Source of the DNA: Pyrobaculum calidifontis JCM 11548
GTDB taxonomy: Archaea; Thermoproteota; Thermoprotei; Thermoproteales; Thermoproteaceae
Length of the DNA: 32,000 nt
Assembly (NCBI RefSeq): GCF_000015805.1
Contig: NC_009073.1
Span: 660,001-692,000 of the forward strand
Reading direction: 5' to 3'
In this document: one piece after another, positions 1 through 32,000 of the stretch
How positions within the stretch are numbered: position 1 is the stretch's first letter
How the letters are laid out: each line of letters starts with the position of its first letter
Notes under the pieces: model-generated
Databases searched by the model: none
The model's input: only the letters and a program-made list of their open reading frames with translations
Told to the model about the DNA's origin: nothing
Translations under genes and position numbers: made by a program

Positions 1-1683
1 TGGCTCTACCTCCCCTCAGCCACGAAGTACACGCTGAAGACGGTCCATGGGTATAAGCCGCACATCGACTTGTTTCCGCTGTTCTCCGGGGGCTTTGGCC
101 CCTCTCTGGGGCTCGCCGAGAGGTCGTATGGGCTATACGACGTGGCCCGCCAGCTGGGCGTCCACAGAGAGCTGGGGCTCGCGGACGTGGAGCTCCTTAG
201 GATAAAGCGGCTGAGGAGCAGGCTTGCCCACCTCTCGGCGGCCGAGGCCGAGGAGTACTTAGCCACAGACGTCAAAGTCACATACCGCCTAGCCGCCAGA
301 GTAGTGCCCATCTTGGAGGGCTTGGGGGCCGCTGTGGGCGGCAACGCCATGGTGGTGGCCCAGGTGGGGGAGACCGCCTCGCCGGGCCACCTCTTCGAAT
401 TTCTAATCCACAAGGAGATGGAGCGCTTGGGCTACGTCCTCGTGGATAGGCGGAAGGAGGCTGAATACGCCGCAGGGGACAAGGTCAGGGTGAGGGCCGC
501 GGGGGTCTTCTGCAACGTGGCCGAGTACGACTTCTCGGCCATGTACCCGTCGCTGATTGTCCAAGACGGGGTGGACCCCACCTCCGTGCGGGAGTGCTCC
601 GACGGCTTCGAGGTAAAGACCACCGGCGGATCGAGGAGGGTGTGCTTTGAGGGCGGGCCTATTTGGCGTCTCCACGTGGCCGTGCTTGAGGCCAGGAGGG
701 CTGTGAAGGCGGTGGGCAAGGCGGCGGATCAAGCGGTCAAGATCCTCGCGAACTCCGGCTTCGGCATATATGGCAAAAGGGCGGGGTGGGGCGTGGTGAA
801 CGAGTGGGTGGCGGCCTACATTGTGCAAAAGACAGACGCGATTCACGCCGACCTCTGGCAACGCTACAAGCCGGTGTACGGGGACACCGACTCCCTGTAC
901 GTGCAAGTGAGAGACCCCGAGGCCTTCCTCGAGGAGATAAACGCCTACGTGGCCGACAAGTGGAGGGGGCCCTTCGGCGCGAGGCTGGGGCTCAAGCTGG
1001 AGGGGGTCTGGGACTACCTGTGGATACCCGTCACCGAGAAAGGCACCCCGGCGGAGAAGAACTACGTAAAGGTGGGGAGCGGCGAGGTGGCGGTGAGGGG
1101 GGCCGCCCTGAGGCCCCGAGGCCTGCCGGTCTTCTTGCGCTACGGCGAGTTCTACCAGTGGGCAAAGGCGCTCATCACAGGGACGGCCTCTGTGTCAGAG
1201 CTGTTGGCCAAGATGGAAGAGCTCCCGCTGGAGGACTTGTTCATAGAGGCCTCGGCGACGCTTAGGGAGGTCTTGTTCACTAGGGAGGGGAAGCCGCCCA
1301 AGGCTCTAGACGCCTCTCGCCAGCCCTGGCTGGCCCTACTTGCGGCAAGACACGCAAAGTTCACCGCCAAGTACAACAGCCGCGGCGTGGAGACGTCCCC
1401 AGACGAGGACTTAGACGCAGTGGAGAACTTGTGGTACCTCCCAGTGTCCACCAGAGGCGACGCCAAGGCCTACATACTCCTCATAGACGGCTCCCCCGTG
1501 GCCGTGGAATACACGGCGGCCATAGACCCGGTGCGCGGAAGGCTTGAGGTTAAGAGGCGCATGGCAGTGCCCATGGCCCCAGAGCAGGTGAGGAAGAGGG
1601 CGAAGGCGGTGGTGCTGAGCCACCCCCTCTTCGCGCAACTGTCCCAAAGGCCGCTGGTGGACGCACCGCGTCTCACAGGCTGA
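1..1683 (+). CDS. polB: Family-B DNA polymerase, C-terminal part (5' end lies upstream of the window)
   Basis: Frame 1 is open from base 1, so the TTG at 70 is not the real start. Motif A (SAMYPSLIV), motif B (KILANSGFGIYG) and motif C (YGDTDSLYV) are diagnostic of family-B polymerases. Confidence 0.9.
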   Translation, partial: WLYLPSATKYTLKTVHGYKPHIDLFPLFSGGFGPSLGLAERSYGLYDVARQLGVHRELGLADVELLRIKRLRSRLAHLSAAEAEEYLATDVKVTYRLAARVVPILEGLGAAVGGNAMVVAQVGETASPGHLFEFLIHKEMERLGYVLVDRRKEAEYAAGDKVRVRAAGVFCNVAEYDFSAMYPSLIVQDGVDPTSVRECSDGFEVKTTGGSRRVCFEGGPIWRLHVAVLEARRAVKAVGKAADQAVKILANSGFGIYGKRAGWGVVNEWVAAYIVQKTDAIHADLWQRYKPVYGDTDSLYVQVRDPEAFLEEINAYVADKWRGPFGARLGLKLEGVWDYLWIPVTEKGTPAEKNYVKVGSGEVAVRGAALRPRGLPVFLRYGEFYQWAKALITGTASVSELLAKMEELPLEDLFIEASATLREVLFTREGKPPKALDASRQPWLALLAARHAKFTAKYNSRGVETSPDEDLDAVENLWYLPVSTRGDAKAYILLIDGSPVAVEYTAAIDPVRGRLEVKRRMAVPMAPEQVRKRAKAVVLSHPLFAQLSQRPLVDAPRLTG

Positions 1684-1686
1684 AGC

Positions 1687-2097
1687 CTACTCTATTAGGT
1701 CTAGGGCGTATTTCGTGATCTTCCACGGGTCCCACGTCCCCTGCGGCAGGGTGGGTCGGCCTCGGGGGACTTCCACTTTGTCCAGGGCATCTCTCGGCGC
1801 CAGCGCTGCACATATGGCCTTTTTCCGCCCGGCGGCTGAGGCGCCCAGCGCGTCTTTTATCTGGGTGCTCTGGGTTAGGAACATTAAGGCTGAGATGTTG
1901 GGGTTCCTGGCGGGGCCCTTCCAGTGGTAGGCGTAGTACATGGCCTGCGCGAGGGCCAGCCAGTGGCCCACGGCCTCGGGAGCCACGCACACCGCCACTG
2001 CGCCGTCGCCCCTCACCTCGATCTTGGCCGGCGGCTCCTCGAACTCCACCTCTTCAATTCTTAGGCAGAGGTCCCCGGCGCAGAGGCCCGGGCCCAT
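1687..2097 (-). CDS. Hypothetical protein (136 aa), 14 nt downstream of atpB on the same strand
   Basis: This ORF fills the gap between the polB stop and the atpB stop. Its composition is more protein-like than the competing R/P-rich 1673..1990 ORF. I recognise no motif. Confidence 0.5.
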   Translation of the reverse strand: MGPGLCAGDLCLRIEEVEFEEPPAKIEVRGDGAVAVCVAPEAVGHWLALAQAMYYAYHWKGPARNPNISALMFLTQSTQIKDALGASAAGRKKAICAALAPRDALDKVEVPRGRPTLPQGTWDPWKITKYALDLIE

Positions 2098-2111
2098 GAA
2101 AAGGCTGGGGC

Positions 2112-3515
2112 TTATACGGCCACGCTTTCAAATATGTGGCGCCTGTAGAACTTCTGGGTTATCTGCGGCCTGGCGTTTGTGAGCTCGTCCTCTGGCAGTA
2201 TTGAGAGGACGTCCCACCCAATGTCAAGCGTCTCCTCGAAGGACCTCCTCTCGTAGTAGCCCTGCTTTATGAACTTCTGCTCAAAGGCATCTGCGAAGCG
2301 GAGGTAGCGCCTCTCTCTCCAGCCCAAGTTGCGCTCGCCCACCAGCGTGGCCAAGTTCCTCAGCTCCAGCGCCTTGCTGTACGCGGCGATTAGGGTATTG
2401 GCCACGTCTTTGTGGTCCTCCCGCGTCTTCCCCTCGCCAATGGCGTCCTTCGCCAGGCGGGATAGAGACATGATTACGTCGAAGGGCGGGTATATGCCCT
2501 TGCCCCACATGGCTCTGCTCAACACCAGCTGGCCCTCGGTTATGTAGCCCGTGAGGTCGGGGATGGGGTGAGTAATGTCGTCGTTGGGCATGGTGAGGAT
2601 GGGGAACTGGGTGACCGAGCCCTTTTTCCCATGGGCTTTCCCAGCTCTTTCATATATTGTGGCGAGGTCGGTGTACATGTAGCCGGGGTAGCCGCGGCGG
2701 CCCGGCAACTCGCCCTTGCCAGAGGACAGCTCTCTAAGCCCCTCACAGTAGTTAGTCATGTCGGTCATCACCACTAGGACGTGGTATCCCAGTTGCCAGG
2801 CTAGGTACTCGGCAATGGTGAGGCCAACCCTCGGCGCTAGGATGCGCTCCGCCACCGGGTCCGAGGCGAGGTTTATCACAGCCACAGCCCTCCTAAGGGC
2901 GCCCGTCTTCCTAAACTCGTCCATGAAGAACAGGGCCTCCTCGGTCTTAATGCCGATGCCCACGAAGACCACTGCGAACTCCTCCCCGCTCCCCCTCACA
3001 GTGGACTGCCTAACCACCTGCGCCGCCATCATGTTGTGGGGGAGGCCCGTGCCAGAGAAGATGGGCAACTTCTGCCCCCTCACCAAGGTGTAGAGCCCAT
3101 CTATGGCGGATATGCCGGTCTCAATTGGCTCCTCGGGGTACTCCCTGGAGTACGGGTTAAGCGGCTCGCCGTTTACGTCTCTAAAGTCCTCGGGGGGAGG
3201 CAGAGGCATGTGGTCCCTCGGCTGCCCCTTCCCGTCGAGAATTCTCCCAATAAGCTGCTCAGAGACCGGGATCTTCAAAGTCTTGCCGTAGAATCTCACA
3301 GTGGAGCCCTTGCTCGGCAGGCCAAGCGTGCCGCCGAGGACTTGCGCAACGGCGTAGTCCGTGGCCACCTCAATCACCTGCACCTTGCGCGGCTCGCCGT
3401 CTGGTCCAACCACTTCGCCAATTTCGCCGTAGGAAACTCCCCTCGTCCTCTCAATGACGAGGAGGGGCCCCTTCACCTCTCTCACAGTGGAATAGCTCAC
3501 AACAGGCGTTAGCAT
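2112..3515 (-). CDS. atpB: A/V-type ATP synthase subunit B (467 aa)
   Basis: Homology begins at [20 protein letters not shown] (ATG at 3515). [22 protein letters not shown] and the surrounding sequence are typical of the archaeal B subunit. The track ORF 2112..4034 is an artefactual 5' extension that overlaps the next gene. Confidence 0.93.
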
Positions 3516-3555
3516 AAGCCGCAGAACAAATTTATTTATATAGTTTGGGGGAACC
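3516..3555. promoter_or_regulatory. Shared divergent promoter (AT-rich box aaatttatttatatag)
   Basis: This 40-bp intergenic region lies between the atpB start (3515, minus) and the dehydrogenase start (3556, plus). The TATA-like element at 3528-3543 is about 20 nt from both starts. Confidence 0.5.
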
Positions 3556-4416
3556 ATGCGCGTCGGATTCATCGGCCTGGGGATCATGGGAGGGCCAATG
3601 GCGACGCACCTCCTAAAGGCGGGCTTCCTCGCCGCCGTGTACAACAGGACGCGGGAGAAGACAAAGCCGTTTGCAGAGGCCGGGGTATACGTCGCCGAGT
3701 CCCCCGCAGACTTGGCCAAGAGAGTGGACGTGGTCATCGTCATGGTGTCAGACGCGCCCGACGTGGAACAAGTCCTCTTCGGCCCCTCCGGAGTAGTGGA
3801 GGGGGCGAGGCCGGGCCTCATAGTGGTCGACATGTCTACAAACTCGCCGGATTGGGCTAGGAAGTTCGCAGAGCGGCTCGCGCAGTACGGCATAGAGTTC
3901 CTCGACGCCCCAGTGACAGGCGGCCAAAAAGGCGCTATAGAAGGCACGCTGACGATAATGGTGGGGGGCAAGGAGGAGCTCTTCCACAGGCTACTCCCCA
4001 TATTCAAGGCGATGGGCAGAGACATCGTGTACATGGGCCCCGTGGGCTACGGCCAAGCCATGAAGCTCGTAAACCAAGTCGTAGTTGCCCTCAACACGGT
4101 GGCCATGGTAGAAGGCCTAAAGCTCGCCAAGGCCCTCGGCCTAGACATGGACAAGGTGGCGGAGGTCCTCACACGCGGCGCCGCGAGGTCTGGCGCAATA
4201 GAGCTCTACCTCCCCAAGTTGCTCAAGGGCGACCTCTCCCCCGGCTTCAAGGCAGAGCACTTGAAAAAAGACCTGGGCTACGTCTTAGAAGAGGCCCGGA
4301 AACGCGGCGTGAAGCTACCCGGCGCAGAGCTGGCCTACGAGCTGTACCGCAAGATGGTAGAAGACGGGGCCGGGAGCTTGGGAATACACGCCCTAGGCTT
4401 TTACAAATCGTCGTAA
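3556..4416 (+). CDS. NAD(P)-dependent beta-hydroxyacid dehydrogenase (3-hydroxyisobutyrate / 6-phosphogluconate dehydrogenase-like family)
   Basis: The N-terminal Rossmann motif is [16 protein letters not shown]. The length (286 aa) and the C-terminal all-helical domain are typical of the MmsB/GarR family. Confidence 0.85.
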
Positions 4417-5174
4417 AAGAGGAGCCGCTCCCCCGCCGCCCTATAAGCCGCCGCGAGGGCCTCCAACCGCCTATACTTTTCCAAAAAGTAGACGTAGGCC
4501 TTCCTAAGCTCGCCGCGGTCCACGTCGAACTTCACGTCGTACTCAATGTCGAGCAGGATGAGGCCCTCCGCCGGCGCGCTTGGCACAGCCCCAGGCCTCG
4601 GCCTTTCAAGAAGCTCTTCCACGTAGCGCCTCGACACCACGCCCCGCCCCGCCGCCAAGATAGCCCAAGCCATCTTCCTAATCTGCTTATTTCTAAAGCC
4701 CTTGCCCACGAAGTAGAGATAGACGAGGCGCCCCGCCACCTCCACCCCCACCTCATCCACCGTGGTCACAGGCGGCGTCCCCCTCTCCCCCCTGAACTGG
4801 ATAAAGGAAGAGAAGTCGTGCGTCCCCTTGAACAGCTCGGCCACCTCCCTCATGGCCTCCACGTCCTCCCCCCAGTGGGGCGCCACGTAGAGGTACCTCC
4901 TACGCCGGGCCCTCCTCGGGTTAAAGCCCTCCCCCACCTCTGCCACAGCCCACGTCCACACCCCCCTCGGCAACCTGGAGTTTATGTACCCCAGCGGCAG
5001 GCGGCTAGGCGCCAATACGGCGTTGCCCACCGCCGACACTCCGGGGTCCGTCCTACTCCCCCGGCCCAGCAGATGGCCGAAGACGCGCCTAAGCGCCGCC
5101 TCCACGGAGTTGGAGTGGCCAGTGAAGCCGTGGAAAAGCGCCCCATCGTACGCGACGCGGTAGAGATAAGGCAT
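4401..5174 (-). CDS. truA: tRNA pseudouridine synthase A
   Basis: The N-terminus YRVAYDGALFHGF and the catalytic-Asp motif GRGSRTDPGVSAVGNAV (RTDxGV) match TruA. Its 3' end overlaps the convergent dehydrogenase gene by 16 nt. Confidence 0.85.
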   Translation of the reverse strand: MPYLYRVAYDGALFHGFTGHSNSVEAALRRVFGHLLGRGSRTDPGVSAVGNAVLAPSRLPLGYINSRLPRGVWTWAVAEVGEGFNPRRARRRRYLYVAPHWGEDVEAMREVAELFKGTHDFSSFIQFRGERGTPPVTTVDEVGVEVAGRLVYLYFVGKGFRNKQIRKMAWAILAAGRGVVSRRYVEELLERPRPGAVPSAPAEGLILLDIEYDVKFDVDRGELRKAYVYFLEKYRRLEALAAAYRAAGERLLFYDDL

Positions 5175-5200
5175 AAAATGTGGGGGATGCCAGGTTTATA

Positions 5201-5893
5201 ATGCTTGTATTCCGCCGGGCTGAGGAGAGAGACGTGGCCGAGATAATCTCCTTTACGCGGAACACTTGGGAGTGGGGGGACTACGTGCCCCGAGTAATTG
5301 GGAAGTGGGTCGAGGAGGGGAGGGCCTACGTGGCGTTGATGGGAGACACCGTTGTGGCAGTGGCGGCGATGGCTATTGTGGGGAAAGCCGCCTACCTCCA
5401 GGGGCTGAGAGTTAGGCCGGAGTACAGGGGCCGGGGAGTCGGCGAGGCCTTCACCAAGTTCATGATCGAGGAGGCCAAGAGGAGGGGCGCCCAAGTGGCG
5501 ACGCTCCTAGTCGCCGAGTGGAATACCCCAAGCCACAGGCTAGTGCAAAAGGTTGGGTTCAAGGAGAGGCTCAAGATATACGGAGGCAAGGCCGCCGGCT
5601 CCGGAGAGGGGAAGTGCCTCGGGGGCCTTGAGGCCTACGAGGCCGTGGCAGAGGCCTTGGGCATGACGAGGGGCTATGCGTGCCTCCCCGACGAGCCGTG
5701 GGTCTGCACCGCCGTAACGCCGTGGGACCTCCTAAGCCGCGCCGCCCCCTGCGTCTCAGAAGGCGGCCTCTACGTGGGAAAGTTCTCCTTCGGCAAAGCA
5801 CAAGGCCCGCCGGGCGCCGACGTCACGTCGCTAAGCCCCGAGGGCTACGCCGAGAGGTACGCGGCCCACATCCTCTACGCCATAGACCTCTAA
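5201..5893 (+). CDS. GNAT-family N-acetyltransferase
   Basis: The acetyl-CoA binding motif is LRVRPEYRGRGVGEAF. I prefer the ATG at 5201 to the GTG at 5180 because an AT-rich box (cataaaat, 5172-5179) lies about 25 nt upstream of 5201. Confidence 0.8.
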   Translation: MLVFRRAEERDVAEIISFTRNTWEWGDYVPRVIGKWVEEGRAYVALMGDTVVAVAAMAIVGKAAYLQGLRVRPEYRGRGVGEAFTKFMIEEAKRRGAQVATLLVAEWNTPSHRLVQKVGFKERLKIYGGKAAGSGEGKCLGGLEAYEAVAEALGMTRGYACLPDEPWVCTAVTPWDLLSRAAPCVSEGGLYVGKFSFGKAQGPPGADVTSLSPEGYAERYAAHILYAIDL

Positions 5894-5921
5894 GCTTATA
5901 AAGCCGTCCACAGCCGCGGCC

Positions 5922-6200
5922 ATGGAGCCCCGCGCCTTCTACGACGTCACGGCGGAGGAGGACCGGGCAGAGGTTGCCCAGTTTATAAAGGCCGGCGTGT
6001 TTAACTACGCGTTGCTAATGCCGGAGGACTTCCCCAAGGGGGACCTCGAGGACGTGTTCAAGAGGGCTGGCTTCGCCCAGGTAGAGGTAGACGCCTCGCA
6101 GTGGCCCCGGCGCGTCGTGGTGAAGACAGAGAGGGGGGCCTTCCGCCTGGAGAAGGTGGAGGAGGGTGTATACAAAATCGCCAAAGAGAATACTTTTTAA
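5922..6200 (+). CDS. Hypothetical protein (92 aa)
   Basis: Clean ORF with GC-rich third codon positions. A TATA-like box (cttataaag) sits about 23 nt upstream of the ATG. Confidence 0.6.
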   Translation: MEPRAFYDVTAEEDRAEVAQFIKAGVFNYALLMPEDFPKGDLEDVFKRAGFAQVEVDASQWPRRVVVKTERGAFRLEKVEEGVYKIAKENTF

Positions 6201-6219
6201 ATACCAAGTGGAGTAGGAC

Positions 6220-6870
6220 ATGGAGTTCTACTACTGCGACTTTGACTCCATGGTGGCCGCGGTGGACAGCGTATTGGCCGACTTGGCCAAGGAGCACTTC
6301 GGCGACATGCCCAGAGGCGAGCTGGAGGCTGTGAGAGAGTTCATGCTCCGCGACTTCTTGCACTACCTCGCCACCCGGGCCGGGATATACGCCTGGGGGA
6401 AGTTCTCAGAGGACAGAGCAAGGCTGAGGCTGTGCACCTACGTGGAGAAGAACTGGGACAAGGTAGTCGACCTGGCGGCGGAGTGGTTCATGCTCTGGCG
6501 CGTTAAGTGGAACCAGCGGGTCCGCCTAGTCTTCTCAGAGGACGAGTTCAAGCGCGCCACCCAGACGGTGAAGTGGTCCACAGACCTGGACAAAGTCCTC
6601 CAGAAGATAAATCTCACAGAGCTGAGGCTCTTCGTCATCTCAAACCTAATTAGAAACGGCGAAGTGGCCGGCGTGGAGCAAATCGCCGAGTACTTAATAC
6701 GCGACGAGCTCAACGCCATGGTAGAGCGCCTAGGGCCAGAGAAGGCCATCGCGGCCTACAGGCGCGGGGAGCTTGCGGCGAGGCTCCTCGAGAGAATACG
6801 CTCGCTGAGGACCACCGCCGACCCCCTACTCCTCCTCAAATTCGACTTCACCCGCTCCAGCCCTATCTAA
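6220..6870 (+). CDS. Hypothetical protein (216 aa)
   Basis: Clean ORF with protein-like composition. The box ctttttaaatacc lies about 21 nt upstream. I recognise no motif. Confidence 0.6.
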   Translation: MEFYYCDFDSMVAAVDSVLADLAKEHFGDMPRGELEAVREFMLRDFLHYLATRAGIYAWGKFSEDRARLRLCTYVEKNWDKVVDLAAEWFMLWRVKWNQRVRLVFSEDEFKRATQTVKWSTDLDKVLQKINLTELRLFVISNLIRNGEVAGVEQIAEYLIRDELNAMVERLGPEKAIAAYRRGELAARLLERIRSLRTTADPLLLLKFDFTRSSPI

Positions 6871-7351
6871 TCAGAATCTTAGTCTCCTTGGAGAGGTAGG
6901 CCGGCTCCCTGGGCGAGACCTCCTTAACCACTACCTTGACCCACTGGCTCCGCTCTGTCTGCAAATAGCCCGTGAAGCCGGAGAAGACGGGGACGCGGTA
7001 GGCCACCATGAGGTGGACGAGGGACAACACGTCGTCTACCTCCACTGGGCTCTGGGTCTCTACGCCCAGCGCCACGGCGTCTGCCTCAAACACCCGGGGG
7101 AGCCGCTTGACTAAGACAGTCCTAAACCCGCTCACCGCCATGTAGACGTCTAGAGTTAGGTAGACGCCCGCCTTCACGTCGTCGCGGACGTCCACCACCC
7201 TCGCCGCCGAGGAGCCCATCTTGCTCTCCAGCCTCACCCCCTCGCCCACTCTCACCCCCAGGGCCTTGGCTATGTCGCTGGACAGCCACGCCCTAAACCC
7301 CACCTCCTCCACGTAGCCGTACAGCCTAGCAATGGCGTACACGGAGGCCAC
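6863..7351 (-). CDS. Hypothetical protein, possibly CDC48/VAT N-domain-like (162 aa)
   Basis: The ORF has a GTG start, and the alternating beta-rich pattern (GVRVGEGVRLE...AARVVDV...) resembles a double-psi-barrel plus beta-clam N-domain. The functional call is weak. An alternative GTG start lies at 7342. Confidence 0.55.
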   Translation of the reverse strand: MASVYAIARLYGYVEEVGFRAWLSSDIAKALGVRVGEGVRLESKMGSSAARVVDVRDDVKAGVYLTLDVYMAVSGFRTVLVKRLPRVFEADAVALGVETQSPVEVDDVLSLVHLMVAYRVPVFSGFTGYLQTERSQWVKVVVKEVSPREPAYLSKETKILIR

Positions 7352-7377
7352 TTTTAATAAAGTTATATATCTTCACC

Positions 7378-8133
7378 GTGCTCTACATAGTGGGGATAGG
7401 CCCCGGCCCCGGCTACGCCACAGAGAGGGCCATCCGCGCAATTGAGGAAGCCGACTGCGTATTCTACGAAGACTACACAGGCCCCATCGACGTGGAGACC
7501 CTCCGCAGAGCCGCCAAGACGCCCCCCATCCGCCTCACCAGGCGGGACCTCGAAGACGAGTCCGGGAGGAAGGTGCTGGAGTGCCTGAGAGAGGGGAAGA
7601 GGGCCGTGTTAGCCACCGCGGGGGATCCCATGCTCGCCACTGCCCACGCCGCGCTCATCGCCGCCGCAAGGGCCAGGGGGCACCCCGTGGAGGTTGTGCC
7701 AGGCGTGTCGATAATATGCGCCGCCTTCTCGGCGGCGTGTCTCTCCATATACAAGCTCGGGGGAGTGGCCACGGTGACGTACCCCCGAGGCGGCGTATAT
7801 TCCACAAGGCCCTACGAGCTCGCCGAGGCGAACCTGGCCAGGGGGCTCCACACGCTCCTCCTACTCGACGTGAGAGAAGACGGCTCCTTCATGCCGCCGA
7901 GAGACGCCGCAGAGGTGCTAATGGCGCTGGAGGAGAGGGAGAGGCGCGGAGTGTTCACCCCCCAGAGGCCGGCCGTGGTAGTGCACAGGCTGGGCTGGGG
8001 AGGCGGGGTCGTGGTGGGCCCCCTAGGCGCCGTGGCCAAGTGGGACGGGGAGGGCCCCGCCGTGTTGATAATACCCGCACAGCTGGGGCCCGTGGAGAAG
8101 GAGTGCCTAGAGGCGGTGGCCCAGAGGATTTAG
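7378..8133 (+). CDS. dphB: Diphthine synthase (tetrapyrrole-methylase fold)
   Basis: The N-terminus MLYIVGIGPGPG...VFYEDYTGP and the ~250 aa length are typical of archaeal Dph5/DphB. The start codon is GTG. Confidence 0.85.
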   Translation: MLYIVGIGPGPGYATERAIRAIEEADCVFYEDYTGPIDVETLRRAAKTPPIRLTRRDLEDESGRKVLECLREGKRAVLATAGDPMLATAHAALIAAARARGHPVEVVPGVSIICAAFSAACLSIYKLGGVATVTYPRGGVYSTRPYELAEANLARGLHTLLLLDVREDGSFMPPRDAAEVLMALEERERRGVFTPQRPAVVVHRLGWGGGVVVGPLGAVAKWDGEGPAVLIIPAQLGPVEKECLEAVAQRI

Positions 8134-8348
8134 ATAGACGACGAGCTGAGAGGGGGGTTGAGAAAACACGCTTTATAACCATCGCCAAGGCTCTGCGTAG
8201 CAGGGCTTGGCGCGAGCAGGTTATTGAGAGCGTAGGTTTGCTCCCCGGGCCGAAGTTGGAGGACGCCTACACAGTCGCCTGGGAGTAGAGTGTCGGGTCG
8301 GCGGAGAAAAGTTTATCTAACTACACAAAGAGTTTACTAGAAAGAGGG

Positions 8349-8410
8349 GGAGGGTCAGCTAGCCTGGGTTCGGGCAGAAGTCCCCTCCCAAGACGTTCAT
8401 CATCCCCTCC
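8349..8410 (-). ncRNA. Candidate C/D-box-like (K-turn) small RNA
   Basis: The minus strand reads GGAGGGG-AUGAUGA-N38-CUGA-CCCUCC. This gives a perfect C box and D box closed by a 6-bp terminal stem, about 62 nt in total. Internal C'/D' boxes are not recognisable. Confidence 0.3.
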
Positions 8411-8537
8411 CCCAATGAGTCTCCCTATAGGAGATACAAGAGCAGTCACTTTGCTCTGCCCTTCCTCTCTCCAGAGATTTCAACAATCTTCCCTGGATTA
8501 GAGCACAGTTGCATGCCGCCATGTAGTAGAAGTCAGC

Positions 8538-8918
8538 TTAAAGCAAGTGTAGACGGTGTGGAAGTGAGAAGTCGCCGCAACATACGTCTTCATAAGCACA
8601 ACAGTAGCCAGTGGGCAGAGAAACACACCTCGCGGATTTCCAGCAGAGGTAATGCCCGGAGCCGTTGAACGTGTACAGCGCTGGCGGGATGCGTATGTAC
8701 GTACTCCGGTTTCCGAAGAGGGCGTACACTGCTATGTTCACCGTAAAACAGGGCGGGGCTGGAGATCGGCGGGCGGAAAGCGCGCCAAGTGGCAGTGACA
8801 ATCCACGGCGAAGTTGCTCCCACAATCGCCGAAGCCATAAACGCCGTGTACTGTAAGAAAGGTGTAGAGAGGAGGTGAGACAAAGGGAAGACGGCACGCT
8901 GTACACCCGTCTCACCAT
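8538..8918 (-). pseudogene. Possible decayed, frameshifted Cys-rich repeat protein gene
   Basis: Two minus-strand frames each carry a PP(A)LYTF motif followed by a Cys-rich segment: SPPLYTFLTVHGVYGFGDCGSNFAVDCHCH in 8741-8911, and IPPALYTFNGSGHYLCW...GYCCAYEDVCCGDF in 8541-8744. They are joined only by a 1-nt frame change near 8740, and the first frame has no usable start. Confidence 0.25.
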
Positions 8919-8977
8919 ATAGAGCTATGGCTGTTGGGCTTAGGATAGTGGATTTAAGTAGTTGCCCCCGTTGATGC

Positions 8978-9508
8978 GTGGCGGAGGAGGTTGTCCCAGT
9001 CTACGCCCAGGGCTTCTACGTGGTAAACCCAGGCGTGGTAAACATGGTGATAATCTTCGACTACTTGGACAAGGCCCAGTACTACTACAGGCTGTTGCGC
9101 AAGGGCGGGGAAGAGCTCGCCGAGGAGATATCCACAGTGTGGGAAAACATGCAGAAGTTCATGGACGAGGAAATCGTCAGAATAAACGGGCAGAGGGTCA
9201 GGCCCGTGGTGAGGGAGGTGTACATAGGCCTCAGGGGGTCTCCCACCAGGCCGTACATAACCTTCATCGGCGACTTCCCAGCCCCCCTCAGAGAGGGGGA
9301 AAACATCTACGAGAACTACTACGAAGCAGAGACCGCCGAATACGACTACGAGGCCGTGTGGGTCCTCCCCCAAGGCGCAGAAATCGTGGAGTGGTGGTTC
9401 GCGGGCCAGGTGGAGACCCCTGAGCCCAACATACTTCGCGTATATGTGACAAAGGGGACAAACGTAGGGGGGCGGGAGGGGTTTAAGTTCAGGATGCAAC
9501 GGCTGTAA
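8978..9508 (+). CDS. Hypothetical protein (176 aa)
   Basis: The ORF has a GTG start, with the TATA-like box gatttaagta (8951-8960) about 23 nt upstream. Composition is protein-like and rich in aromatic and acidic residues. I recognise no motif. Confidence 0.65.
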   Translation: MAEEVVPVYAQGFYVVNPGVVNMVIIFDYLDKAQYYYRLLRKGGEELAEEISTVWENMQKFMDEEIVRINGQRVRPVVREVYIGLRGSPTRPYITFIGDFPAPLREGENIYENYYEAETAEYDYEAVWVLPQGAEIVEWWFAGQVETPEPNILRVYVTKGTNVGGREGFKFRMQRL

Positions 9509-10640
9509 GCGCCAGGTAGAGCAGGGCAAGTGCGGCGGCTGAGTAGAGGGCGGCCTTTGTCAGAGGCTTGTACACCGCCCGCATGTCGGCCTTGTAGTAC
9601 TCCGCCGTTAAGACAAAACAGCTGTGAGAGGGGCTGAGCATTACGCCGAGGAAGCCGCCAAGGAACCCCACGGCGAGGCTATAGCCGTGGAGAAGGTCGT
9701 GGAGAGGCGGGAAGGCCAGCCCGGCGAAGGTGAACTCCACCCCCGTGGCTATTCCGATGAGAAACGGGATGAGGAACACGGCGAAGAGCGCCAAGTGCCC
9801 CAGCGCGTCGGCCATGACCCTGCTCAACCCACTCTCCCTAATGTACTGAGAAAACACCAGGGAAAACACGATAATCGCCAAAATCCTCGGCGTGAGGGCG
9901 TACTTAAACGCCGCGGCCAGATCCCCCACGCCCACTCTATACACCACAACGAAGGCCGCCAAGGTGAGGCCAACCGCCGCTGGGAGCGGGAGTAGAAAGG
10001 AGAGAACCGCGACTAGGCCCAGGGGCCAGAGGGCGGCCAAGTCCCTCGCCCTGCCCACAGCCCCCACGCGCCTCACAGCCCTCCACCCCACCGCCACGCC
10101 GCCCACCGCCGCCGCGAGAGCCGCCGGCCACGAATGCGCCGCCACCTCGGCCACAGACACGCCCAAGATGGCAGATGTGAGAATAACCCCCTGGTAGAGG
10201 GGCCACACCGAGACCCAGATGTGGCGCATCCAGTAGTTCAAAAACGTCTTCTCCACAGGCCTCATCCCCATCTTCTCATAAAGCGGGTCTGCTACCACCG
10301 CGGAGATGTAGGCGCCGCCCGGCATGGGGAGGAGACCAATCGCGGCGGGGATCGAGAAAGCGGCAAAACGCGGCCCCACCGCCACCAGCCCACTGGCAAT
10401 GGCCTCCCTCCTCCCCCGCATCAAGAAGCCCAGCGCCATGGCGAACACCAGCGACACCAAGACGTTAAACATCGAGAAGTTGAAGGCGTCTACAGTGGCC
10501 CCCACAACCCCGCCCCCAAGCGCCAACGCCCCGTAGAGAAGGGCCCCAAGGCCCAGCGCCACTGAGACGTCCACCCTCCTCGAGAGACTACCCCCCAGCA
10601 CCACGGCCACAGACGCCAGAAAAACAGCCACCAAGTACAC
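9489..10640 (-). CDS. Polytopic membrane protein, possible transporter (DUF401/COG1906-like, tentative)
   Basis: The protein has about 10 hydrophobic segments and a central LPMPGGAYISAVV motif. I moved the start to the GTG at 10640 (MYLVAVFLAS...), 25 nt from the tttaaata box at 10661-10668. The track extension to 10892 is R-rich and overlaps the divergent gene. Confidence 0.75.
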   Translation of the reverse strand: MYLVAVFLASVAVVLGGSLSRRVDVSVALGLGALLYGALALGGGVVGATVDAFNFSMFNVLVSLVFAMALGFLMRGRREAIASGLVAVGPRFAAFSIPAAIGLLPMPGGAYISAVVADPLYEKMGMRPVEKTFLNYWMRHIWVSVWPLYQGVILTSAILGVSVAEVAAHSWPAALAAAVGGVAVGWRAVRRVGAVGRARDLAALWPLGLVAVLSFLLPLPAAVGLTLAAFVVVYRVGVGDLAAAFKYALTPRILAIIVFSLVFSQYIRESGLSRVMADALGHLALFAVFLIPFLIGIATGVEFTFAGLAFPPLHDLLHGYSLAVGFLGGFLGVMLSPSHSCFVLTAEYYKADMRAVYKPLTKAALYSAAALALLYLALTAVAS

Positions 10641-10684
10641 GGGGCGCGGCAGACAGACATTTAAATATGTGAAAACCGGCCCCA
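10641..10684. promoter_or_regulatory. Divergent promoter (catttaaatatgtg)
   Basis: A single AT-rich box at 10661-10668 lies about 24-25 nt from both the minus-strand GTG (10640) and the plus-strand ATG (10685). Confidence 0.5.
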
Positions 10685-11344
10685 ATGTCCCTCGCCACCG
10701 TCGTGATAGAAACCTTGATGATAACCCCATCAGGCGCCCTCTCCCCCGGGCCGTTAACCACGGCGACGGCCGTCCTCGGGGCCCGGGCAAAGACCCCCGC
10801 CAGCGGCGCCGCCGCGGGGCTAGGCGTGGCGCTGGGACACATGGCCTTTGAGTTGCCATACGTCTTGGCAATAGCCGCACTGTACGGCGCAATAAGCGAC
10901 GTGGTGAAGTCCCTCACGCCATACCTAGCCGCGGTCTCCATAGCCTTCATAGCCTTCTTCGCCTACCTCACAGCGCGGGACGGACTCGCCGCGCTCAAAG
11001 GCGCCATCCGCGTAGGCCAGATCTCTGTGACAAGGGGGCCAGTGGCCACCGGCGTCATATTCACGGGTCTCAACCCCTACTTCCTCCTCTGGTGGCTCAC
11101 AGTGGGCCTCCCCCTAGTCCAAGACGCCTACGCCCTCGGCGCAGTGGGGCTGGCAACCATGTACAGCGCGCACGTGTGGATAGACTACGCCTGGCTAGCC
11201 GTCGTGGGAGCCCTCGGCGGAGGCGCAGGAAAGGTGTTAGGCGCCAGGGGATACGGCTACTTGCTCCTAGCCCTAGCCGCCATGCTCGCCGTATTCGGGC
11301 TCAACATAGCCCTCAAGACGTACCTCGGGGTGTCCCTCCTCTAG
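10685..11344 (+). CDS. LysE/RhtB-family amino-acid exporter
   Basis: The protein is 219 aa with about six TM segments. It has the N-terminal SPGP motif and the FTGLNPYFLLWW segment typical of LysE-type translocators. Confidence 0.8.
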   Translation: MSLATVVIETLMITPSGALSPGPLTTATAVLGARAKTPASGAAAGLGVALGHMAFELPYVLAIAALYGAISDVVKSLTPYLAAVSIAFIAFFAYLTARDGLAALKGAIRVGQISVTRGPVATGVIFTGLNPYFLLWWLTVGLPLVQDAYALGAVGLATMYSAHVWIDYAWLAVVGALGGGAGKVLGARGYGYLLLALAAMLAVFGLNIALKTYLGVSLL

Positions 11345-11415
11345 TCAGCACTCGGCAAATTCCCCACCACTCGGGCGAGGTCACCCAGTCATCACACCCG
11401 ACAACACGCCCAAGT

Positions 11416-12105
11416 TTATAAAGGCTTAGTTGGGAGAATCGCCGCCACGTCGTCGGTGGCAACCCCGTCCACCCCCCTCCTCCACAGCTCCCTCGCAGTC
11501 TCCACGTCGTTTACAGTCCACGCCACGACGTACAAGCCCAGCCTGTGGGCAAAGGCGACGGCCCTCTCAGTGGCCAAGTTGTACCTAGGCAGAACAATGC
11601 TACACCCAGCCCTCTTGGCCTCCGCCACAGCCCCAGGAGGCTTGGCGTATACCAGGCCGGTGGGCACCACGCCAGCCGCCGCCCTCACCGCCTCCAAATG
11701 GAAGCTAATCACGGCGACCCACCCAGCCGCCCCGACGCCCTTAATTACGTCTAACACAAGCCCCACGTCCTCCGGGTGTTTAACTTCCACAAAGGCCCCA
11801 GCCCTCCCATCCACAAGCCTAAGCACGTCCTCCAGCCGCGGCACCCGGCCCCCCGAAGCCGCCGCCACCTCCCCCCACGACGCCGCCCTGACGTTTAGCC
11901 CAACGCCGAAGACCCTCCTGAGGTCCTCGTCGTGGACAACGACGGGCACCCCGTCGGCAGTCACTTGCACATCCATCTCAACGATGTCTGCCCCGGCCTC
12001 GACAGCCTTGGCGAAGGACTCCAACGTGTTCTCCAAAGCCGCCGCGGGAAACCCCCTGTGGCCCACCACAGCCCTCCTCCCAAGCCTCTCTAATACCAGG
12101 TGCAC
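11416..12105 (-). CDS. Glycerophosphodiester phosphodiesterase (GDPD family)
   Basis: The core VVGHRGFPAAALENTLESFAKAVEAGADIVEMDVQVTADGVPVVVHDEDL is the GDPD catalytic core. I moved the start to the GTG at 12105, and the tataaatata box lies at 12121-12130. The track extension to 12318 is R/A-rich. Confidence 0.85.
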   Translation of the reverse strand: MHLVLERLGRRAVVGHRGFPAAALENTLESFAKAVEAGADIVEMDVQVTADGVPVVVHDEDLRRVFGVGLNVRAASWGEVAAASGGRVPRLEDVLRLVDGRAGAFVEVKHPEDVGLVLDVIKGVGAAGWVAVISFHLEAVRAAAGVVPTGLVYAKPPGAVAEAKRAGCSIVLPRYNLATERAVAFAHRLGLYVVAWTVNDVETARELWRRGVDGVATDDVAAILPTKPL

Positions 12106-12145
12106 GGCAAACAAAACTCTTATAAATATATGTGGAGAGGGGGAA

Positions 12146-12364
12146 GTGAAGAGGGTGAAATACGCCCTCAAGCTCGGCGCCGTCGTCCTCCTCCTAATCG
12201 CCGCAATGGCCCCCCTCGCCGCGCCCTCCCTGGCGAAGAAAGTGGCCGCCGCCCTCCTCGTCCTCCCCCTGTTCCTCCTAGCCGCACGCTGGCTCAAAGA
12301 GGAGGCGCTGGAGCACAAGATTGGGCGCGCCTTGGCTAAGGCAAAGAGGCTACGCGGGCTCTAG
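12146..12364 (+). CDS. Small two-TM membrane protein (72 aa), putative
   Basis: This is the 3' tail of the otherwise antisense 11456..12364 ORF. It runs from a GTG at 12146, 22 nt after the tataaata box, and reads VKRVKYALKLGAVVLLLIAAMAPLAAP...LLVLPLFLLAARWL. Third codon positions are GC-rich. Confidence 0.4.
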   Translation: MKRVKYALKLGAVVLLLIAAMAPLAAPSLAKKVAAALLVLPLFLLAARWLKEEALEHKIGRALAKAKRLRGL

Positions 12365-13153
12365 CACAAGCCCCCTGCCAGACTCTATCTTGACCCGGAA
12401 GGCCCTCGTGGCGTGGGCAGTCATACGCATCTTTTTCACAATGAGCCACCTCCTCACCTCCTTCACAGTCTCCACGTCGTCCATCCACATGTGAATAACC
12501 CCATCCGCAATGTGCTCAAGACCAAAGCCAAAGGCCTGCCTAGTCGTCGGCGCGTACTGGCTAGTCAAGAGCGCAGTCACGTTGTCCCTATGCGTGGCAA
12601 TCTTCAACTGGTACGAGTACTTCCTAGCCATGACAGGCTTATCCACCCAAAACGCAGACATGGAGTCAATAACAAGGCGGACGTGCCTCTCGGGGCTCCC
12701 CCTCTCCTTAGCCACCGCGAGCACTTCATACGCCTCGTTAATCGCCTCAATCAGCGTGTCGATAGAAAGCGCCGCGTAGCGCCTAACCTTCTCCGGACTC
12801 TCCTCCCTAGCCCTCTCAGTGAGCTGCCTAGCCACCTTCAAAAGGCCGAAAATGTCGACGACCACGATCTCGGGGAGCTCCTCCGGCTCCTTCCTCCACG
12901 CAATGTTGAAAACAGAGAACTGCGAGAGGTCCATCCCCAGCTGCCTAGCCTGCTCCATCACGTCCCGAAACTCCTGCTCCGTAGTGACGTACACCACGGG
13001 GTCCCCCGCCCTCAGCCCCGCATAGGCAAAGTGAATACAGAGAATAGACTTCCCCACCCCAGGCTCCCCAGTCACAACCACCCAAGACCCCTGCGGGATG
13101 CCCCCCTCAAGCGCCTTGTCAAGAGCCTCGACGCCGATAGACACCCTCCTCAC
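12350..13153 (-). CDS. KaiC-like / RecA-superfamily ATPase (single domain)
   Basis: The segment RVSIGVEALDKALEGGIPQGSWVVVTGEPGVGKSILCIHF contains the Walker A motif, and IVVVD is the Walker B motif. I moved the start to the GTG at 13153, 23 nt from the atataaaaa box at 13172-13180. Confidence 0.8.
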   Translation of the reverse strand: MRRVSIGVEALDKALEGGIPQGSWVVVTGEPGVGKSILCIHFAYAGLRAGDPVVYVTTEQEFRDVMEQARQLGMDLSQFSVFNIAWRKEPEELPEIVVVDIFGLLKVARQLTERAREESPEKVRRYAALSIDTLIEAINEAYEVLAVAKERGSPERHVRLVIDSMSAFWVDKPVMARKYSYQLKIATHRDNVTALLTSQYAPTTRQAFGFGLEHIADGVIHMWMDDVETVKEVRRWLIVKKMRMTAHATRAFRVKIESGRGLVLEPA

Positions 13154-13197
13154 GCCAAAACGGGAAAACAGATATAAAAACACACGCCCCCACCCCC

Positions 13198-13512
13198 ATG
13201 GCAAAGATGATAGTAAGCTTCTCCGTAGTCCCCATCGGCACGGGAAGCCCAAGCGTCTCAAAATACGTACAACGCGCCACCCAAATCCTCAGACAAAAGG
13301 GCTACCGCTACAAGACAGGCGCCGGCTTCACCGACGTAGAACTCGACGACTACAGCCAGCTGGCAGACCTACTACAGGCAATAGAAAAGGCCCTCACCGA
13401 CATGGGCGCCCAGCGGATACTCTACACCATAAAAATAGACCGCAGACTAGACAAAGAACTCCACATCGACGAAAAAATCGCAAAAGCCGAAGCTACTGCA
13501 GAGCGGCCTTAA
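13198..13512 (+). CDS. MTH1187/YkoF-family (DUF77/UPF0045) protein
   Basis: The pattern IVSFSVVPIGTGSPSVSKYVQRA...RILYTIKIDRR and the ~100 aa size match this family. Confidence 0.8.
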   Translation: MAKMIVSFSVVPIGTGSPSVSKYVQRATQILRQKGYRYKTGAGFTDVELDDYSQLADLLQAIEKALTDMGAQRILYTIKIDRRLDKELHIDEKIAKAEATAERP

Positions 13513-13768
13513 ACAGGCGCGCCCCCTCCCCAGAAAGCCACCTCAAAAACTCCTCCACCTCCCCCACATCCACAGCCCCCACCCTAAGCTCCTCAGCCAA
13601 CCCCTTGTCCCCAACCACCACCGCAAACTTATCTCGAATATACGACTTAACATCCACCACCTTCTCCAAGCCGGGGCAGTCCACAGTCGCCACAATATGG
13701 AAACCCCACTGCCTAAGCGCCAAGAGGTGCCCCGGCGGACACTCCGTAAACACAAACACGAAAGACAT
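13493..13768 (-). CDS. Hypothetical protein (91 aa)
   Basis: The ORF starts at ATG 13768 (MSFVFVFTE...), 25 nt from the tataaaaattta box at 13788-13799. I recognise no confident motif. Confidence 0.5.
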   Translation of the reverse strand: MSFVFVFTECPPGHLLALRQWGFHIVATVDCPGLEKVVDVKSYIRDKFAVVVGDKGLAEELRVGAVDVGEVEEFLRWLSGEGARLFKAALQ

Positions 13769-13796
13769 GTCGGCGCGAACGCCCATGTATAAAAAT

Positions 13797-14213
13797 TTAA
13801 CGTAGCTCAAACGAAACAACCCGCCAAACCCTCCCCCTCACAAACAGAAACACAGGCACACCACAGCCACCCACCGCCCTAACCACGTCCACGTCCCTGC
13901 TGAGGACAGCGCATTGGTCTCGGCACGCCAGCTCAGCGGCGAGGGCCTCCGCCGGCTTAGACTCAGAGAGGACACAGTCCACCACCCACCTCCTGCACAG
14001 GTCGAGGTACCGCCTGGCGAGGGGCAGGTGAGACTCGTGCCAAGCGTCAACGACGAGGACTGCGCGGCCGGGGAAGCTGGCCATAGAGCGGAAGAGCTCC
14101 TCTGGGTCGCCCAGGGCCGCCGCCACCGAGTTCACATCCACGTAGAGACAGGAAACGCCCTCAAGAGACGCCGGCGCCAACACCACAGAAACCCCCTTCC
14201 TACGCAAAATCAC
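13797..14213 (-). CDS. Hypothetical protein (138 aa), weakly PIN/NYN-like
   Basis: The ORF has a GTG start, with an aaatatat box about 24 nt upstream. Acidic positions in LYVDVNSV, VLVVDAW and LSRDVDVV are reminiscent of PIN-type nucleases, but this is speculative. Confidence 0.5.
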   Translation of the reverse strand: MILRRKGVSVVLAPASLEGVSCLYVDVNSVAAALGDPEELFRSMASFPGRAVLVVDAWHESHLPLARRYLDLCRRWVVDCVLSESKPAEALAAELACRDQCAVLSRDVDVVRAVGGCGVPVFLFVRGRVWRVVSFELR

Positions 14214-14498
14214 CTACAAAACAACACGACAAAAATATATACTCAGCAGGCTTACCAACGCCTAAGTGAACCCTATGTATAATTCTACAACGGTTTGGAC
14301 GGAAACCCCTGGAGCTCCCTTTCACCACCTCCCCATTGGTCCAAGACGCCCCTAAAAGACAACTTACCAACTTAAAGGCCCCTACAACCCTAGGCAAGGG
14401 CCTCGTAAGGTCCACGCCCTCCGACGCCTTTGCCAAAAGACAGAGCCTGGACTACTTGCCCTTAAAACGCCGCCTTTCTACGAGTCTTCGGCGCGGCC

Positions 14499-14681
14499 CT
14501 ATTGAGACACCTGCCTCCTCGGCCCCACCCTTAGCACAAACTCTCTGCCCCTCCCCACGTAGTGGTTGAAGAGTCCGCCACAGCGCCTACACCTGTAGTG
14601 GGTGACGCGGTAGCCCATCTTCGGCATCTCCCAGCTCTTAACAGCCTCCACATCCTCAGAGCCACAGTAGGGACACTTCAT
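14499..14681 (-). CDS. Small zinc-ribbon protein (60 aa)
   Basis: Two Cys pairs, CPYCG and CRRCG, are spaced as in a zinc ribbon. A TATA-like ttaaaac box lies about 23 nt upstream. Confidence 0.7.
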   Translation of the reverse strand: MKCPYCGSEDVEAVKSWEMPKMGYRVTHYRCRRCGGLFNHYVGRGREFVLRVGPRRQVSQ

Positions 14682-14754
14682 AGTGACATGATTGTACAGT
14701 GTTTTAATCTTTCTCTACCGCTATAGTTATATATTCACAGTAGCGAGACTGAAT

Positions 14755-15204
14755 ATGTATCTACTGTTCAAGGGCAGACTTGCAAACTTCAGCCACAGCC
14801 TCCTCGACTACCTAGAACGCAGAAGTGCGTTAATAAGGCGGTTTCTGCCCGGCGTCTTCCTCTGGGGCGCCTCTAGGCGAAACTCGTTGTTGCAGGAGGG
14901 GGCCCACGTATTTCTATACGTCGCCAAAGAGGTGGGCTTCCCAGGCGGAGTCGTGTTATACGGCGTCTTGCAAAAGCCGGAGGAGCTGTTGGAAAAGTAT
15001 TGGCCAGAGGGCGAGTGGCCAATCCTCCTGCCCATAAAGGTGGAGAGGCTAGCGCCCGGCGTGGCGGAGAGCCCCCTCGACCCCTCCCGGTGGAGACCAG
15101 TGACGCTGGCCCAGCTCCAGCAGATCGGAGTCCGAGTACTGCCCTCACCAGCGCAGCCGTTGCCCGAGGAAAAGGCCAAGGCCTTGTTGTCCCTCCTGAG
15201 GTAA
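14755..15204 (+). CDS. PUA-like (EVE/ASCH-type) domain protein (149 aa)
   Basis: The ATG at 14755 lies about 25 nt after the tatagttatatatt box. The protein shares the pattern LWG...G.hVFLYVAK...VLYGV...YWPEGEWPILLPIKV with the second EVE-like protein at 26561..27049. Its TAA stop overlaps the ATG of the SNF2 gene. Confidence 0.7.
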   Translation: MYLLFKGRLANFSHSLLDYLERRSALIRRFLPGVFLWGASRRNSLLQEGAHVFLYVAKEVGFPGGVVLYGVLQKPEELLEKYWPEGEWPILLPIKVERLAPGVAESPLDPSRWRPVTLAQLQQIGVRVLPSPAQPLPEEKAKALLSLLR

Positions 15205-17663
15205 TGGCCAGCGCCGTCACACCGACAAAGGTACTGGCGGCGTTTAAACAGGCGGGAAAGGAGCCCTACCTCCACCAGCTAGACTTGGTGTCAGACCTCC
15301 TCCTCTTGCCCAGGTTTAAAGTCCTCTTGGCAGACGACGTGGGGCTCGGCAAGACAATTGAAACCCTTGCCTATGTGAAATTGGGCGTGGAGAGCGGGCG
15401 CTTGGCCAAGGTGCTTATAGTTGTCCCAGCCGCGCTTCTCGACCAGTGGCTAGACGAGCTGAGGAAATTCGGCTTCACAGACGAAGAGGTCTACGTGGCT
15501 AGGGAGGCCGTCTTGGCGCCTGGGAGGCCTATCTACGTGGTGACCATGGACAGAGCAAAGAAGGACGAGTACCTCAAGTTGCTGGAGCAAGTCCCGTGGG
15601 ACTTAGTGGTGATAGACGAGGCTCATAAGCTCCGCCTAGACACACAGCGGCTGAGACTAAAGACGTTGTGCGAGAAGGCCAAGAGCTGTCTGCTACTCAC
15701 CGCAACTCCGCACACTGGCGATGAGAAGAGCTACGCCATCTTGAGGGGCACGGTGGATAAGGTGGTGAGGAGAGAGAAGAGAGACGTAGAAGAGTATGAA
15801 ATGCGGAAAATCTTCCCCAACATACGCTACTACATCGTCAGAGTAAAAGCCACGCAAGAGGAGGCCAAGGCCTTGAGGGAGATAATTAGGCTGTTGGAAG
15901 AGGCGGAGGTAGAGCCAATTGTCAGATACGTGGTCCTTAAACGCGCCTTGTCCAGCCCCCTGTCCCTAATCACGACGTTGAACAAGGTCGTAGGCGGCAC
16001 CTGCACCGAGGAGGACCTGGAAGAGGGCGAGTTAGACGGGTGTCTCTCCCACGTGCAAGACCTCTTGAAAAACGTCAAAGCGTACACCGCCGAGGATAGG
16101 AAGCTCTCTGCGCTGAAGAGGGTTTTAAACGGCCCACTGGCCGGCAGAAAGACTATAGTGTTCACCGAATACGCCACCACGGCCCAGTACCTCTTCCAAG
16201 CGCTGGCGGAGAACTGCGACGCGGAGTGGGGCGAGGGGTTTGGCAAAGCCTACTGCAAGGACGGCGCGGTCATGTACACGACTCACAAGGCGAGGGTGGA
16301 GCTCGGCGACGCGATAAATAGAGAAATCGAGGAGCTGGCCGCCAAGCCCAGGCCAGTGCTAATAACCACGGACATATTCACCGAGGGCGTCAACCTCCAG
16401 ATGTTCGACGCAGTGGTGAACTACGAAGTTGTGTGGAGCCCCACAAAACACGTCCAGCGGATAGGCAGAGTGTGGCGGCTGGGACAGAAGAGCCAAGACG
16501 TGGCCGTGGTAGACATGGCGCTAGACGCGCCCGGGACGAGGAGCGAGTTTGAGATGTACGTCGAGTACTTAGATAAGATCTACCAGATAAACCTCACCGC
16601 GCTCACTCCCCACGCCTACGCCGAGTACGAGATATACGAATTCAAGGGAGAGCTAGAGGAGAAGATCAAAGTCAAGATATCCGACCTCGGAGGGGTCTAC
16701 ATACCCACAAGCGACGCCATAGCCGCCATCTTCGAAAAACGGCTCGAAGAGCTGAGAGAAAAAGTGGAAAAACTGCTACAGCTCAAGGAGGCGCTGAGGG
16801 GTGCCAAGGACCGCGAAAAACTCCTCAAAGACCTAAAGGCCAAGCTGGGCTGGCCGCCGGAGAAGAGCCCAGAGCCCGGCGGTGGGTACTACAAGGCCAA
16901 GCTAGTGGTAGAAGTGGGCGGGCTCCCCGCATTAGAAGAGAACCTACTGGCCAGGCTCGACACGCCGCTAAGTAAGACGAGACAAGTAAAAGGCGATGTG
17001 GTGTACAGAGAGGTGGAGCTAAGCGGCGTAGAGATACAGGGAGAGCCAGGCGAAATAAGGCAGGACGAGAAAAAGAAAATAGAGCAAGCCGCCTTGAAGT
17101 TTTTTGCAGACCACCTTTGGACCTACGCGAAGCAACTCATAGGAGACCCAAGGCTGAGAGACAGCGTTAGGCTGAGAATACAGGTAGAGGAGAGAGCCAT
17201 AGTCACCACAAGCGTCTCTCTAGACGACTTCGACGCCGCGGTGGAAGAGGCCCTGAAGAGGAGTGACTATAGGACAAAGACAGAGCACACCGCGGTTAAG
17301 TGCATAAAGGAGTACCTCGTCAAACAAGGCTACAGGATTGTCCGCGACTATGACAGCGCTCCCCGGCCCTTTGACATGGTCGTAGAAAAAGGCGGAAAGA
17401 GGTACACCGTGGAGTGCAAAGGGCGCTACATACGGCCGGGCGAGGCGCTGTCTGTGACCCTGACGGCAAACGAGATGGACTGGGGCTCCAAGTACCCCGA
17501 CAGGCACCTAATATGCGTAGCCACCGTAGAAGGCACGAGGTGCAACACCGTAGAGTGCTACACCTTTGACCAATTCTTAAAAACGTGGAAAGTGGCCACC
17601 AAGCGGGGTCTCGACTACGTGGTAGAGGCAGTCAAAGAAAGCGTCGATAAAGAGAGGCAATAG
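15204..17663 (+). CDS. SNF2-family helicase/translocase with a C-terminal PD-(D/E)xK (DUF3883-like) nuclease-fold domain (819 aa)
   Basis: Helicase motifs are DDVGLGKT (I), VVIDEAHKL (II), LLLTATPHTG (III) and TEGVNLQ...QRIGRVWRLGQ (V/VI). The C-terminal 130 aa carry PFD...VECKG...LTANEMDW...HLICVA. The real start is the ATG at 15204, not 15000. Confidence 0.9.
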   Translation: MASAVTPTKVLAAFKQAGKEPYLHQLDLVSDLLLLPRFKVLLADDVGLGKTIETLAYVKLGVESGRLAKVLIVVPAALLDQWLDELRKFGFTDEEVYVAREAVLAPGRPIYVVTMDRAKKDEYLKLLEQVPWDLVVIDEAHKLRLDTQRLRLKTLCEKAKSCLLLTATPHTGDEKSYAILRGTVDKVVRREKRDVEEYEMRKIFPNIRYYIVRVKATQEEAKALREIIRLLEEAEVEPIVRYVVLKRALSSPLSLITTLNKVVGGTCTEEDLEEGELDGCLSHVQDLLKNVKAYTAEDRKLSALKRVLNGPLAGRKTIVFTEYATTAQYLFQALAENCDAEWGEGFGKAYCKDGAVMYTTHKARVELGDAINREIEELAAKPRPVLITTDIFTEGVNLQMFDAVVNYEVVWSPTKHVQRIGRVWRLGQKSQDVAVVDMALDAPGTRSEFEMYVEYLDKIYQINLTALTPHAYAEYEIYEFKGELEEKIKVKISDLGGVYIPTSDAIAAIFEKRLEELREKVEKLLQLKEALRGAKDREKLLKDLKAKLGWPPEKSPEPGGGYYKAKLVVEVGGLPALEENLLARLDTPLSKTRQVKGDVVYREVELSGVEIQGEPGEIRQDEKKKIEQAALKFFADHLWTYAKQLIGDPRLRDSVRLRIQVEERAIVTTSVSLDDFDAAVEEALKRSDYRTKTEHTAVKCIKEYLVKQGYRIVRDYDSAPRPFDMVVEKGGKRYTVECKGRYIRPGEALSVTLTANEMDWGSKYPDRHLICVATVEGTRCNTVECYTFDQFLKTWKVATKRGLDYVVEAVKESVDKERQ

Positions 17664-18006
17664 CGGCGCCGAAATCCCTCAAAAAGTCGATCCCCCACTG
17701 GAGAAGCCGGTACTCAAGCACCGATGCAAGCGCCGAAGCCTCAAAAGCCCTCATCATATTCACAATACGCCTAGCCTCCTCCGACCGCAACCCCGCCCTC
17801 CTCAGCGCAATGTACAGTAAGGCCCTTTCGCTGAGGTTGGGGTGCTTGACCTCTAACACGTTGCCCTCCACCCGCCAGTCTACACCCTCGTCAAAGGCTA
17901 TAAACAGCCTAAAAAGCGGCGGAAACTCGCCCAGCTTAACACCGCTCCGAAACTTAAGCCTCCCCAACTCCACTACGGCATACTTAGACAAAAACCTCAC
18001 TCTCAT
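17632..18006 (-). CDS. Hypothetical protein (124 aa) coupled to the upstream ATPase gene
   Basis: Its ATG overlaps the TGA of the 1019-aa gene (ATGA at 18003-18006). Its 3' end overlaps the convergent SNF2 gene by 32 nt. I recognise no motif. Confidence 0.6.
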   Translation of the reverse strand: MRVRFLSKYAVVELGRLKFRSGVKLGEFPPLFRLFIAFDEGVDWRVEGNVLEVKHPNLSERALLYIALRRAGLRSEEARRIVNMMRAFEASALASVLEYRLLQWGIDFLRDFGAAIASLYRRFL

Positions 18007-21000
18007 TCCTCCACAATCTTAGTCCACAGAAGCGCGCCCTTGCCCAAGCTCTCAAGCAGAGACTTATCGACAGTTACAGGCTCCTTAAACTTGACAGTGA
18101 CCCCCACGTTCTGAGTCACCGGCTCCACAGCCTTTATAAGCCGACGAGCCTGCTGCAGATGGCCCCTACGCCCCCTAAACTCCAGCCTGAGATTCAAATC
18201 CTCAGAAGCCTCAATAGCCCTAACTTCGACGACCTCTACAATGTCCTCCTTCAACCTCTCAAGAAGTCGGACAGCCTCAGCCGCAGACGACGCAGACACG
18301 GCCACTACCACGTCGCCCACATTCACCACCGCCGTGGACACCTCGCGCCTCCTTCTCACACGCACATTCAAAACTACGCTCCTCTCCACCACGCTACCAT
18401 CGGCAAACTCTGCAACAATCTTCACCACGTACTGCGGATCCTCCCCAACACGTACTTTAAACTGGAAAAACACGTCGTTAACCGTGGTCTCGTGTTGAAC
18501 GCCTGCAAACTCCCAAATGACGCGGGAAATCTTCTCATCAGACTCCACAGCTATCACAACCTCGTCCCCCGGATTCACCTCAGCCAGAGACGTAACCACA
18601 CCGTTGACTTTGACGTCCAGCCTCTTCTTACGCTTTTCAATGCGGTACTTAGCATGCTTTAGATACATCCAGTCCTCTCTCTCCCTCAAAACGTCTGCGA
18701 GGCTACGCCTCACCTCTTCACCGCCTAGCCTCTGATACGTAAACTCAACAGACCCGCGGCTATCCAAATAGGTAAGAAACTGCTCTACAACAGACTCGTT
18801 GACCGAGCCCTCCACGTAAGCCAGCGCCACCTCGGAATTCCTGGGATCCCTCAGCTCGTAGAAACACCCACCCCCCTCCGAGATCCACTGATACTCGCCC
18901 CCCTCCCTCACCACACAGTTGCAATCCTCTCTACACCTCCTAAGAAGCCCCTCCACAAAGTCGTCAAACGACAACGGGTAAGGCGGCGCATCGTCGTTGT
19001 TAAGCCACTGATCCCACAAGTCGCCAATTTTCACAAAGACTTGCGCCCTCCCAAGCGCCCACTCTATTACAGCCTCGGGCTTGCTACTGCCAAGGTACTT
19101 GGCCAAATACTCCAAGCCCCCAGACGCAGAGATCCGCCTACCCAGGAGGACCTCGTCCAGCCACTTCTCCACATACCTCCTAATGTACGACCTAGCCACC
19201 TCCTTTATACGCTCAAGACGCACCTTCACCCCATCCTCCAGCGCCTGCCTGAGAGCTCTATCCTCCACTTGCACAATGTCGGGAAAGTAGCTCTCCAAGT
19301 CCTCCGCCACTCTGTCAACGGCCACCTTCACCCTGCCCAACATGTACAAAGCCCCAGAAAGCTTATCAGGCGGCACAGCCACCTTGCCCAAAAACTCTTT
19401 CACATCCCCAGGCACAGCCCCCTCCCTCGCCCTTACCACAAACAGGTTGTTACGCCTAGGCACCTGCGCCGTCCCCCTGAGGTCCACCAAAAGCGCCGAG
19501 AAGTCCCGCTCCCCCACGTAGTCGGCGGCCTTCTTTGCATCGTCAAAAGAGGACACCCCCTCAGCCTTCCCCTCCTTCCACCCAAGCACTGCAACGCGCT
19601 TGAACCTCTTAGCCACAGACTTGACGAGTTGCTCCACCTCGTCATGGACAGCCTTAGCCCCCTCCTCCTCTGAGACGTACACCAGGGCCTTTGCCAAAGC
19701 CTCGTACTCGTCTGGAAGAGGCAAATAGACGTAGCCCCCCGCGGTCTTCTGCACCCTAAAATCCCCAAGCCTCCTCACCGCGTTAGACACAGGAAGCGCC
19801 CCAAGAACGACATCGTAGTTACCCAAGATAAGCGCGGCCTCATCTGGGTATATCCCACTCCTAGGCATGAGCCTCCCCACAAAGCTACGGTAAATCACAT
19901 GGCGCAGAACCGAGCGGAGGACAAAGTCGTCGCCCGCCGCCTCCTCATCCTTCCTATACAGACCAAGGATGGAGCTCCAGAACTTGCTAAACTCGGGAGG
20001 CGGCTCCACCACCTCGCCAGGCTCAGGCAGATCCCCATGCACCACAAGCCCCCCACCCCTCTCCACCGCGCTCTTCAAAGCCTTCAAGGCAGACTGCAGA
20101 AGGCCCCTAGTGAGCTGAATTCTAGACGCCTTCACAAGGCTCTCCTCGGCGAGCAGGAGGAGCGTCTCAAGCGCCACAGGGTTGAAGGGATACGTCTCAG
20201 CCACCTTCCCATGAAACTCCTTCACCTTGTCCTCCGGCACCACGCCCACGAGATCCCTAAACTCGCGGTAAGGCGGCACCTTGTCAATCCCAGCCCACCT
20301 CCTCACGATATGCACAATGTTCCTCACAGCATCCATCTCAATAATCAGCGGGTCCACCCTCCTCAGCCTTTCCAAGCTAGGCGGCGAATACTGGCCGCTG
20401 GCCAAGCTATACGACACCACCAACGCCTTGCCCGGCCCAGCCTCCACAAACACCTCAGAGAGAAGCTGCATATAGTCCGCAAACTGTGCGCCAAACCTGT
20501 TGTCAAACATCCCAGCCTCGTCAAAGAGGTAGAGGACAGGACCGCGCCCCACCAACTCCCCCCTCAGCAAATCCTTCGTCGGCACGCCGCTCCCCCAAGG
20601 CGGCGACGAAGCGTAACCACCGTGGAAAAGCACCACCCTCAAATCCCCCTCCAAGTCAGGCAACTCCACATCAATCCCATACCTCTTAAGCTCCTTAACC
20701 ACACACTGCCCAACCCCACGACACTCCCTATAAAGAGCCGCCACGTGAAGCACAAACGCCAAAAAGTGCGACTTCCCAGCCCCCAGGTAGGCGGGAAGCA
20801 CAAAGACGTTCTTCCCAGGCCGCCCAGCCAAAACCCCAAACAACACAGACAGCCACCTAACCATCCCCGCCGTGGGGTACGTCACAGAGAAAAACTCCTC
20901 CCTCGAACAATACACCTCGTGACCTGCGACAGGCCGCCCCCCACCAAACAAACAGTCAAACACCACCTTCACATCAACCGCAGGAGATACACCACCAGAC

Positions 21001-21062
21001 ACAAACCTATCCACAACATCAAGCCGCCTAACAAACTCCCTCAACTGCATAAAGCCAAACAC
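18003..21062 (-). CDS. Large P-loop ATPase, DUF499 / BrxC(PglY)-like (about 1015-1019 aa)
   Basis: The Walker A motif is LPAYLGAGKSHF (about 20766-20786) and the Walker B motif is VLYLFDEAG (about 20517-20534), followed by a very long C-terminal region. An alternative start at ATG 21050 fits the tataaaaaat box (21071-21080) better than the GTG at 21062. Confidence 0.85.
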   Translation of the reverse strand: MFGFMQLREFVRRLDVVDRFVSGGVSPAVDVKVVFDCLFGGGRPVAGHEVYCSREEFFSVTYPTAGMVRWLSVLFGVLAGRPGKNVFVLPAYLGAGKSHFLAFVLHVAALYRECRGVGQCVVKELKRYGIDVELPDLEGDLRVVLFHGGYASSPPWGSGVPTKDLLRGELVGRGPVLYLFDEAGMFDNRFGAQFADYMQLLSEVFVEAGPGKALVVSYSLASGQYSPPSLERLRRVDPLIIEMDAVRNIVHIVRRWAGIDKVPPYREFRDLVGVVPEDKVKEFHGKVAETYPFNPVALETLLLLAEESLVKASRIQLTRGLLQSALKALKSAVERGGGLVVHGDLPEPGEVVEPPPEFSKFWSSILGLYRKDEEAAGDDFVLRSVLRHVIYRSFVGRLMPRSGIYPDEAALILGNYDVVLGALPVSNAVRRLGDFRVQKTAGGYVYLPLPDEYEALAKALVYVSEEEGAKAVHDEVEQLVKSVAKRFKRVAVLGWKEGKAEGVSSFDDAKKAADYVGERDFSALLVDLRGTAQVPRRNNLFVVRAREGAVPGDVKEFLGKVAVPPDKLSGALYMLGRVKVAVDRVAEDLESYFPDIVQVEDRALRQALEDGVKVRLERIKEVARSYIRRYVEKWLDEVLLGRRISASGGLEYLAKYLGSSKPEAVIEWALGRAQVFVKIGDLWDQWLNNDDAPPYPLSFDDFVEGLLRRCREDCNCVVREGGEYQWISEGGGCFYELRDPRNSEVALAYVEGSVNESVVEQFLTYLDSRGSVEFTYQRLGGEEVRRSLADVLREREDWMYLKHAKYRIEKRKKRLDVKVNGVVTSLAEVNPGDEVVIAVESDEKISRVIWEFAGVQHETTVNDVFFQFKVRVGEDPQYVVKIVAEFADGSVVERSVVLNVRVRRRREVSTAVVNVGDVVVAVSASSAAEAVRLLERLKEDIVEVVEVRAIEASEDLNLRLEFRGRRGHLQQARRLIKAVEPVTQNVGVTVKFKEPVTVDKSLLESLGKGALLWTKIVEE

Positions 21063-21158
21063 AAAACCACTATAAAAAATTCAAGACGTAACTAAGAGAG
21101 GAACCCGCCGCTACACGTAGGGCGATGGGATTGGCCCTTGCGACAGCCGCCTCTGGGC

Positions 21159-24002
21159 CTACATGAGGAGGGAGGAGGCGCCTAGAATCGCCTCGGCGGC
21201 CTTGACGTCTGGGTCGTCTTTGCTTAACACCCCCGCGTCGCAGAGTTTTACAAAGGCGCGGCACAGGGCGAGGACCTCCTTAAACACCTCCTCGCCGAAC
21301 TTGGCCTTGATTTGGTCAAACTTGAACGAGGGGCTGAGGGCCCCCGCCTCGGCCTCTCTAAACGCCTCCAACACCTTCGACCTGCCCCGCACCTTTCCCA
21401 GCGCCGACACATACGCTGGCACAGACGCCTCGGCCGGCGCCACCACCCTAAAAGACTTACGCTTAGCCACATTCGCGCCGCCGGACTCCACGGGCTCCAA
21501 AAGCCCCGCCTTAACCATGTCGCCGTCTGACAGCCCAGTGGCGTACTGCACATACGCGACTGTGTCGCTGTCAACCACGCCGCGCTCCGACGCGGTGCGG
21601 AGCAGGAGATACGCCAGGGCGTAGGGGTCCCGCACCTCCACTCCCAAAAACCGCAGAGCCCCCTCGAACCCAATCGAGGTGGCGGCCCCCAACACCGACT
21701 CGACGTCCAGGACGGCGCCGGCGTACCTCACCTCCTTAAACCTCAAAAGGGCAGAGAGCCCAGCAACATAGGCGTAGACAAAGAAGTCATGCGAAAACGC
21801 CCTGTACTTCTCAAACTCCTTTGCCACAAGCTCCACCACCTTGGCCCTCTGTGCGGGGTCCGCCAAGTCCACTATCCCCTCCCCATCCACTGCCTCCCGC
21901 CTCCTCCACGCCGCCACGAACCCCCCAAGCACCGACGCCTTGCCCCTCGCCACCACGCTCTCCTCGCTCTCAGTAGCCACAGGATACGCCGCGGTCAGCA
22001 CAAGGCCGCTGCGCCTCCAAAGCGCGTCCACCAGCGCCACCCACGCCTCCGGCTTCTTGGCCACGTAGTACACCACGAGGAGGCCCTCCGGCTTGAGGAA
22101 GCGGAGGATGTTGGAGAAGGCCCTGGCGAGGAGGTCGGCGAAGCCCTCCCTCATCTTAAAGTACTCGAAGCGCCCCTCGTTCTCCGACACCTCCCTCGGC
22201 GCAAAGAACTGCCACTGCGTAGTGACCTCCTCCCCAAACTCGTCGAAAAAGGCCTCGGGCAAAAACCTCGGCACGAGGCGACCGCCATCAACGCCGCTGA
22301 GAGCCCGCTTAAGCCACACGTAGTAGAAGTCGCTAAGCTCCGCATAGGGCACGTCGTCGGCGTAGGGCGGATCAGTGAGAACGACGTCAAACACCTCGCC
22401 CTCCAACTTGCTAAGCGAGGCTGCGTCGTCAAGCAAAACCCTAACCCCACCAGGGCTACCAGAGACCGCGGAGACAAGATAAGACAAGCTCTCAATAACA
22501 GTGTTGACGCTCCGGACGTAGGTACCCGTCCACATTGTCCACGGCGACATGTCGTCCCAATTCCACATCATAGCAATACCTCTCATAGAAAGAGAGTGGC
22601 CCATTATCAACGATCGATTCCACCCAGCTACAATTGAGCTATAATCAACGTATTTGCATAATGCTACCGCTAAATACGTCGTTACCGCTTCTGCGTATTT
22701 GTGGGCGTCTTCTCTGCCCCATCCCTCTCCCAGCTTCTCCTCCTCGGCCAGCCTGCCCGCCTCGCGTATAAGCTTCACCAGCTTGAGCAAAGCAAGAAGC
22801 TGACGCGGGTTGAAGAGCTTAAACCATTCGTCAAAGCCATAGAGAATGGGGAAGAGGTACCTGTTGCTATAAGGCGATACAGGCTCTGTCGGTATGTCTG
22901 GGTCTCCCCACATCTCCCTAAGCTTTTCCGCGGCTTTCCACAGCTTTTCCACGTCTTGGCCGTCTGCTGGCTCGAAGCGTAGGTCTCTGCCCTCCGCCCT
23001 CACCTTGACGAGTAGCGTCGGCCTGGCGGGGCTTCCCCTGAGCTCCTCCAGCGTCGTCTCGCCTCTTAGGTAGCGCTCGTATCTCTCGTTCCACTGGCGG
23101 AGGGCCCACTTGACGTACCAGTCGCCGACTTTCTTCTTGGCGCTCGGCTTCACAATCTTCCCGTCGACGGCGCGGTGGTTTATCTCTGCGCCGCAGTGGA
23201 GGCAACGCGCCGTCTCCCGCCTCGCGTCTATGTTCTTGGCGGGCACTCTGTACTCCCTCCCCCCGGCCTTAACCACGCCGCCCTCCCCCTCCTCGCCCCT
23301 AGCCTTAACCTCAGCCCTAACGCGGCCAAGGTCCACTACCCTCACGCCGTTGTTCCACTCCATCCAGGCCAGCCTCTCGTACTCACTGCCCTTCTTTACC
23401 CTTGCCAGCCACCAGTTCCCCACCAGCGGCGTGTGGCGGCCGCAGGCGGGGCACTTCACCTCCCACGTCCCAATGTAAACAGCGGCGTCGCCGTAAAGCC
23501 CCTTGACGTCGGGGTCCTCCCTCAGCCTCTCCACGACCCACCTCCCCCACTTCTCCACCTCCTTGGCCAAGTCAATCCTCCTCTCGGCGGCCCACTTGGG
23601 GTACTCAAGGACGGCCTTGAGGAAGACGTAGGCCGTGGGGAGTAGCTCTACGGCCGTGGCGTCTAGGCCAAGGCGGAGCGCCTCAAGGGGGATAGAGCCG
23701 AAGCCGGCGAAGGGGTCCAACAGCTTCTTCCCCCTTAGCCTCTCTACTAGGCGGGGAGATGGGTTGCACGTGTGTACCGTCTTTCGCTCGCCTCTGCAGG
23801 GGAAGAGGTGTGTGAGGAATTGTTGTGGGTTTATGTCGTCTAGGAGTGCGGCGGCTATTATCGCCCTGGCGCCGGCGAGGGGCTTTCGGGTCCACCAGAA
23901 CACCATCTCCCAGTGGGGCGGCCTGCCGGGCCCCTTCTCCACTTTTGAAAGTTCGTTGATCTCGTCGATGGGGAGCCCCCTCTCCAGGAGGGTCACGTAC
24001 AC
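21159..24002 (-). CDS. DNA methyltransferase with Zn-ribbon insertion (DUF1156 / COG1743-like, N6-adenine or N4-cytosine class), 947 aa
   Basis: The N-terminus carries FWWTRKPLAGARA (DUF1156-like WWxRxP). Motif I is LLDPFAGFGSIP (about 23697-23717). Cys pairs CPACG and CLHCG form the ribbon. Motif IV is VLTDPPYADD (about 22362-22373). Confidence 0.9.
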   Translation of the reverse strand: MYVTLLERGLPIDEINELSKVEKGPGRPPHWEMVFWWTRKPLAGARAIIAAALLDDINPQQFLTHLFPCRGERKTVHTCNPSPRLVERLRGKKLLDPFAGFGSIPLEALRLGLDATAVELLPTAYVFLKAVLEYPKWAAERRIDLAKEVEKWGRWVVERLREDPDVKGLYGDAAVYIGTWEVKCPACGRHTPLVGNWWLARVKKGSEYERLAWMEWNNGVRVVDLGRVRAEVKARGEEGEGGVVKAGGREYRVPAKNIDARRETARCLHCGAEINHRAVDGKIVKPSAKKKVGDWYVKWALRQWNERYERYLRGETTLEELRGSPARPTLLVKVRAEGRDLRFEPADGQDVEKLWKAAEKLREMWGDPDIPTEPVSPYSNRYLFPILYGFDEWFKLFNPRQLLALLKLVKLIREAGRLAEEEKLGEGWGREDAHKYAEAVTTYLAVALCKYVDYSSIVAGWNRSLIMGHSLSMRGIAMMWNWDDMSPWTMWTGTYVRSVNTVIESLSYLVSAVSGSPGGVRVLLDDAASLSKLEGEVFDVVLTDPPYADDVPYAELSDFYYVWLKRALSGVDGGRLVPRFLPEAFFDEFGEEVTTQWQFFAPREVSENEGRFEYFKMREGFADLLARAFSNILRFLKPEGLLVVYYVAKKPEAWVALVDALWRRSGLVLTAAYPVATESEESVVARGKASVLGGFVAAWRRREAVDGEGIVDLADPAQRAKVVELVAKEFEKYRAFSHDFFVYAYVAGLSALLRFKEVRYAGAVLDVESVLGAATSIGFEGALRFLGVEVRDPYALAYLLLRTASERGVVDSDTVAYVQYATGLSDGDMVKAGLLEPVESGGANVAKRKSFRVVAPAEASVPAYVSALGKVRGRSKVLEAFREAEAGALSPSFKFDQIKAKFGEEVFKEVLALCRAFVKLCDAGVLSKDDPDVKAAEAILGASSLLM

Positions 24003-24198
24003 ACTACAGCCCCTTCTTTAAAGCATGTACATGCGATATAGATAATATGGCGCCTGAATCGTCTTTAATAGCGTTAGATGTGCACATTGTGGTACTTAAG
24101 AATGTAGTTGAGCTTTGGGTCTAGGTCTATATTAAGTATGCAGATGTGTCTACTTTGTTTTTAAACATGCATTTATAAATGTGGGCTGAGCAAGGGCC
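24003..24198. promoter_or_regulatory. AT-rich divergent control region with three palindromes
   Basis: This region lies between the methylase start (24002, minus) and the 264-aa gene start (24199, plus). It contains ctttaaag near the methylase start, gcatgtacatgc (24023-24034), atgtgcacat (24078-24087), and catttataaatg (24170-24181, a TATA-containing palindrome 18-29 nt before 24199). Confidence 0.45.
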
Positions 24199-24993
24199 GT
24201 GGGGTCGCTGGTTAAGGTGGTTGTGTTTCCTCAGGCGGAGGCTAGGTATAGGGTTGTGGATGAGTTGAAGAGACGTGCAGGGGAGGAACTTGTCTACAAT
24301 AGGATCGTCACAGTTATTCCTAGGAGCGATGTTGAGTCTGTGACTTATGACGATAGAGAGGGCCATTTTGAGAGGGGCATTAAGCTCGTGATTCCGCTTA
24401 AGCTGAAGGTCTCAAGGGGAGACGTGCCTCTGCGGGGCTCTGAGGTGTTGGGTGAGGACTATTTTAGGCTTGAGGTGGAGGTTCCTGAGGAGGTGGTGAC
24501 TCTTAGGGGGGAGTGGAGGGTGAAGAGGAAGGTGACGTGTAGCTTCTTCTACTATGTGGATAGGGATTTGGAAGATGTTGCTGTATTGACTTCCGCAGAG
24601 GGCGTTAAGGCGATTAATGGGGCTGTGGAAGCGCTTAGAATGCTCCACATCTATGTGCCTGATACTAGGCTTGAGCTTCCGAGGGGTCAGAAGTTTAGGG
24701 AGATGTTGAGCAGGCTGGGGGAGCTCGGGTGGATTTCTATCTCTGAGATCCAGGACGTGAGCATTAGGTTCGCTATTGTGAGTGGGAGGTGGCTTGAGAG
24801 GCATCCTGTTGTGTCTGACTTGTCTGAGCGGGGGCAGGTCACGGCCCTGGTCATAAATAAGGAGGGCTTGAGGCTTATACTGAGTGTGAGGGGCATCTAC
24901 GTTCAGCAGCGCCTTGCGGAGGTCGCCGTGGCGGAGCGGGTGGCTGAGGTGGTGAAGGTGTTGAAGGAATTCGGCGTGTTTAAACCCGGTTGA
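24199..24993 (+). CDS. Hypothetical protein (264 aa)
   Basis: Clean ORF with a GTG start and protein-like composition. I recognise no motif. Confidence 0.6.
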   Translation: MGSLVKVVVFPQAEARYRVVDELKRRAGEELVYNRIVTVIPRSDVESVTYDDREGHFERGIKLVIPLKLKVSRGDVPLRGSEVLGEDYFRLEVEVPEEVVTLRGEWRVKRKVTCSFFYYVDRDLEDVAVLTSAEGVKAINGAVEALRMLHIYVPDTRLELPRGQKFREMLSRLGELGWISISEIQDVSIRFAIVSGRWLERHPVVSDLSERGQVTALVINKEGLRLILSVRGIYVQQRLAEVAVAERVAEVVKVLKEFGVFKPG

Positions 24994-25648
24994 GTATTTC
25001 GGCGTATATCTCCTCCATATTTGCTATGGACGGCGGTAGGTCTACCACGACCGTGGTTTTGTGTGTATACACCTTTAGGTCGAGTTGTCTCTTTGCCAGG
25101 TAGTCCTGTATCTTTGCCGCGGCTTTTTGTGCGTTATTCTGGTCTAGGTAGTAGACCTCTATTCTACCGGCCCAGCTCATTGCCCCAAGCTCGCTGTATG
25201 TCAATTTGACGAATTCGCGGATTGCCGCCGCCACGTCCTCGCTCTTCGCTCCCAGCGGCACTAGGAGGAGGGTGACGTCGGTTGAGTGGTCCCTCTCCAC
25301 CTCTGGCGCCTCCACCTCTATGCCGAAGGCCTCTCTGAGGAGCTCGCTGTCGGGTATGGTGTCTTGGGAGGTGTACCATGTGGCTAATATGTACCCACGG
25401 CCGCTCTTGTACAGACACGGGAGTATCTTCTCGTCTTTGCATACATAGAGCCTCATCAGCGTGCTGTCTATGTGCTTAGTCGCGGTGGAGCTTCTGAAGA
25501 ACGCCGTTATGTAGATTTGCACAAGCTTCTTGGCCTTCTTTATCTCTGTCTCTAGGTATTCCCTAATTTGCGGCGCTACGTCGAGACCGAGCTTGACTAG
25601 CGATATCACGCTCCTTATCAGCTCGACTGTGGCGGTGGCCTCTGTCAC
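24980..25648 (-). CDS. Hypothetical protein (222 aa)
   Basis: The ORF has a GTG start, with its own AT-rich box (ttatttaag, 25668-25676) in the 29-bp gap after the MazG-like gene. Its 3' end overlaps the convergent 264-aa gene by 14 nt. Confidence 0.6.
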   Translation of the reverse strand: MTEATATVELIRSVISLVKLGLDVAPQIREYLETEIKKAKKLVQIYITAFFRSSTATKHIDSTLMRLYVCKDEKILPCLYKSGRGYILATWYTSQDTIPDSELLREAFGIEVEAPEVERDHSTDVTLLLVPLGAKSEDVAAAIREFVKLTYSELGAMSWAGRIEVYYLDQNNAQKAAAKIQDYLAKRQLDLKVYTHKTTVVVDLPPSIANMEEIYAEILNRV

Positions 25649-25677
25649 GTTATTTAATTGCTGTGGTTATTTAAGTT

Positions 25678-26034
25678 TTAGAACCTCTTCATGTTTTCTT
25701 CCAGTTTTTTGAAGTATGCCTGTTCTAGGTCTATGCCGAGGAAGCTGGCCATGGTTAGGACGTAGATGAAGACGTCTGTCAGTTCCTCCTCTATCTTTGG
25801 CAGAGCCTCTTGAAGCGTGAGGCCTTTCCCTCCGTATACGGTGGCGCGGACTACCTTTTTGACGACGTTGGCGAGCTCTCCCACCTCGCCGGCGAGGGCG
25901 TTGGTGAAGTACTCAAGCCGCAGGGCGGCGTCTCGGTCGCCTTCTACGCGCCAGAAGTGTGGGAACTTCTCTCCGGAGAACTGGGCCTGTATCTTGGCGA
26001 GCTCTCTCAGCTCCACTTCCGCCCCCGCGCGCAT
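25678..26034 (-). CDS. MazG-like all-alpha nucleoside triphosphate pyrophosphohydrolase (118 aa)
   Basis: The metal-binding motifs LAGEVGELANVVKK and IEEELTDVFIYVL are followed by LGIDLEQAYFKKLEENMKRF. This is the canonical small MazG/type-2 dUTPase-like pattern. Confidence 0.85.
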   Translation of the reverse strand: MRAGAEVELRELAKIQAQFSGEKFPHFWRVEGDRDAALRLEYFTNALAGEVGELANVVKKVVRATVYGGKGLTLQEALPKIEEELTDVFIYVLTMASFLGIDLEQAYFKKLEENMKRF

Positions 26035-26036
26035 GT

Positions 26037-26558
26037 TTATATCTCCGGCATTTTACATGCAGATATTTTCGCAAGTAAGGCCGGCATCACCTCTCTATAG
26101 AGGAGGGCTGGCACTACGTAGACGTCGCGGCCGAGCTCCGCCTCTCTGAGGTCGTATTCTCTAAGCATTTTCCTATATTCCGCGTTCATCGATCTAAGCG
26201 CTTTTCTGATCCTTCTGGGAACGTTTGTCATTATTACTAGGTAGCGCGTTCGCCCTGACTTTGGCATCTTTTCTAGCTTTTTTACCAGTTTTTCTATGTA
26301 TTTCTTGCCACCTACTTCGTGCCCTACCTCAGATTCTATGACCACTTCTATGTCGCCGTAGGTTAAAACTACGTCTACTCCTTCTTCGCTACCTGGGCTT
26401 ATCTTCTCTATTTCAAAGCCTAGGGCCCTTGCGATTGCTATTATGTCTATGAGAGAGTAGTCGTGTAGCGTCTCTGCGGCATTATCTACGAATTTCCTGA
26501 GAGATACCCTTTCAGGTTTGCGCTCTTGCGAATCTTGGTCTTGTCTCGGCTTCGGCAT
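26037..26558 (-). CDS. Hypothetical protein (173 aa), possibly restriction-endonuclease-like fold
   Basis: The middle gene of a tight operon, with 2-nt gaps on both sides. The segment ALGFEIEKISPGSEEGVDVVLTYGDIEVVIESEVG resembles the E...D...ExK core of Mrr/PD-(D/E)xK proteins, but it has E-S-E in place of ExK. Confidence 0.6.
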   Translation of the reverse strand: MPKPRQDQDSQERKPERVSLRKFVDNAAETLHDYSLIDIIAIARALGFEIEKISPGSEEGVDVVLTYGDIEVVIESEVGHEVGGKKYIEKLVKKLEKMPKSGRTRYLVIMTNVPRRIRKALRSMNAEYRKMLREYDLREAELGRDVYVVPALLYREVMPALLAKISACKMPEI

Positions 26559-26560
26559 GT

Positions 26561-27049
26561 CTAGGCTATTTTAACGTAGATGCCCATTGATTTCAGTTTT
26601 TCTCTGAGTTTCTCTAGCACGGTCTCTGCCTCGTGGGGTGGGGCCTCGCCTATCCCGTAGCCGTCTACGTAGTTTTCCAAGTGCGTGAAGTAGGCGCCTA
26701 GGGGCTCCTCGGAGTATATGATGATGTAGAAGGAGACGCGCCATGGGAATAAGACCTTGCCCTTGTTGACTTCCTCTGGCCAGACGGGCGTCTGGTCGTC
26801 GTAGAATCTATCCTTCGCTATGCCTACGGCGTGTATGTCGCCGCTTTTGGCGAGTTGGAAAAATACCACGTCGCCAGCCGAGAGGTTGTTGTAGAGGTGG
26901 AGGAATTGCCGCCAGTTTTTTGCAAGTGTTGACTTTTTCCTGCTTGACTTACTGTCGTGCGGCTTTTTCCAAAAGCCCCAGAGGAGCCTCTCGCTGGCGG
27001 TTTTTATGTTCTCTTTGTTCTTGGAGGCGAATACCCAGTACTTGCCCAT
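26561..27049 (-). CDS. EVE/PUA-like domain protein (162 aa)
   Basis: The pattern KYWVFASKN...LLWGFWKK...GDVVFFQLAKSGDIHAVGIAKDRFYDD...VLFPWRVSF is EVE-type. A tttttatc box lies about 27 nt upstream on the minus strand. Confidence 0.7.
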   Translation of the reverse strand: MGKYWVFASKNKENIKTASERLLWGFWKKPHDSKSSRKKSTLAKNWRQFLHLYNNLSAGDVVFFQLAKSGDIHAVGIAKDRFYDDQTPVWPEEVNKGKVLFPWRVSFYIIIYSEEPLGAYFTHLENYVDGYGIGEAPPHEAETVLEKLREKLKSMGIYVKIA

Positions 27050-27092
27050 GTTGCCTAGAAAGCGTGCTGATAAAAATTCGTGTTTATTCGTT

Positions 27093-27512
27093 TTACTGGG
27101 TTTGGCTTGTCATTTGTTTGTGTGTTTCCATCATGCAGGTGTCTTCGATTAGGGTGATGCCTTCTTGTTCTAGTTGTTGTTTTACTTCGGGGGGTGCTCT
27201 TATGCCTAGTTGTAGCCATAGTACTTTGACGTCTCCTCTTTCCCTCTTGCGTTTGATTACTTCCTGTGCTATTTTGGGGACTTCTTCGCTTGGTCTGAAG
27301 ACGTTTACTACCTCTATCTCGTGTGGTATTTCTAGGATGTTTGGGTAGGCTTTTTCGCCGAGGATTTCGGTGGCTGTGGGGTTTACGGGTATGATTTTGT
27401 AGCCGTGTTCTTTGAGGTATTTTGGCACTATGTGGGCCCACTTGGTGGGGTCTTTTGAGGCGCCGACTACGGCGACTGTGCGGTGGCGTTTGAGGACTTC
27501 TTGTGGGTTCAT
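27093..27512 (-). CDS. CoA-binding domain protein (YccU/YneT-like)
   Basis: The pattern RTVAVVGASKDPTKWAHIVPKYLKEHGYKIIPVNP and the ~140 aa size match the family. Confidence 0.85.
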   Translation of the reverse strand: MNPQEVLKRHRTVAVVGASKDPTKWAHIVPKYLKEHGYKIIPVNPTATEILGEKAYPNILEIPHEIEVVNVFRPSEEVPKIAQEVIKRKRERGDVKVLWLQLGIRAPPEVKQQLEQEGITLIEDTCMMETHKQMTSQTQ

Positions 27513-27513
27513 G

Positions 27514-27687
27514 TCAGTGGTGGTGTGGCATTCCTTGTGGGCCGTGGGTGAGGTAGTATTCTGGGTTTTTTTCGAAGGCTTCTTTGCACATGGGTGAGCA
27601 GAAGTAGTAGGGCTTGCCTTTGTAGAGGGTTTTCCACTTGGCCGTGGCTGGGTCTACTTCCATTCCGCATACTGGGTCTTTGACCAT
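27514..27687 (-). CDS. TRASH/YHS-domain metal (copper) binding protein, 57 aa; absent from the supplied ORF track
   Basis: My own translation is MVKDPVCGMEVDPATAKWKTLYKGKPYYFCSPMCKEAFEKNPEYYLTHGPQGMPHHH. The DPVCGM...YYFCS..C..F signature defines TRASH/YHS, and there is a His-rich tail. It is divergent from copA, and its stop lies 1 nt from the next ATG (TGAcATG). Confidence 0.8.
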   Translation of the reverse strand: MVKDPVCGMEVDPATAKWKTLYKGKPYYFCSPMCKEAFEKNPEYYLTHGPQGMPHHH

Positions 27688-27728
27688 GTACCCACCGCGG
27701 CTGGCATATATATTTATTTGGGGGCATC
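27688..27728. promoter_or_regulatory. Divergent promoter between the TRASH gene and copA (catatatatttattt)
   Basis: The only AT-rich stretch (27705-27719) lies in the 41-bp gap between two divergent metal-related genes. Confidence 0.5.
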
Positions 27729-30107
27729 GTGCTGGGTGTGGAGGTGAAGGTTGGGGTTAGGGTTGGGGGGCGTAGTGCCGTGGTTAAGGTTTTGGGGATG
27801 CACTGTGCCACTTGTTCTCTCACTGTGCAGAGGGCTCTTCTCTCTGTGCGGGGGGTGAGGTGGGCTGAGGCTTCTCTTGCCAGTGGCGAGGCTAGGCTTG
27901 TGGTTGATCCCGAGGTGTTGGATTGGGGGGAGTTGCTGAGGGCTGTGCGGGGGGTGGGGTACGACGTGTATAGGGAGTCTGCTCACATAGTGGCGGACTT
28001 CCGCCCGGAGGAGGTGGAGGCTGTGGAGAGGGCGGCGGGGGGCTGGGGGGTTTTCTATGTGCGGGCGAGCCCGGCGGCTGGGGTGGTGTATGTGGAGTAT
28101 AACCCTCTTGAGACGTCTGTGGAGGAGGTGGCGGAGAGGGTGGCTAGGGCTGGTTTTAGGGTGAGGGAGGTGAGGAGGGGGGAGGTGGGGGTGGACGTGG
28201 ATAGGAGGGCTGTGGAGGCGGAGGTGAGGGATTTGGGGAAGAGGCTTGTCCCGGCGGCGGTCGCGGCGGCGGTGTTGATGTTGGCCATGGTGGGGGTCCT
28301 GCATGTTCCTCCGTTGGCGCAGTTGGCGTTGGCTGGCGTGGCGCAGTTCTACTCTGGGTGGAGGTTTCTCTGGGGGGCGGCGCGGGCTTTTAGGAATGGG
28401 ACGGCGAATATGGACACGTTGGTGGCGTTGGGGACCCTTTCCACTTTCCTCTACAGCTCCTATGCCGTGGCTGTGGGGGGCCACGCCTTTTTTGAGGCGT
28501 CGGCGGCGGTTATCGCCTTTGTGTTGGCGGGGAGGTACGTGGAGGCTCTCATGAGGCTTAGGACTGGGGAGGCTGTGAAGAGGCTGGCGCAGCTTCAGCC
28601 GCCGAGGGCCAGGGTGAAGAGGGGGGAGGGCTGGGTGGAGGTGGAGGCGTCTGGGGTTGGGGCTGGGGAGTTGGTGGAGGTGCGGGAGGGGGAGCGGGTG
28701 CCGGTGGACGGCTACGTGGAGGAGGGGGTTGGGCTGGTGGACGAGTCTGCCTTTACTGGGGAGCCTCTCCCCGTGGAGAAGGGGCGGGGCGACTTGGTGC
28801 TGGCTGGCACGGCGCTGGTGAGGGGGAGGCTGGTGGTTAGGGCCACTAGGTCTGGGAGGCACACCTACCTTGCCGAGGTGGTTAAGCTTGTGAGGCAGGC
28901 GCAGAACGCGCGGCTGCCTATTCAGAGGCTTGTGGATAGGGTGGCTGGTGTATTCACCTGGGTGGTCATCGGCGTTGCGGTCGCCACCTTTGTGGGGTGG
29001 AGCGCCGTGGGGGCGCCGCTTTCGCAGGCCCTCTTGTTCACTGCGTCTGTCCTCGTGGTGGCTTGTCCCTGCGCCTTGGGCCTCGCCACGCCTCTGGCGG
29101 TGGTGGTGGGGGTGGGGAGGGCGGCGGAGAGGGGGCTCTTGATTAAGAACGTGGAGGCTGTGGAGAAGGCTCTTAGGGCTAGGTACGTGGCGTTTGACAA
29201 AACTGGCACGTTGACGGTGGGCGCCCCCAGGGTGGCCAAGTTTGTGGGGGACGGGGAGGCCTTGGCGTTGGCGGCCTCAGCCGAGGCTAAGTCTACGCAT
29301 CCGTTGGGCAAGGCGTTGGTGGAGTACGCGGTGGAGAGGGGGGTCCGCCTGGCGGAGCCGGAGTTCTTTGACACTTTCCCGGGGCAGGGGGTCTACGCCA
29401 GGGTGGACGGGGCCGTGGTGGGCGTGGGGAATGAGAAGCTGGTGGAGGGGCTTGGCGCGTCTATCCCCGAGGATCTGCGGAGGGCGGCGGAGGAGCTGAG
29501 GGGGGAGGGGTACACGGTGGCGTACGTGGTTGTGGACGGCGTGGTGAGGGGGGTGGTTGCGGTGGGGGACGAGGTGAGGAGGGAGGCGGCCGAGGTGGTG
29601 AAGAGGCTGAGGGCCATGGGGCTGGAGCCGGTGGTGGTGTCGGGGGACCACGAGGCGGCGGTGGCCAAGGTAGCCGCGAGGCTGGGCATTGAGAGGTTCT
29701 ACGGCGGCGCCGACCCCGCGGCCAAGGCCGAGGTGGTGAGGAGGCTGAAGAGGGAGGGGGGCGTCATCTTCATCGGCGATGGGGTAAACGACGCCCCTGC
29801 GCTGGCCGAGGCGGACGTGGGAATTGCGGTGGCCTCGGGGACCGAGGTGGCTAAGGAGGCTGGGGACGTGGTGGTGAGGAGGGGGGACTTGGCCAAGGTG
29901 GTGGAGTTCCTCGAGCTGTCTAGGAAGATCGTGGGCACGGCCCGCTTCAACCTCTTCTGGGCCTTTTTCTACAACGTAGTGCTTATACCTGTGGCGGCTG
30001 GGGCCTTCTACCCCGCGTTGTACCTCCGCCCGGAGTACGCCGGGTTGGCCATGGCGCTGAGTAGCATCTCAGTCACGTTGAACGCCCTGAGGCTTAGAAG
30101 GGCGTAG
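27729..30107 (+). CDS. copA: Copper-translocating P1B-type ATPase
   Basis: The N-terminal HMA domain carries GMHCATC. The TM CPC motif is ACPCALGLATP, the phosphorylation site is FDKTGTLT, and the hinge is GDGVNDAPAL. The exact GTG start is uncertain. Confidence 0.93.
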   Translation: MLGVEVKVGVRVGGRSAVVKVLGMHCATCSLTVQRALLSVRGVRWAEASLASGEARLVVDPEVLDWGELLRAVRGVGYDVYRESAHIVADFRPEEVEAVERAAGGWGVFYVRASPAAGVVYVEYNPLETSVEEVAERVARAGFRVREVRRGEVGVDVDRRAVEAEVRDLGKRLVPAAVAAAVLMLAMVGVLHVPPLAQLALAGVAQFYSGWRFLWGAARAFRNGTANMDTLVALGTLSTFLYSSYAVAVGGHAFFEASAAVIAFVLAGRYVEALMRLRTGEAVKRLAQLQPPRARVKRGEGWVEVEASGVGAGELVEVREGERVPVDGYVEEGVGLVDESAFTGEPLPVEKGRGDLVLAGTALVRGRLVVRATRSGRHTYLAEVVKLVRQAQNARLPIQRLVDRVAGVFTWVVIGVAVATFVGWSAVGAPLSQALLFTASVLVVACPCALGLATPLAVVVGVGRAAERGLLIKNVEAVEKALRARYVAFDKTGTLTVGAPRVAKFVGDGEALALAASAEAKSTHPLGKALVEYAVERGVRLAEPEFFDTFPGQGVYARVDGAVVGVGNEKLVEGLGASIPEDLRRAAEELRGEGYTVAYVVVDGVVRGVVAVGDEVRREAAEVVKRLRAMGLEPVVVSGDHEAAVAKVAARLGIERFYGGADPAAKAEVVRRLKREGGVIFIGDGVNDAPALAEADVGIAVASGTEVAKEAGDVVVRRGDLAKVVEFLELSRKIVGTARFNLFWAFFYNVVLIPVAAGAFYPALYLRPEYAGLAMALSSISVTLNALRLRRA

Positions 30108-30531
30108 GGGTGTGGGGGCGGGGGAGGGGCATCTCCCGCCAGCCGTGTGGGTAGAAGTGTAGTGGCAGGGAGGGGGGCGTGGGGCTGTGCCACGTGAGCT
30201 GGCCCAGCGCGGCCAAGATGAGGAGCACCAGCAGTAGGGCGAGGAAGGTGGCCAACATGCCGGCCTTTGCGAGGGCGGATAGGGTGTACAGGGCGGCGAG
30301 GAAGCCCAAGAGGAGTGCGAGGGGCGCGGCGAGTAGTAGGAGGAAGGGCGCCGCCACGGCGAGGGCGCCTATGGACAGGGCGGTCAGCACGGCGCCCGCT
30401 ATGAAGGCTATGGGGGCGAGGATTATGCCTAGCAACACCCCGAGGGGGTTGACGGCCCTCCCGGCCAGCAGGCTCATCAGAGCCCATAGGAGGACCCAGA
30501 ATCCCACCAGCCAGAGCAAGAGGTCAACCAC
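30094..30531 (-). CDS. Hypothetical membrane protein (145 aa)
   Basis: The protein has four strongly hydrophobic segments and a GTG start. Its 3' end overlaps copA by 14 nt. Confidence 0.55.
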   Translation of the reverse strand: MVDLLLWLVGFWVLLWALMSLLAGRAVNPLGVLLGIILAPIAFIAGAVLTALSIGALAVAAPFLLLLAAPLALLLGFLAALYTLSALAKAGMLATFLALLLVLLILAALGQLTWHSPTPPSLPLHFYPHGWREMPLPRPHTPTPF

Positions 30532-30553
30532 GTAGAAAAAAGAACTTGGAGGT

Positions 30554-31450
30554 TTAGAGGTTTATTCCCAGTCTCTTGGCGATTCTCTCAAAGTCGTCTT
30601 TGTATAGGCCGGGGGCGAATTCCTCGGGGACTTCTGGTAGTTCTAGGTATTCTCCTCCCTCGGGAGGTCCGTCGTGTACTTGTAGCGGCTGGCCGTCGGC
30701 TGGGTGGGCTCCCTTCCAGATTTTTTCTATGTCTTTGTAGTCGCTTGGGCTAAATCTGTACAGTGTCCTGTGTACTCCCATTTTCATGTACTTGGCGGCT
30801 TCTGGGAATTTGGAGTCCTCTATCTTGGGTATGGGTAGCATTCTCCACACTTCTACCCCTGTCAGAGCCTCTAGGGCTTTGCCGTATGCCATGGCGTGTA
30901 CGCCGCCGCGCACCAGTAGGTAGCCGATCATTTCCCGGGCCACTGGGTTGTCTGTCATCTCGTATACCCTGATTTTGGCTAGGCGTGCCCCAACCTCTAG
31001 GAAGAAGTTGTATAGGAAGTCTAGCACTAGGTTGCCGCTTACGAATATGTAGTCGCCGCGCCACGGCGTTCCGTGGGAGTCCATGGGGAAGGCGCCGAGG
31101 CCTGTGTTTATCGCGTGGTAGGTGTTTCTCACGTCTTTTAGGGGCTTTAGTGGGGCTTGGTCTGGGGGCGCCGGCTTTGTGGAGCCCACATATAGGGCGT
31201 TTACCACGGCGGATACCAGCTCGATGTGACCGAGTTCCTCTGTGGCTATGTTGGAGACCAGGTCTCTAAAGGGCTTTATGGCTGGGTTTTTGTGCATGCG
31301 GAAGTTGAAGGATTGGTAAGTGTACGTCATCAACGTGTTCATTTCCCCAAATCTGCCCCCAAGCAACTCGCTGACGGCTGCCGCGGCGTTGGGGTCAGGC
31401 TCTTTTGGAGCTGGCAGTTGTATTTGGAGCCGGTCTATTCTTAGGTACAT
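30554..31450 (-). CDS. Manganese (non-haem, dimanganese) catalase
   Basis: The segment MYLRIDRLQIQLPAPKEPDPNAAAAVSELLGGRFGEMNTLMTYTYQSFNFR...ATEELGHIELV closely matches the conserved Mn-catalase N-terminal four-helix-bundle ligand region. Confidence 0.93.
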   Translation of the reverse strand: MYLRIDRLQIQLPAPKEPDPNAAAAVSELLGGRFGEMNTLMTYTYQSFNFRMHKNPAIKPFRDLVSNIATEELGHIELVSAVVNALYVGSTKPAPPDQAPLKPLKDVRNTYHAINTGLGAFPMDSHGTPWRGDYIFVSGNLVLDFLYNFFLEVGARLAKIRVYEMTDNPVAREMIGYLLVRGGVHAMAYGKALEALTGVEVWRMLPIPKIEDSKFPEAAKYMKMGVHRTLYRFSPSDYKDIEKIWKGAHPADGQPLQVHDGPPEGGEYLELPEVPEEFAPGLYKDDFERIAKRLGINL

Positions 31451-31454
31451 GCCA

Positions 31455-31568
31455 TTAACTTCGAAAATACCTTATAAGTATTAACTTCGTTAAAAAACGT
31501 GGCACATTATTAACTCAGTTAAATGGGAATATCGAGTGGGCTAACCCACTTCGCGTTAACGATGTTAA
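31455..31568. promoter_or_regulatory. Array of TTAAC-N3-GTTAA operator-like palindromes around the catalase promoter
   Basis: Perfect 13-bp palindromes occur at 31481-31493 (ttaacttcgttaa), 31510-31522 (ttaactcagttaa) and 31556-31568 (ttaacgatgttaa). There is a half-degenerate copy at 31455-31467. The TATA-like cttataag box at 31471-31478 lies about 25 nt upstream of the start at 31450. Confidence 0.5.
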
Positions 31569-31613
31569 TGAGGCCGCCGACCGCGGGAGTGCCCCCGACC
31601 GCCTCGCCGAGGC

Positions 31614-32000
31614 TTAGAGAAGTAGGTATAGAAATGCGCCTATTAGCAAAAGCAGAGTTACATATCTCCTAAGCCTGGTCTTCTGCACAGCTGCGCCAGC
31701 CGCCGAGACCGCGGCCACGTGGAATACGCCGAAGAGGAACATTGCGAGAAATCTCTCTAAAGGCGTGGCTAGGAGCGCCAGTGCCAGAGTTCCGGCAATC
31801 CCTAGGAAGGGGAGGAGGCAAGGCAGAGACAGAAACGGCGAAAATGCCCCTGCTAGAAAGTCTGAGCCCTTGGACAGCTTGTGAAATAGAGTCTGCACCC
31901 TCCAGAGAGGCGCCCGCGGGCCCAGCAAATACGCGGCGCCGAAGAGGGCGATTAAGGCCGCGGCTGTGTACTTGTCTAAGACAAGTGGCGCCCCCAATAG
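31614..32000 (-). CDS. Membrane protein, 3' part (continues beyond the window); tentatively CcdA/DsbD-like
   Basis: The frame stays open to base 32000. The protein has hydrophobic segments and an LSLPCLLPFLG motif reminiscent of DsbD/CcdA-type transmembrane proteins. The functional call is weak. Confidence 0.5.
   Translation of the reverse strand, partial: LLGAPLVLDKYTAAALIALFGAAYLLGPRAPLWRVQTLFHKLSKGSDFLAGAFSPFLSLPCLLPFLGIAGTLALALLATPLERFLAMFLFGVFHVAAVSAAGAAVQKTRLRRYVTLLLLIGAFLYLLL

Follow-up and report, generated by a model that had tools for sequence, protein, structure and literature searches.

Archaeal version of the Hma (type-1 BREX-related) defense system in Pyrobaculum calidifontis: rearrangement of the helicase gene and three small accessory proteins

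The core of a gene cluster in Pyrobaculum calidifontis JCM 11548 is Hma, an already described system also known as the type-1 DUF499-centered BREX-related (BR) system, and the locus is a local archaeal version of it in which the helicase gene has been rearranged and three small accessory proteins are encoded. We put at roughly three in four the probability that it is a restriction-modification-like antivirus or antiplasmid system, a Thermoproteota-specific version of the Hma/type-1 BR family, that works in the way proposed below. What the analysis establishes is the gene content and the domains, the intact catalytic motifs and their conservation, the action of purifying selection, how the operon is ordered in relatives, and the PUA-like fold predicted for protein A. 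The window, that is, the whole stretch of DNA analyzed, comprises 32,000 nucleotides of contig NC_009073.1 (positions 660,001 to 692,000). An initial annotation had reported five genes (A to E in Table 1), and their open reading frames, overlaps, and coordinates were confirmed on the sequence; a sixth associated gene, Zn60, is encoded just beyond the range then covered.

Table 1. Features of the P. calidifontis locus (positions within the 32,000-nucleotide window)
Feature	Position	Strand	Description
Zn60	14499..14681	-	60-aa basic four-Cys zinc-ribbon protein (CPYC...CRRC); beyond the range of the initial annotation
Divergent intergenic region, Zn60 versus A-B pair	14682..14754	.	73 bp; sequence read directly
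Gene A	14755-15204	+	149-aa standalone protein, predicted PUA-like (EVE/ASCH/YTH) fold
Gene B	15204-17663	+	819-aa HmaA-type Swi2/Snf2 translocase with C-terminal nuclease
Nuclease domain of B, aa 695-774	17286..17525	+	NOV_C/DUF3883, PD-(D/E)xK fold
B/C 3'-end overlap	17632..17663	.	32 nt, convergent; from ORF coordinates
Gene C	17632-18006	-	124-aa basic protein of unknown fold
Gene D	18003-21062	-	1019-aa divergent DUF499 (HmaC-type) ORC/Cdc6-like AAA+ ATPase
Gene E	21159-24002	-	947-aa HmaB-type DUF1156 N6-adenine DNA methyltransferase

All open reading frames of the locus are intact. The stop codon of A and the start codon of B share one base (TAATG), and the D stop and C start overlap as ATGA, with C directly 3' of D; in public annotations D begins four codons further on and is 1015 rather than 1019 aa long. 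The intergenic region between Zn60 and A, which contains an AT-rich TATA-like stretch, TTATATAT, about 21 to 28 nt before the A start codon (ATG), is presumed to be a shared promoter or operator. Among the scanned ORFs of the window there was no PglZ, BrxA, BrxB, or BrxL, as the initial annotation had stated, and no iSTAND (inactive STAND) gene.

The motifs that had been claimed for E, D, and B were all located in the translations, and the SNF2, Helicase_C, and DUF1156 assignments were borne out by direct Pfam matches. E matched DUF1156 in Pfam (1.9e-10), MTase_II PDLC03352 (3.5e-202) and HmaB (6e-53) in PADLOC, and DUF1156_antiphage in NCBIfam (9e-31), and orthologs are present in every related locus. 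It carries FWWTRKP (aa 35-41), motif I (DPFAGFG, aa 96-102), and then DPPY (aa 544-547), with an inserted target-recognition region holding a four-Cys zinc finger; Cys pairs lie at aa 184-187 (CPAC) and 267-270 (CLHC). E is predicted to be the self-marking enzyme. No methylome data turned up for P. calidifontis.

The helicase B matched SNF2-rel_dom (2.4e-18) and Helicase_C (1e-13) in Pfam, DrmD (3e-40) and HmaA (8e-36) in PADLOC, and the BrxHI/II models (2e-33). Its proposed C-terminal nuclease was recovered as NOV_C (PF13020, formerly DUF3883) when the C-terminal third of B was scanned alone, scoring 24.5 bits where Pfam's gathering threshold is 22.1 (E = 3e-5). GLGKT, DEAH, and the C-terminal nuclease motif D723...E737-x-K739 do not vary across nine homologs, nor does TANE, and the nuclease domain keeps the series FDMVV...VECKG...TANE among homologs. 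Read from the sequence, the PD-(D/E)xK catalytic residues are intact, and B is predicted to be the restriction effector.

The assignment of D to DUF499 stood only by way of its relatives. There was no direct Pfam match to DUF499; the direct PADLOC and NCBIfam matches (HmaC, 6e-5; DUF499, 1.5e-4; DUF499_antiphage, 3.6e-6) are weak and confined to aa 49-109, where they fall on the Walker A region (GAGKS, aa 94-98; Walker B is LFDEA, aa 179-183). Full-length homologs of D share 30 to 42% identity at 97 to 100% coverage, those at 30 to 35% identity carry PF04465, and 13 of the 27 aligned family members match that model (best, 2.4e-15), which supports the assignment transitively. D is predicted to act as the loader that licenses both methylation and restriction.

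Ten related Thermoproteota loci have a co-directional methylase→ATPase→(small protein)→helicase operon. Pyrobaculum, Vulcanisaeta, Thermofilum, and Zestosphaera all keep the full order E→D→C→B, and C is missing from the same co-directional operon in Caldivirga (L013) and Acidilobus (L015). C was found in 8 of the 10 loci and is a conserved fourth gene in the Thermoproteota clade of the system; this conservation, like the co-travel of Zn60 described below, had been overlooked. The homologs (L008 to L012, L014 of Thermofilum pendens, L016, L017, and L018) are 124 to 138 aa long and are encoded between the ATPase and helicase genes. C has a pI of 9.3 to 10.4, basic as MtsB of the MANTIS system is, and its dN/dS of 0.11 against L017 indicates purifying selection. 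It matched nothing in Pfam (including DUF3780), PADLOC, NCBIfam, or the PDB, and similarity to DUF3780/MtsB or to any other protein was not detectable. Position and charge make C a candidate adaptor or co-activator, in a place that corresponds to that of MtsB.

Protein A had been called PUA-like, and this was upheld by predicted structure and not by sequence: Pfam (including EVE and ASCH), PADLOC, and NCBIfam gave no match. An AlphaFold2 model built on 10 family sequences reached a pLDDT of 96.2 and a pTM of 0.90, and its top Foldseek matches in the PDB were all PUA-like readers, namely, ZmASCH (1e-5), EVE proteins (2eve, 2ar1, 2g2x, and PH1033), THYN1 bound to 5mC DNA, the McrB N-domain of Thermococcus gammatolerans (1.4e-4), and YTH domains. 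A PUA-like (EVE/ASCH/YTH) fold is therefore confidently predicted from the model, and A is predicted to read modified or unmodified DNA bases. A as an EVE recognizable by sequence was rejected (no PF01878 match; hhalign probability of 4% against a Pyrobaculum EVE). A second, more EVE-like protein is encoded 2.5 kb past E. The A family is very rare, with 19 matches among 1.84 billion cluster representatives. It is the TAATG overlap, and this only, that suggests a functional link between A and B.

It is possible, but in our judgment unlikely, that A and Zn60 belong to a small module of their own, a PUA-like reader with a zinc-ribbon DNA binder, which came to lie beside the inverted helicase gene and does not work with the Hma core. 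Such a pair might, for instance, regulate by sensing modifications or serve a type IV-like system, and the functional system would consist of E, D, C, and B only. Such a module would fit the lack of A in every one of the ten related E-D-(C)-B loci, which also makes A dispensable for the core mechanism. It would fit as well the diverse partners of the A family elsewhere, which include McrB-type AAA_5 GTPases (in N-terminal fusions), a BrxL-containing cluster (L022), a pair of Snf2 and metallo-β-lactamase nuclease proteins (L007), and, in P0034, an ATPase followed by a D...E-x-K (nuclease-like) motif read from the sequence. Zn60 itself is 35% identical (E = 3e-8) to an N-terminal ribbon that is fused to an A-type domain in P0033, an A-like fragment lies upstream of a Zn60 homolog, on the opposite strand, in L060, and other Zn60 homologs stand beside Eco57I-like N6-methylase giants or EVE proteins. 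Against a separate module, the TAATG overlap implies cotranscription and probably coupled translation of A and B, and the A-B arrangement is retained in six independent metagenome contigs. Zn60 moreover co-travels with the operon in relatives that have no A: its homologs adjoin E-D-(C)-B in L009, L010, L012 (two copies), L013, and L015, and it is the only one of 25 flanking genes in the window with homologs in the flanks of related loci. In the reverse test, about 17 of 58 metagenome Zn60 loci held an E-, D-, or B-type gene, with the E-type methylase usually directly adjacent. EVE partners are also a recurrent theme for COG1743→DUF499→SWI2/SNF2-nuclease operons (Bell, Wolf & Koonin 2020). Zn60 (pI 9.8; dN/dS, 0.12 to 0.16) is probably a controller or DNA-binding accessory.

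The convergent two-unit layout, which had been taken as the design of the locus, is an inversion of the normally co-directional operon limited to the P. calidifontis lineage, and the 32-nt overlap of B and C is the junction left after the helicase gene was inverted. No inverted repeats were found flanking the inverted segment. The inversion might have uncoupled the effector and left a decaying or rewired remnant, such as an orphan methylation module whose helicase-nuclease is silenced or otherwise employed; the helicase gene points the opposite way to that of all other clade members, and the 3' overlap could bring transcriptional interference. We nevertheless consider a remnant improbable. The reading frames are intact and the catalytic residues invariant, purifying selection acts on D (dN/dS, 0.15) as it does on C, and the same convergent junction has been kept in L017, where the ATPase shares just 83% identity with D.

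That the locus has no defense role and combines an ORC-like ATPase, a Snf2 remodeler, and a DNA methylase in a housekeeping module for chromosomal epigenetics, chromatin, or replication-repair is very improbable: the membership of D in the ORC/Cdc6 clade of AAA+ ATPases, the kinship of B to RapA (its closest solved relative) and chromatin remodelers, and the housekeeping genes that flank the locus in the window would favor it, but the system is patchily distributed with a different context in every genome examined, toxin-antitoxin and other defense genes are among the neighbors, the motor of B carries a fused restriction-type nuclease, homologs are also found on plasmids, and homologous systems have experimentally shown antiphage activity. 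Apart from Zn60, the flanking genes differ among the related loci, and the system therefore sits in variable contexts.

In the restriction-modification-like reading that we prefer, the steps are modeled on homologous systems; what each protein does, which kind of site is methylated, and the pairing of A with B, C with D, and Zn60 with DNA are all inferred. E would methylate adenine at N6 within a short sequence and so mark the host chromosome, probably modifying one strand of a site that is asymmetric, as BREX and MANTIS do. It would not act alone; the ORC/Cdc6-like D may load and activate it on DNA, with C as co-activator or adaptor in the role that MtsB has in MANTIS. Unmethylated sites on incoming DNA could then lead the D-C-E machinery to license B, which would translocate along double-stranded DNA while its NOV_C PD-(D/E)xK domain nicks or cuts. 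The P. calidifontis lineage has inverted its helicase gene and gained the overlapping upstream gene A, whose product most likely binds B and either checks methylation before cleavage or widens restriction to foreign-modified DNA. Zn60 may be a DNA-binding controller or accessory common to other adenine-methylase restriction modules.

The helicase-methylase-ATPase type named in the initial annotation exists: it is catalogued as Hma (Payne 2021) and classed as DUF499-centered BREX-related type 1 (Rakesh & Krishnan 2026). The P. calidifontis locus shares with it an Snf2 helicase with a C-terminal NOV_C nuclease, a DUF1156 methylase, and a DUF499 ATPase in one locus, and the lack of PglZ. The argument that a nuclease domain and a reader-like protein make the locus a distinct variant fails as stated, because Snf2 plus NOV_C is the very definition of HmaA, 79% of type-1 taxa are reported to have a PD-(D/E)xK nuclease joined to their Snf2 helicase (Rakesh & Krishnan 2026), and an EVE protein encoded on its own is already on record as a partner of the archaeal COG1743→DUF499→SWI2/SNF2-nuclease operon (Bell, Wolf & Koonin 2020). 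Nor is the mechanism as obscure as had been supposed, since anti-T4 defense dependent on the HmaA nickase, with its Snf2 and nuclease domains, has been shown and the sister system MANTIS has been dissected biochemically. In the Halomonas study, however, HmaA alone gave defense and premethylation by HmaB left T4 infectivity unchanged, so restriction-modification-like logic is unproven even for bacterial Hma.

The differences from Hma lie elsewhere. B has about 330 residues fewer than bacterial HmaA (in an alignment with a 1146-aa bacterial HmaA-like helicase, its residue 13 pairs with residue 93) and has no N-terminal extension of the kind usual in type-1 helicases, the site of the TUDOR domain (Rakesh & Krishnan 2026). 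Whereas Hma is described as three genes only, the small basic gene C is added here between ATPase and helicase. In addition, Zn60 co-travels, D is too divergent for a direct Pfam DUF499 match, and the P. calidifontis lineage has its helicase gene inverted, with a PUA-like gene upstream of it. The operon of Bell, Wolf & Koonin likewise has the three core genes and a standalone PUA-like/EVE-type protein beside the helicase-nuclease, but its EVE lies downstream of the helicase, whereas A lies upstream and comes from its own family.

With McrBC-type modification-dependent restriction the link is that the A domain occurs at the N terminus of McrB-type AAA_5 GTPases, precisely the site of EVE, YTH, or DUF3578 readers, and that the model of A superposes on the DNA-bound T. 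gammatolerans McrB N-domain; A, in contrast, stands alone beside an Snf2-nuclease, in a window with neither McrB nor McrC. Type-3 BREX and type-3 BR share a homologous BrxC/DUF499 ATPase, a methylase, and an Snf2 helicase (BrxHII), but no PglZ or iSTAND gene was found here among the scanned ORFs of the window, and B carries a nuclease. MANTIS/Gao_RL (type-2 BR) differs in gene order, in a nuclease that is an N-terminal HKD/PLD domain rather than a C-terminal PD-(D/E)xK domain, and in a small protein that is a DUF3780 member, to which C has no similarity, and its NCBIfam equivalog models score far under their cutoffs at this locus. In common are a homologous DUF499 ATPase, a DUF1156-type α-group methylase, a small protein gene directly after the ATPase gene, and a helicase-nuclease effector. 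MANTIS, in which MtsA together with MtsB loads MtsC and activates it, methylation falls on one strand, and restriction requires the helicase-nuclease (Shaw et al. 2026 preprint), is the best available mechanistic model for the P. calidifontis locus.

The locus is a correctly read member of a known defense family, and the grounds on which novelty had been claimed for it fail. All five open reading frames lie exactly at the coordinates assigned to them in the initial annotation, and the motifs that it named were found: FWWTRKP, DPFAGFG, DPPY, and two Cys pairs in the methylase (E), Walker A and B in the ATPase (D), and GLGKT and DEAH in the helicase-nuclease (B). The remaining two genes encode a PUA-like protein (A) and a small basic protein (C), and a gene for a four-Cys zinc-ribbon protein (Zn60) lies just outside the range originally considered. 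A and B share a single base (TAATG), D and C share ATGA, and the convergent B and C genes have 32 nt in common at their 3' ends. The same gene arrangement is present on six metagenome contigs.

Genes of the Pyrobaculum calidifontis locus, with positions in the window
Gene	Position	Strand	Product
Zn60	14499-14681	-	60-aa zinc-ribbon protein; gene divergent from A
A	14755-15204	+	149 aa
B	15204-17663	+	819 aa
C	17632-18006	-	124 aa
D	18003-21062	-	1019 aa; public gene calls start four codons downstream (1015 aa)
E	21159-24002	-	947 aa

Payne et al. (2021) gave the name Hma to the triad of an Snf2-nuclease, a DUF1156 methylase, and a DUF499 ATPase, which Anantharaman et al. (2013) and Bell et al. 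(2020) had described before. The triad is now classed as the type-1 "DUF499-centered BREX-related" (BR) system, and a fusion of helicase and restriction endonuclease is reported for 79% of type-1 taxa. HmaA, defined operationally as Snf2 plus NOV_C, guards Escherichia coli against T4 through helicase and nickase activities; in the Halomonas case HmaA alone defended, and premethylation by HmaB left T4 infectivity unchanged. Bell et al. also described "COG1743→DUF499→SWI2/SNF2 helicase-nuclease→EVE" systems in diverse archaea. Both features on which the argument for a distinct variant had been built, a nuclease domain and a reader-like protein, thus already belong to the published picture. Pyrobaculum was not found in the supplements of the BR-system paper, those of the EVE paper contain no entry for the P. 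calidifontis locus, and a literature search found no P. calidifontis methylome paper.

Among the protein families that had been proposed for the locus, SNF2-rel_dom, Helicase_C, DUF1156, and NOV_C (formerly DUF3883) were recovered with Pfam, DUF499 was reached only transitively, and EVE (PF01878) was not recovered for A. E matches DUF1156 (PF06634, 1.9e-10) and, in PADLOC, a type II methyltransferase model (3.5e-202) and HmaB (6e-53), and is predicted to be an N6-adenine methyltransferase of the DUF1156 type that belongs to Hma. D did not match PF04465 (DUF499) directly in Pfam, its weak HmaC/DUF499 matches in PADLOC and NCBIfam were confined to the Walker A region, and a comparison with PDB sequences gave no meaningful match. 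D is nevertheless assigned, transitively, to the DUF499 AAA+ ATPases because it has full-length homologs at 30 to 42% identity, of which those at 30 to 35% carry PF04465, and because 13 of 27 aligned family members match this profile (best, 2.4e-15). The NCBIfam "anti-phage-associated" models for DUF499, DUF1156, and PLD-helicase scored far under their cutoffs. B matches the SNF2 N lobe (PF00176, 2.4e-18) and Helicase_C (PF00271, 1e-13) in Pfam and DrmD (3e-40) and HmaA (8e-36) in PADLOC. When its C-terminal third was scanned alone, NOV_C (PF13020) was found at aa 695 to 774 (3e-5; 24.5 bits against a gathering score of 22.1), and the E...D...ExK and TANE residues of the nuclease show no variation in nine homologs. 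As in Hma, the helicase of B is fused to what is predicted to be an active C-terminal PD-(D/E)xK (NOV_C/DUF3883) nuclease. The three core genes B, D, and E lie inside 9.2 kb, clustered as in Hma, and none of the genes typical of BREX types 1 to 6 or type-3 BR systems (PglZ, BrxA/BrxB/BrxL, iSTAND) was present among the window open reading frames scanned with Pfam, in line with the absence of PglZ, BrxA, BrxB, and BrxL noted at the outset. The core is an ordinary member of a defense family catalogued since 2013 to 2021 and partly dissected in 2024 to 2026.

B departs from other members at its N terminus. Its Walker A motif lies at aa 47 to 51, an alignment pairs its residue 13 with residue 93 of a bacterial HmaA-like helicase, and B and all its clade relatives (nine members) begin at the same point, at the Snf2 core. 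The clade therefore lacks the N-terminal extension of about 80 to 90 residues present in the 1146-aa bacterial HmaA-like helicases. Rakesh and Krishnan place the TUDOR domain of type-1 BR helicases in this extension, and B would accordingly have no such domain. B also has no PLD domain, the HKD/PLD nuclease at the helicase N terminus being a mark of the type-2 BR system MANTIS; the phospholipD_antiphage and PLD_Helicase models match the helicase part of B only (aa 236 to 442).

Related loci were collected through relatives of D, by profile-guided retrieval (Vulcanisaeta, Pyrobaculum oguniense, two Pyrobaculum metagenome-assembled genomes, Zestosphaera, and Caldivirga) and by exact look-up (Thermofilum pendens, Acidilobus, and three metagenome contigs), and their open reading frames were searched with the five window proteins. 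C homologs of 124 to 138 aa stand between the ATPase and helicase genes in 8 of 10 related loci and are missing from those of Caldivirga and Acidilobus. Their genes overlap the D stop codon, and codirectional loci (L008 and L010, for example) have a second overlap, with the start of B. The family is basic (pI 9.3 to 10.4), and the dN/dS of C against the relative whose D is 83% identical is 0.11, which indicates purifying selection. C is a real, conserved fourth gene of the system in these loci and appears to be an unreported, clade-specific addition to type-1 BR systems, which have been described as consisting of three genes. C matched nothing in Pfam, PADLOC, or NCBIfam and nothing meaningful among PDB sequences. 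Three identities were considered for it and were not supported: DUF3780/MtsB, rejected at the sequence level, as C and four homologs gave no Pfam match at E≤10 and the locus has no standalone DUF3780 gene of the MANTIS kind by this search; a split-off N-terminal (TUDOR) helicase domain (hhalign against a full-length bacterial HmaA-like helicase, 0.1%; missed by the PADLOC HmaA model); and a relative of A (hhalign probability, 0.4%).

A was initially described as PUA-like, and its predicted structure bears this out. At the level of primary structure it is not an EVE protein, having no Pfam match to PF01878 at E≤10, an hhalign probability of 4% against a Pyrobaculum EVE protein, and, in a profile search of the PDB, only a nonsignificant match to PH1033 (E=1.1). 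An AlphaFold2 model built from ten family sequences obtained by exhaustive HMMER search was confident (pLDDT, 96.2; pTM, 0.90). Its 12 best PDB matches were all ASCH, EVE, THYN1, or McrB N-domain structures (E, 1e-5 to 3.5e-4; probability, 1.00; TM, 0.5 to 0.6), among them THYN1 on 5mC DNA and the Thermococcus gammatolerans McrB N-domain on DNA, and they were followed by YTH domains. The model thus gives A a PUA-like β-barrel fold (EVE/ASCH/YTH), and the conserved aromatics W37, Y55, Y82, W83, W88, and W113 are compatible with a putative aromatic pocket that would bind a modified base. The family is very rare: exhaustive HMMER search yielded 19 relatives among 1.84 billion cluster representatives, and a word-indexed search found one relative only, besides the P. 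calidifontis protein itself. The A domain is N-terminal in two McrB-type AAA_5 GTPases, whose sole PDB matches are McrB proteins, and it also follows a Zn60-like ribbon (35% identity, E=3e-8) in a fusion protein and forms the C terminus of a metagenome protein, P0034. Standalone homologs adjoin an Snf2 helicase and a metallo-β-lactamase nuclease in one locus (L007) and lie inside a BrxL-containing cluster in another (L022). The most economical role for A would be that of a DNA base-state reader attached to a motor-nuclease, and a reader family that recurs before McrB-type GTPases and beside Snf2-nucleases may help explain how methylation-based systems read the state of DNA.

P0034 (581 aa) combines a P-loop ATPase, a D...E-x-K (nuclease-like) motif read from the sequence, and the A-type domain; it has no PADLOC match and is a candidate single-protein restriction factor. 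In L007 (598-4234), the A-type protein accompanies a BrxH/HmaA-like Snf2 helicase followed by a metallo-β-lactamase-fold nuclease (DRMBL/RMMBL) of about 410 aa. L023 (7189-11555) likewise has a BrxH/HmaA-like Snf2 helicase followed by a protein of about 410 aa, identified by N-terminal resemblance to the L007 protein only, and here the pair is accompanied by Zn60, a SAM methylase, and an EVE-fusion protein; the two pairs may represent a separate, uncharacterized helicase-nuclease module. In L022 (1-9375), the A-family protein P0032 shares a cluster with a BrxL-like protease/ATPase and two large proteins, a putative methylase (1024 aa) and one without annotation (1121 aa). P0032 is followed by a 306-aa protein that contains an EVE domain, and a convergent HerA-NurA pair lies farther on; the layout recalls the HerA/FtsK-centered BREX-related systems described in 2026.

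Zn60 is the only one of 25 flanking genes with homologs in the flanks of related loci. A metagenome scan with a four-sequence alignment led to the examination of 58 loci with Zn60 homologs. About 17 of these contain an E-, D-, or B-type gene, the commonest partner among them being an E-type methylase gene that immediately neighbors the Zn60 homolog on the other strand, and one has the full E-D-B set. Other loci contain Eco57I-like N6-methylase/restriction giants, EVE-domain proteins (PF01878, 6.8e-12), or a STAND/ORC-like ATPase. Zn60 thus repeatedly accompanies adenine-methylase restriction modules and PUA-like readers. In hot-spring metagenomes, homologs stand beside Eco57I-like type IIG proteins in L040, L042, L044, L057, and L072, directly upstream of EVE-domain proteins in L061 and L053, and near a 1388-aa STAND/ORC-like ATPase in L048; some are longer open reading frames that run past the ribbon (e.g., in L056). 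The position of Zn60, often just upstream of the methylase gene, seems to resemble that of restriction-modification controller proteins, of which it may be an archaeal counterpart, and the family may serve the adenine-methylase restriction modules of archaea more generally, as a controller or an accessory.

It is plausible, if on balance improbable, that A and Zn60 form an independent module that merely abuts the helicase gene: A is absent from all ten related loci, and both proteins have other partners. Against this stands the TAATG overlap that joins A to B.

The convergent design of two units, put forward in the initial annotation, is better described as a local inversion, because the operon usually runs E→D→C→B on one strand and is codirectional in ten relatives and only the P. 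calidifontis lineage, including the relative with the 83%-identical D and the same 32-nt junction, has the helicase on the opposite strand. Neither inverted repeats nor a tRNA gene was found at the borders of the inversion or island. Decay of the inverted locus is unlikely, as its motifs are intact and dN/dS values are 0.1 to 0.15. As related loci share no flanking gene except Zn60, the contexts are not conserved, which is as expected of a mobile defense island; a housekeeping role in chromatin or replication is unlikely in view of these variable contexts, plasmid-borne homologs, and the restriction-type nuclease.

The window flanks themselves are housekeeping in nature (A-type ATPase subunit, pseudouridine synthase, GNAT acetyltransferase, diphthine-synthase-like methylase, DUF401, KaiC-like ATPase, copper P-type ATPase, and Mn catalase). 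At 24003-27060, the G+C content is lower (0.51, compared with 0.59 for the window as a whole), and there are five genes of small or medium size, including one for a MazG-like pyrophosphohydrolase (25678-26034; PF03819, 2e-7); the others have no family matches, and the four that were scanned had no PADLOC match. This segment may represent another piece of horizontally acquired DNA, next to the system. A 162-aa protein encoded at 26561-27049 (minus strand) is 27% identical across 110 aa (pairwise E=1e-6) to a Pyrobaculum aerophilum protein from the EVE data set in the literature and has no Pfam EVE match. Located 2.5 kb past the methylase gene on the same strand, it is a candidate second PUA/EVE-like protein and may correspond to the "EVE partner" in the archaeal operon type already described. 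In T. pendens (L014; CP000505.1, 923492-942551), the neighbors of the four-gene operon are PIN, HEPN/nucleotidyltransferase, and PDDEXK_10 genes, typical content of defense or toxin-antitoxin islands, and no Zn60 homolog lies within 8 kb.

Protection against viruses and plasmids, together with methylation of the host, is predicted for the locus from homologous bacterial systems. By analogy with Hma, BREX, and MANTIS, E would methylate adenine in a short host motif; D, as an ORC/Cdc6-like ATPase, would load and activate E, with C as a cofactor, a part suggested by its position and charge; and unmodified sites on incoming DNA would license B for translocation and for nicking or cutting. Position and fusions suggest that A works with B, reading methylated or foreign-modified bases, and that Zn60 is a DNA-binding controller or accessory. 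A bolder reading, with a probability of about 0.2, is that the Thermoproteota possess a distinct Hma subtype of up to six components in which C replaces MtsB/DUF3780 as coactivator for methylase loading by the DUF499 ATPase, the zinc ribbon controls expression or DNA targeting, and, in P. calidifontis, a helicase-nuclease without the N-terminal extension is paired with a PUA-like reader of a new family that archaeal McrB enzymes also have. If so, a single effector would restrict both unmethylated DNA and DNA with foreign modifications.

Nothing at the locus overturns current views, and the most useful lead from it is C. In MANTIS (September 2026 preprint), the methylase MtsC depends on the ATPase MtsA and the small protein MtsB for loading and activation and marks one strand of an asymmetric 6-bp site, and the helicase-nuclease MtsD restricts, preferentially between inverted unmodified sites. 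The authors expect alternative proteins in the essential MtsB role in other BR types and leave the substitute open; C, which has the same place as MtsB, directly after the ATPase gene, is a concrete candidate for hyperthermophilic archaea. Compared with Hma, the version in the Thermoproteota is distinguished by this small protein, a zinc-ribbon companion, and a helicase without the N-terminal extension, and the P. calidifontis lineage differs also in its rare PUA-like reader and inverted effector gene.

What the first reader, a model, noticed from the sequence alone, without database searches (positions are those of the whole stretch)
14755..17663. PUA/EVE-like protein translationally coupled (TAATG) to an SNF2 translocase fused to a PD-(D/E)xK-like domain
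**Seen in the sequence**
- The TAA stop at 15202-15204 shares its last A with the ATG at 15204-15206.
- The helicase has intact motifs I, II (DEAH), III, V and VI.
- After a coiled-coil-like K/E-rich linker (about 16650-16850), it ends in a domain with PFD (about 17373) and VECKG (17409-17423), followed by LTANEMDW...HLICVA. This is the pattern of DUF3883-type restriction-endonuclease-fold domains.

**Established knowledge**
- EVE/ASCH/PUA-like domains bind modified bases and are frequently attached to type IV (modification-dependent) restriction modules.

**Inference**
- The pair could be a modification-sensing, ATP-driven nuclease.
- Its placement opposite a methylase-ATPase module would be an unusual pairing of a modification-writing arm with a modification-reading arm.
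Basis: partly seen in the sequence, partly recalled or inferred. Interest (0 to 1): 0.75.

Follow-up and report, generated by a model that had tools for sequence, protein, structure and literature searches.

The report
EVE reader coupled to Hma/BREX-related helicase-nuclease
A small modified-base "reader" protein sits directly in front of the helicase-nuclease of a known methylase/ATPase/helicase anti-virus system in Pyrobaculum calidifontis; this kind of partnership was already described for archaea in 2020, so the locus is a rearranged new example rather than a new system.

Summary
TAA 15202-15204 overlaps ATG 15204-15206, and the helicase motifs, K/E-rich linker, PFD and VECKG lie where stated.

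- **149-aa protein:** it folds confidently (pLDDT 96). Its best PDB matches are all PUA-like readers (ASCH, EVE, THYN1, archaeal McrB N-domain, YTH). Pfam's EVE model misses it.
- **Helicase C-terminus:** it is a NOV_C/DUF3883 PD-(D/E)xK domain. D724, E737-x-K739 and E757 are invariant in 18 sequences.

The "unusual pairing" is not unusual. The helicase-nuclease is the standard effector of the adjacent DUF1156 methylase / DUF499 ATPase module, known as Hma or the type-1 "BREX-related" system. Five orthologous loci are colinear (methylase, ATPase, ~130-aa gene, helicase) and lack the EVE gene. Here the helicase gene is inverted and coupled to the EVE-like gene.

Bell et al. 2020 already reported standalone EVE proteins partnered with this system in archaea.

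The EVE-like family is tiny (19 representatives) and crenarchaeal. It recurs beside or fused to SNF2/nuclease, type I R-M, type II-like methylase and McrB-like modules.

Verdict: a new member of a known kind, with moderate-to-low interest.

The parts
14499..14681 (-). 60-aa zinc-ribbon protein (CxxC...CxxC), transcribed divergently from the EVE-like gene. Probable accessory or regulator.
   Evidence: ORF, with only weak Zn-ribbon Pfam hits. It is 87-88% identical to genes flanking the orthologous systems in P. oguniense (L002 3307-3474) and T. uzoniensis (L003 12405-12581). It is 35% identical (E 7e-7) to the N-terminus of P0124, a Zn-ribbon/EVE-like fusion protein.
14727..14734 (+). TTATATAT, a TATA-box-like element about 24 nt upstream of the ATG at 14755. 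Suggests a leaderless transcript that starts the EVE-helicase unit.
Evidence: Read directly from the sequence.
14755..15204 (+). 149-aa standalone EVE-like (PUA-like superfamily) protein, predicted reader of modified bases. Public accessions ABO08141.1 and WP_011849399.1.
   Evidence: The AF2 model has pLDDT 96.2 and pTM 0.90. All top Foldseek PDB hits are ASCH, EVE, THYN1-5mC DNA, TgMcrB-NTD-m5C DNA or YTH, with E 1e-5 to 1e-4 and TM 0.5-0.6. hhalign against canonical EVE gives probability 92%, E 5.9e-7. There was no Pfam, PADLOC or NCBIfam hit. A UniRef entry names it 'EVE domain-containing protein'. Aromatic residues conserved in the family are W37, F53, Y55, Y82, W83, W88 and W113.
15204..16620 (+). 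SNF2/SF2 ATPase core of the helicase-nuclease (residues 1-~470). There is no N-terminal TUDOR-like extension.
   Evidence: Pfam SNF2-rel_dom, Helicase_C and ResIII. PADLOC HmaA E 8e-36 and DrmD E 3e-40, both partial. Motif positions are; motif I starts at residue 45.
16644..16880 (+). K/E-rich, predicted helical linker (residues ~481-560).
   Evidence: K+E counts per 20-residue block.
17283..17663 (+). C-terminal NOV_C (DUF3883) PD-(D/E)xK nuclease domain. Predicted catalytic residues: E694 (17283-17285), D724 (17373-17375), E737 (17412-17414), K739 (17418-17420) and E757 (17472-17474).
   Evidence: PF13020 scores 25.4 bits against a cut-off of 22.1, E 1.5e-5, on fragment 566-819. Many orthologues carry PF13020. 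All five residues are invariant in 18 sequences. The AF2 model has pLDDT above 90 in this domain. Top Foldseek hits are Hjc, EcoRV, PvuII, I-Ssp6803I and the SPARDA nuclease. The equivalent D/E/K/E residues are needed for nickase activity in HmaA (PMC11232893).
17632..18006 (-). 124-aa protein of unknown fold, the conserved fourth gene of this archaeal clade. Its 3' end overlaps the helicase 3' end by 32 nt, in convergent orientation.
   Evidence: It aligns end to end (25-28% identity, 20 invariant columns) with the 131-137-aa genes that lie between DUF499 and the helicase in L002, L003 and L004. It has no Pfam hit. The overlap is read.
18003..21062 (-). 1019-aa DUF499-type (HmaC / BrxC-like) ATPase.
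   Evidence: Weak direct hits: HmaC 6e-5, DUF499 1.5e-4 and NCBIfam DUF499_antiphage 3.6e-6. It is 33-35% identical over its full length to the proteins at this position in L002-L005; the L002-L004 copies carry PF04465 hits, weak to faint except in L003.
21159..24002 (-). 947-aa DUF1156 N6-adenine-type DNA methyltransferase (HmaB / COG1743) with a DPPY motif.
   Evidence: Pfam DUF1156 E 1.9e-10. PADLOC MTase_II E 3.5e-202 and HmaB E 6e-53. NCBIfam DUF1156_antiphage E 9e-31. The DPPY motif is visible in the translation.

Best explanation
The window comes from Pyrobaculum calidifontis. It carries a four-gene restriction-modification-like defence system of the Hma / type-1 'DUF499-centred BREX-related' kind.

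The four genes are:
- a DUF1156 N6-methyltransferase
- a DUF499 ORC/Cdc6-like ATPase
- a conserved ~125-aa protein
- an SNF2 translocase fused to a NOV_C (DUF3883) PD-(D/E)xK nuclease

In relatives these four genes form one co-directional operon. Here the helicase-nuclease gene is inverted. It is transcribed convergently to the other three genes, behind a 149-aa standalone EVE-like gene whose stop codon overlaps its start codon.

Shown here: the domain identities, the intact catalytic residues, the rearrangement, and the recurrent association of this EVE-like family with restriction modules.

Inferred:
1. The methylase marks host DNA.
2. The ATPase scaffolds or senses.
3. The SNF2-NOV_C protein translocates on DNA and nicks or cuts unmarked DNA.
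4. The EVE-like protein binds a flipped-out modified base in invader DNA. That base differs from the host's own mark.
5. By binding, it recruits or licenses the helicase-nuclease. This adds a type-IV-like, modification-dependent arm to the system, as Bell et al. 2020 proposed for this class.
For: **System identity**
- The organism is identified by exact protein matches.
- Orthologous loci L002, L003, L004/5, L011 and L012 show the colinear order methylase, DUF499, ~130 aa, helicase.
- The 124-aa gene is homologous to the fourth gene of those loci.

**Nuclease**
- NOV_C scores above Pfam's cut-off.
- D724, E737, K739 and E757 are invariant.
- The model's best fold matches are all PD-(D/E)xK nucleases.
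- The homologous domain of Halomonas HmaA is an experimentally shown metal-dependent nickase required for T4 defence (PMC11232893).

**EVE-like protein**
- The model has pLDDT 96.
- All top PDB hits are PUA-like modified-base readers, including two solved with 5mC DNA.
- hhalign to canonical EVE gives probability 92%.

**Functional link of the EVE-like family to restriction modules**
- Two representatives are fused to the N-terminus of AAA_5 (McrB-type) ATPases, the position of McrB specificity domains.
- One is fused to an ATPase with a PD-ExK-like motif.
- L007 has the gene next to an AAA_5 gene.
- L001, L015, L024 and L028 have it beside an SNF2 helicase plus a metallo-beta-lactamase nuclease; L001 also has a DUF1156-type methylase and L015 a weak match to one.
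- L014 has it beside a DUF1156 methylase and DUF499.
- L016, L018 and L027 have it downstream of hsdM-hsdS-hsdR.
- L006, L010, L017, L019-22 and L026 have it overlapping a downstream N6_N4 methylase.

**Published precedent:** PMC7641849 and PMC12839542.
Against: - Nothing here shows binding, a physical EVE-helicase contact, or co-transcription.
- The five closest helicase orthologue loci have no EVE-like gene, so the helicase-nuclease clearly works without it.
- The closest EVE-like homologues (69-71% identity, L008 and L009) are not next to a helicase or a methylase.
- No SNF2 fusion of this domain exists among the 19 representatives.
- Foldseek TM-scores are moderate (0.5-0.6), and the Pfam EVE model does not match. 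Ligand specificity therefore cannot be inferred.
- ASCH and EVE proteins can also bind modified RNA.
Confidence: 0.6

Rival explanations
1. The EVE-like protein reads the host's own mark, the N6-methyladenine written by the adjacent DUF1156 methylase. It acts as a self-recognition brake, or as a positioning factor, for the helicase-nuclease. It does not sense foreign modifications.
For: The fold also matches YTH m6A readers. The system's methylase is of the N6-adenine type with a DPPY motif. In L006, L010 and related loci the EVE-like gene overlaps a downstream amino-methyltransferase gene, an arrangement in which reader and writer could share a mark. PMC12839542 proposes that TUDOR and DUF3780 reader modules in these systems may scan self DNA for marks. 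This helicase lacks a TUDOR domain.
Against: Fusion to the N-terminus of McrB-type AAA_5 ATPases is the classic layout of modification-dependent (type IV) targeting, not of self-protection. Orthologous systems manage self/non-self discrimination without the protein.
Confidence: 0.2
2. The adjacency is circumstantial. The EVE-like gene is an independent small defence-island gene, or an RNA-binding gene. It ended up upstream of the helicase through the rearrangement that inverted the helicase gene. The 1-nt overlap only provides a promoter and ribosome entry for the displaced helicase gene. The proteins do not cooperate.
For: The closest homologues (L008, L009) stand alone in a defence-island-like context with an AAA_15/AAA_21 ATPase, PaREP1 and SocA-like genes. 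Helicase orthologues lack the partner. The island has a lower GC content than its flanks. Gene order around the EVE-like gene varies greatly between loci.
Against: About 10 of 11 informative, non-redundant contexts place the gene within one or two genes of restriction-type enzymes, in two crenarchaeal orders. Four different fusion architectures exist. That is hard to explain by island clustering alone.
Confidence: 0.15

Closest known systems
COG1743 (DUF1156 methylase) -> DUF499 -> SWI2/SNF2-nuclease -> EVE systems of archaea (Bell et al. 2020, BMC Biol, PMC7641849, Fig. S8)
   Same: The same four component types are present: a DUF1156 methylase, a DUF499 ATPase, an SNF2 helicase fused to a PD-(D/E)xK nuclease, and a standalone EVE-type protein. 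The host is archaeal. The predicted logic is also the same, with EVE discriminating modified foreign DNA for the helicase-nuclease.
   Different: The published order has EVE downstream of the helicase in one operon. Here EVE is upstream and overlaps the helicase start, and the pair is inverted relative to the methylase-ATPase genes. The EVE-like protein belongs to a small divergent clade missed by Pfam EVE. Neither P. calidifontis nor ABO08141 was found in the stored supplementary text, which is truncated. An extra ~125-aa gene is conserved.
Hma system (HmaA/B/C; Payne et al. 2021) and the characterised Halomonas meridiana HmaA (PMC11232893)
   Same: An Snf2 core plus a C-terminal NOV_C (PF13020) domain with the D, ExK and extra E residues. 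The partners are a DUF1156 methylase and a DUF499 ATPase.
   Different: The window's helicase has 819 aa against about 1180 for HmaA and lacks the N-terminal region. PADLOC HmaA matches only the helicase core. Hma has no described EVE partner. Activity is untested in archaea.
Type-1 DUF499-centred BREX-related (BR) system (Rakesh & Krishnan, NAR 2026, PMC12839542)
   Same: A tripartite core of ATPase, N6-methyltransferase and helicase, with a C-terminal active PD-(D/E)xK REase on the helicase.
   Different: The helicase lacks the N-terminal TUDOR domain said to be typical of type 1. A small standalone gene sits where type 2 has DUF3780, but it does not match DUF3780 in Pfam. The helicase gene is inverted, and there is an EVE-like add-on.
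EVE-McrB / YTH-like McrB type IV restriction (e.g. Thermococcus gammatolerans McrB N-terminal domain, PDB 6p0g)
   Same: A PUA-like reader domain serves as the specificity module for an NTP-driven restriction motor. Members of this same EVE-like family are fused to AAA_5 (McrB-type) ATPases.

Membership tests
PUA-like superfamily / EVE domain | PUA-like pseudo-barrel fold shared by EVE, ASCH and YTH | tested here: met
   The AF2 model has pLDDT 96.2. The top 50 Foldseek PDB hits are almost all ASCH, EVE, THYN1, TgMcrB-NTD or YTH, with best E 1.1e-5 and TM 0.5-0.6.
PUA-like superfamily / EVE domain | Match to the curated Pfam EVE model (PF01878) | tested here: not met
   The window protein has no hit even at E<=10. 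Only 1 of 10 family members gives a sub-threshold EVE hit, at E 0.016.
PUA-like superfamily / EVE domain | Profile-level sequence homology to canonical EVE proteins | tested here: met
   hhalign of the family alignment A2 against 8 EVE sequences from Bell et al. gives probability 92.2% and E 5.9e-7 over 101 columns. W37-G38 aligns with the W-x-G-V-R-N motif. The best, non-significant, PDB sequence hit is the EVE-like PH1033.
PUA-like superfamily / EVE domain | Binds a flipped-out modified base in an aromatic pocket | not testable with these tools
   Only conserved aromatic residues can be listed: W37, F53, Y55, Y82, W83, W88 and W113. Their geometry and ligand were not examined.
NOV_C / DUF3883 (PF13020), PD-(D/E)xK clan | Pfam PF13020 match above the gathering score | tested here: met
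   25.4 bits against a cut-off of 22.1, E 1.5e-5, at residues 694-774 when residues 566-819 are scanned alone. The hit was not listed when the whole protein was scanned at E<=0.01. Many 45-50%-identical orthologues carry PF13020.
NOV_C / DUF3883 (PF13020), PD-(D/E)xK clan | Catalytic D ... E-x-K, plus the extra Glu, as in HmaA D1084/E1104/K1106/E1121 | tested here: met
   D724, E737, K739, E757 and E694 are invariant in 18 sequences. The fold matches Hjc, EcoRV and PvuII.
NOV_C / DUF3883 (PF13020), PD-(D/E)xK clan | Metal-dependent DNA nicking or cleavage | not testable with these tools
   Shown only for Halomonas HmaA (PMC11232893).
Hma / type-1 DUF499-centred BREX-related system | DUF1156 (COG1743) N6-methyltransferase in the locus | tested here: met
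   Pfam DUF1156 E 1.9e-10, PADLOC HmaB E 6e-53, NCBIfam DUF1156_antiphage E 9e-31.
Hma / type-1 DUF499-centred BREX-related system | DUF499 ORC/Cdc6-like ATPase in the locus | tested here: met
   Direct hits are weak (HmaC 6e-5, DUF499_antiphage 3.6e-6). The protein is 33-35% identical over ~1000 aa to the proteins at this position in L002-L005; the L002-L004 copies carry PF04465 hits, weak to faint except in L003.
Hma / type-1 DUF499-centred BREX-related system | Swi2/Snf2 helicase fused to a C-terminal active REase | tested here: met
Hma / type-1 DUF499-centred BREX-related system | N-terminal TUDOR domain on the helicase (stated for type-1 and type-3 BR helicases in PMC12839542) | tested here: not met
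   Motif I begins at residue 45 and the conserved YLHQ at residue 22, which leaves no room for an N-terminal domain. Orthologues are also about 800 aa.
Hma / type-1 DUF499-centred BREX-related system | Core genes in one co-directional operon | tested here: not met
   In the window the helicase is on the + strand and the methylase, DUF499 and 124-aa genes are on the - strand, with 3' ends overlapping by 32 nt. The feature is met in orthologues L002-L005, L011 and L012.
DISARM (DrmD helicase) | Full-length DrmD match plus DrmA/DrmB (DUF1998) and DrmC partners | tested here: not met
   NCBIfam DISARM_DrmD scores 140.5 bits against a cut-off of 610 and covers the helicase core only. No DrmA, DrmB or DrmC genes are in the locus.
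Type IV (modification-dependent) restriction, McrBC-like | Reader domain attached to an NTPase motor, with no cognate methylase | tested here: not met
Family members P0135 and P0140 do have the McrB-like fused layout.

The most novel reading that the evidence does not exclude
This small crenarchaeal clade of EVE-like proteins may be a portable 'plug-in' reader that docks onto at least five different restriction architectures: the BR/Hma SNF2-nuclease, SNF2 plus an MBL nuclease, type I R-M, a type II-like methylase module, and McrB-type AAA+. The clade is unrecognised by Pfam and has 19 representatives among 1.84 billion proteins. In P. calidifontis it may have captured the effector gene out of the methylase-ATPase operon. 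The system could then restrict both unmodified and hypermodified invaders.
Probability: 0.3. Interest if true: 0.5.

Novelty: new member of a known kind. Interest (0 to 1): 0.3.

Why it matters
It could be used to ask how an R-M-like BREX-related system gains a modification-dependent (type IV-like) arm, a mechanism so far predicted only from genomics. The clean split into two convergent units (reader plus effector, and methylase plus ATPase plus small protein) would make each arm easy to test separately. The EVE-like clade, with its several different partners, could also show how standalone reader proteins are shared between defence systems. The concept and the component families are already published, so the gain is a good test case rather than a new principle.

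Tried and rejected
**Rejected readings**
- DISARM DrmD, DpdE, BrxH and ZorD. These gave the best or high PADLOC/NCBIfam hits, but they cover only the SNF2 core, fall far below cut-offs, and lack their partner genes.
- An EVE-SNF2 fusion elsewhere. None was found among the 19 family representatives. None of the top 120 helicase homologues carries a Pfam PUA-like domain.
- Conserved synteny between the window and the closest EVE homologue loci, L008 and L009. Nothing is shared beyond the gene itself.
- The 124-aa gene as DUF3780. It has no Pfam match.

**Searches that found nothing useful**
- Inverted or direct repeats that could explain the helicase inversion. Only short chance-level matches appeared.
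- The sigma-70 promoter and terminator scan found nothing and does not apply to archaea.

- The search for related loci with the 10-sequence alignment failed because it had no conserved stretch. It was rerun with the 2-sequence alignment.
- The unfiltered tblastx output was dominated by high-GC noise and had to be filtered by score.


Full report
**1. What is in the sequence**

The window is from Pyrobaculum calidifontis. The 149-aa and 819-aa proteins are exact matches to ABO08141.1/WP_011849399.1 and ABO08142.1/WP_011849400.1.

- TAA 15202-15204 overlaps ATG 15204-15206.
- The motifs are DVGLGKT, DEAH, TATP, TDIFTEGVNL and QRIGRVWRLGQ.
- A K/E-rich stretch covers residues ~481-560.
- PFD lies at 17367-17375, VECKG at 17409-17423, followed by ANEMDW and HLICVA.

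Pfam confirms an SNF2/SF2 core.

An AT-rich TTATATAT sits about 24 nt upstream of the ATG at 14755. It looks like a crenarchaeal TATA box for a leaderless transcript. This is an inference and was not tested.

**2. The 149-aa protein is a divergent EVE-like, PUA-superfamily protein**

- It has no hit in Pfam, PADLOC or NCBIfam.
- At E<=10, only one of ten family members gives a sub-threshold EVE hit.
- An exhaustive HMMER search of 1.84 billion representatives found only 19 relatives.
- With a 10-sequence alignment, AlphaFold2 gives pLDDT 96.2 and pTM 0.90.
- Foldseek against the PDB returns almost only PUA-like readers: ZmASCH, the EVE proteins 2eve, 2ar1, 1wmm and 2g2x, human THYN1 bound to 5mC DNA, the T. 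gammatolerans McrB N-domain bound to m5C DNA, and then YTH domains. Best E is 1e-5 and TM is 0.5-0.6.
- Profile-profile comparison with canonical EVE sequences gives probability 92% and E 6e-7.
- One UniRef entry already calls it 'EVE domain-containing protein'.

**3. The helicase C-terminus is a NOV_C/DUF3883 PD-(D/E)xK nuclease**

- Scanned alone, residues 566-819 hit PF13020 above its gathering score (25.4 against 22.1 bits). There are weaker hits to the Mrr_cat and MTES_1575 nuclease families.
- Many orthologues at 45-50% identity carry PF13020.
- E694, D724, E737, K739 and E757 are invariant across 18 sequences.
- The model has pLDDT above 90 in this domain. Its best matches are Hjc, EcoRV, PvuII, I-Ssp6803I and the SPARDA nuclease. 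The E-values are weak because the model also contains a non-nuclease part.
- The same D/ExK/E set is required for the nickase activity and the anti-T4 activity of Halomonas HmaA (PMC11232893).

**4. The surroundings change the interpretation**

The genes on the opposite strand are:
- a DUF1156 methylase (21159-24002)
- a DUF499-type ATPase (18003-21062)
- a 124-aa gene (17632-18006)

Five loci with orthologous helicases were examined: P. oguniense, Thermoproteus uzoniensis, Thermofilum pendens and two metagenome contigs. All have the co-directional order methylase, DUF499, ~130-aa gene, helicase-NOV_C. None has the EVE-like gene. The 124-aa protein aligns end to end with those ~130-aa proteins.

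The helicase-nuclease is therefore the regular effector of the 'methylase-ATPase module', not a separate arm facing it. What is special in P. calidifontis is the gene arrangement. The helicase gene is inverted, its 3' end overlaps the 124-aa gene by 32 nt, and it now sits behind the EVE-like gene. No repeats that could explain the inversion were found. The island has a lower GC content than its flanks.

**5. Is the EVE-helicase link more than an accident?**

The family's other members argue that it is.

*Fusions*
- Two representatives carry the domain at the N-terminus of AAA_5 (McrB-type) ATPases.
- One carries it C-terminal to an ATPase with a PD-ExK-like motif.
- One carries it after a zinc ribbon.

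*Neighbourhoods*

| Loci | Context of the EVE-like gene |
|---|---|
| L001 | DUF1156-type methylase, SNF2 helicase, metallo-beta-lactamase nuclease |
| L015, L024, L028 | SNF2, MBL nuclease, ~520-aa protein, then EVE |
| L014 | DUF1156 methylase plus DUF499 |
| L016, L018, L027 | hsdM-hsdS-hsdR, then EVE |
| L023 | EVE divergent from an inferred type I R-M operon (inferred from similarity to L016, L018 and L027, not scanned) |
| L006, L010, L017, L019-22, L026 | EVE overlapping an N6_N4 methylase, followed by an unknown 400-aa gene |
| L007 | EVE, then AAA_5 |
| L008/L009 | Alone, in a defence-island-like setting |

By my count, about 10 of 11 informative non-redundant contexts are restriction-type.

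Against a strict dependence: the helicase orthologues do without the gene, and no SNF2 fusion exists.

**6. Mechanism**

*Shown here:* component identities, intact catalytic residues, the rearrangement, and the recurrent association.

*Inferred:*
- The methylase protects host DNA.
- DUF499 scaffolds or senses.
- The SNF2-NOV_C protein translocates and nicks or cuts.
- The EVE-like protein recognises a modified base in invader DNA and recruits or licenses the effector.

This follows Bell et al. 2020 and the McrB-type fusions.

*Rivals:*
- The protein reads the host's own m6A mark. YTH-like matches and the overlapping EVE-methylase gene pairs support this.
- The adjacency is circumstantial and arose through the rearrangement.

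**7. Comparison with what is known**

- Bell et al. [quoted passage not shown]
- The core system was named Hma by Payne et al. 2021.
- HmaA was characterised experimentally (PMC11232893).
- The system was reclassified as a DUF499-centred BREX-related system in 2026 (PMC12839542).

The window fits type 1 (C-terminal REase) with four differences:
- the helicase has no N-terminal TUDOR domain
- there is a conserved extra ~125-aa gene
- the helicase gene is inverted
- the EVE-like gene is upstream of the helicase rather than downstream

**8. Verdict**

The fold and domain calls are supported. The claim of an unusual pairing is not supported. The locus is a new, rearranged member of a published kind, and it carries a divergent EVE-like clade. 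Interest is moderate to low.

Noticed in passing
window 14499-14681 (-); L002 3307-3474; L003 12405-12581; P0124: A 60-aa zinc-ribbon protein lies divergent from the EVE-like gene. It is 87-88% identical to genes flanking the orthologous systems in P. oguniense (upstream of the methylase) and T. uzoniensis (overlapping the helicase 3' end). That is far more conserved than the system's own proteins (33-59%). A 35%-identical zinc ribbon is fused to an EVE-like domain in P0124. It could be a system-linked regulator or a marker of an integration hotspot.
   Followed up: partly
window 17632-17663: The helicase-nuclease gene (+) and the 124-aa gene (-) converge, and their 3' ends overlap by 32 nt. 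Transcripts from the two units would be antisense to each other here.
   Followed up: partly
window 17632-18006 (-); L002 9603-10016; L003 9606-10001; L004 9603-10001; L011 4421-4816; L012 7608-7997: A conserved ~125-137-aa gene with no Pfam match always lies between DUF499 and the helicase in this archaeal clade. It sits where type-2 BR systems have DUF3780, and these helicases lack the TUDOR domain. It may be an undescribed reader or adaptor. Its fold was not predicted.
   Followed up: partly
window 24199-27049: Four ORFs (264, 222, 173 and 162 aa) have no Pfam hit. They lie in the lowest-GC part of the window (0.50-0.53, against 0.60-0.65 in the flanks). They may be further island cargo next to the methylase.
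   Followed up: no
L010 10001-13120; L006; L017; L019-L022; L026: A recurrent Sulfolobales module. The EVE-like gene overlaps a downstream N6_N4 methyltransferase gene. An unknown 400-aa protein follows, with no Pfam or PADLOC hit; it is a candidate nuclease. A Schlafen-group-3-like helicase gene lies divergently upstream (absent from L010 and L026).
   Followed up: partly
L015 99-6453; L024 353-6459; L028; L001: A second recurrent module: an SNF2 helicase without a fused nuclease, then a DRMBL-type metallo-beta-lactamase nuclease, then a ~520-aa zinc-ribbon protein (in L015 weakly similar to the DUF1156 methylase), then the EVE-like gene. L001 has a DUF1156-type methylase upstream and the EVE gene convergent. 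It looks like an Hma/BR-like variant without DUF499 and with a separate nuclease.
   Followed up: partly
P0125 (581 aa), P0135 (552 aa), P0140 (558 aa): Fusion proteins of the EVE-like domain. In P0135 and P0140 the domain is N-terminal to AAA_5, McrB-type ATPases with a DEINR motif. In P0125 it is C-terminal to a P-loop ATPase that carries a 'DVLLPDGRCIEIK' PD-ExK-like motif.
   Followed up: partly
window 15204-17663, Pfam behaviour: PF13020 (NOV_C) was not reported when the whole 819-aa protein was scanned at E<=0.01. It scored above the gathering cut-off when residues 566-819 were scanned alone. Whole-protein annotation pipelines may therefore miss the nuclease domain in this clade.
   Followed up: yes

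Follow-up and report, generated by a model that had tools for sequence, protein, structure and literature searches.

A putative modified-base reader and a small nuclease-like protein encoded beside a resident MazG gene on the margin of a defence island in Pyrobaculum calidifontis

Stand-alone EVE proteins in archaea associate with type I restriction-modification (R-M) and with a COG1743-DUF499-SWI2/SNF2-nuclease system, and a role for them as accessory sensors has been proposed (Bell, Wolf and Koonin 2020, PMC7641849). Single-chain type IV enzymes take a different form, a PUA-family reader being fused directly to a nuclease, as in EVE-PD(D/E)xK proteins and the EVE-HNH enzyme VcaM4I (PMC7641849, PMC7897488). 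Hma and type-1 BREX-related (BR) systems comprise an SNF2 helicase-REase, a DUF1156 N6-methylase and a DUF499 ATPase (PADLOC Hma; NAR 2026, PMC12839542), and stand-alone REases beside BREX-related loci have been described as auxiliary effectors (PMC12839542).

The window analysed is a 32,000-nucleotide stretch of the P. calidifontis JCM 11548 genome, in which three minus-strand ORFs, here g1, g2 and g3, had been read from the letters alone as a single nucleotide-centred defence module. The ORFs are at exactly the places then given (27049-26561, 26558-26037 and 26034-25678, of 162, 173 and 118 amino acids), every peptide pattern then quoted (GDVVFF...IHAVG...FPWRVSF, IESEVGH, EVGEL...EEELTDV) is found in the translations, and the neighbourhood is indeed a defence island, with a DUF1156 methylase, a DUF499-like ATPase and an SNF2 helicase-nuclease recognized by Pfam, PADLOC and NCBIfam (Table 1). 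Real as the three genes are, on comparative sequence grounds they are not one defence system. The triad does not stand up as a unit, and a stand-alone EVE protein beside such systems was already published (PMC7641849).

Table 1. Positions of the genes, promoter-like boxes and variable block considered, in window coordinates
Feature	Position	Strand	Details or source
g1, PUA-like (UPF0310/EVE/YTH-like) putative modified-base reader	26561..27049	-	162 aa, ABO08150.1 / A3MU33
g2, small PD-(D/E)xK-like protein, D62...E75-S-E77-x-G-H	26037..26558	-	173 aa, ABO08149.1 / A3MU32
g3, MazG-type NTP pyrophosphohydrolase	25678..26016	-	112 aa from GTG, ABO08148.1 / A3MU31
g4, 222-aa protein, no assigned family, strain-variable	24980..25648	-	own TATA-like box about 25667-25674
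g5, 264-aa protein, no assigned family, strain-variable	24199..24993	+	convergent with g4, 14-nt overlap
DUF1156 (COG1743) N6-adenine-type DNA methyltransferase, BREX-related/Hma	21159..24002	-	Pfam, PADLOC
DUF499-like (HmaC-like) ATPase, divergent	18003..21062	-	NCBIfam, PADLOC
SNF2 helicase with C-terminal PD-(D/E)xK nuclease motif, HmaA/DrmD-like	15204..17663	+	Pfam, PADLOC, translation
Strain-variable insertion: helicase, 124-aa ORF, DUF499, methylase, g5, g4	14305..25676	.	L032 comparison
TATA-like box TTTTTAT before g1 ATG, about -27 to -21	27070..27078	-	sequence, heptamer scan
TATA-like box ATATAAA before g3 GTG, -26 to -20	26036..26042	-	conserved in L002, L005

Is the triad inherited as a unit? 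All three genes together are present only in P. calidifontis-like strains (L002, L005, L032, L033, L075 and L076, at 78-96% identity); there they are contiguous and co-oriented in every sufficiently long contig with g1 or g2, and they share similar synonymous divergence (dS), both of which favour a single module. Against it, neither g2 nor MazG is present at the 16 distant g1 loci, and neither the g1 family nor MazG at the about 40 distant g2 loci, so that beyond these strains the module is not conserved as such, an outcome that the sequence-only reading had itself named as fatal to it. Other Pyrobaculum lineages have MazG by itself in the corresponding place: orthologs with 63-68% identity occupy the same slot in lineages with neither g1 nor g2 (L006-L012), within the core gene orders rSAM-VitK2-FHA-MazG and ThiBP-MazG, and g3 is collinear with the MazG of L006 and of L076. 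Judged by this synteny, g3 is the positional ortholog of the stand-alone Pyrobaculum MazG, a resident core gene, and g1-g2 is an insertion between the core genes FHA and MazG. The enzymatic label given to g3 was sound. Pfam MazG (PF03819) matches at 2.1e-7 (31.5 bits, over the 22-bit cut-off) and the translation keeps the metal-binding E-x2-E ... E-x2-D residues (EVGEL, EELTD), in both of which it resembles the house-cleaning all-alpha NTP pyrophosphohydrolases (MazG; DCTPP1/RS21-C6). DCTPP1, which clears 5-modified dCTP, is its nearest solved relative, though identity to it is low (E = 4e-6 over 76 residues). Constraint on g3 is strong (dN/dS 0.07-0.09).

Read literally, 2 nt separate g1 from g2 and another 2 nt separate g2 from g3. 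The former gap stands, being kept in the related contigs L002 and L005, but the latter does not, for the ATG at 26034 that creates it reads ACG in both of these. While two members of the g3 cluster have the 118 amino acids of the window ORF, most close relatives and stand-alone orthologs have 110-112, their starts aligning with the GTG at 26016; this GTG is most likely the conserved start, and therefore the g2-g3 spacing is most likely 20 nt. Nor is there the ‘single AT-rich box’ of the sequence-only reading. All-A/T heptamers are rare, at 0.4% of window positions, and occur at about -27 to -20 relative to the start codons of g1 (ATG), g3 (GTG) and g4 (GTG, 25648); the same scan of the window finds none at that distance before g2. 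The ATATAAA box of g3 overlaps the stop codon of g2, and its distance from the start is within 1-2 nt of that of the TATA boxes of the stand-alone MazG genes in L006, L009 and L010. These promoter calls are from sequence alone, a bacterial sigma-70 and terminator scan being uninformative for an archaeon. On that footing the box upstream of g1 is the probable promoter of a leaderless g1-g2 transcript, g2 is probably co-transcribed with g1, and it is probable that MazG keeps a promoter of its own in the box overlapping the g2 stop.

With g1, the guess that it is EVE-type and PUA-like was right as to fold. A Foldseek search of the PDB with its AF2 model (pLDDT 89.6) gave 93 matches at E <= 1e-3, the best 50 of which include MJECL36/UPF0310 (7.7e-7), YTH domains and the EVE-HNH enzyme VcaM4I (3.4e-6), with TM scores of 0.40-0.57, and on this modelled structure g1 is PUA-like and closest to UPF0310/EVE and YTH. 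Pfam EVE (PF01878) gives no match to g1 at E <= 1, NCBIfam PRK00809 reaches 21.9 bits, far under its 139-bit cut-off, and the g1 alignment, used as a profile against PDB sequences, yielded nothing meaningful. g1 can nevertheless be tied to Pfam EVE indirectly, through an intermediate, the EVE protein of locus L039, which matches both: it reaches PF01878 with 35 bits (cut-off 23) and aligns with the g1 profile in hhalign at 92% probability (E 6e-7). NCBI and UniProt call g1 ‘EVE domain-containing’, and JGI has ‘predicted RNA-binding protein’ for one homolog. PUA-like readers selectively take up a modified base (5mC, 5hmC, m6A or another) in a pocket lined by aromatic residues; in g1, W24, W46, W90, W103, Y127 and Y131 are invariant across 39 sequences.

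Relatives of g1 are rare, with 16 distant loci among 185,579 species genomes, and are spread over unrelated phyla. At 8 of the 16, hsdR is directly downstream, with the full order hsdM-hsdS-g1-hsdR in 5 of those; g1 relatives are also near DUF499/BrxL (L027) and a DUF1156 methylase (L003), and at a few g1 loci the adjoining genes are not defence genes (CDC48/AAA and cysteine desulfurase, for example). Placement inside type I R-M operons fits an accessory subunit at least as well as it does an autonomous module. Like the proteins considered by Bell et al., g1 is stand-alone, archaeal and beside the same three-gene system, with relatives in type I R-M operons. Unlike them it is on the methylase side, separated from the system by g2, the core MazG and, here, also g4 and g5; in L032 it occurs without an adjoining system, and it scores below the Pfam EVE model.

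The proposal that g2 has an Mrr/PD-(D/E)xK-like core with E-S-E in place of ExK gains support from weak matches to restriction-endonuclease folds. Its AF2 model (pLDDT 79) has as best Foldseek match the small subunit of R.BspD6I (E 1.6e-3, TM 0.41), itself weak, with further weak matches to Hje/Hjc, SfsA and the DdmD nuclease. Pfam Mrr_cat (PF04471) gives E = 0.15 (12.6 bits, under a 21-bit cut-off), and among 20 family members three match Mrr_cat weakly, with one each for AHJR-like and MTES_1575. Searching PDB sequences by profile with the g2 alignment gave nothing meaningful, its match to OR280, a designed protein, having the look of a low-complexity artefact. The models thus far weakly suggest a PD-(D/E)xK-like fold for g2. 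In family alignments E29/H32/D33, D62 and E75-S-E77-G-H are nearly invariant (motif ETLHD ... GPD ... ESE(V/I)GH) at a divergence of 24-40% identity, and in the predicted structure D62 precedes strand 2 while E75 and E77 are at the end of strand 3. Residues 1-28 of g2 are an extension confined to the clade that has g1 upstream. The canonical D ... (D/E)-x-K motif is not matched in g2, the lysine position being E77; nuclease activity is nonetheless possible, because BamHI has a comparable D/E/E site.

The g2 family is rare too. It has only 27 representatives among 1.84 billion clusters, each of the 27 a short stand-alone protein; two contigs with family members (L030, L031) are too short for neighbourhood context. 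The family is without a model in Pfam, NCBIfam, PHROGs or PADLOC, nothing useful came from PADLOC, PHROGs or NCBIfam for g1, g4 or g5 either, and a viral contig collection held no relatives of g1 or g2. Relatives of g2 adjoin PglX/BrxL, DISARM-like DrmA/DrmB/PLD genes and an SNF2-NOV_C helicase, and because its members thus repeatedly flank BREX, DISARM and helicase-nuclease loci the family is a candidate auxiliary defence effector. At L039 a g2 relative (35% identity) adjoins an EVE protein of another kind than g1, which is an independent second pairing of a reader with g2, at a single locus. L063 was considered as a third and rejected, its 308-aa neighbour sharing only the C-terminal domain of the L039 EVE protein. 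By hhalign the g1 profile has no match in the small genes beside g2 relatives at L055, L038 and L061, and the g2 profile none of significance in the C-terminal domain of either the L039 or the L063 protein, though motifs align.

Beyond MazG, on the other side from g1-g2, is an 11.4 kb block holding a complete Hma or type-1 BREX-related set between 15.2 and 24.0 kb. The DUF1156 methylase is well recognized (Pfam DUF1156 1.9e-10; PADLOC MTase_II 3.5e-202, HmaB 6e-53), and the helicase matches Pfam SNF2-rel_dom and Helicase_C and PADLOC DrmD and HmaA. As in described Hma/BR systems all three components are present, and the C-terminal REase motif of the helicase, FDMVV...VECKG, read in its translation, looks active; unlike them, this one has a very divergent DUF499 protein, which is matched in its N-terminal part only (NCBIfam DUF499_antiphage 3.6e-6, weak; PADLOC HmaC 6.4e-5). 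Could g2 be the split-off nuclease of this helicase? That idea was set aside, the helicase having its own C-terminal D...ExK and the g2 family being stand-alone. L032 supplies the empty site: g1-g2-MazG is there with no island beside it, and within about 40 nt of the MazG stop comes sequence 94% identical to window 14304-14170. By this comparison the block is strain-variable cargo separable from g1-g2.

The explanation that we prefer, at roughly even chances of being right, is that g1-g2 is a split, type IV-like pair inserted next to the resident MazG, the Hma-related system being separate cargo. The two-gene unit would have entered on the border of a defence-island hot spot, between FHA and MazG, while g3 would be a vertically inherited house-cleaning NTP pyrophosphohydrolase, apparently transcribed from its own promoter. 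The PUA-like domain of g1 would bind a modified base flipped out of foreign nucleic acid; g2, presumably translated from the same leaderless mRNA, would be a small enzyme of PD-(D/E)xK fold whose metal site is D...E-x-E, and would cut the nucleic acid that g1 has marked, the two making a modification-dependent restriction module. A type IV-like assignment is suggested by the reader-plus-nuclease gene pair and the defence-island context. Like single-chain EVE-nucleases, the pair combines a predicted modified-base pocket with a predicted metal-dependent nuclease fold, and VcaM4I is among the best structural matches of g1. Unlike them it has reader and putative nuclease on separate polypeptides, and g2 belongs to a rare family outside Pfam and PADLOC with D...E-S-E rather than D...ExK. 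No g1 relative adjoins a g2 relative outside the P. calidifontis group, which counts against the pair. The two may also lack joint selection, because g2 is under relaxed constraint (dN/dS 0.33-0.44, still below 0.5), differs in GC3 (0.50, and 0.72 in g1) and is frameshifted, a pseudogene, in L076, where g1 and g3 are intact.

Perhaps, then, g1 and g2 are neighbours and not partners, g1 serving the nearby methylation systems as an accessory modified-base sensor and g2 being an unrelated small ‘backup’ nuclease of the sort that clusters near BREX-like loci. This is a lesser but serious possibility. The 8 loci with g1 between hsdS and hsdR, or just before hsdR, are what would be expected of such a sensor, as are the relatives at L027 and L003, a BREX-related system within 0.3-7 kb in the window, L005, L075 and L076, and the published COG1743-DUF499-SNF2-nuclease-EVE association (PMC7641849); that g2 relatives adjoin PglX, DISARM and helicase-nuclease genes without g1, that published auxiliary effectors for BREX and BREX-related systems include stand-alone REases, and the disparity of g1 and g2 in GC3 and constraint point the same way. 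It accords less well with L032, where g1-g2-MazG has no adjoining island, with the conserved 2-nt coupling and the want of a promoter-like box before g2, with a helicase that already has a nuclease domain, and with the coupling of a g2 relative to another EVE protein at L039. A bleaker alternative denies any defence role, taking g1 for a housekeeping UPF0310-type RNA-binding protein and g2 for a decaying mobile-element remnant. The nearest solved or curated g1 relatives are UPF0310 proteins without assigned function, and the JGI label, the CDC48/AAA and cysteine desulfurase neighbours, and the relaxed, third-position AT-rich g2 with its L076 pseudogene agree with it; but a housekeeping gene confined to 16 loci in unrelated phyla, half of them inside type I R-M operons, would be odd, and the near-invariance of putative catalytic residues in g2, with dN/dS < 0.5, is not what decay predicts, making this highly improbable.

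The three-gene module has its most reasonable form if MazG removes modified dNTPs from degraded viral DNA, thus sparing the host genome; DCTPP1 as nearest solved relative would suit that, and transcription could read through from g1-g2 over the 20 nt to g3. Stand-alone orthologs in the same slot, a TATA-like box at the ancestral distance, the unconserved ATG, MazG-free distant loci, an intact g3 beside the frameshifted g2 of L076 and the failure of all three proteins to match a PADLOC model make it quite improbable, and comparative gene order can be said to have largely refuted it. Two more novel readings, which seem unlikely, take the g2 family as a new auxiliary nuclease class and MazG as a secondary recruit. 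On the first, the family would represent small nucleases of a kind not yet described, plugging into different sensors: PUA/EVE readers in Pyrobaculum and at L039 and, in archaea of hot springs, BREX PglX, DISARM PLD and helicase-nuclease loci. Paired with g1, g2 would then make up the first type IV restriction system that has two polypeptides and is NTPase-free. On the second, modified dNTPs returning from the breakdown of viral DNA would be destroyed by the adjacent DCTPP1-like MazG, its action keeping the host genome free of the mark read by g1.

If g1 and g2 do work as a pair, two separate proteins, a reader and a minimal nuclease, can be combined into modification-dependent restriction, and there would be a handle on the base modifications carried by crenarchaeal viruses. 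For now the main practical value is negative: tight spacing and plausible domain logic gave a false three-gene system, and it was synteny with relatives that exposed MazG as a resident gene caught between two insertions.

Some smaller features of the window may be added. It has no tRNA genes. The helicase ORF opens at 15000, with its first 68 codons looking non-coding. g4, which has no family or PDB match, is absent in L005 and L032 and present in L002, L033, L075 and L076; g5 is likewise absent in L005 and present in L076.

Three adjacent genes in this Pyrobaculum calidifontis window, g1 (PUA-like), g2 (PD-(D/E)xK-like) and g3 (MazG), had been proposed in a sequence-only reading as one nucleotide-centred defence module. 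Their positions agreed exactly with that reading, all on the minus strand, every peptide motif it quoted recurred in the translations and its domain calls for the three proteins were right, with a nuclease role of g2 probable rather than established. The three-gene module itself found no support, the triad being limited to close strains and MazG being resident.

Genes and open reading frames considered, in window coordinates
Feature	Position	Strand	Description
g1	27049-26561	-	ORF, 162 aa
g2	26558-26037	-	ORF, 173 aa; 100% identical to ABO08149.1
g3	26034-25678	-	ORF, 118 aa as first placed
g4	24980-25648	-	222 aa
g5	24199-24993	+	264 aa
SNF2 helicase	within 15.2-24.0 kb		C-terminal D...ExK motif
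DUF499-like ATPase	within 15.2-24.0 kb		divergent
DUF1156 methylase	within 15.2-24.0 kb
124-aa ORF	17632-18006		no family match
170-aa ORF	14692-15204		other frame than the helicase ORF

The ATG of g3 at 26034 is ACG in both closest contigs, and most close relatives and stand-alone orthologs are 110-112 aa and begin at the position of GTG 26016, so that the g2-g3 gap is probably 20 nt and not the 2 nt first read. All-A/T heptamers, a rarity in the window (0.4% of positions), are found at -27 to -20 ahead of the g1 ATG, the g3 GTG and the GTG (25648) of the next gene; the window scan found none at that distance before g2. In place of a single AT-rich box there are thus three promoter-like ones. 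The TATA-like box ahead of the g3 GTG shares bases with the g2 stop codon, and its distance is within 1-2 nt of that at stand-alone MazG genes. Promoters for g1, g3 and the next gene are predicted on this basis.

With g3 passing the Pfam MazG cut-off with its metal-binding residues intact, and DCTPP1 its closest solved relative, the MazG-like assignment was borne out. Window genes 6220-13494 are collinear with those of L006, which belongs to another Pyrobaculum species, their proteins being 68-91% identical, and the next collinear gene is MazG (67%, same relative orientation). The order is rSAM-VitK2-FHA-MazG in L006 and, in the P. calidifontis-like strain L076, rSAM-VitK2-FHA-(143-aa membrane protein, g1, g2)-MazG; therefore g1-g2 is an insertion between FHA and a resident MazG. 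That MazG is nevertheless an integral partner of g1-g2 is quite unlikely. All three are kept together only in P. calidifontis-like strains of hot-spring metagenomes (L002, L005, L032, L033, L075, L076), and the conservation as a unit once expected elsewhere did not extend beyond them: other Pyrobaculum lineages have MazG orthologs (63-68% identity) on their own, g1 occurs at 72% identity without g2 or MazG (L003/L004) and g2 at 50% without g1 or MazG (L001). Neither g2 nor MazG was found at any of the 16 g1 loci, in scattered phyla, among 185,579 species genomes scanned, and g1 and MazG accompany g2 at only two of its 43 loci in the metagenome scan, both in close relatives. The three genes differ in selection: against L005 and L002, dN/dS is 0.09-0.17 for g1, 0.33-0.44 for g2 and 0.07-0.09 for g3; GC3 is 0.50 in g2 versus 0.72 in g1 and 0.73 in g3. 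The L076 g2 (4428-4934), split over three reading frames by three frameshifts, is probably a pseudogene rather than a sequencing error, and g1, MazG, g4 and g5 are all intact on that contig.

Direct comparison of g1 with Pfam EVE gave no match, NCBIfam PRK00809 matched far below threshold, and a profile of 39 homologs found no solved structure by sequence. Its confident AlphaFold model (pLDDT 89.6) resembles PUA-like domains, among them MJECL36 (UPF0310; 7.7e-7), the EVE-HNH enzyme VcaM4I (3.4e-6) and many YTH domains. A 292-aa protein of L039, a contig with a g2 relative, provides a sequence bridge: it exceeds the Pfam EVE cut-off, aligns with the g1 profile at 92% probability and has PH1033 and MJECL36 as PDB matches. 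Because of these structural matches and this bridge g1 is placed as PUA-like, between EVE and YTH, an ambiguity typical for archaeal members according to Bell et al. (PMC7641849). The earlier EVE-type guess thus holds for the predicted fold, though without a direct Pfam EVE match.

The g2 family is very small, forming 14 clusters at 90% identity and showing 27 representatives in a search of 1.84 billion clusters; every member is a short protein that stands alone. In alignments there is almost no variation at E29/H32/D33, D62 and E75-S-E77-G-H, and the model (pLDDT 79) puts D62 ahead of strand 2 and E75/E77 at the end of strand 3, apparently the D and ExK positions of the restriction-endonuclease fold. 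This placement fits the nuclease-like call, but the fold matches (R.BspD6I small subunit, Hje/Hjc, SfsA, DdmD nuclease; best E 1.6e-3, TM 0.41) are weak and the Pfam matches across the family (Mrr_cat, AHJR, MTES) all fall below threshold; g2 is a probable nuclease.

Do g1 and g2 act together? The best reading, to which we give about an even chance, is that they form a reader-nuclease pair amounting to a split type IV-like module, whose binding, complex formation and cleavage, like the promoters, we infer. In L039 an EVE protein different from g1 comes directly after a g2 relative, an independent reader-g2 pairing. The main rival, rather doubtful but less so than a MazG partnership, has g1 serving neighbouring methylation-based systems and g2 as an independent auxiliary nuclease. 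In the window those neighbours are components of an Hma / type-1 BREX-related system, which upholds the defence context originally proposed; Bell, Wolf & Koonin 2020 (PMC7641849) associate stand-alone archaeal EVE proteins with that system and with type I R-M, and a 2026 paper (PMC12839542) describes stand-alone REases as common auxiliary effectors of BREX-related systems. hsdR lies directly downstream of g1 in 8 of the 16 distant loci, with a complete hsdM-hsdS-g1-hsdR order in 5 of those; DUF499 and BrxL are near g1 in L027, and a DUF1156 methylase gene starts ~3.9 kb downstream of the 72%-identical homolog in L003. PglX-type methylases, some accompanied by BrxL and some not, precede g2 relatives in L038, L050, L055 and L059; in L043 a DISARM-like helicase/MZB/PLD set does so (L060 and L068 have PLD too), and one relative, in L063, is near an SNF2-NOV_C helicase-nuclease.

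Proteins adjoining g2 relatives in L039 (6575-7453) and L063 (4633-5559) have a common C-terminal domain (29% identity, E 3e-15) whose D ... VVEVH(V/L) lines up with D ... ESEVGH of g2, a match that is not significant; the L063 N-terminus carries an EVE-like ‘DYLLFYHS’ motif. One enrichment metagenome, Ga0080004, from the project that also gave the Methanodesulfokora washburnensis contig L027, contains at least six separate g2-family loci (L038, L043, L055, L057, L059, L074), several of them sitting at the 3' ends of various defence operons (BREX-like, DISARM-like). L003 also has a Cas12f1/TnpB-like gene and an AAA_5/VWA pair (3545-4900) a few kb from its g1 homolog.

In L032 the MazG stop is joined directly to sequence 94% identical to window 14304-14170, and so block 14305-25676 is a separate strain-variable insertion; these 11.4 kb, absent there, hold the helicase-nuclease, 124-aa ORF, DUF499-like ATPase, DUF1156 methylase, g5 and g4. 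Cargo in the slot downstream of MazG varies by strain: L005 is without g4 and g5, and L002, L033 and L075 have, among other genes, an AbiL-like ATPase together with DUF3226. In L002 (2516-4256) and L075 (1591-3331) this pair is an AAA_15/AAA_21 ATPase (PADLOC AbiLi, PDC-M38A) and a DUF3226 partner (PDC-M38B), and after it come an N6_N4 methylase and two further proteins, AAA_19 and PDDEXK_1. g4 and g5 are convergent with a 14-nt overlap, matched nothing among families and solved structures, and come and go independently of the triad; dS of g4 against L002 is 0.53, above that of g1-g3 (0.22-0.24). Upstream, L005 and L076 either lack 27093-30107 (CoA-binding protein, YHS-domain protein, CopA-type ATPase) or have it truncated, and in them g1 is closer to the 143-aa membrane protein, counterpart of 30097-30465; one more strain-specific indel seems to be involved.

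The helicase ORF opens with TTG, and its initial 68 codons (15000-15204) are proline/alanine-rich and look non-coding, and the 170-aa ORF overlaps this stretch; the likely start is ATG 15204. The 124-aa ORF, overlapping the 3' ends of the DUF499-like gene by 4 nt and of the convergent helicase gene by ~30 nt, could be a small, uncharacterised part of the Hma / BREX-related system.
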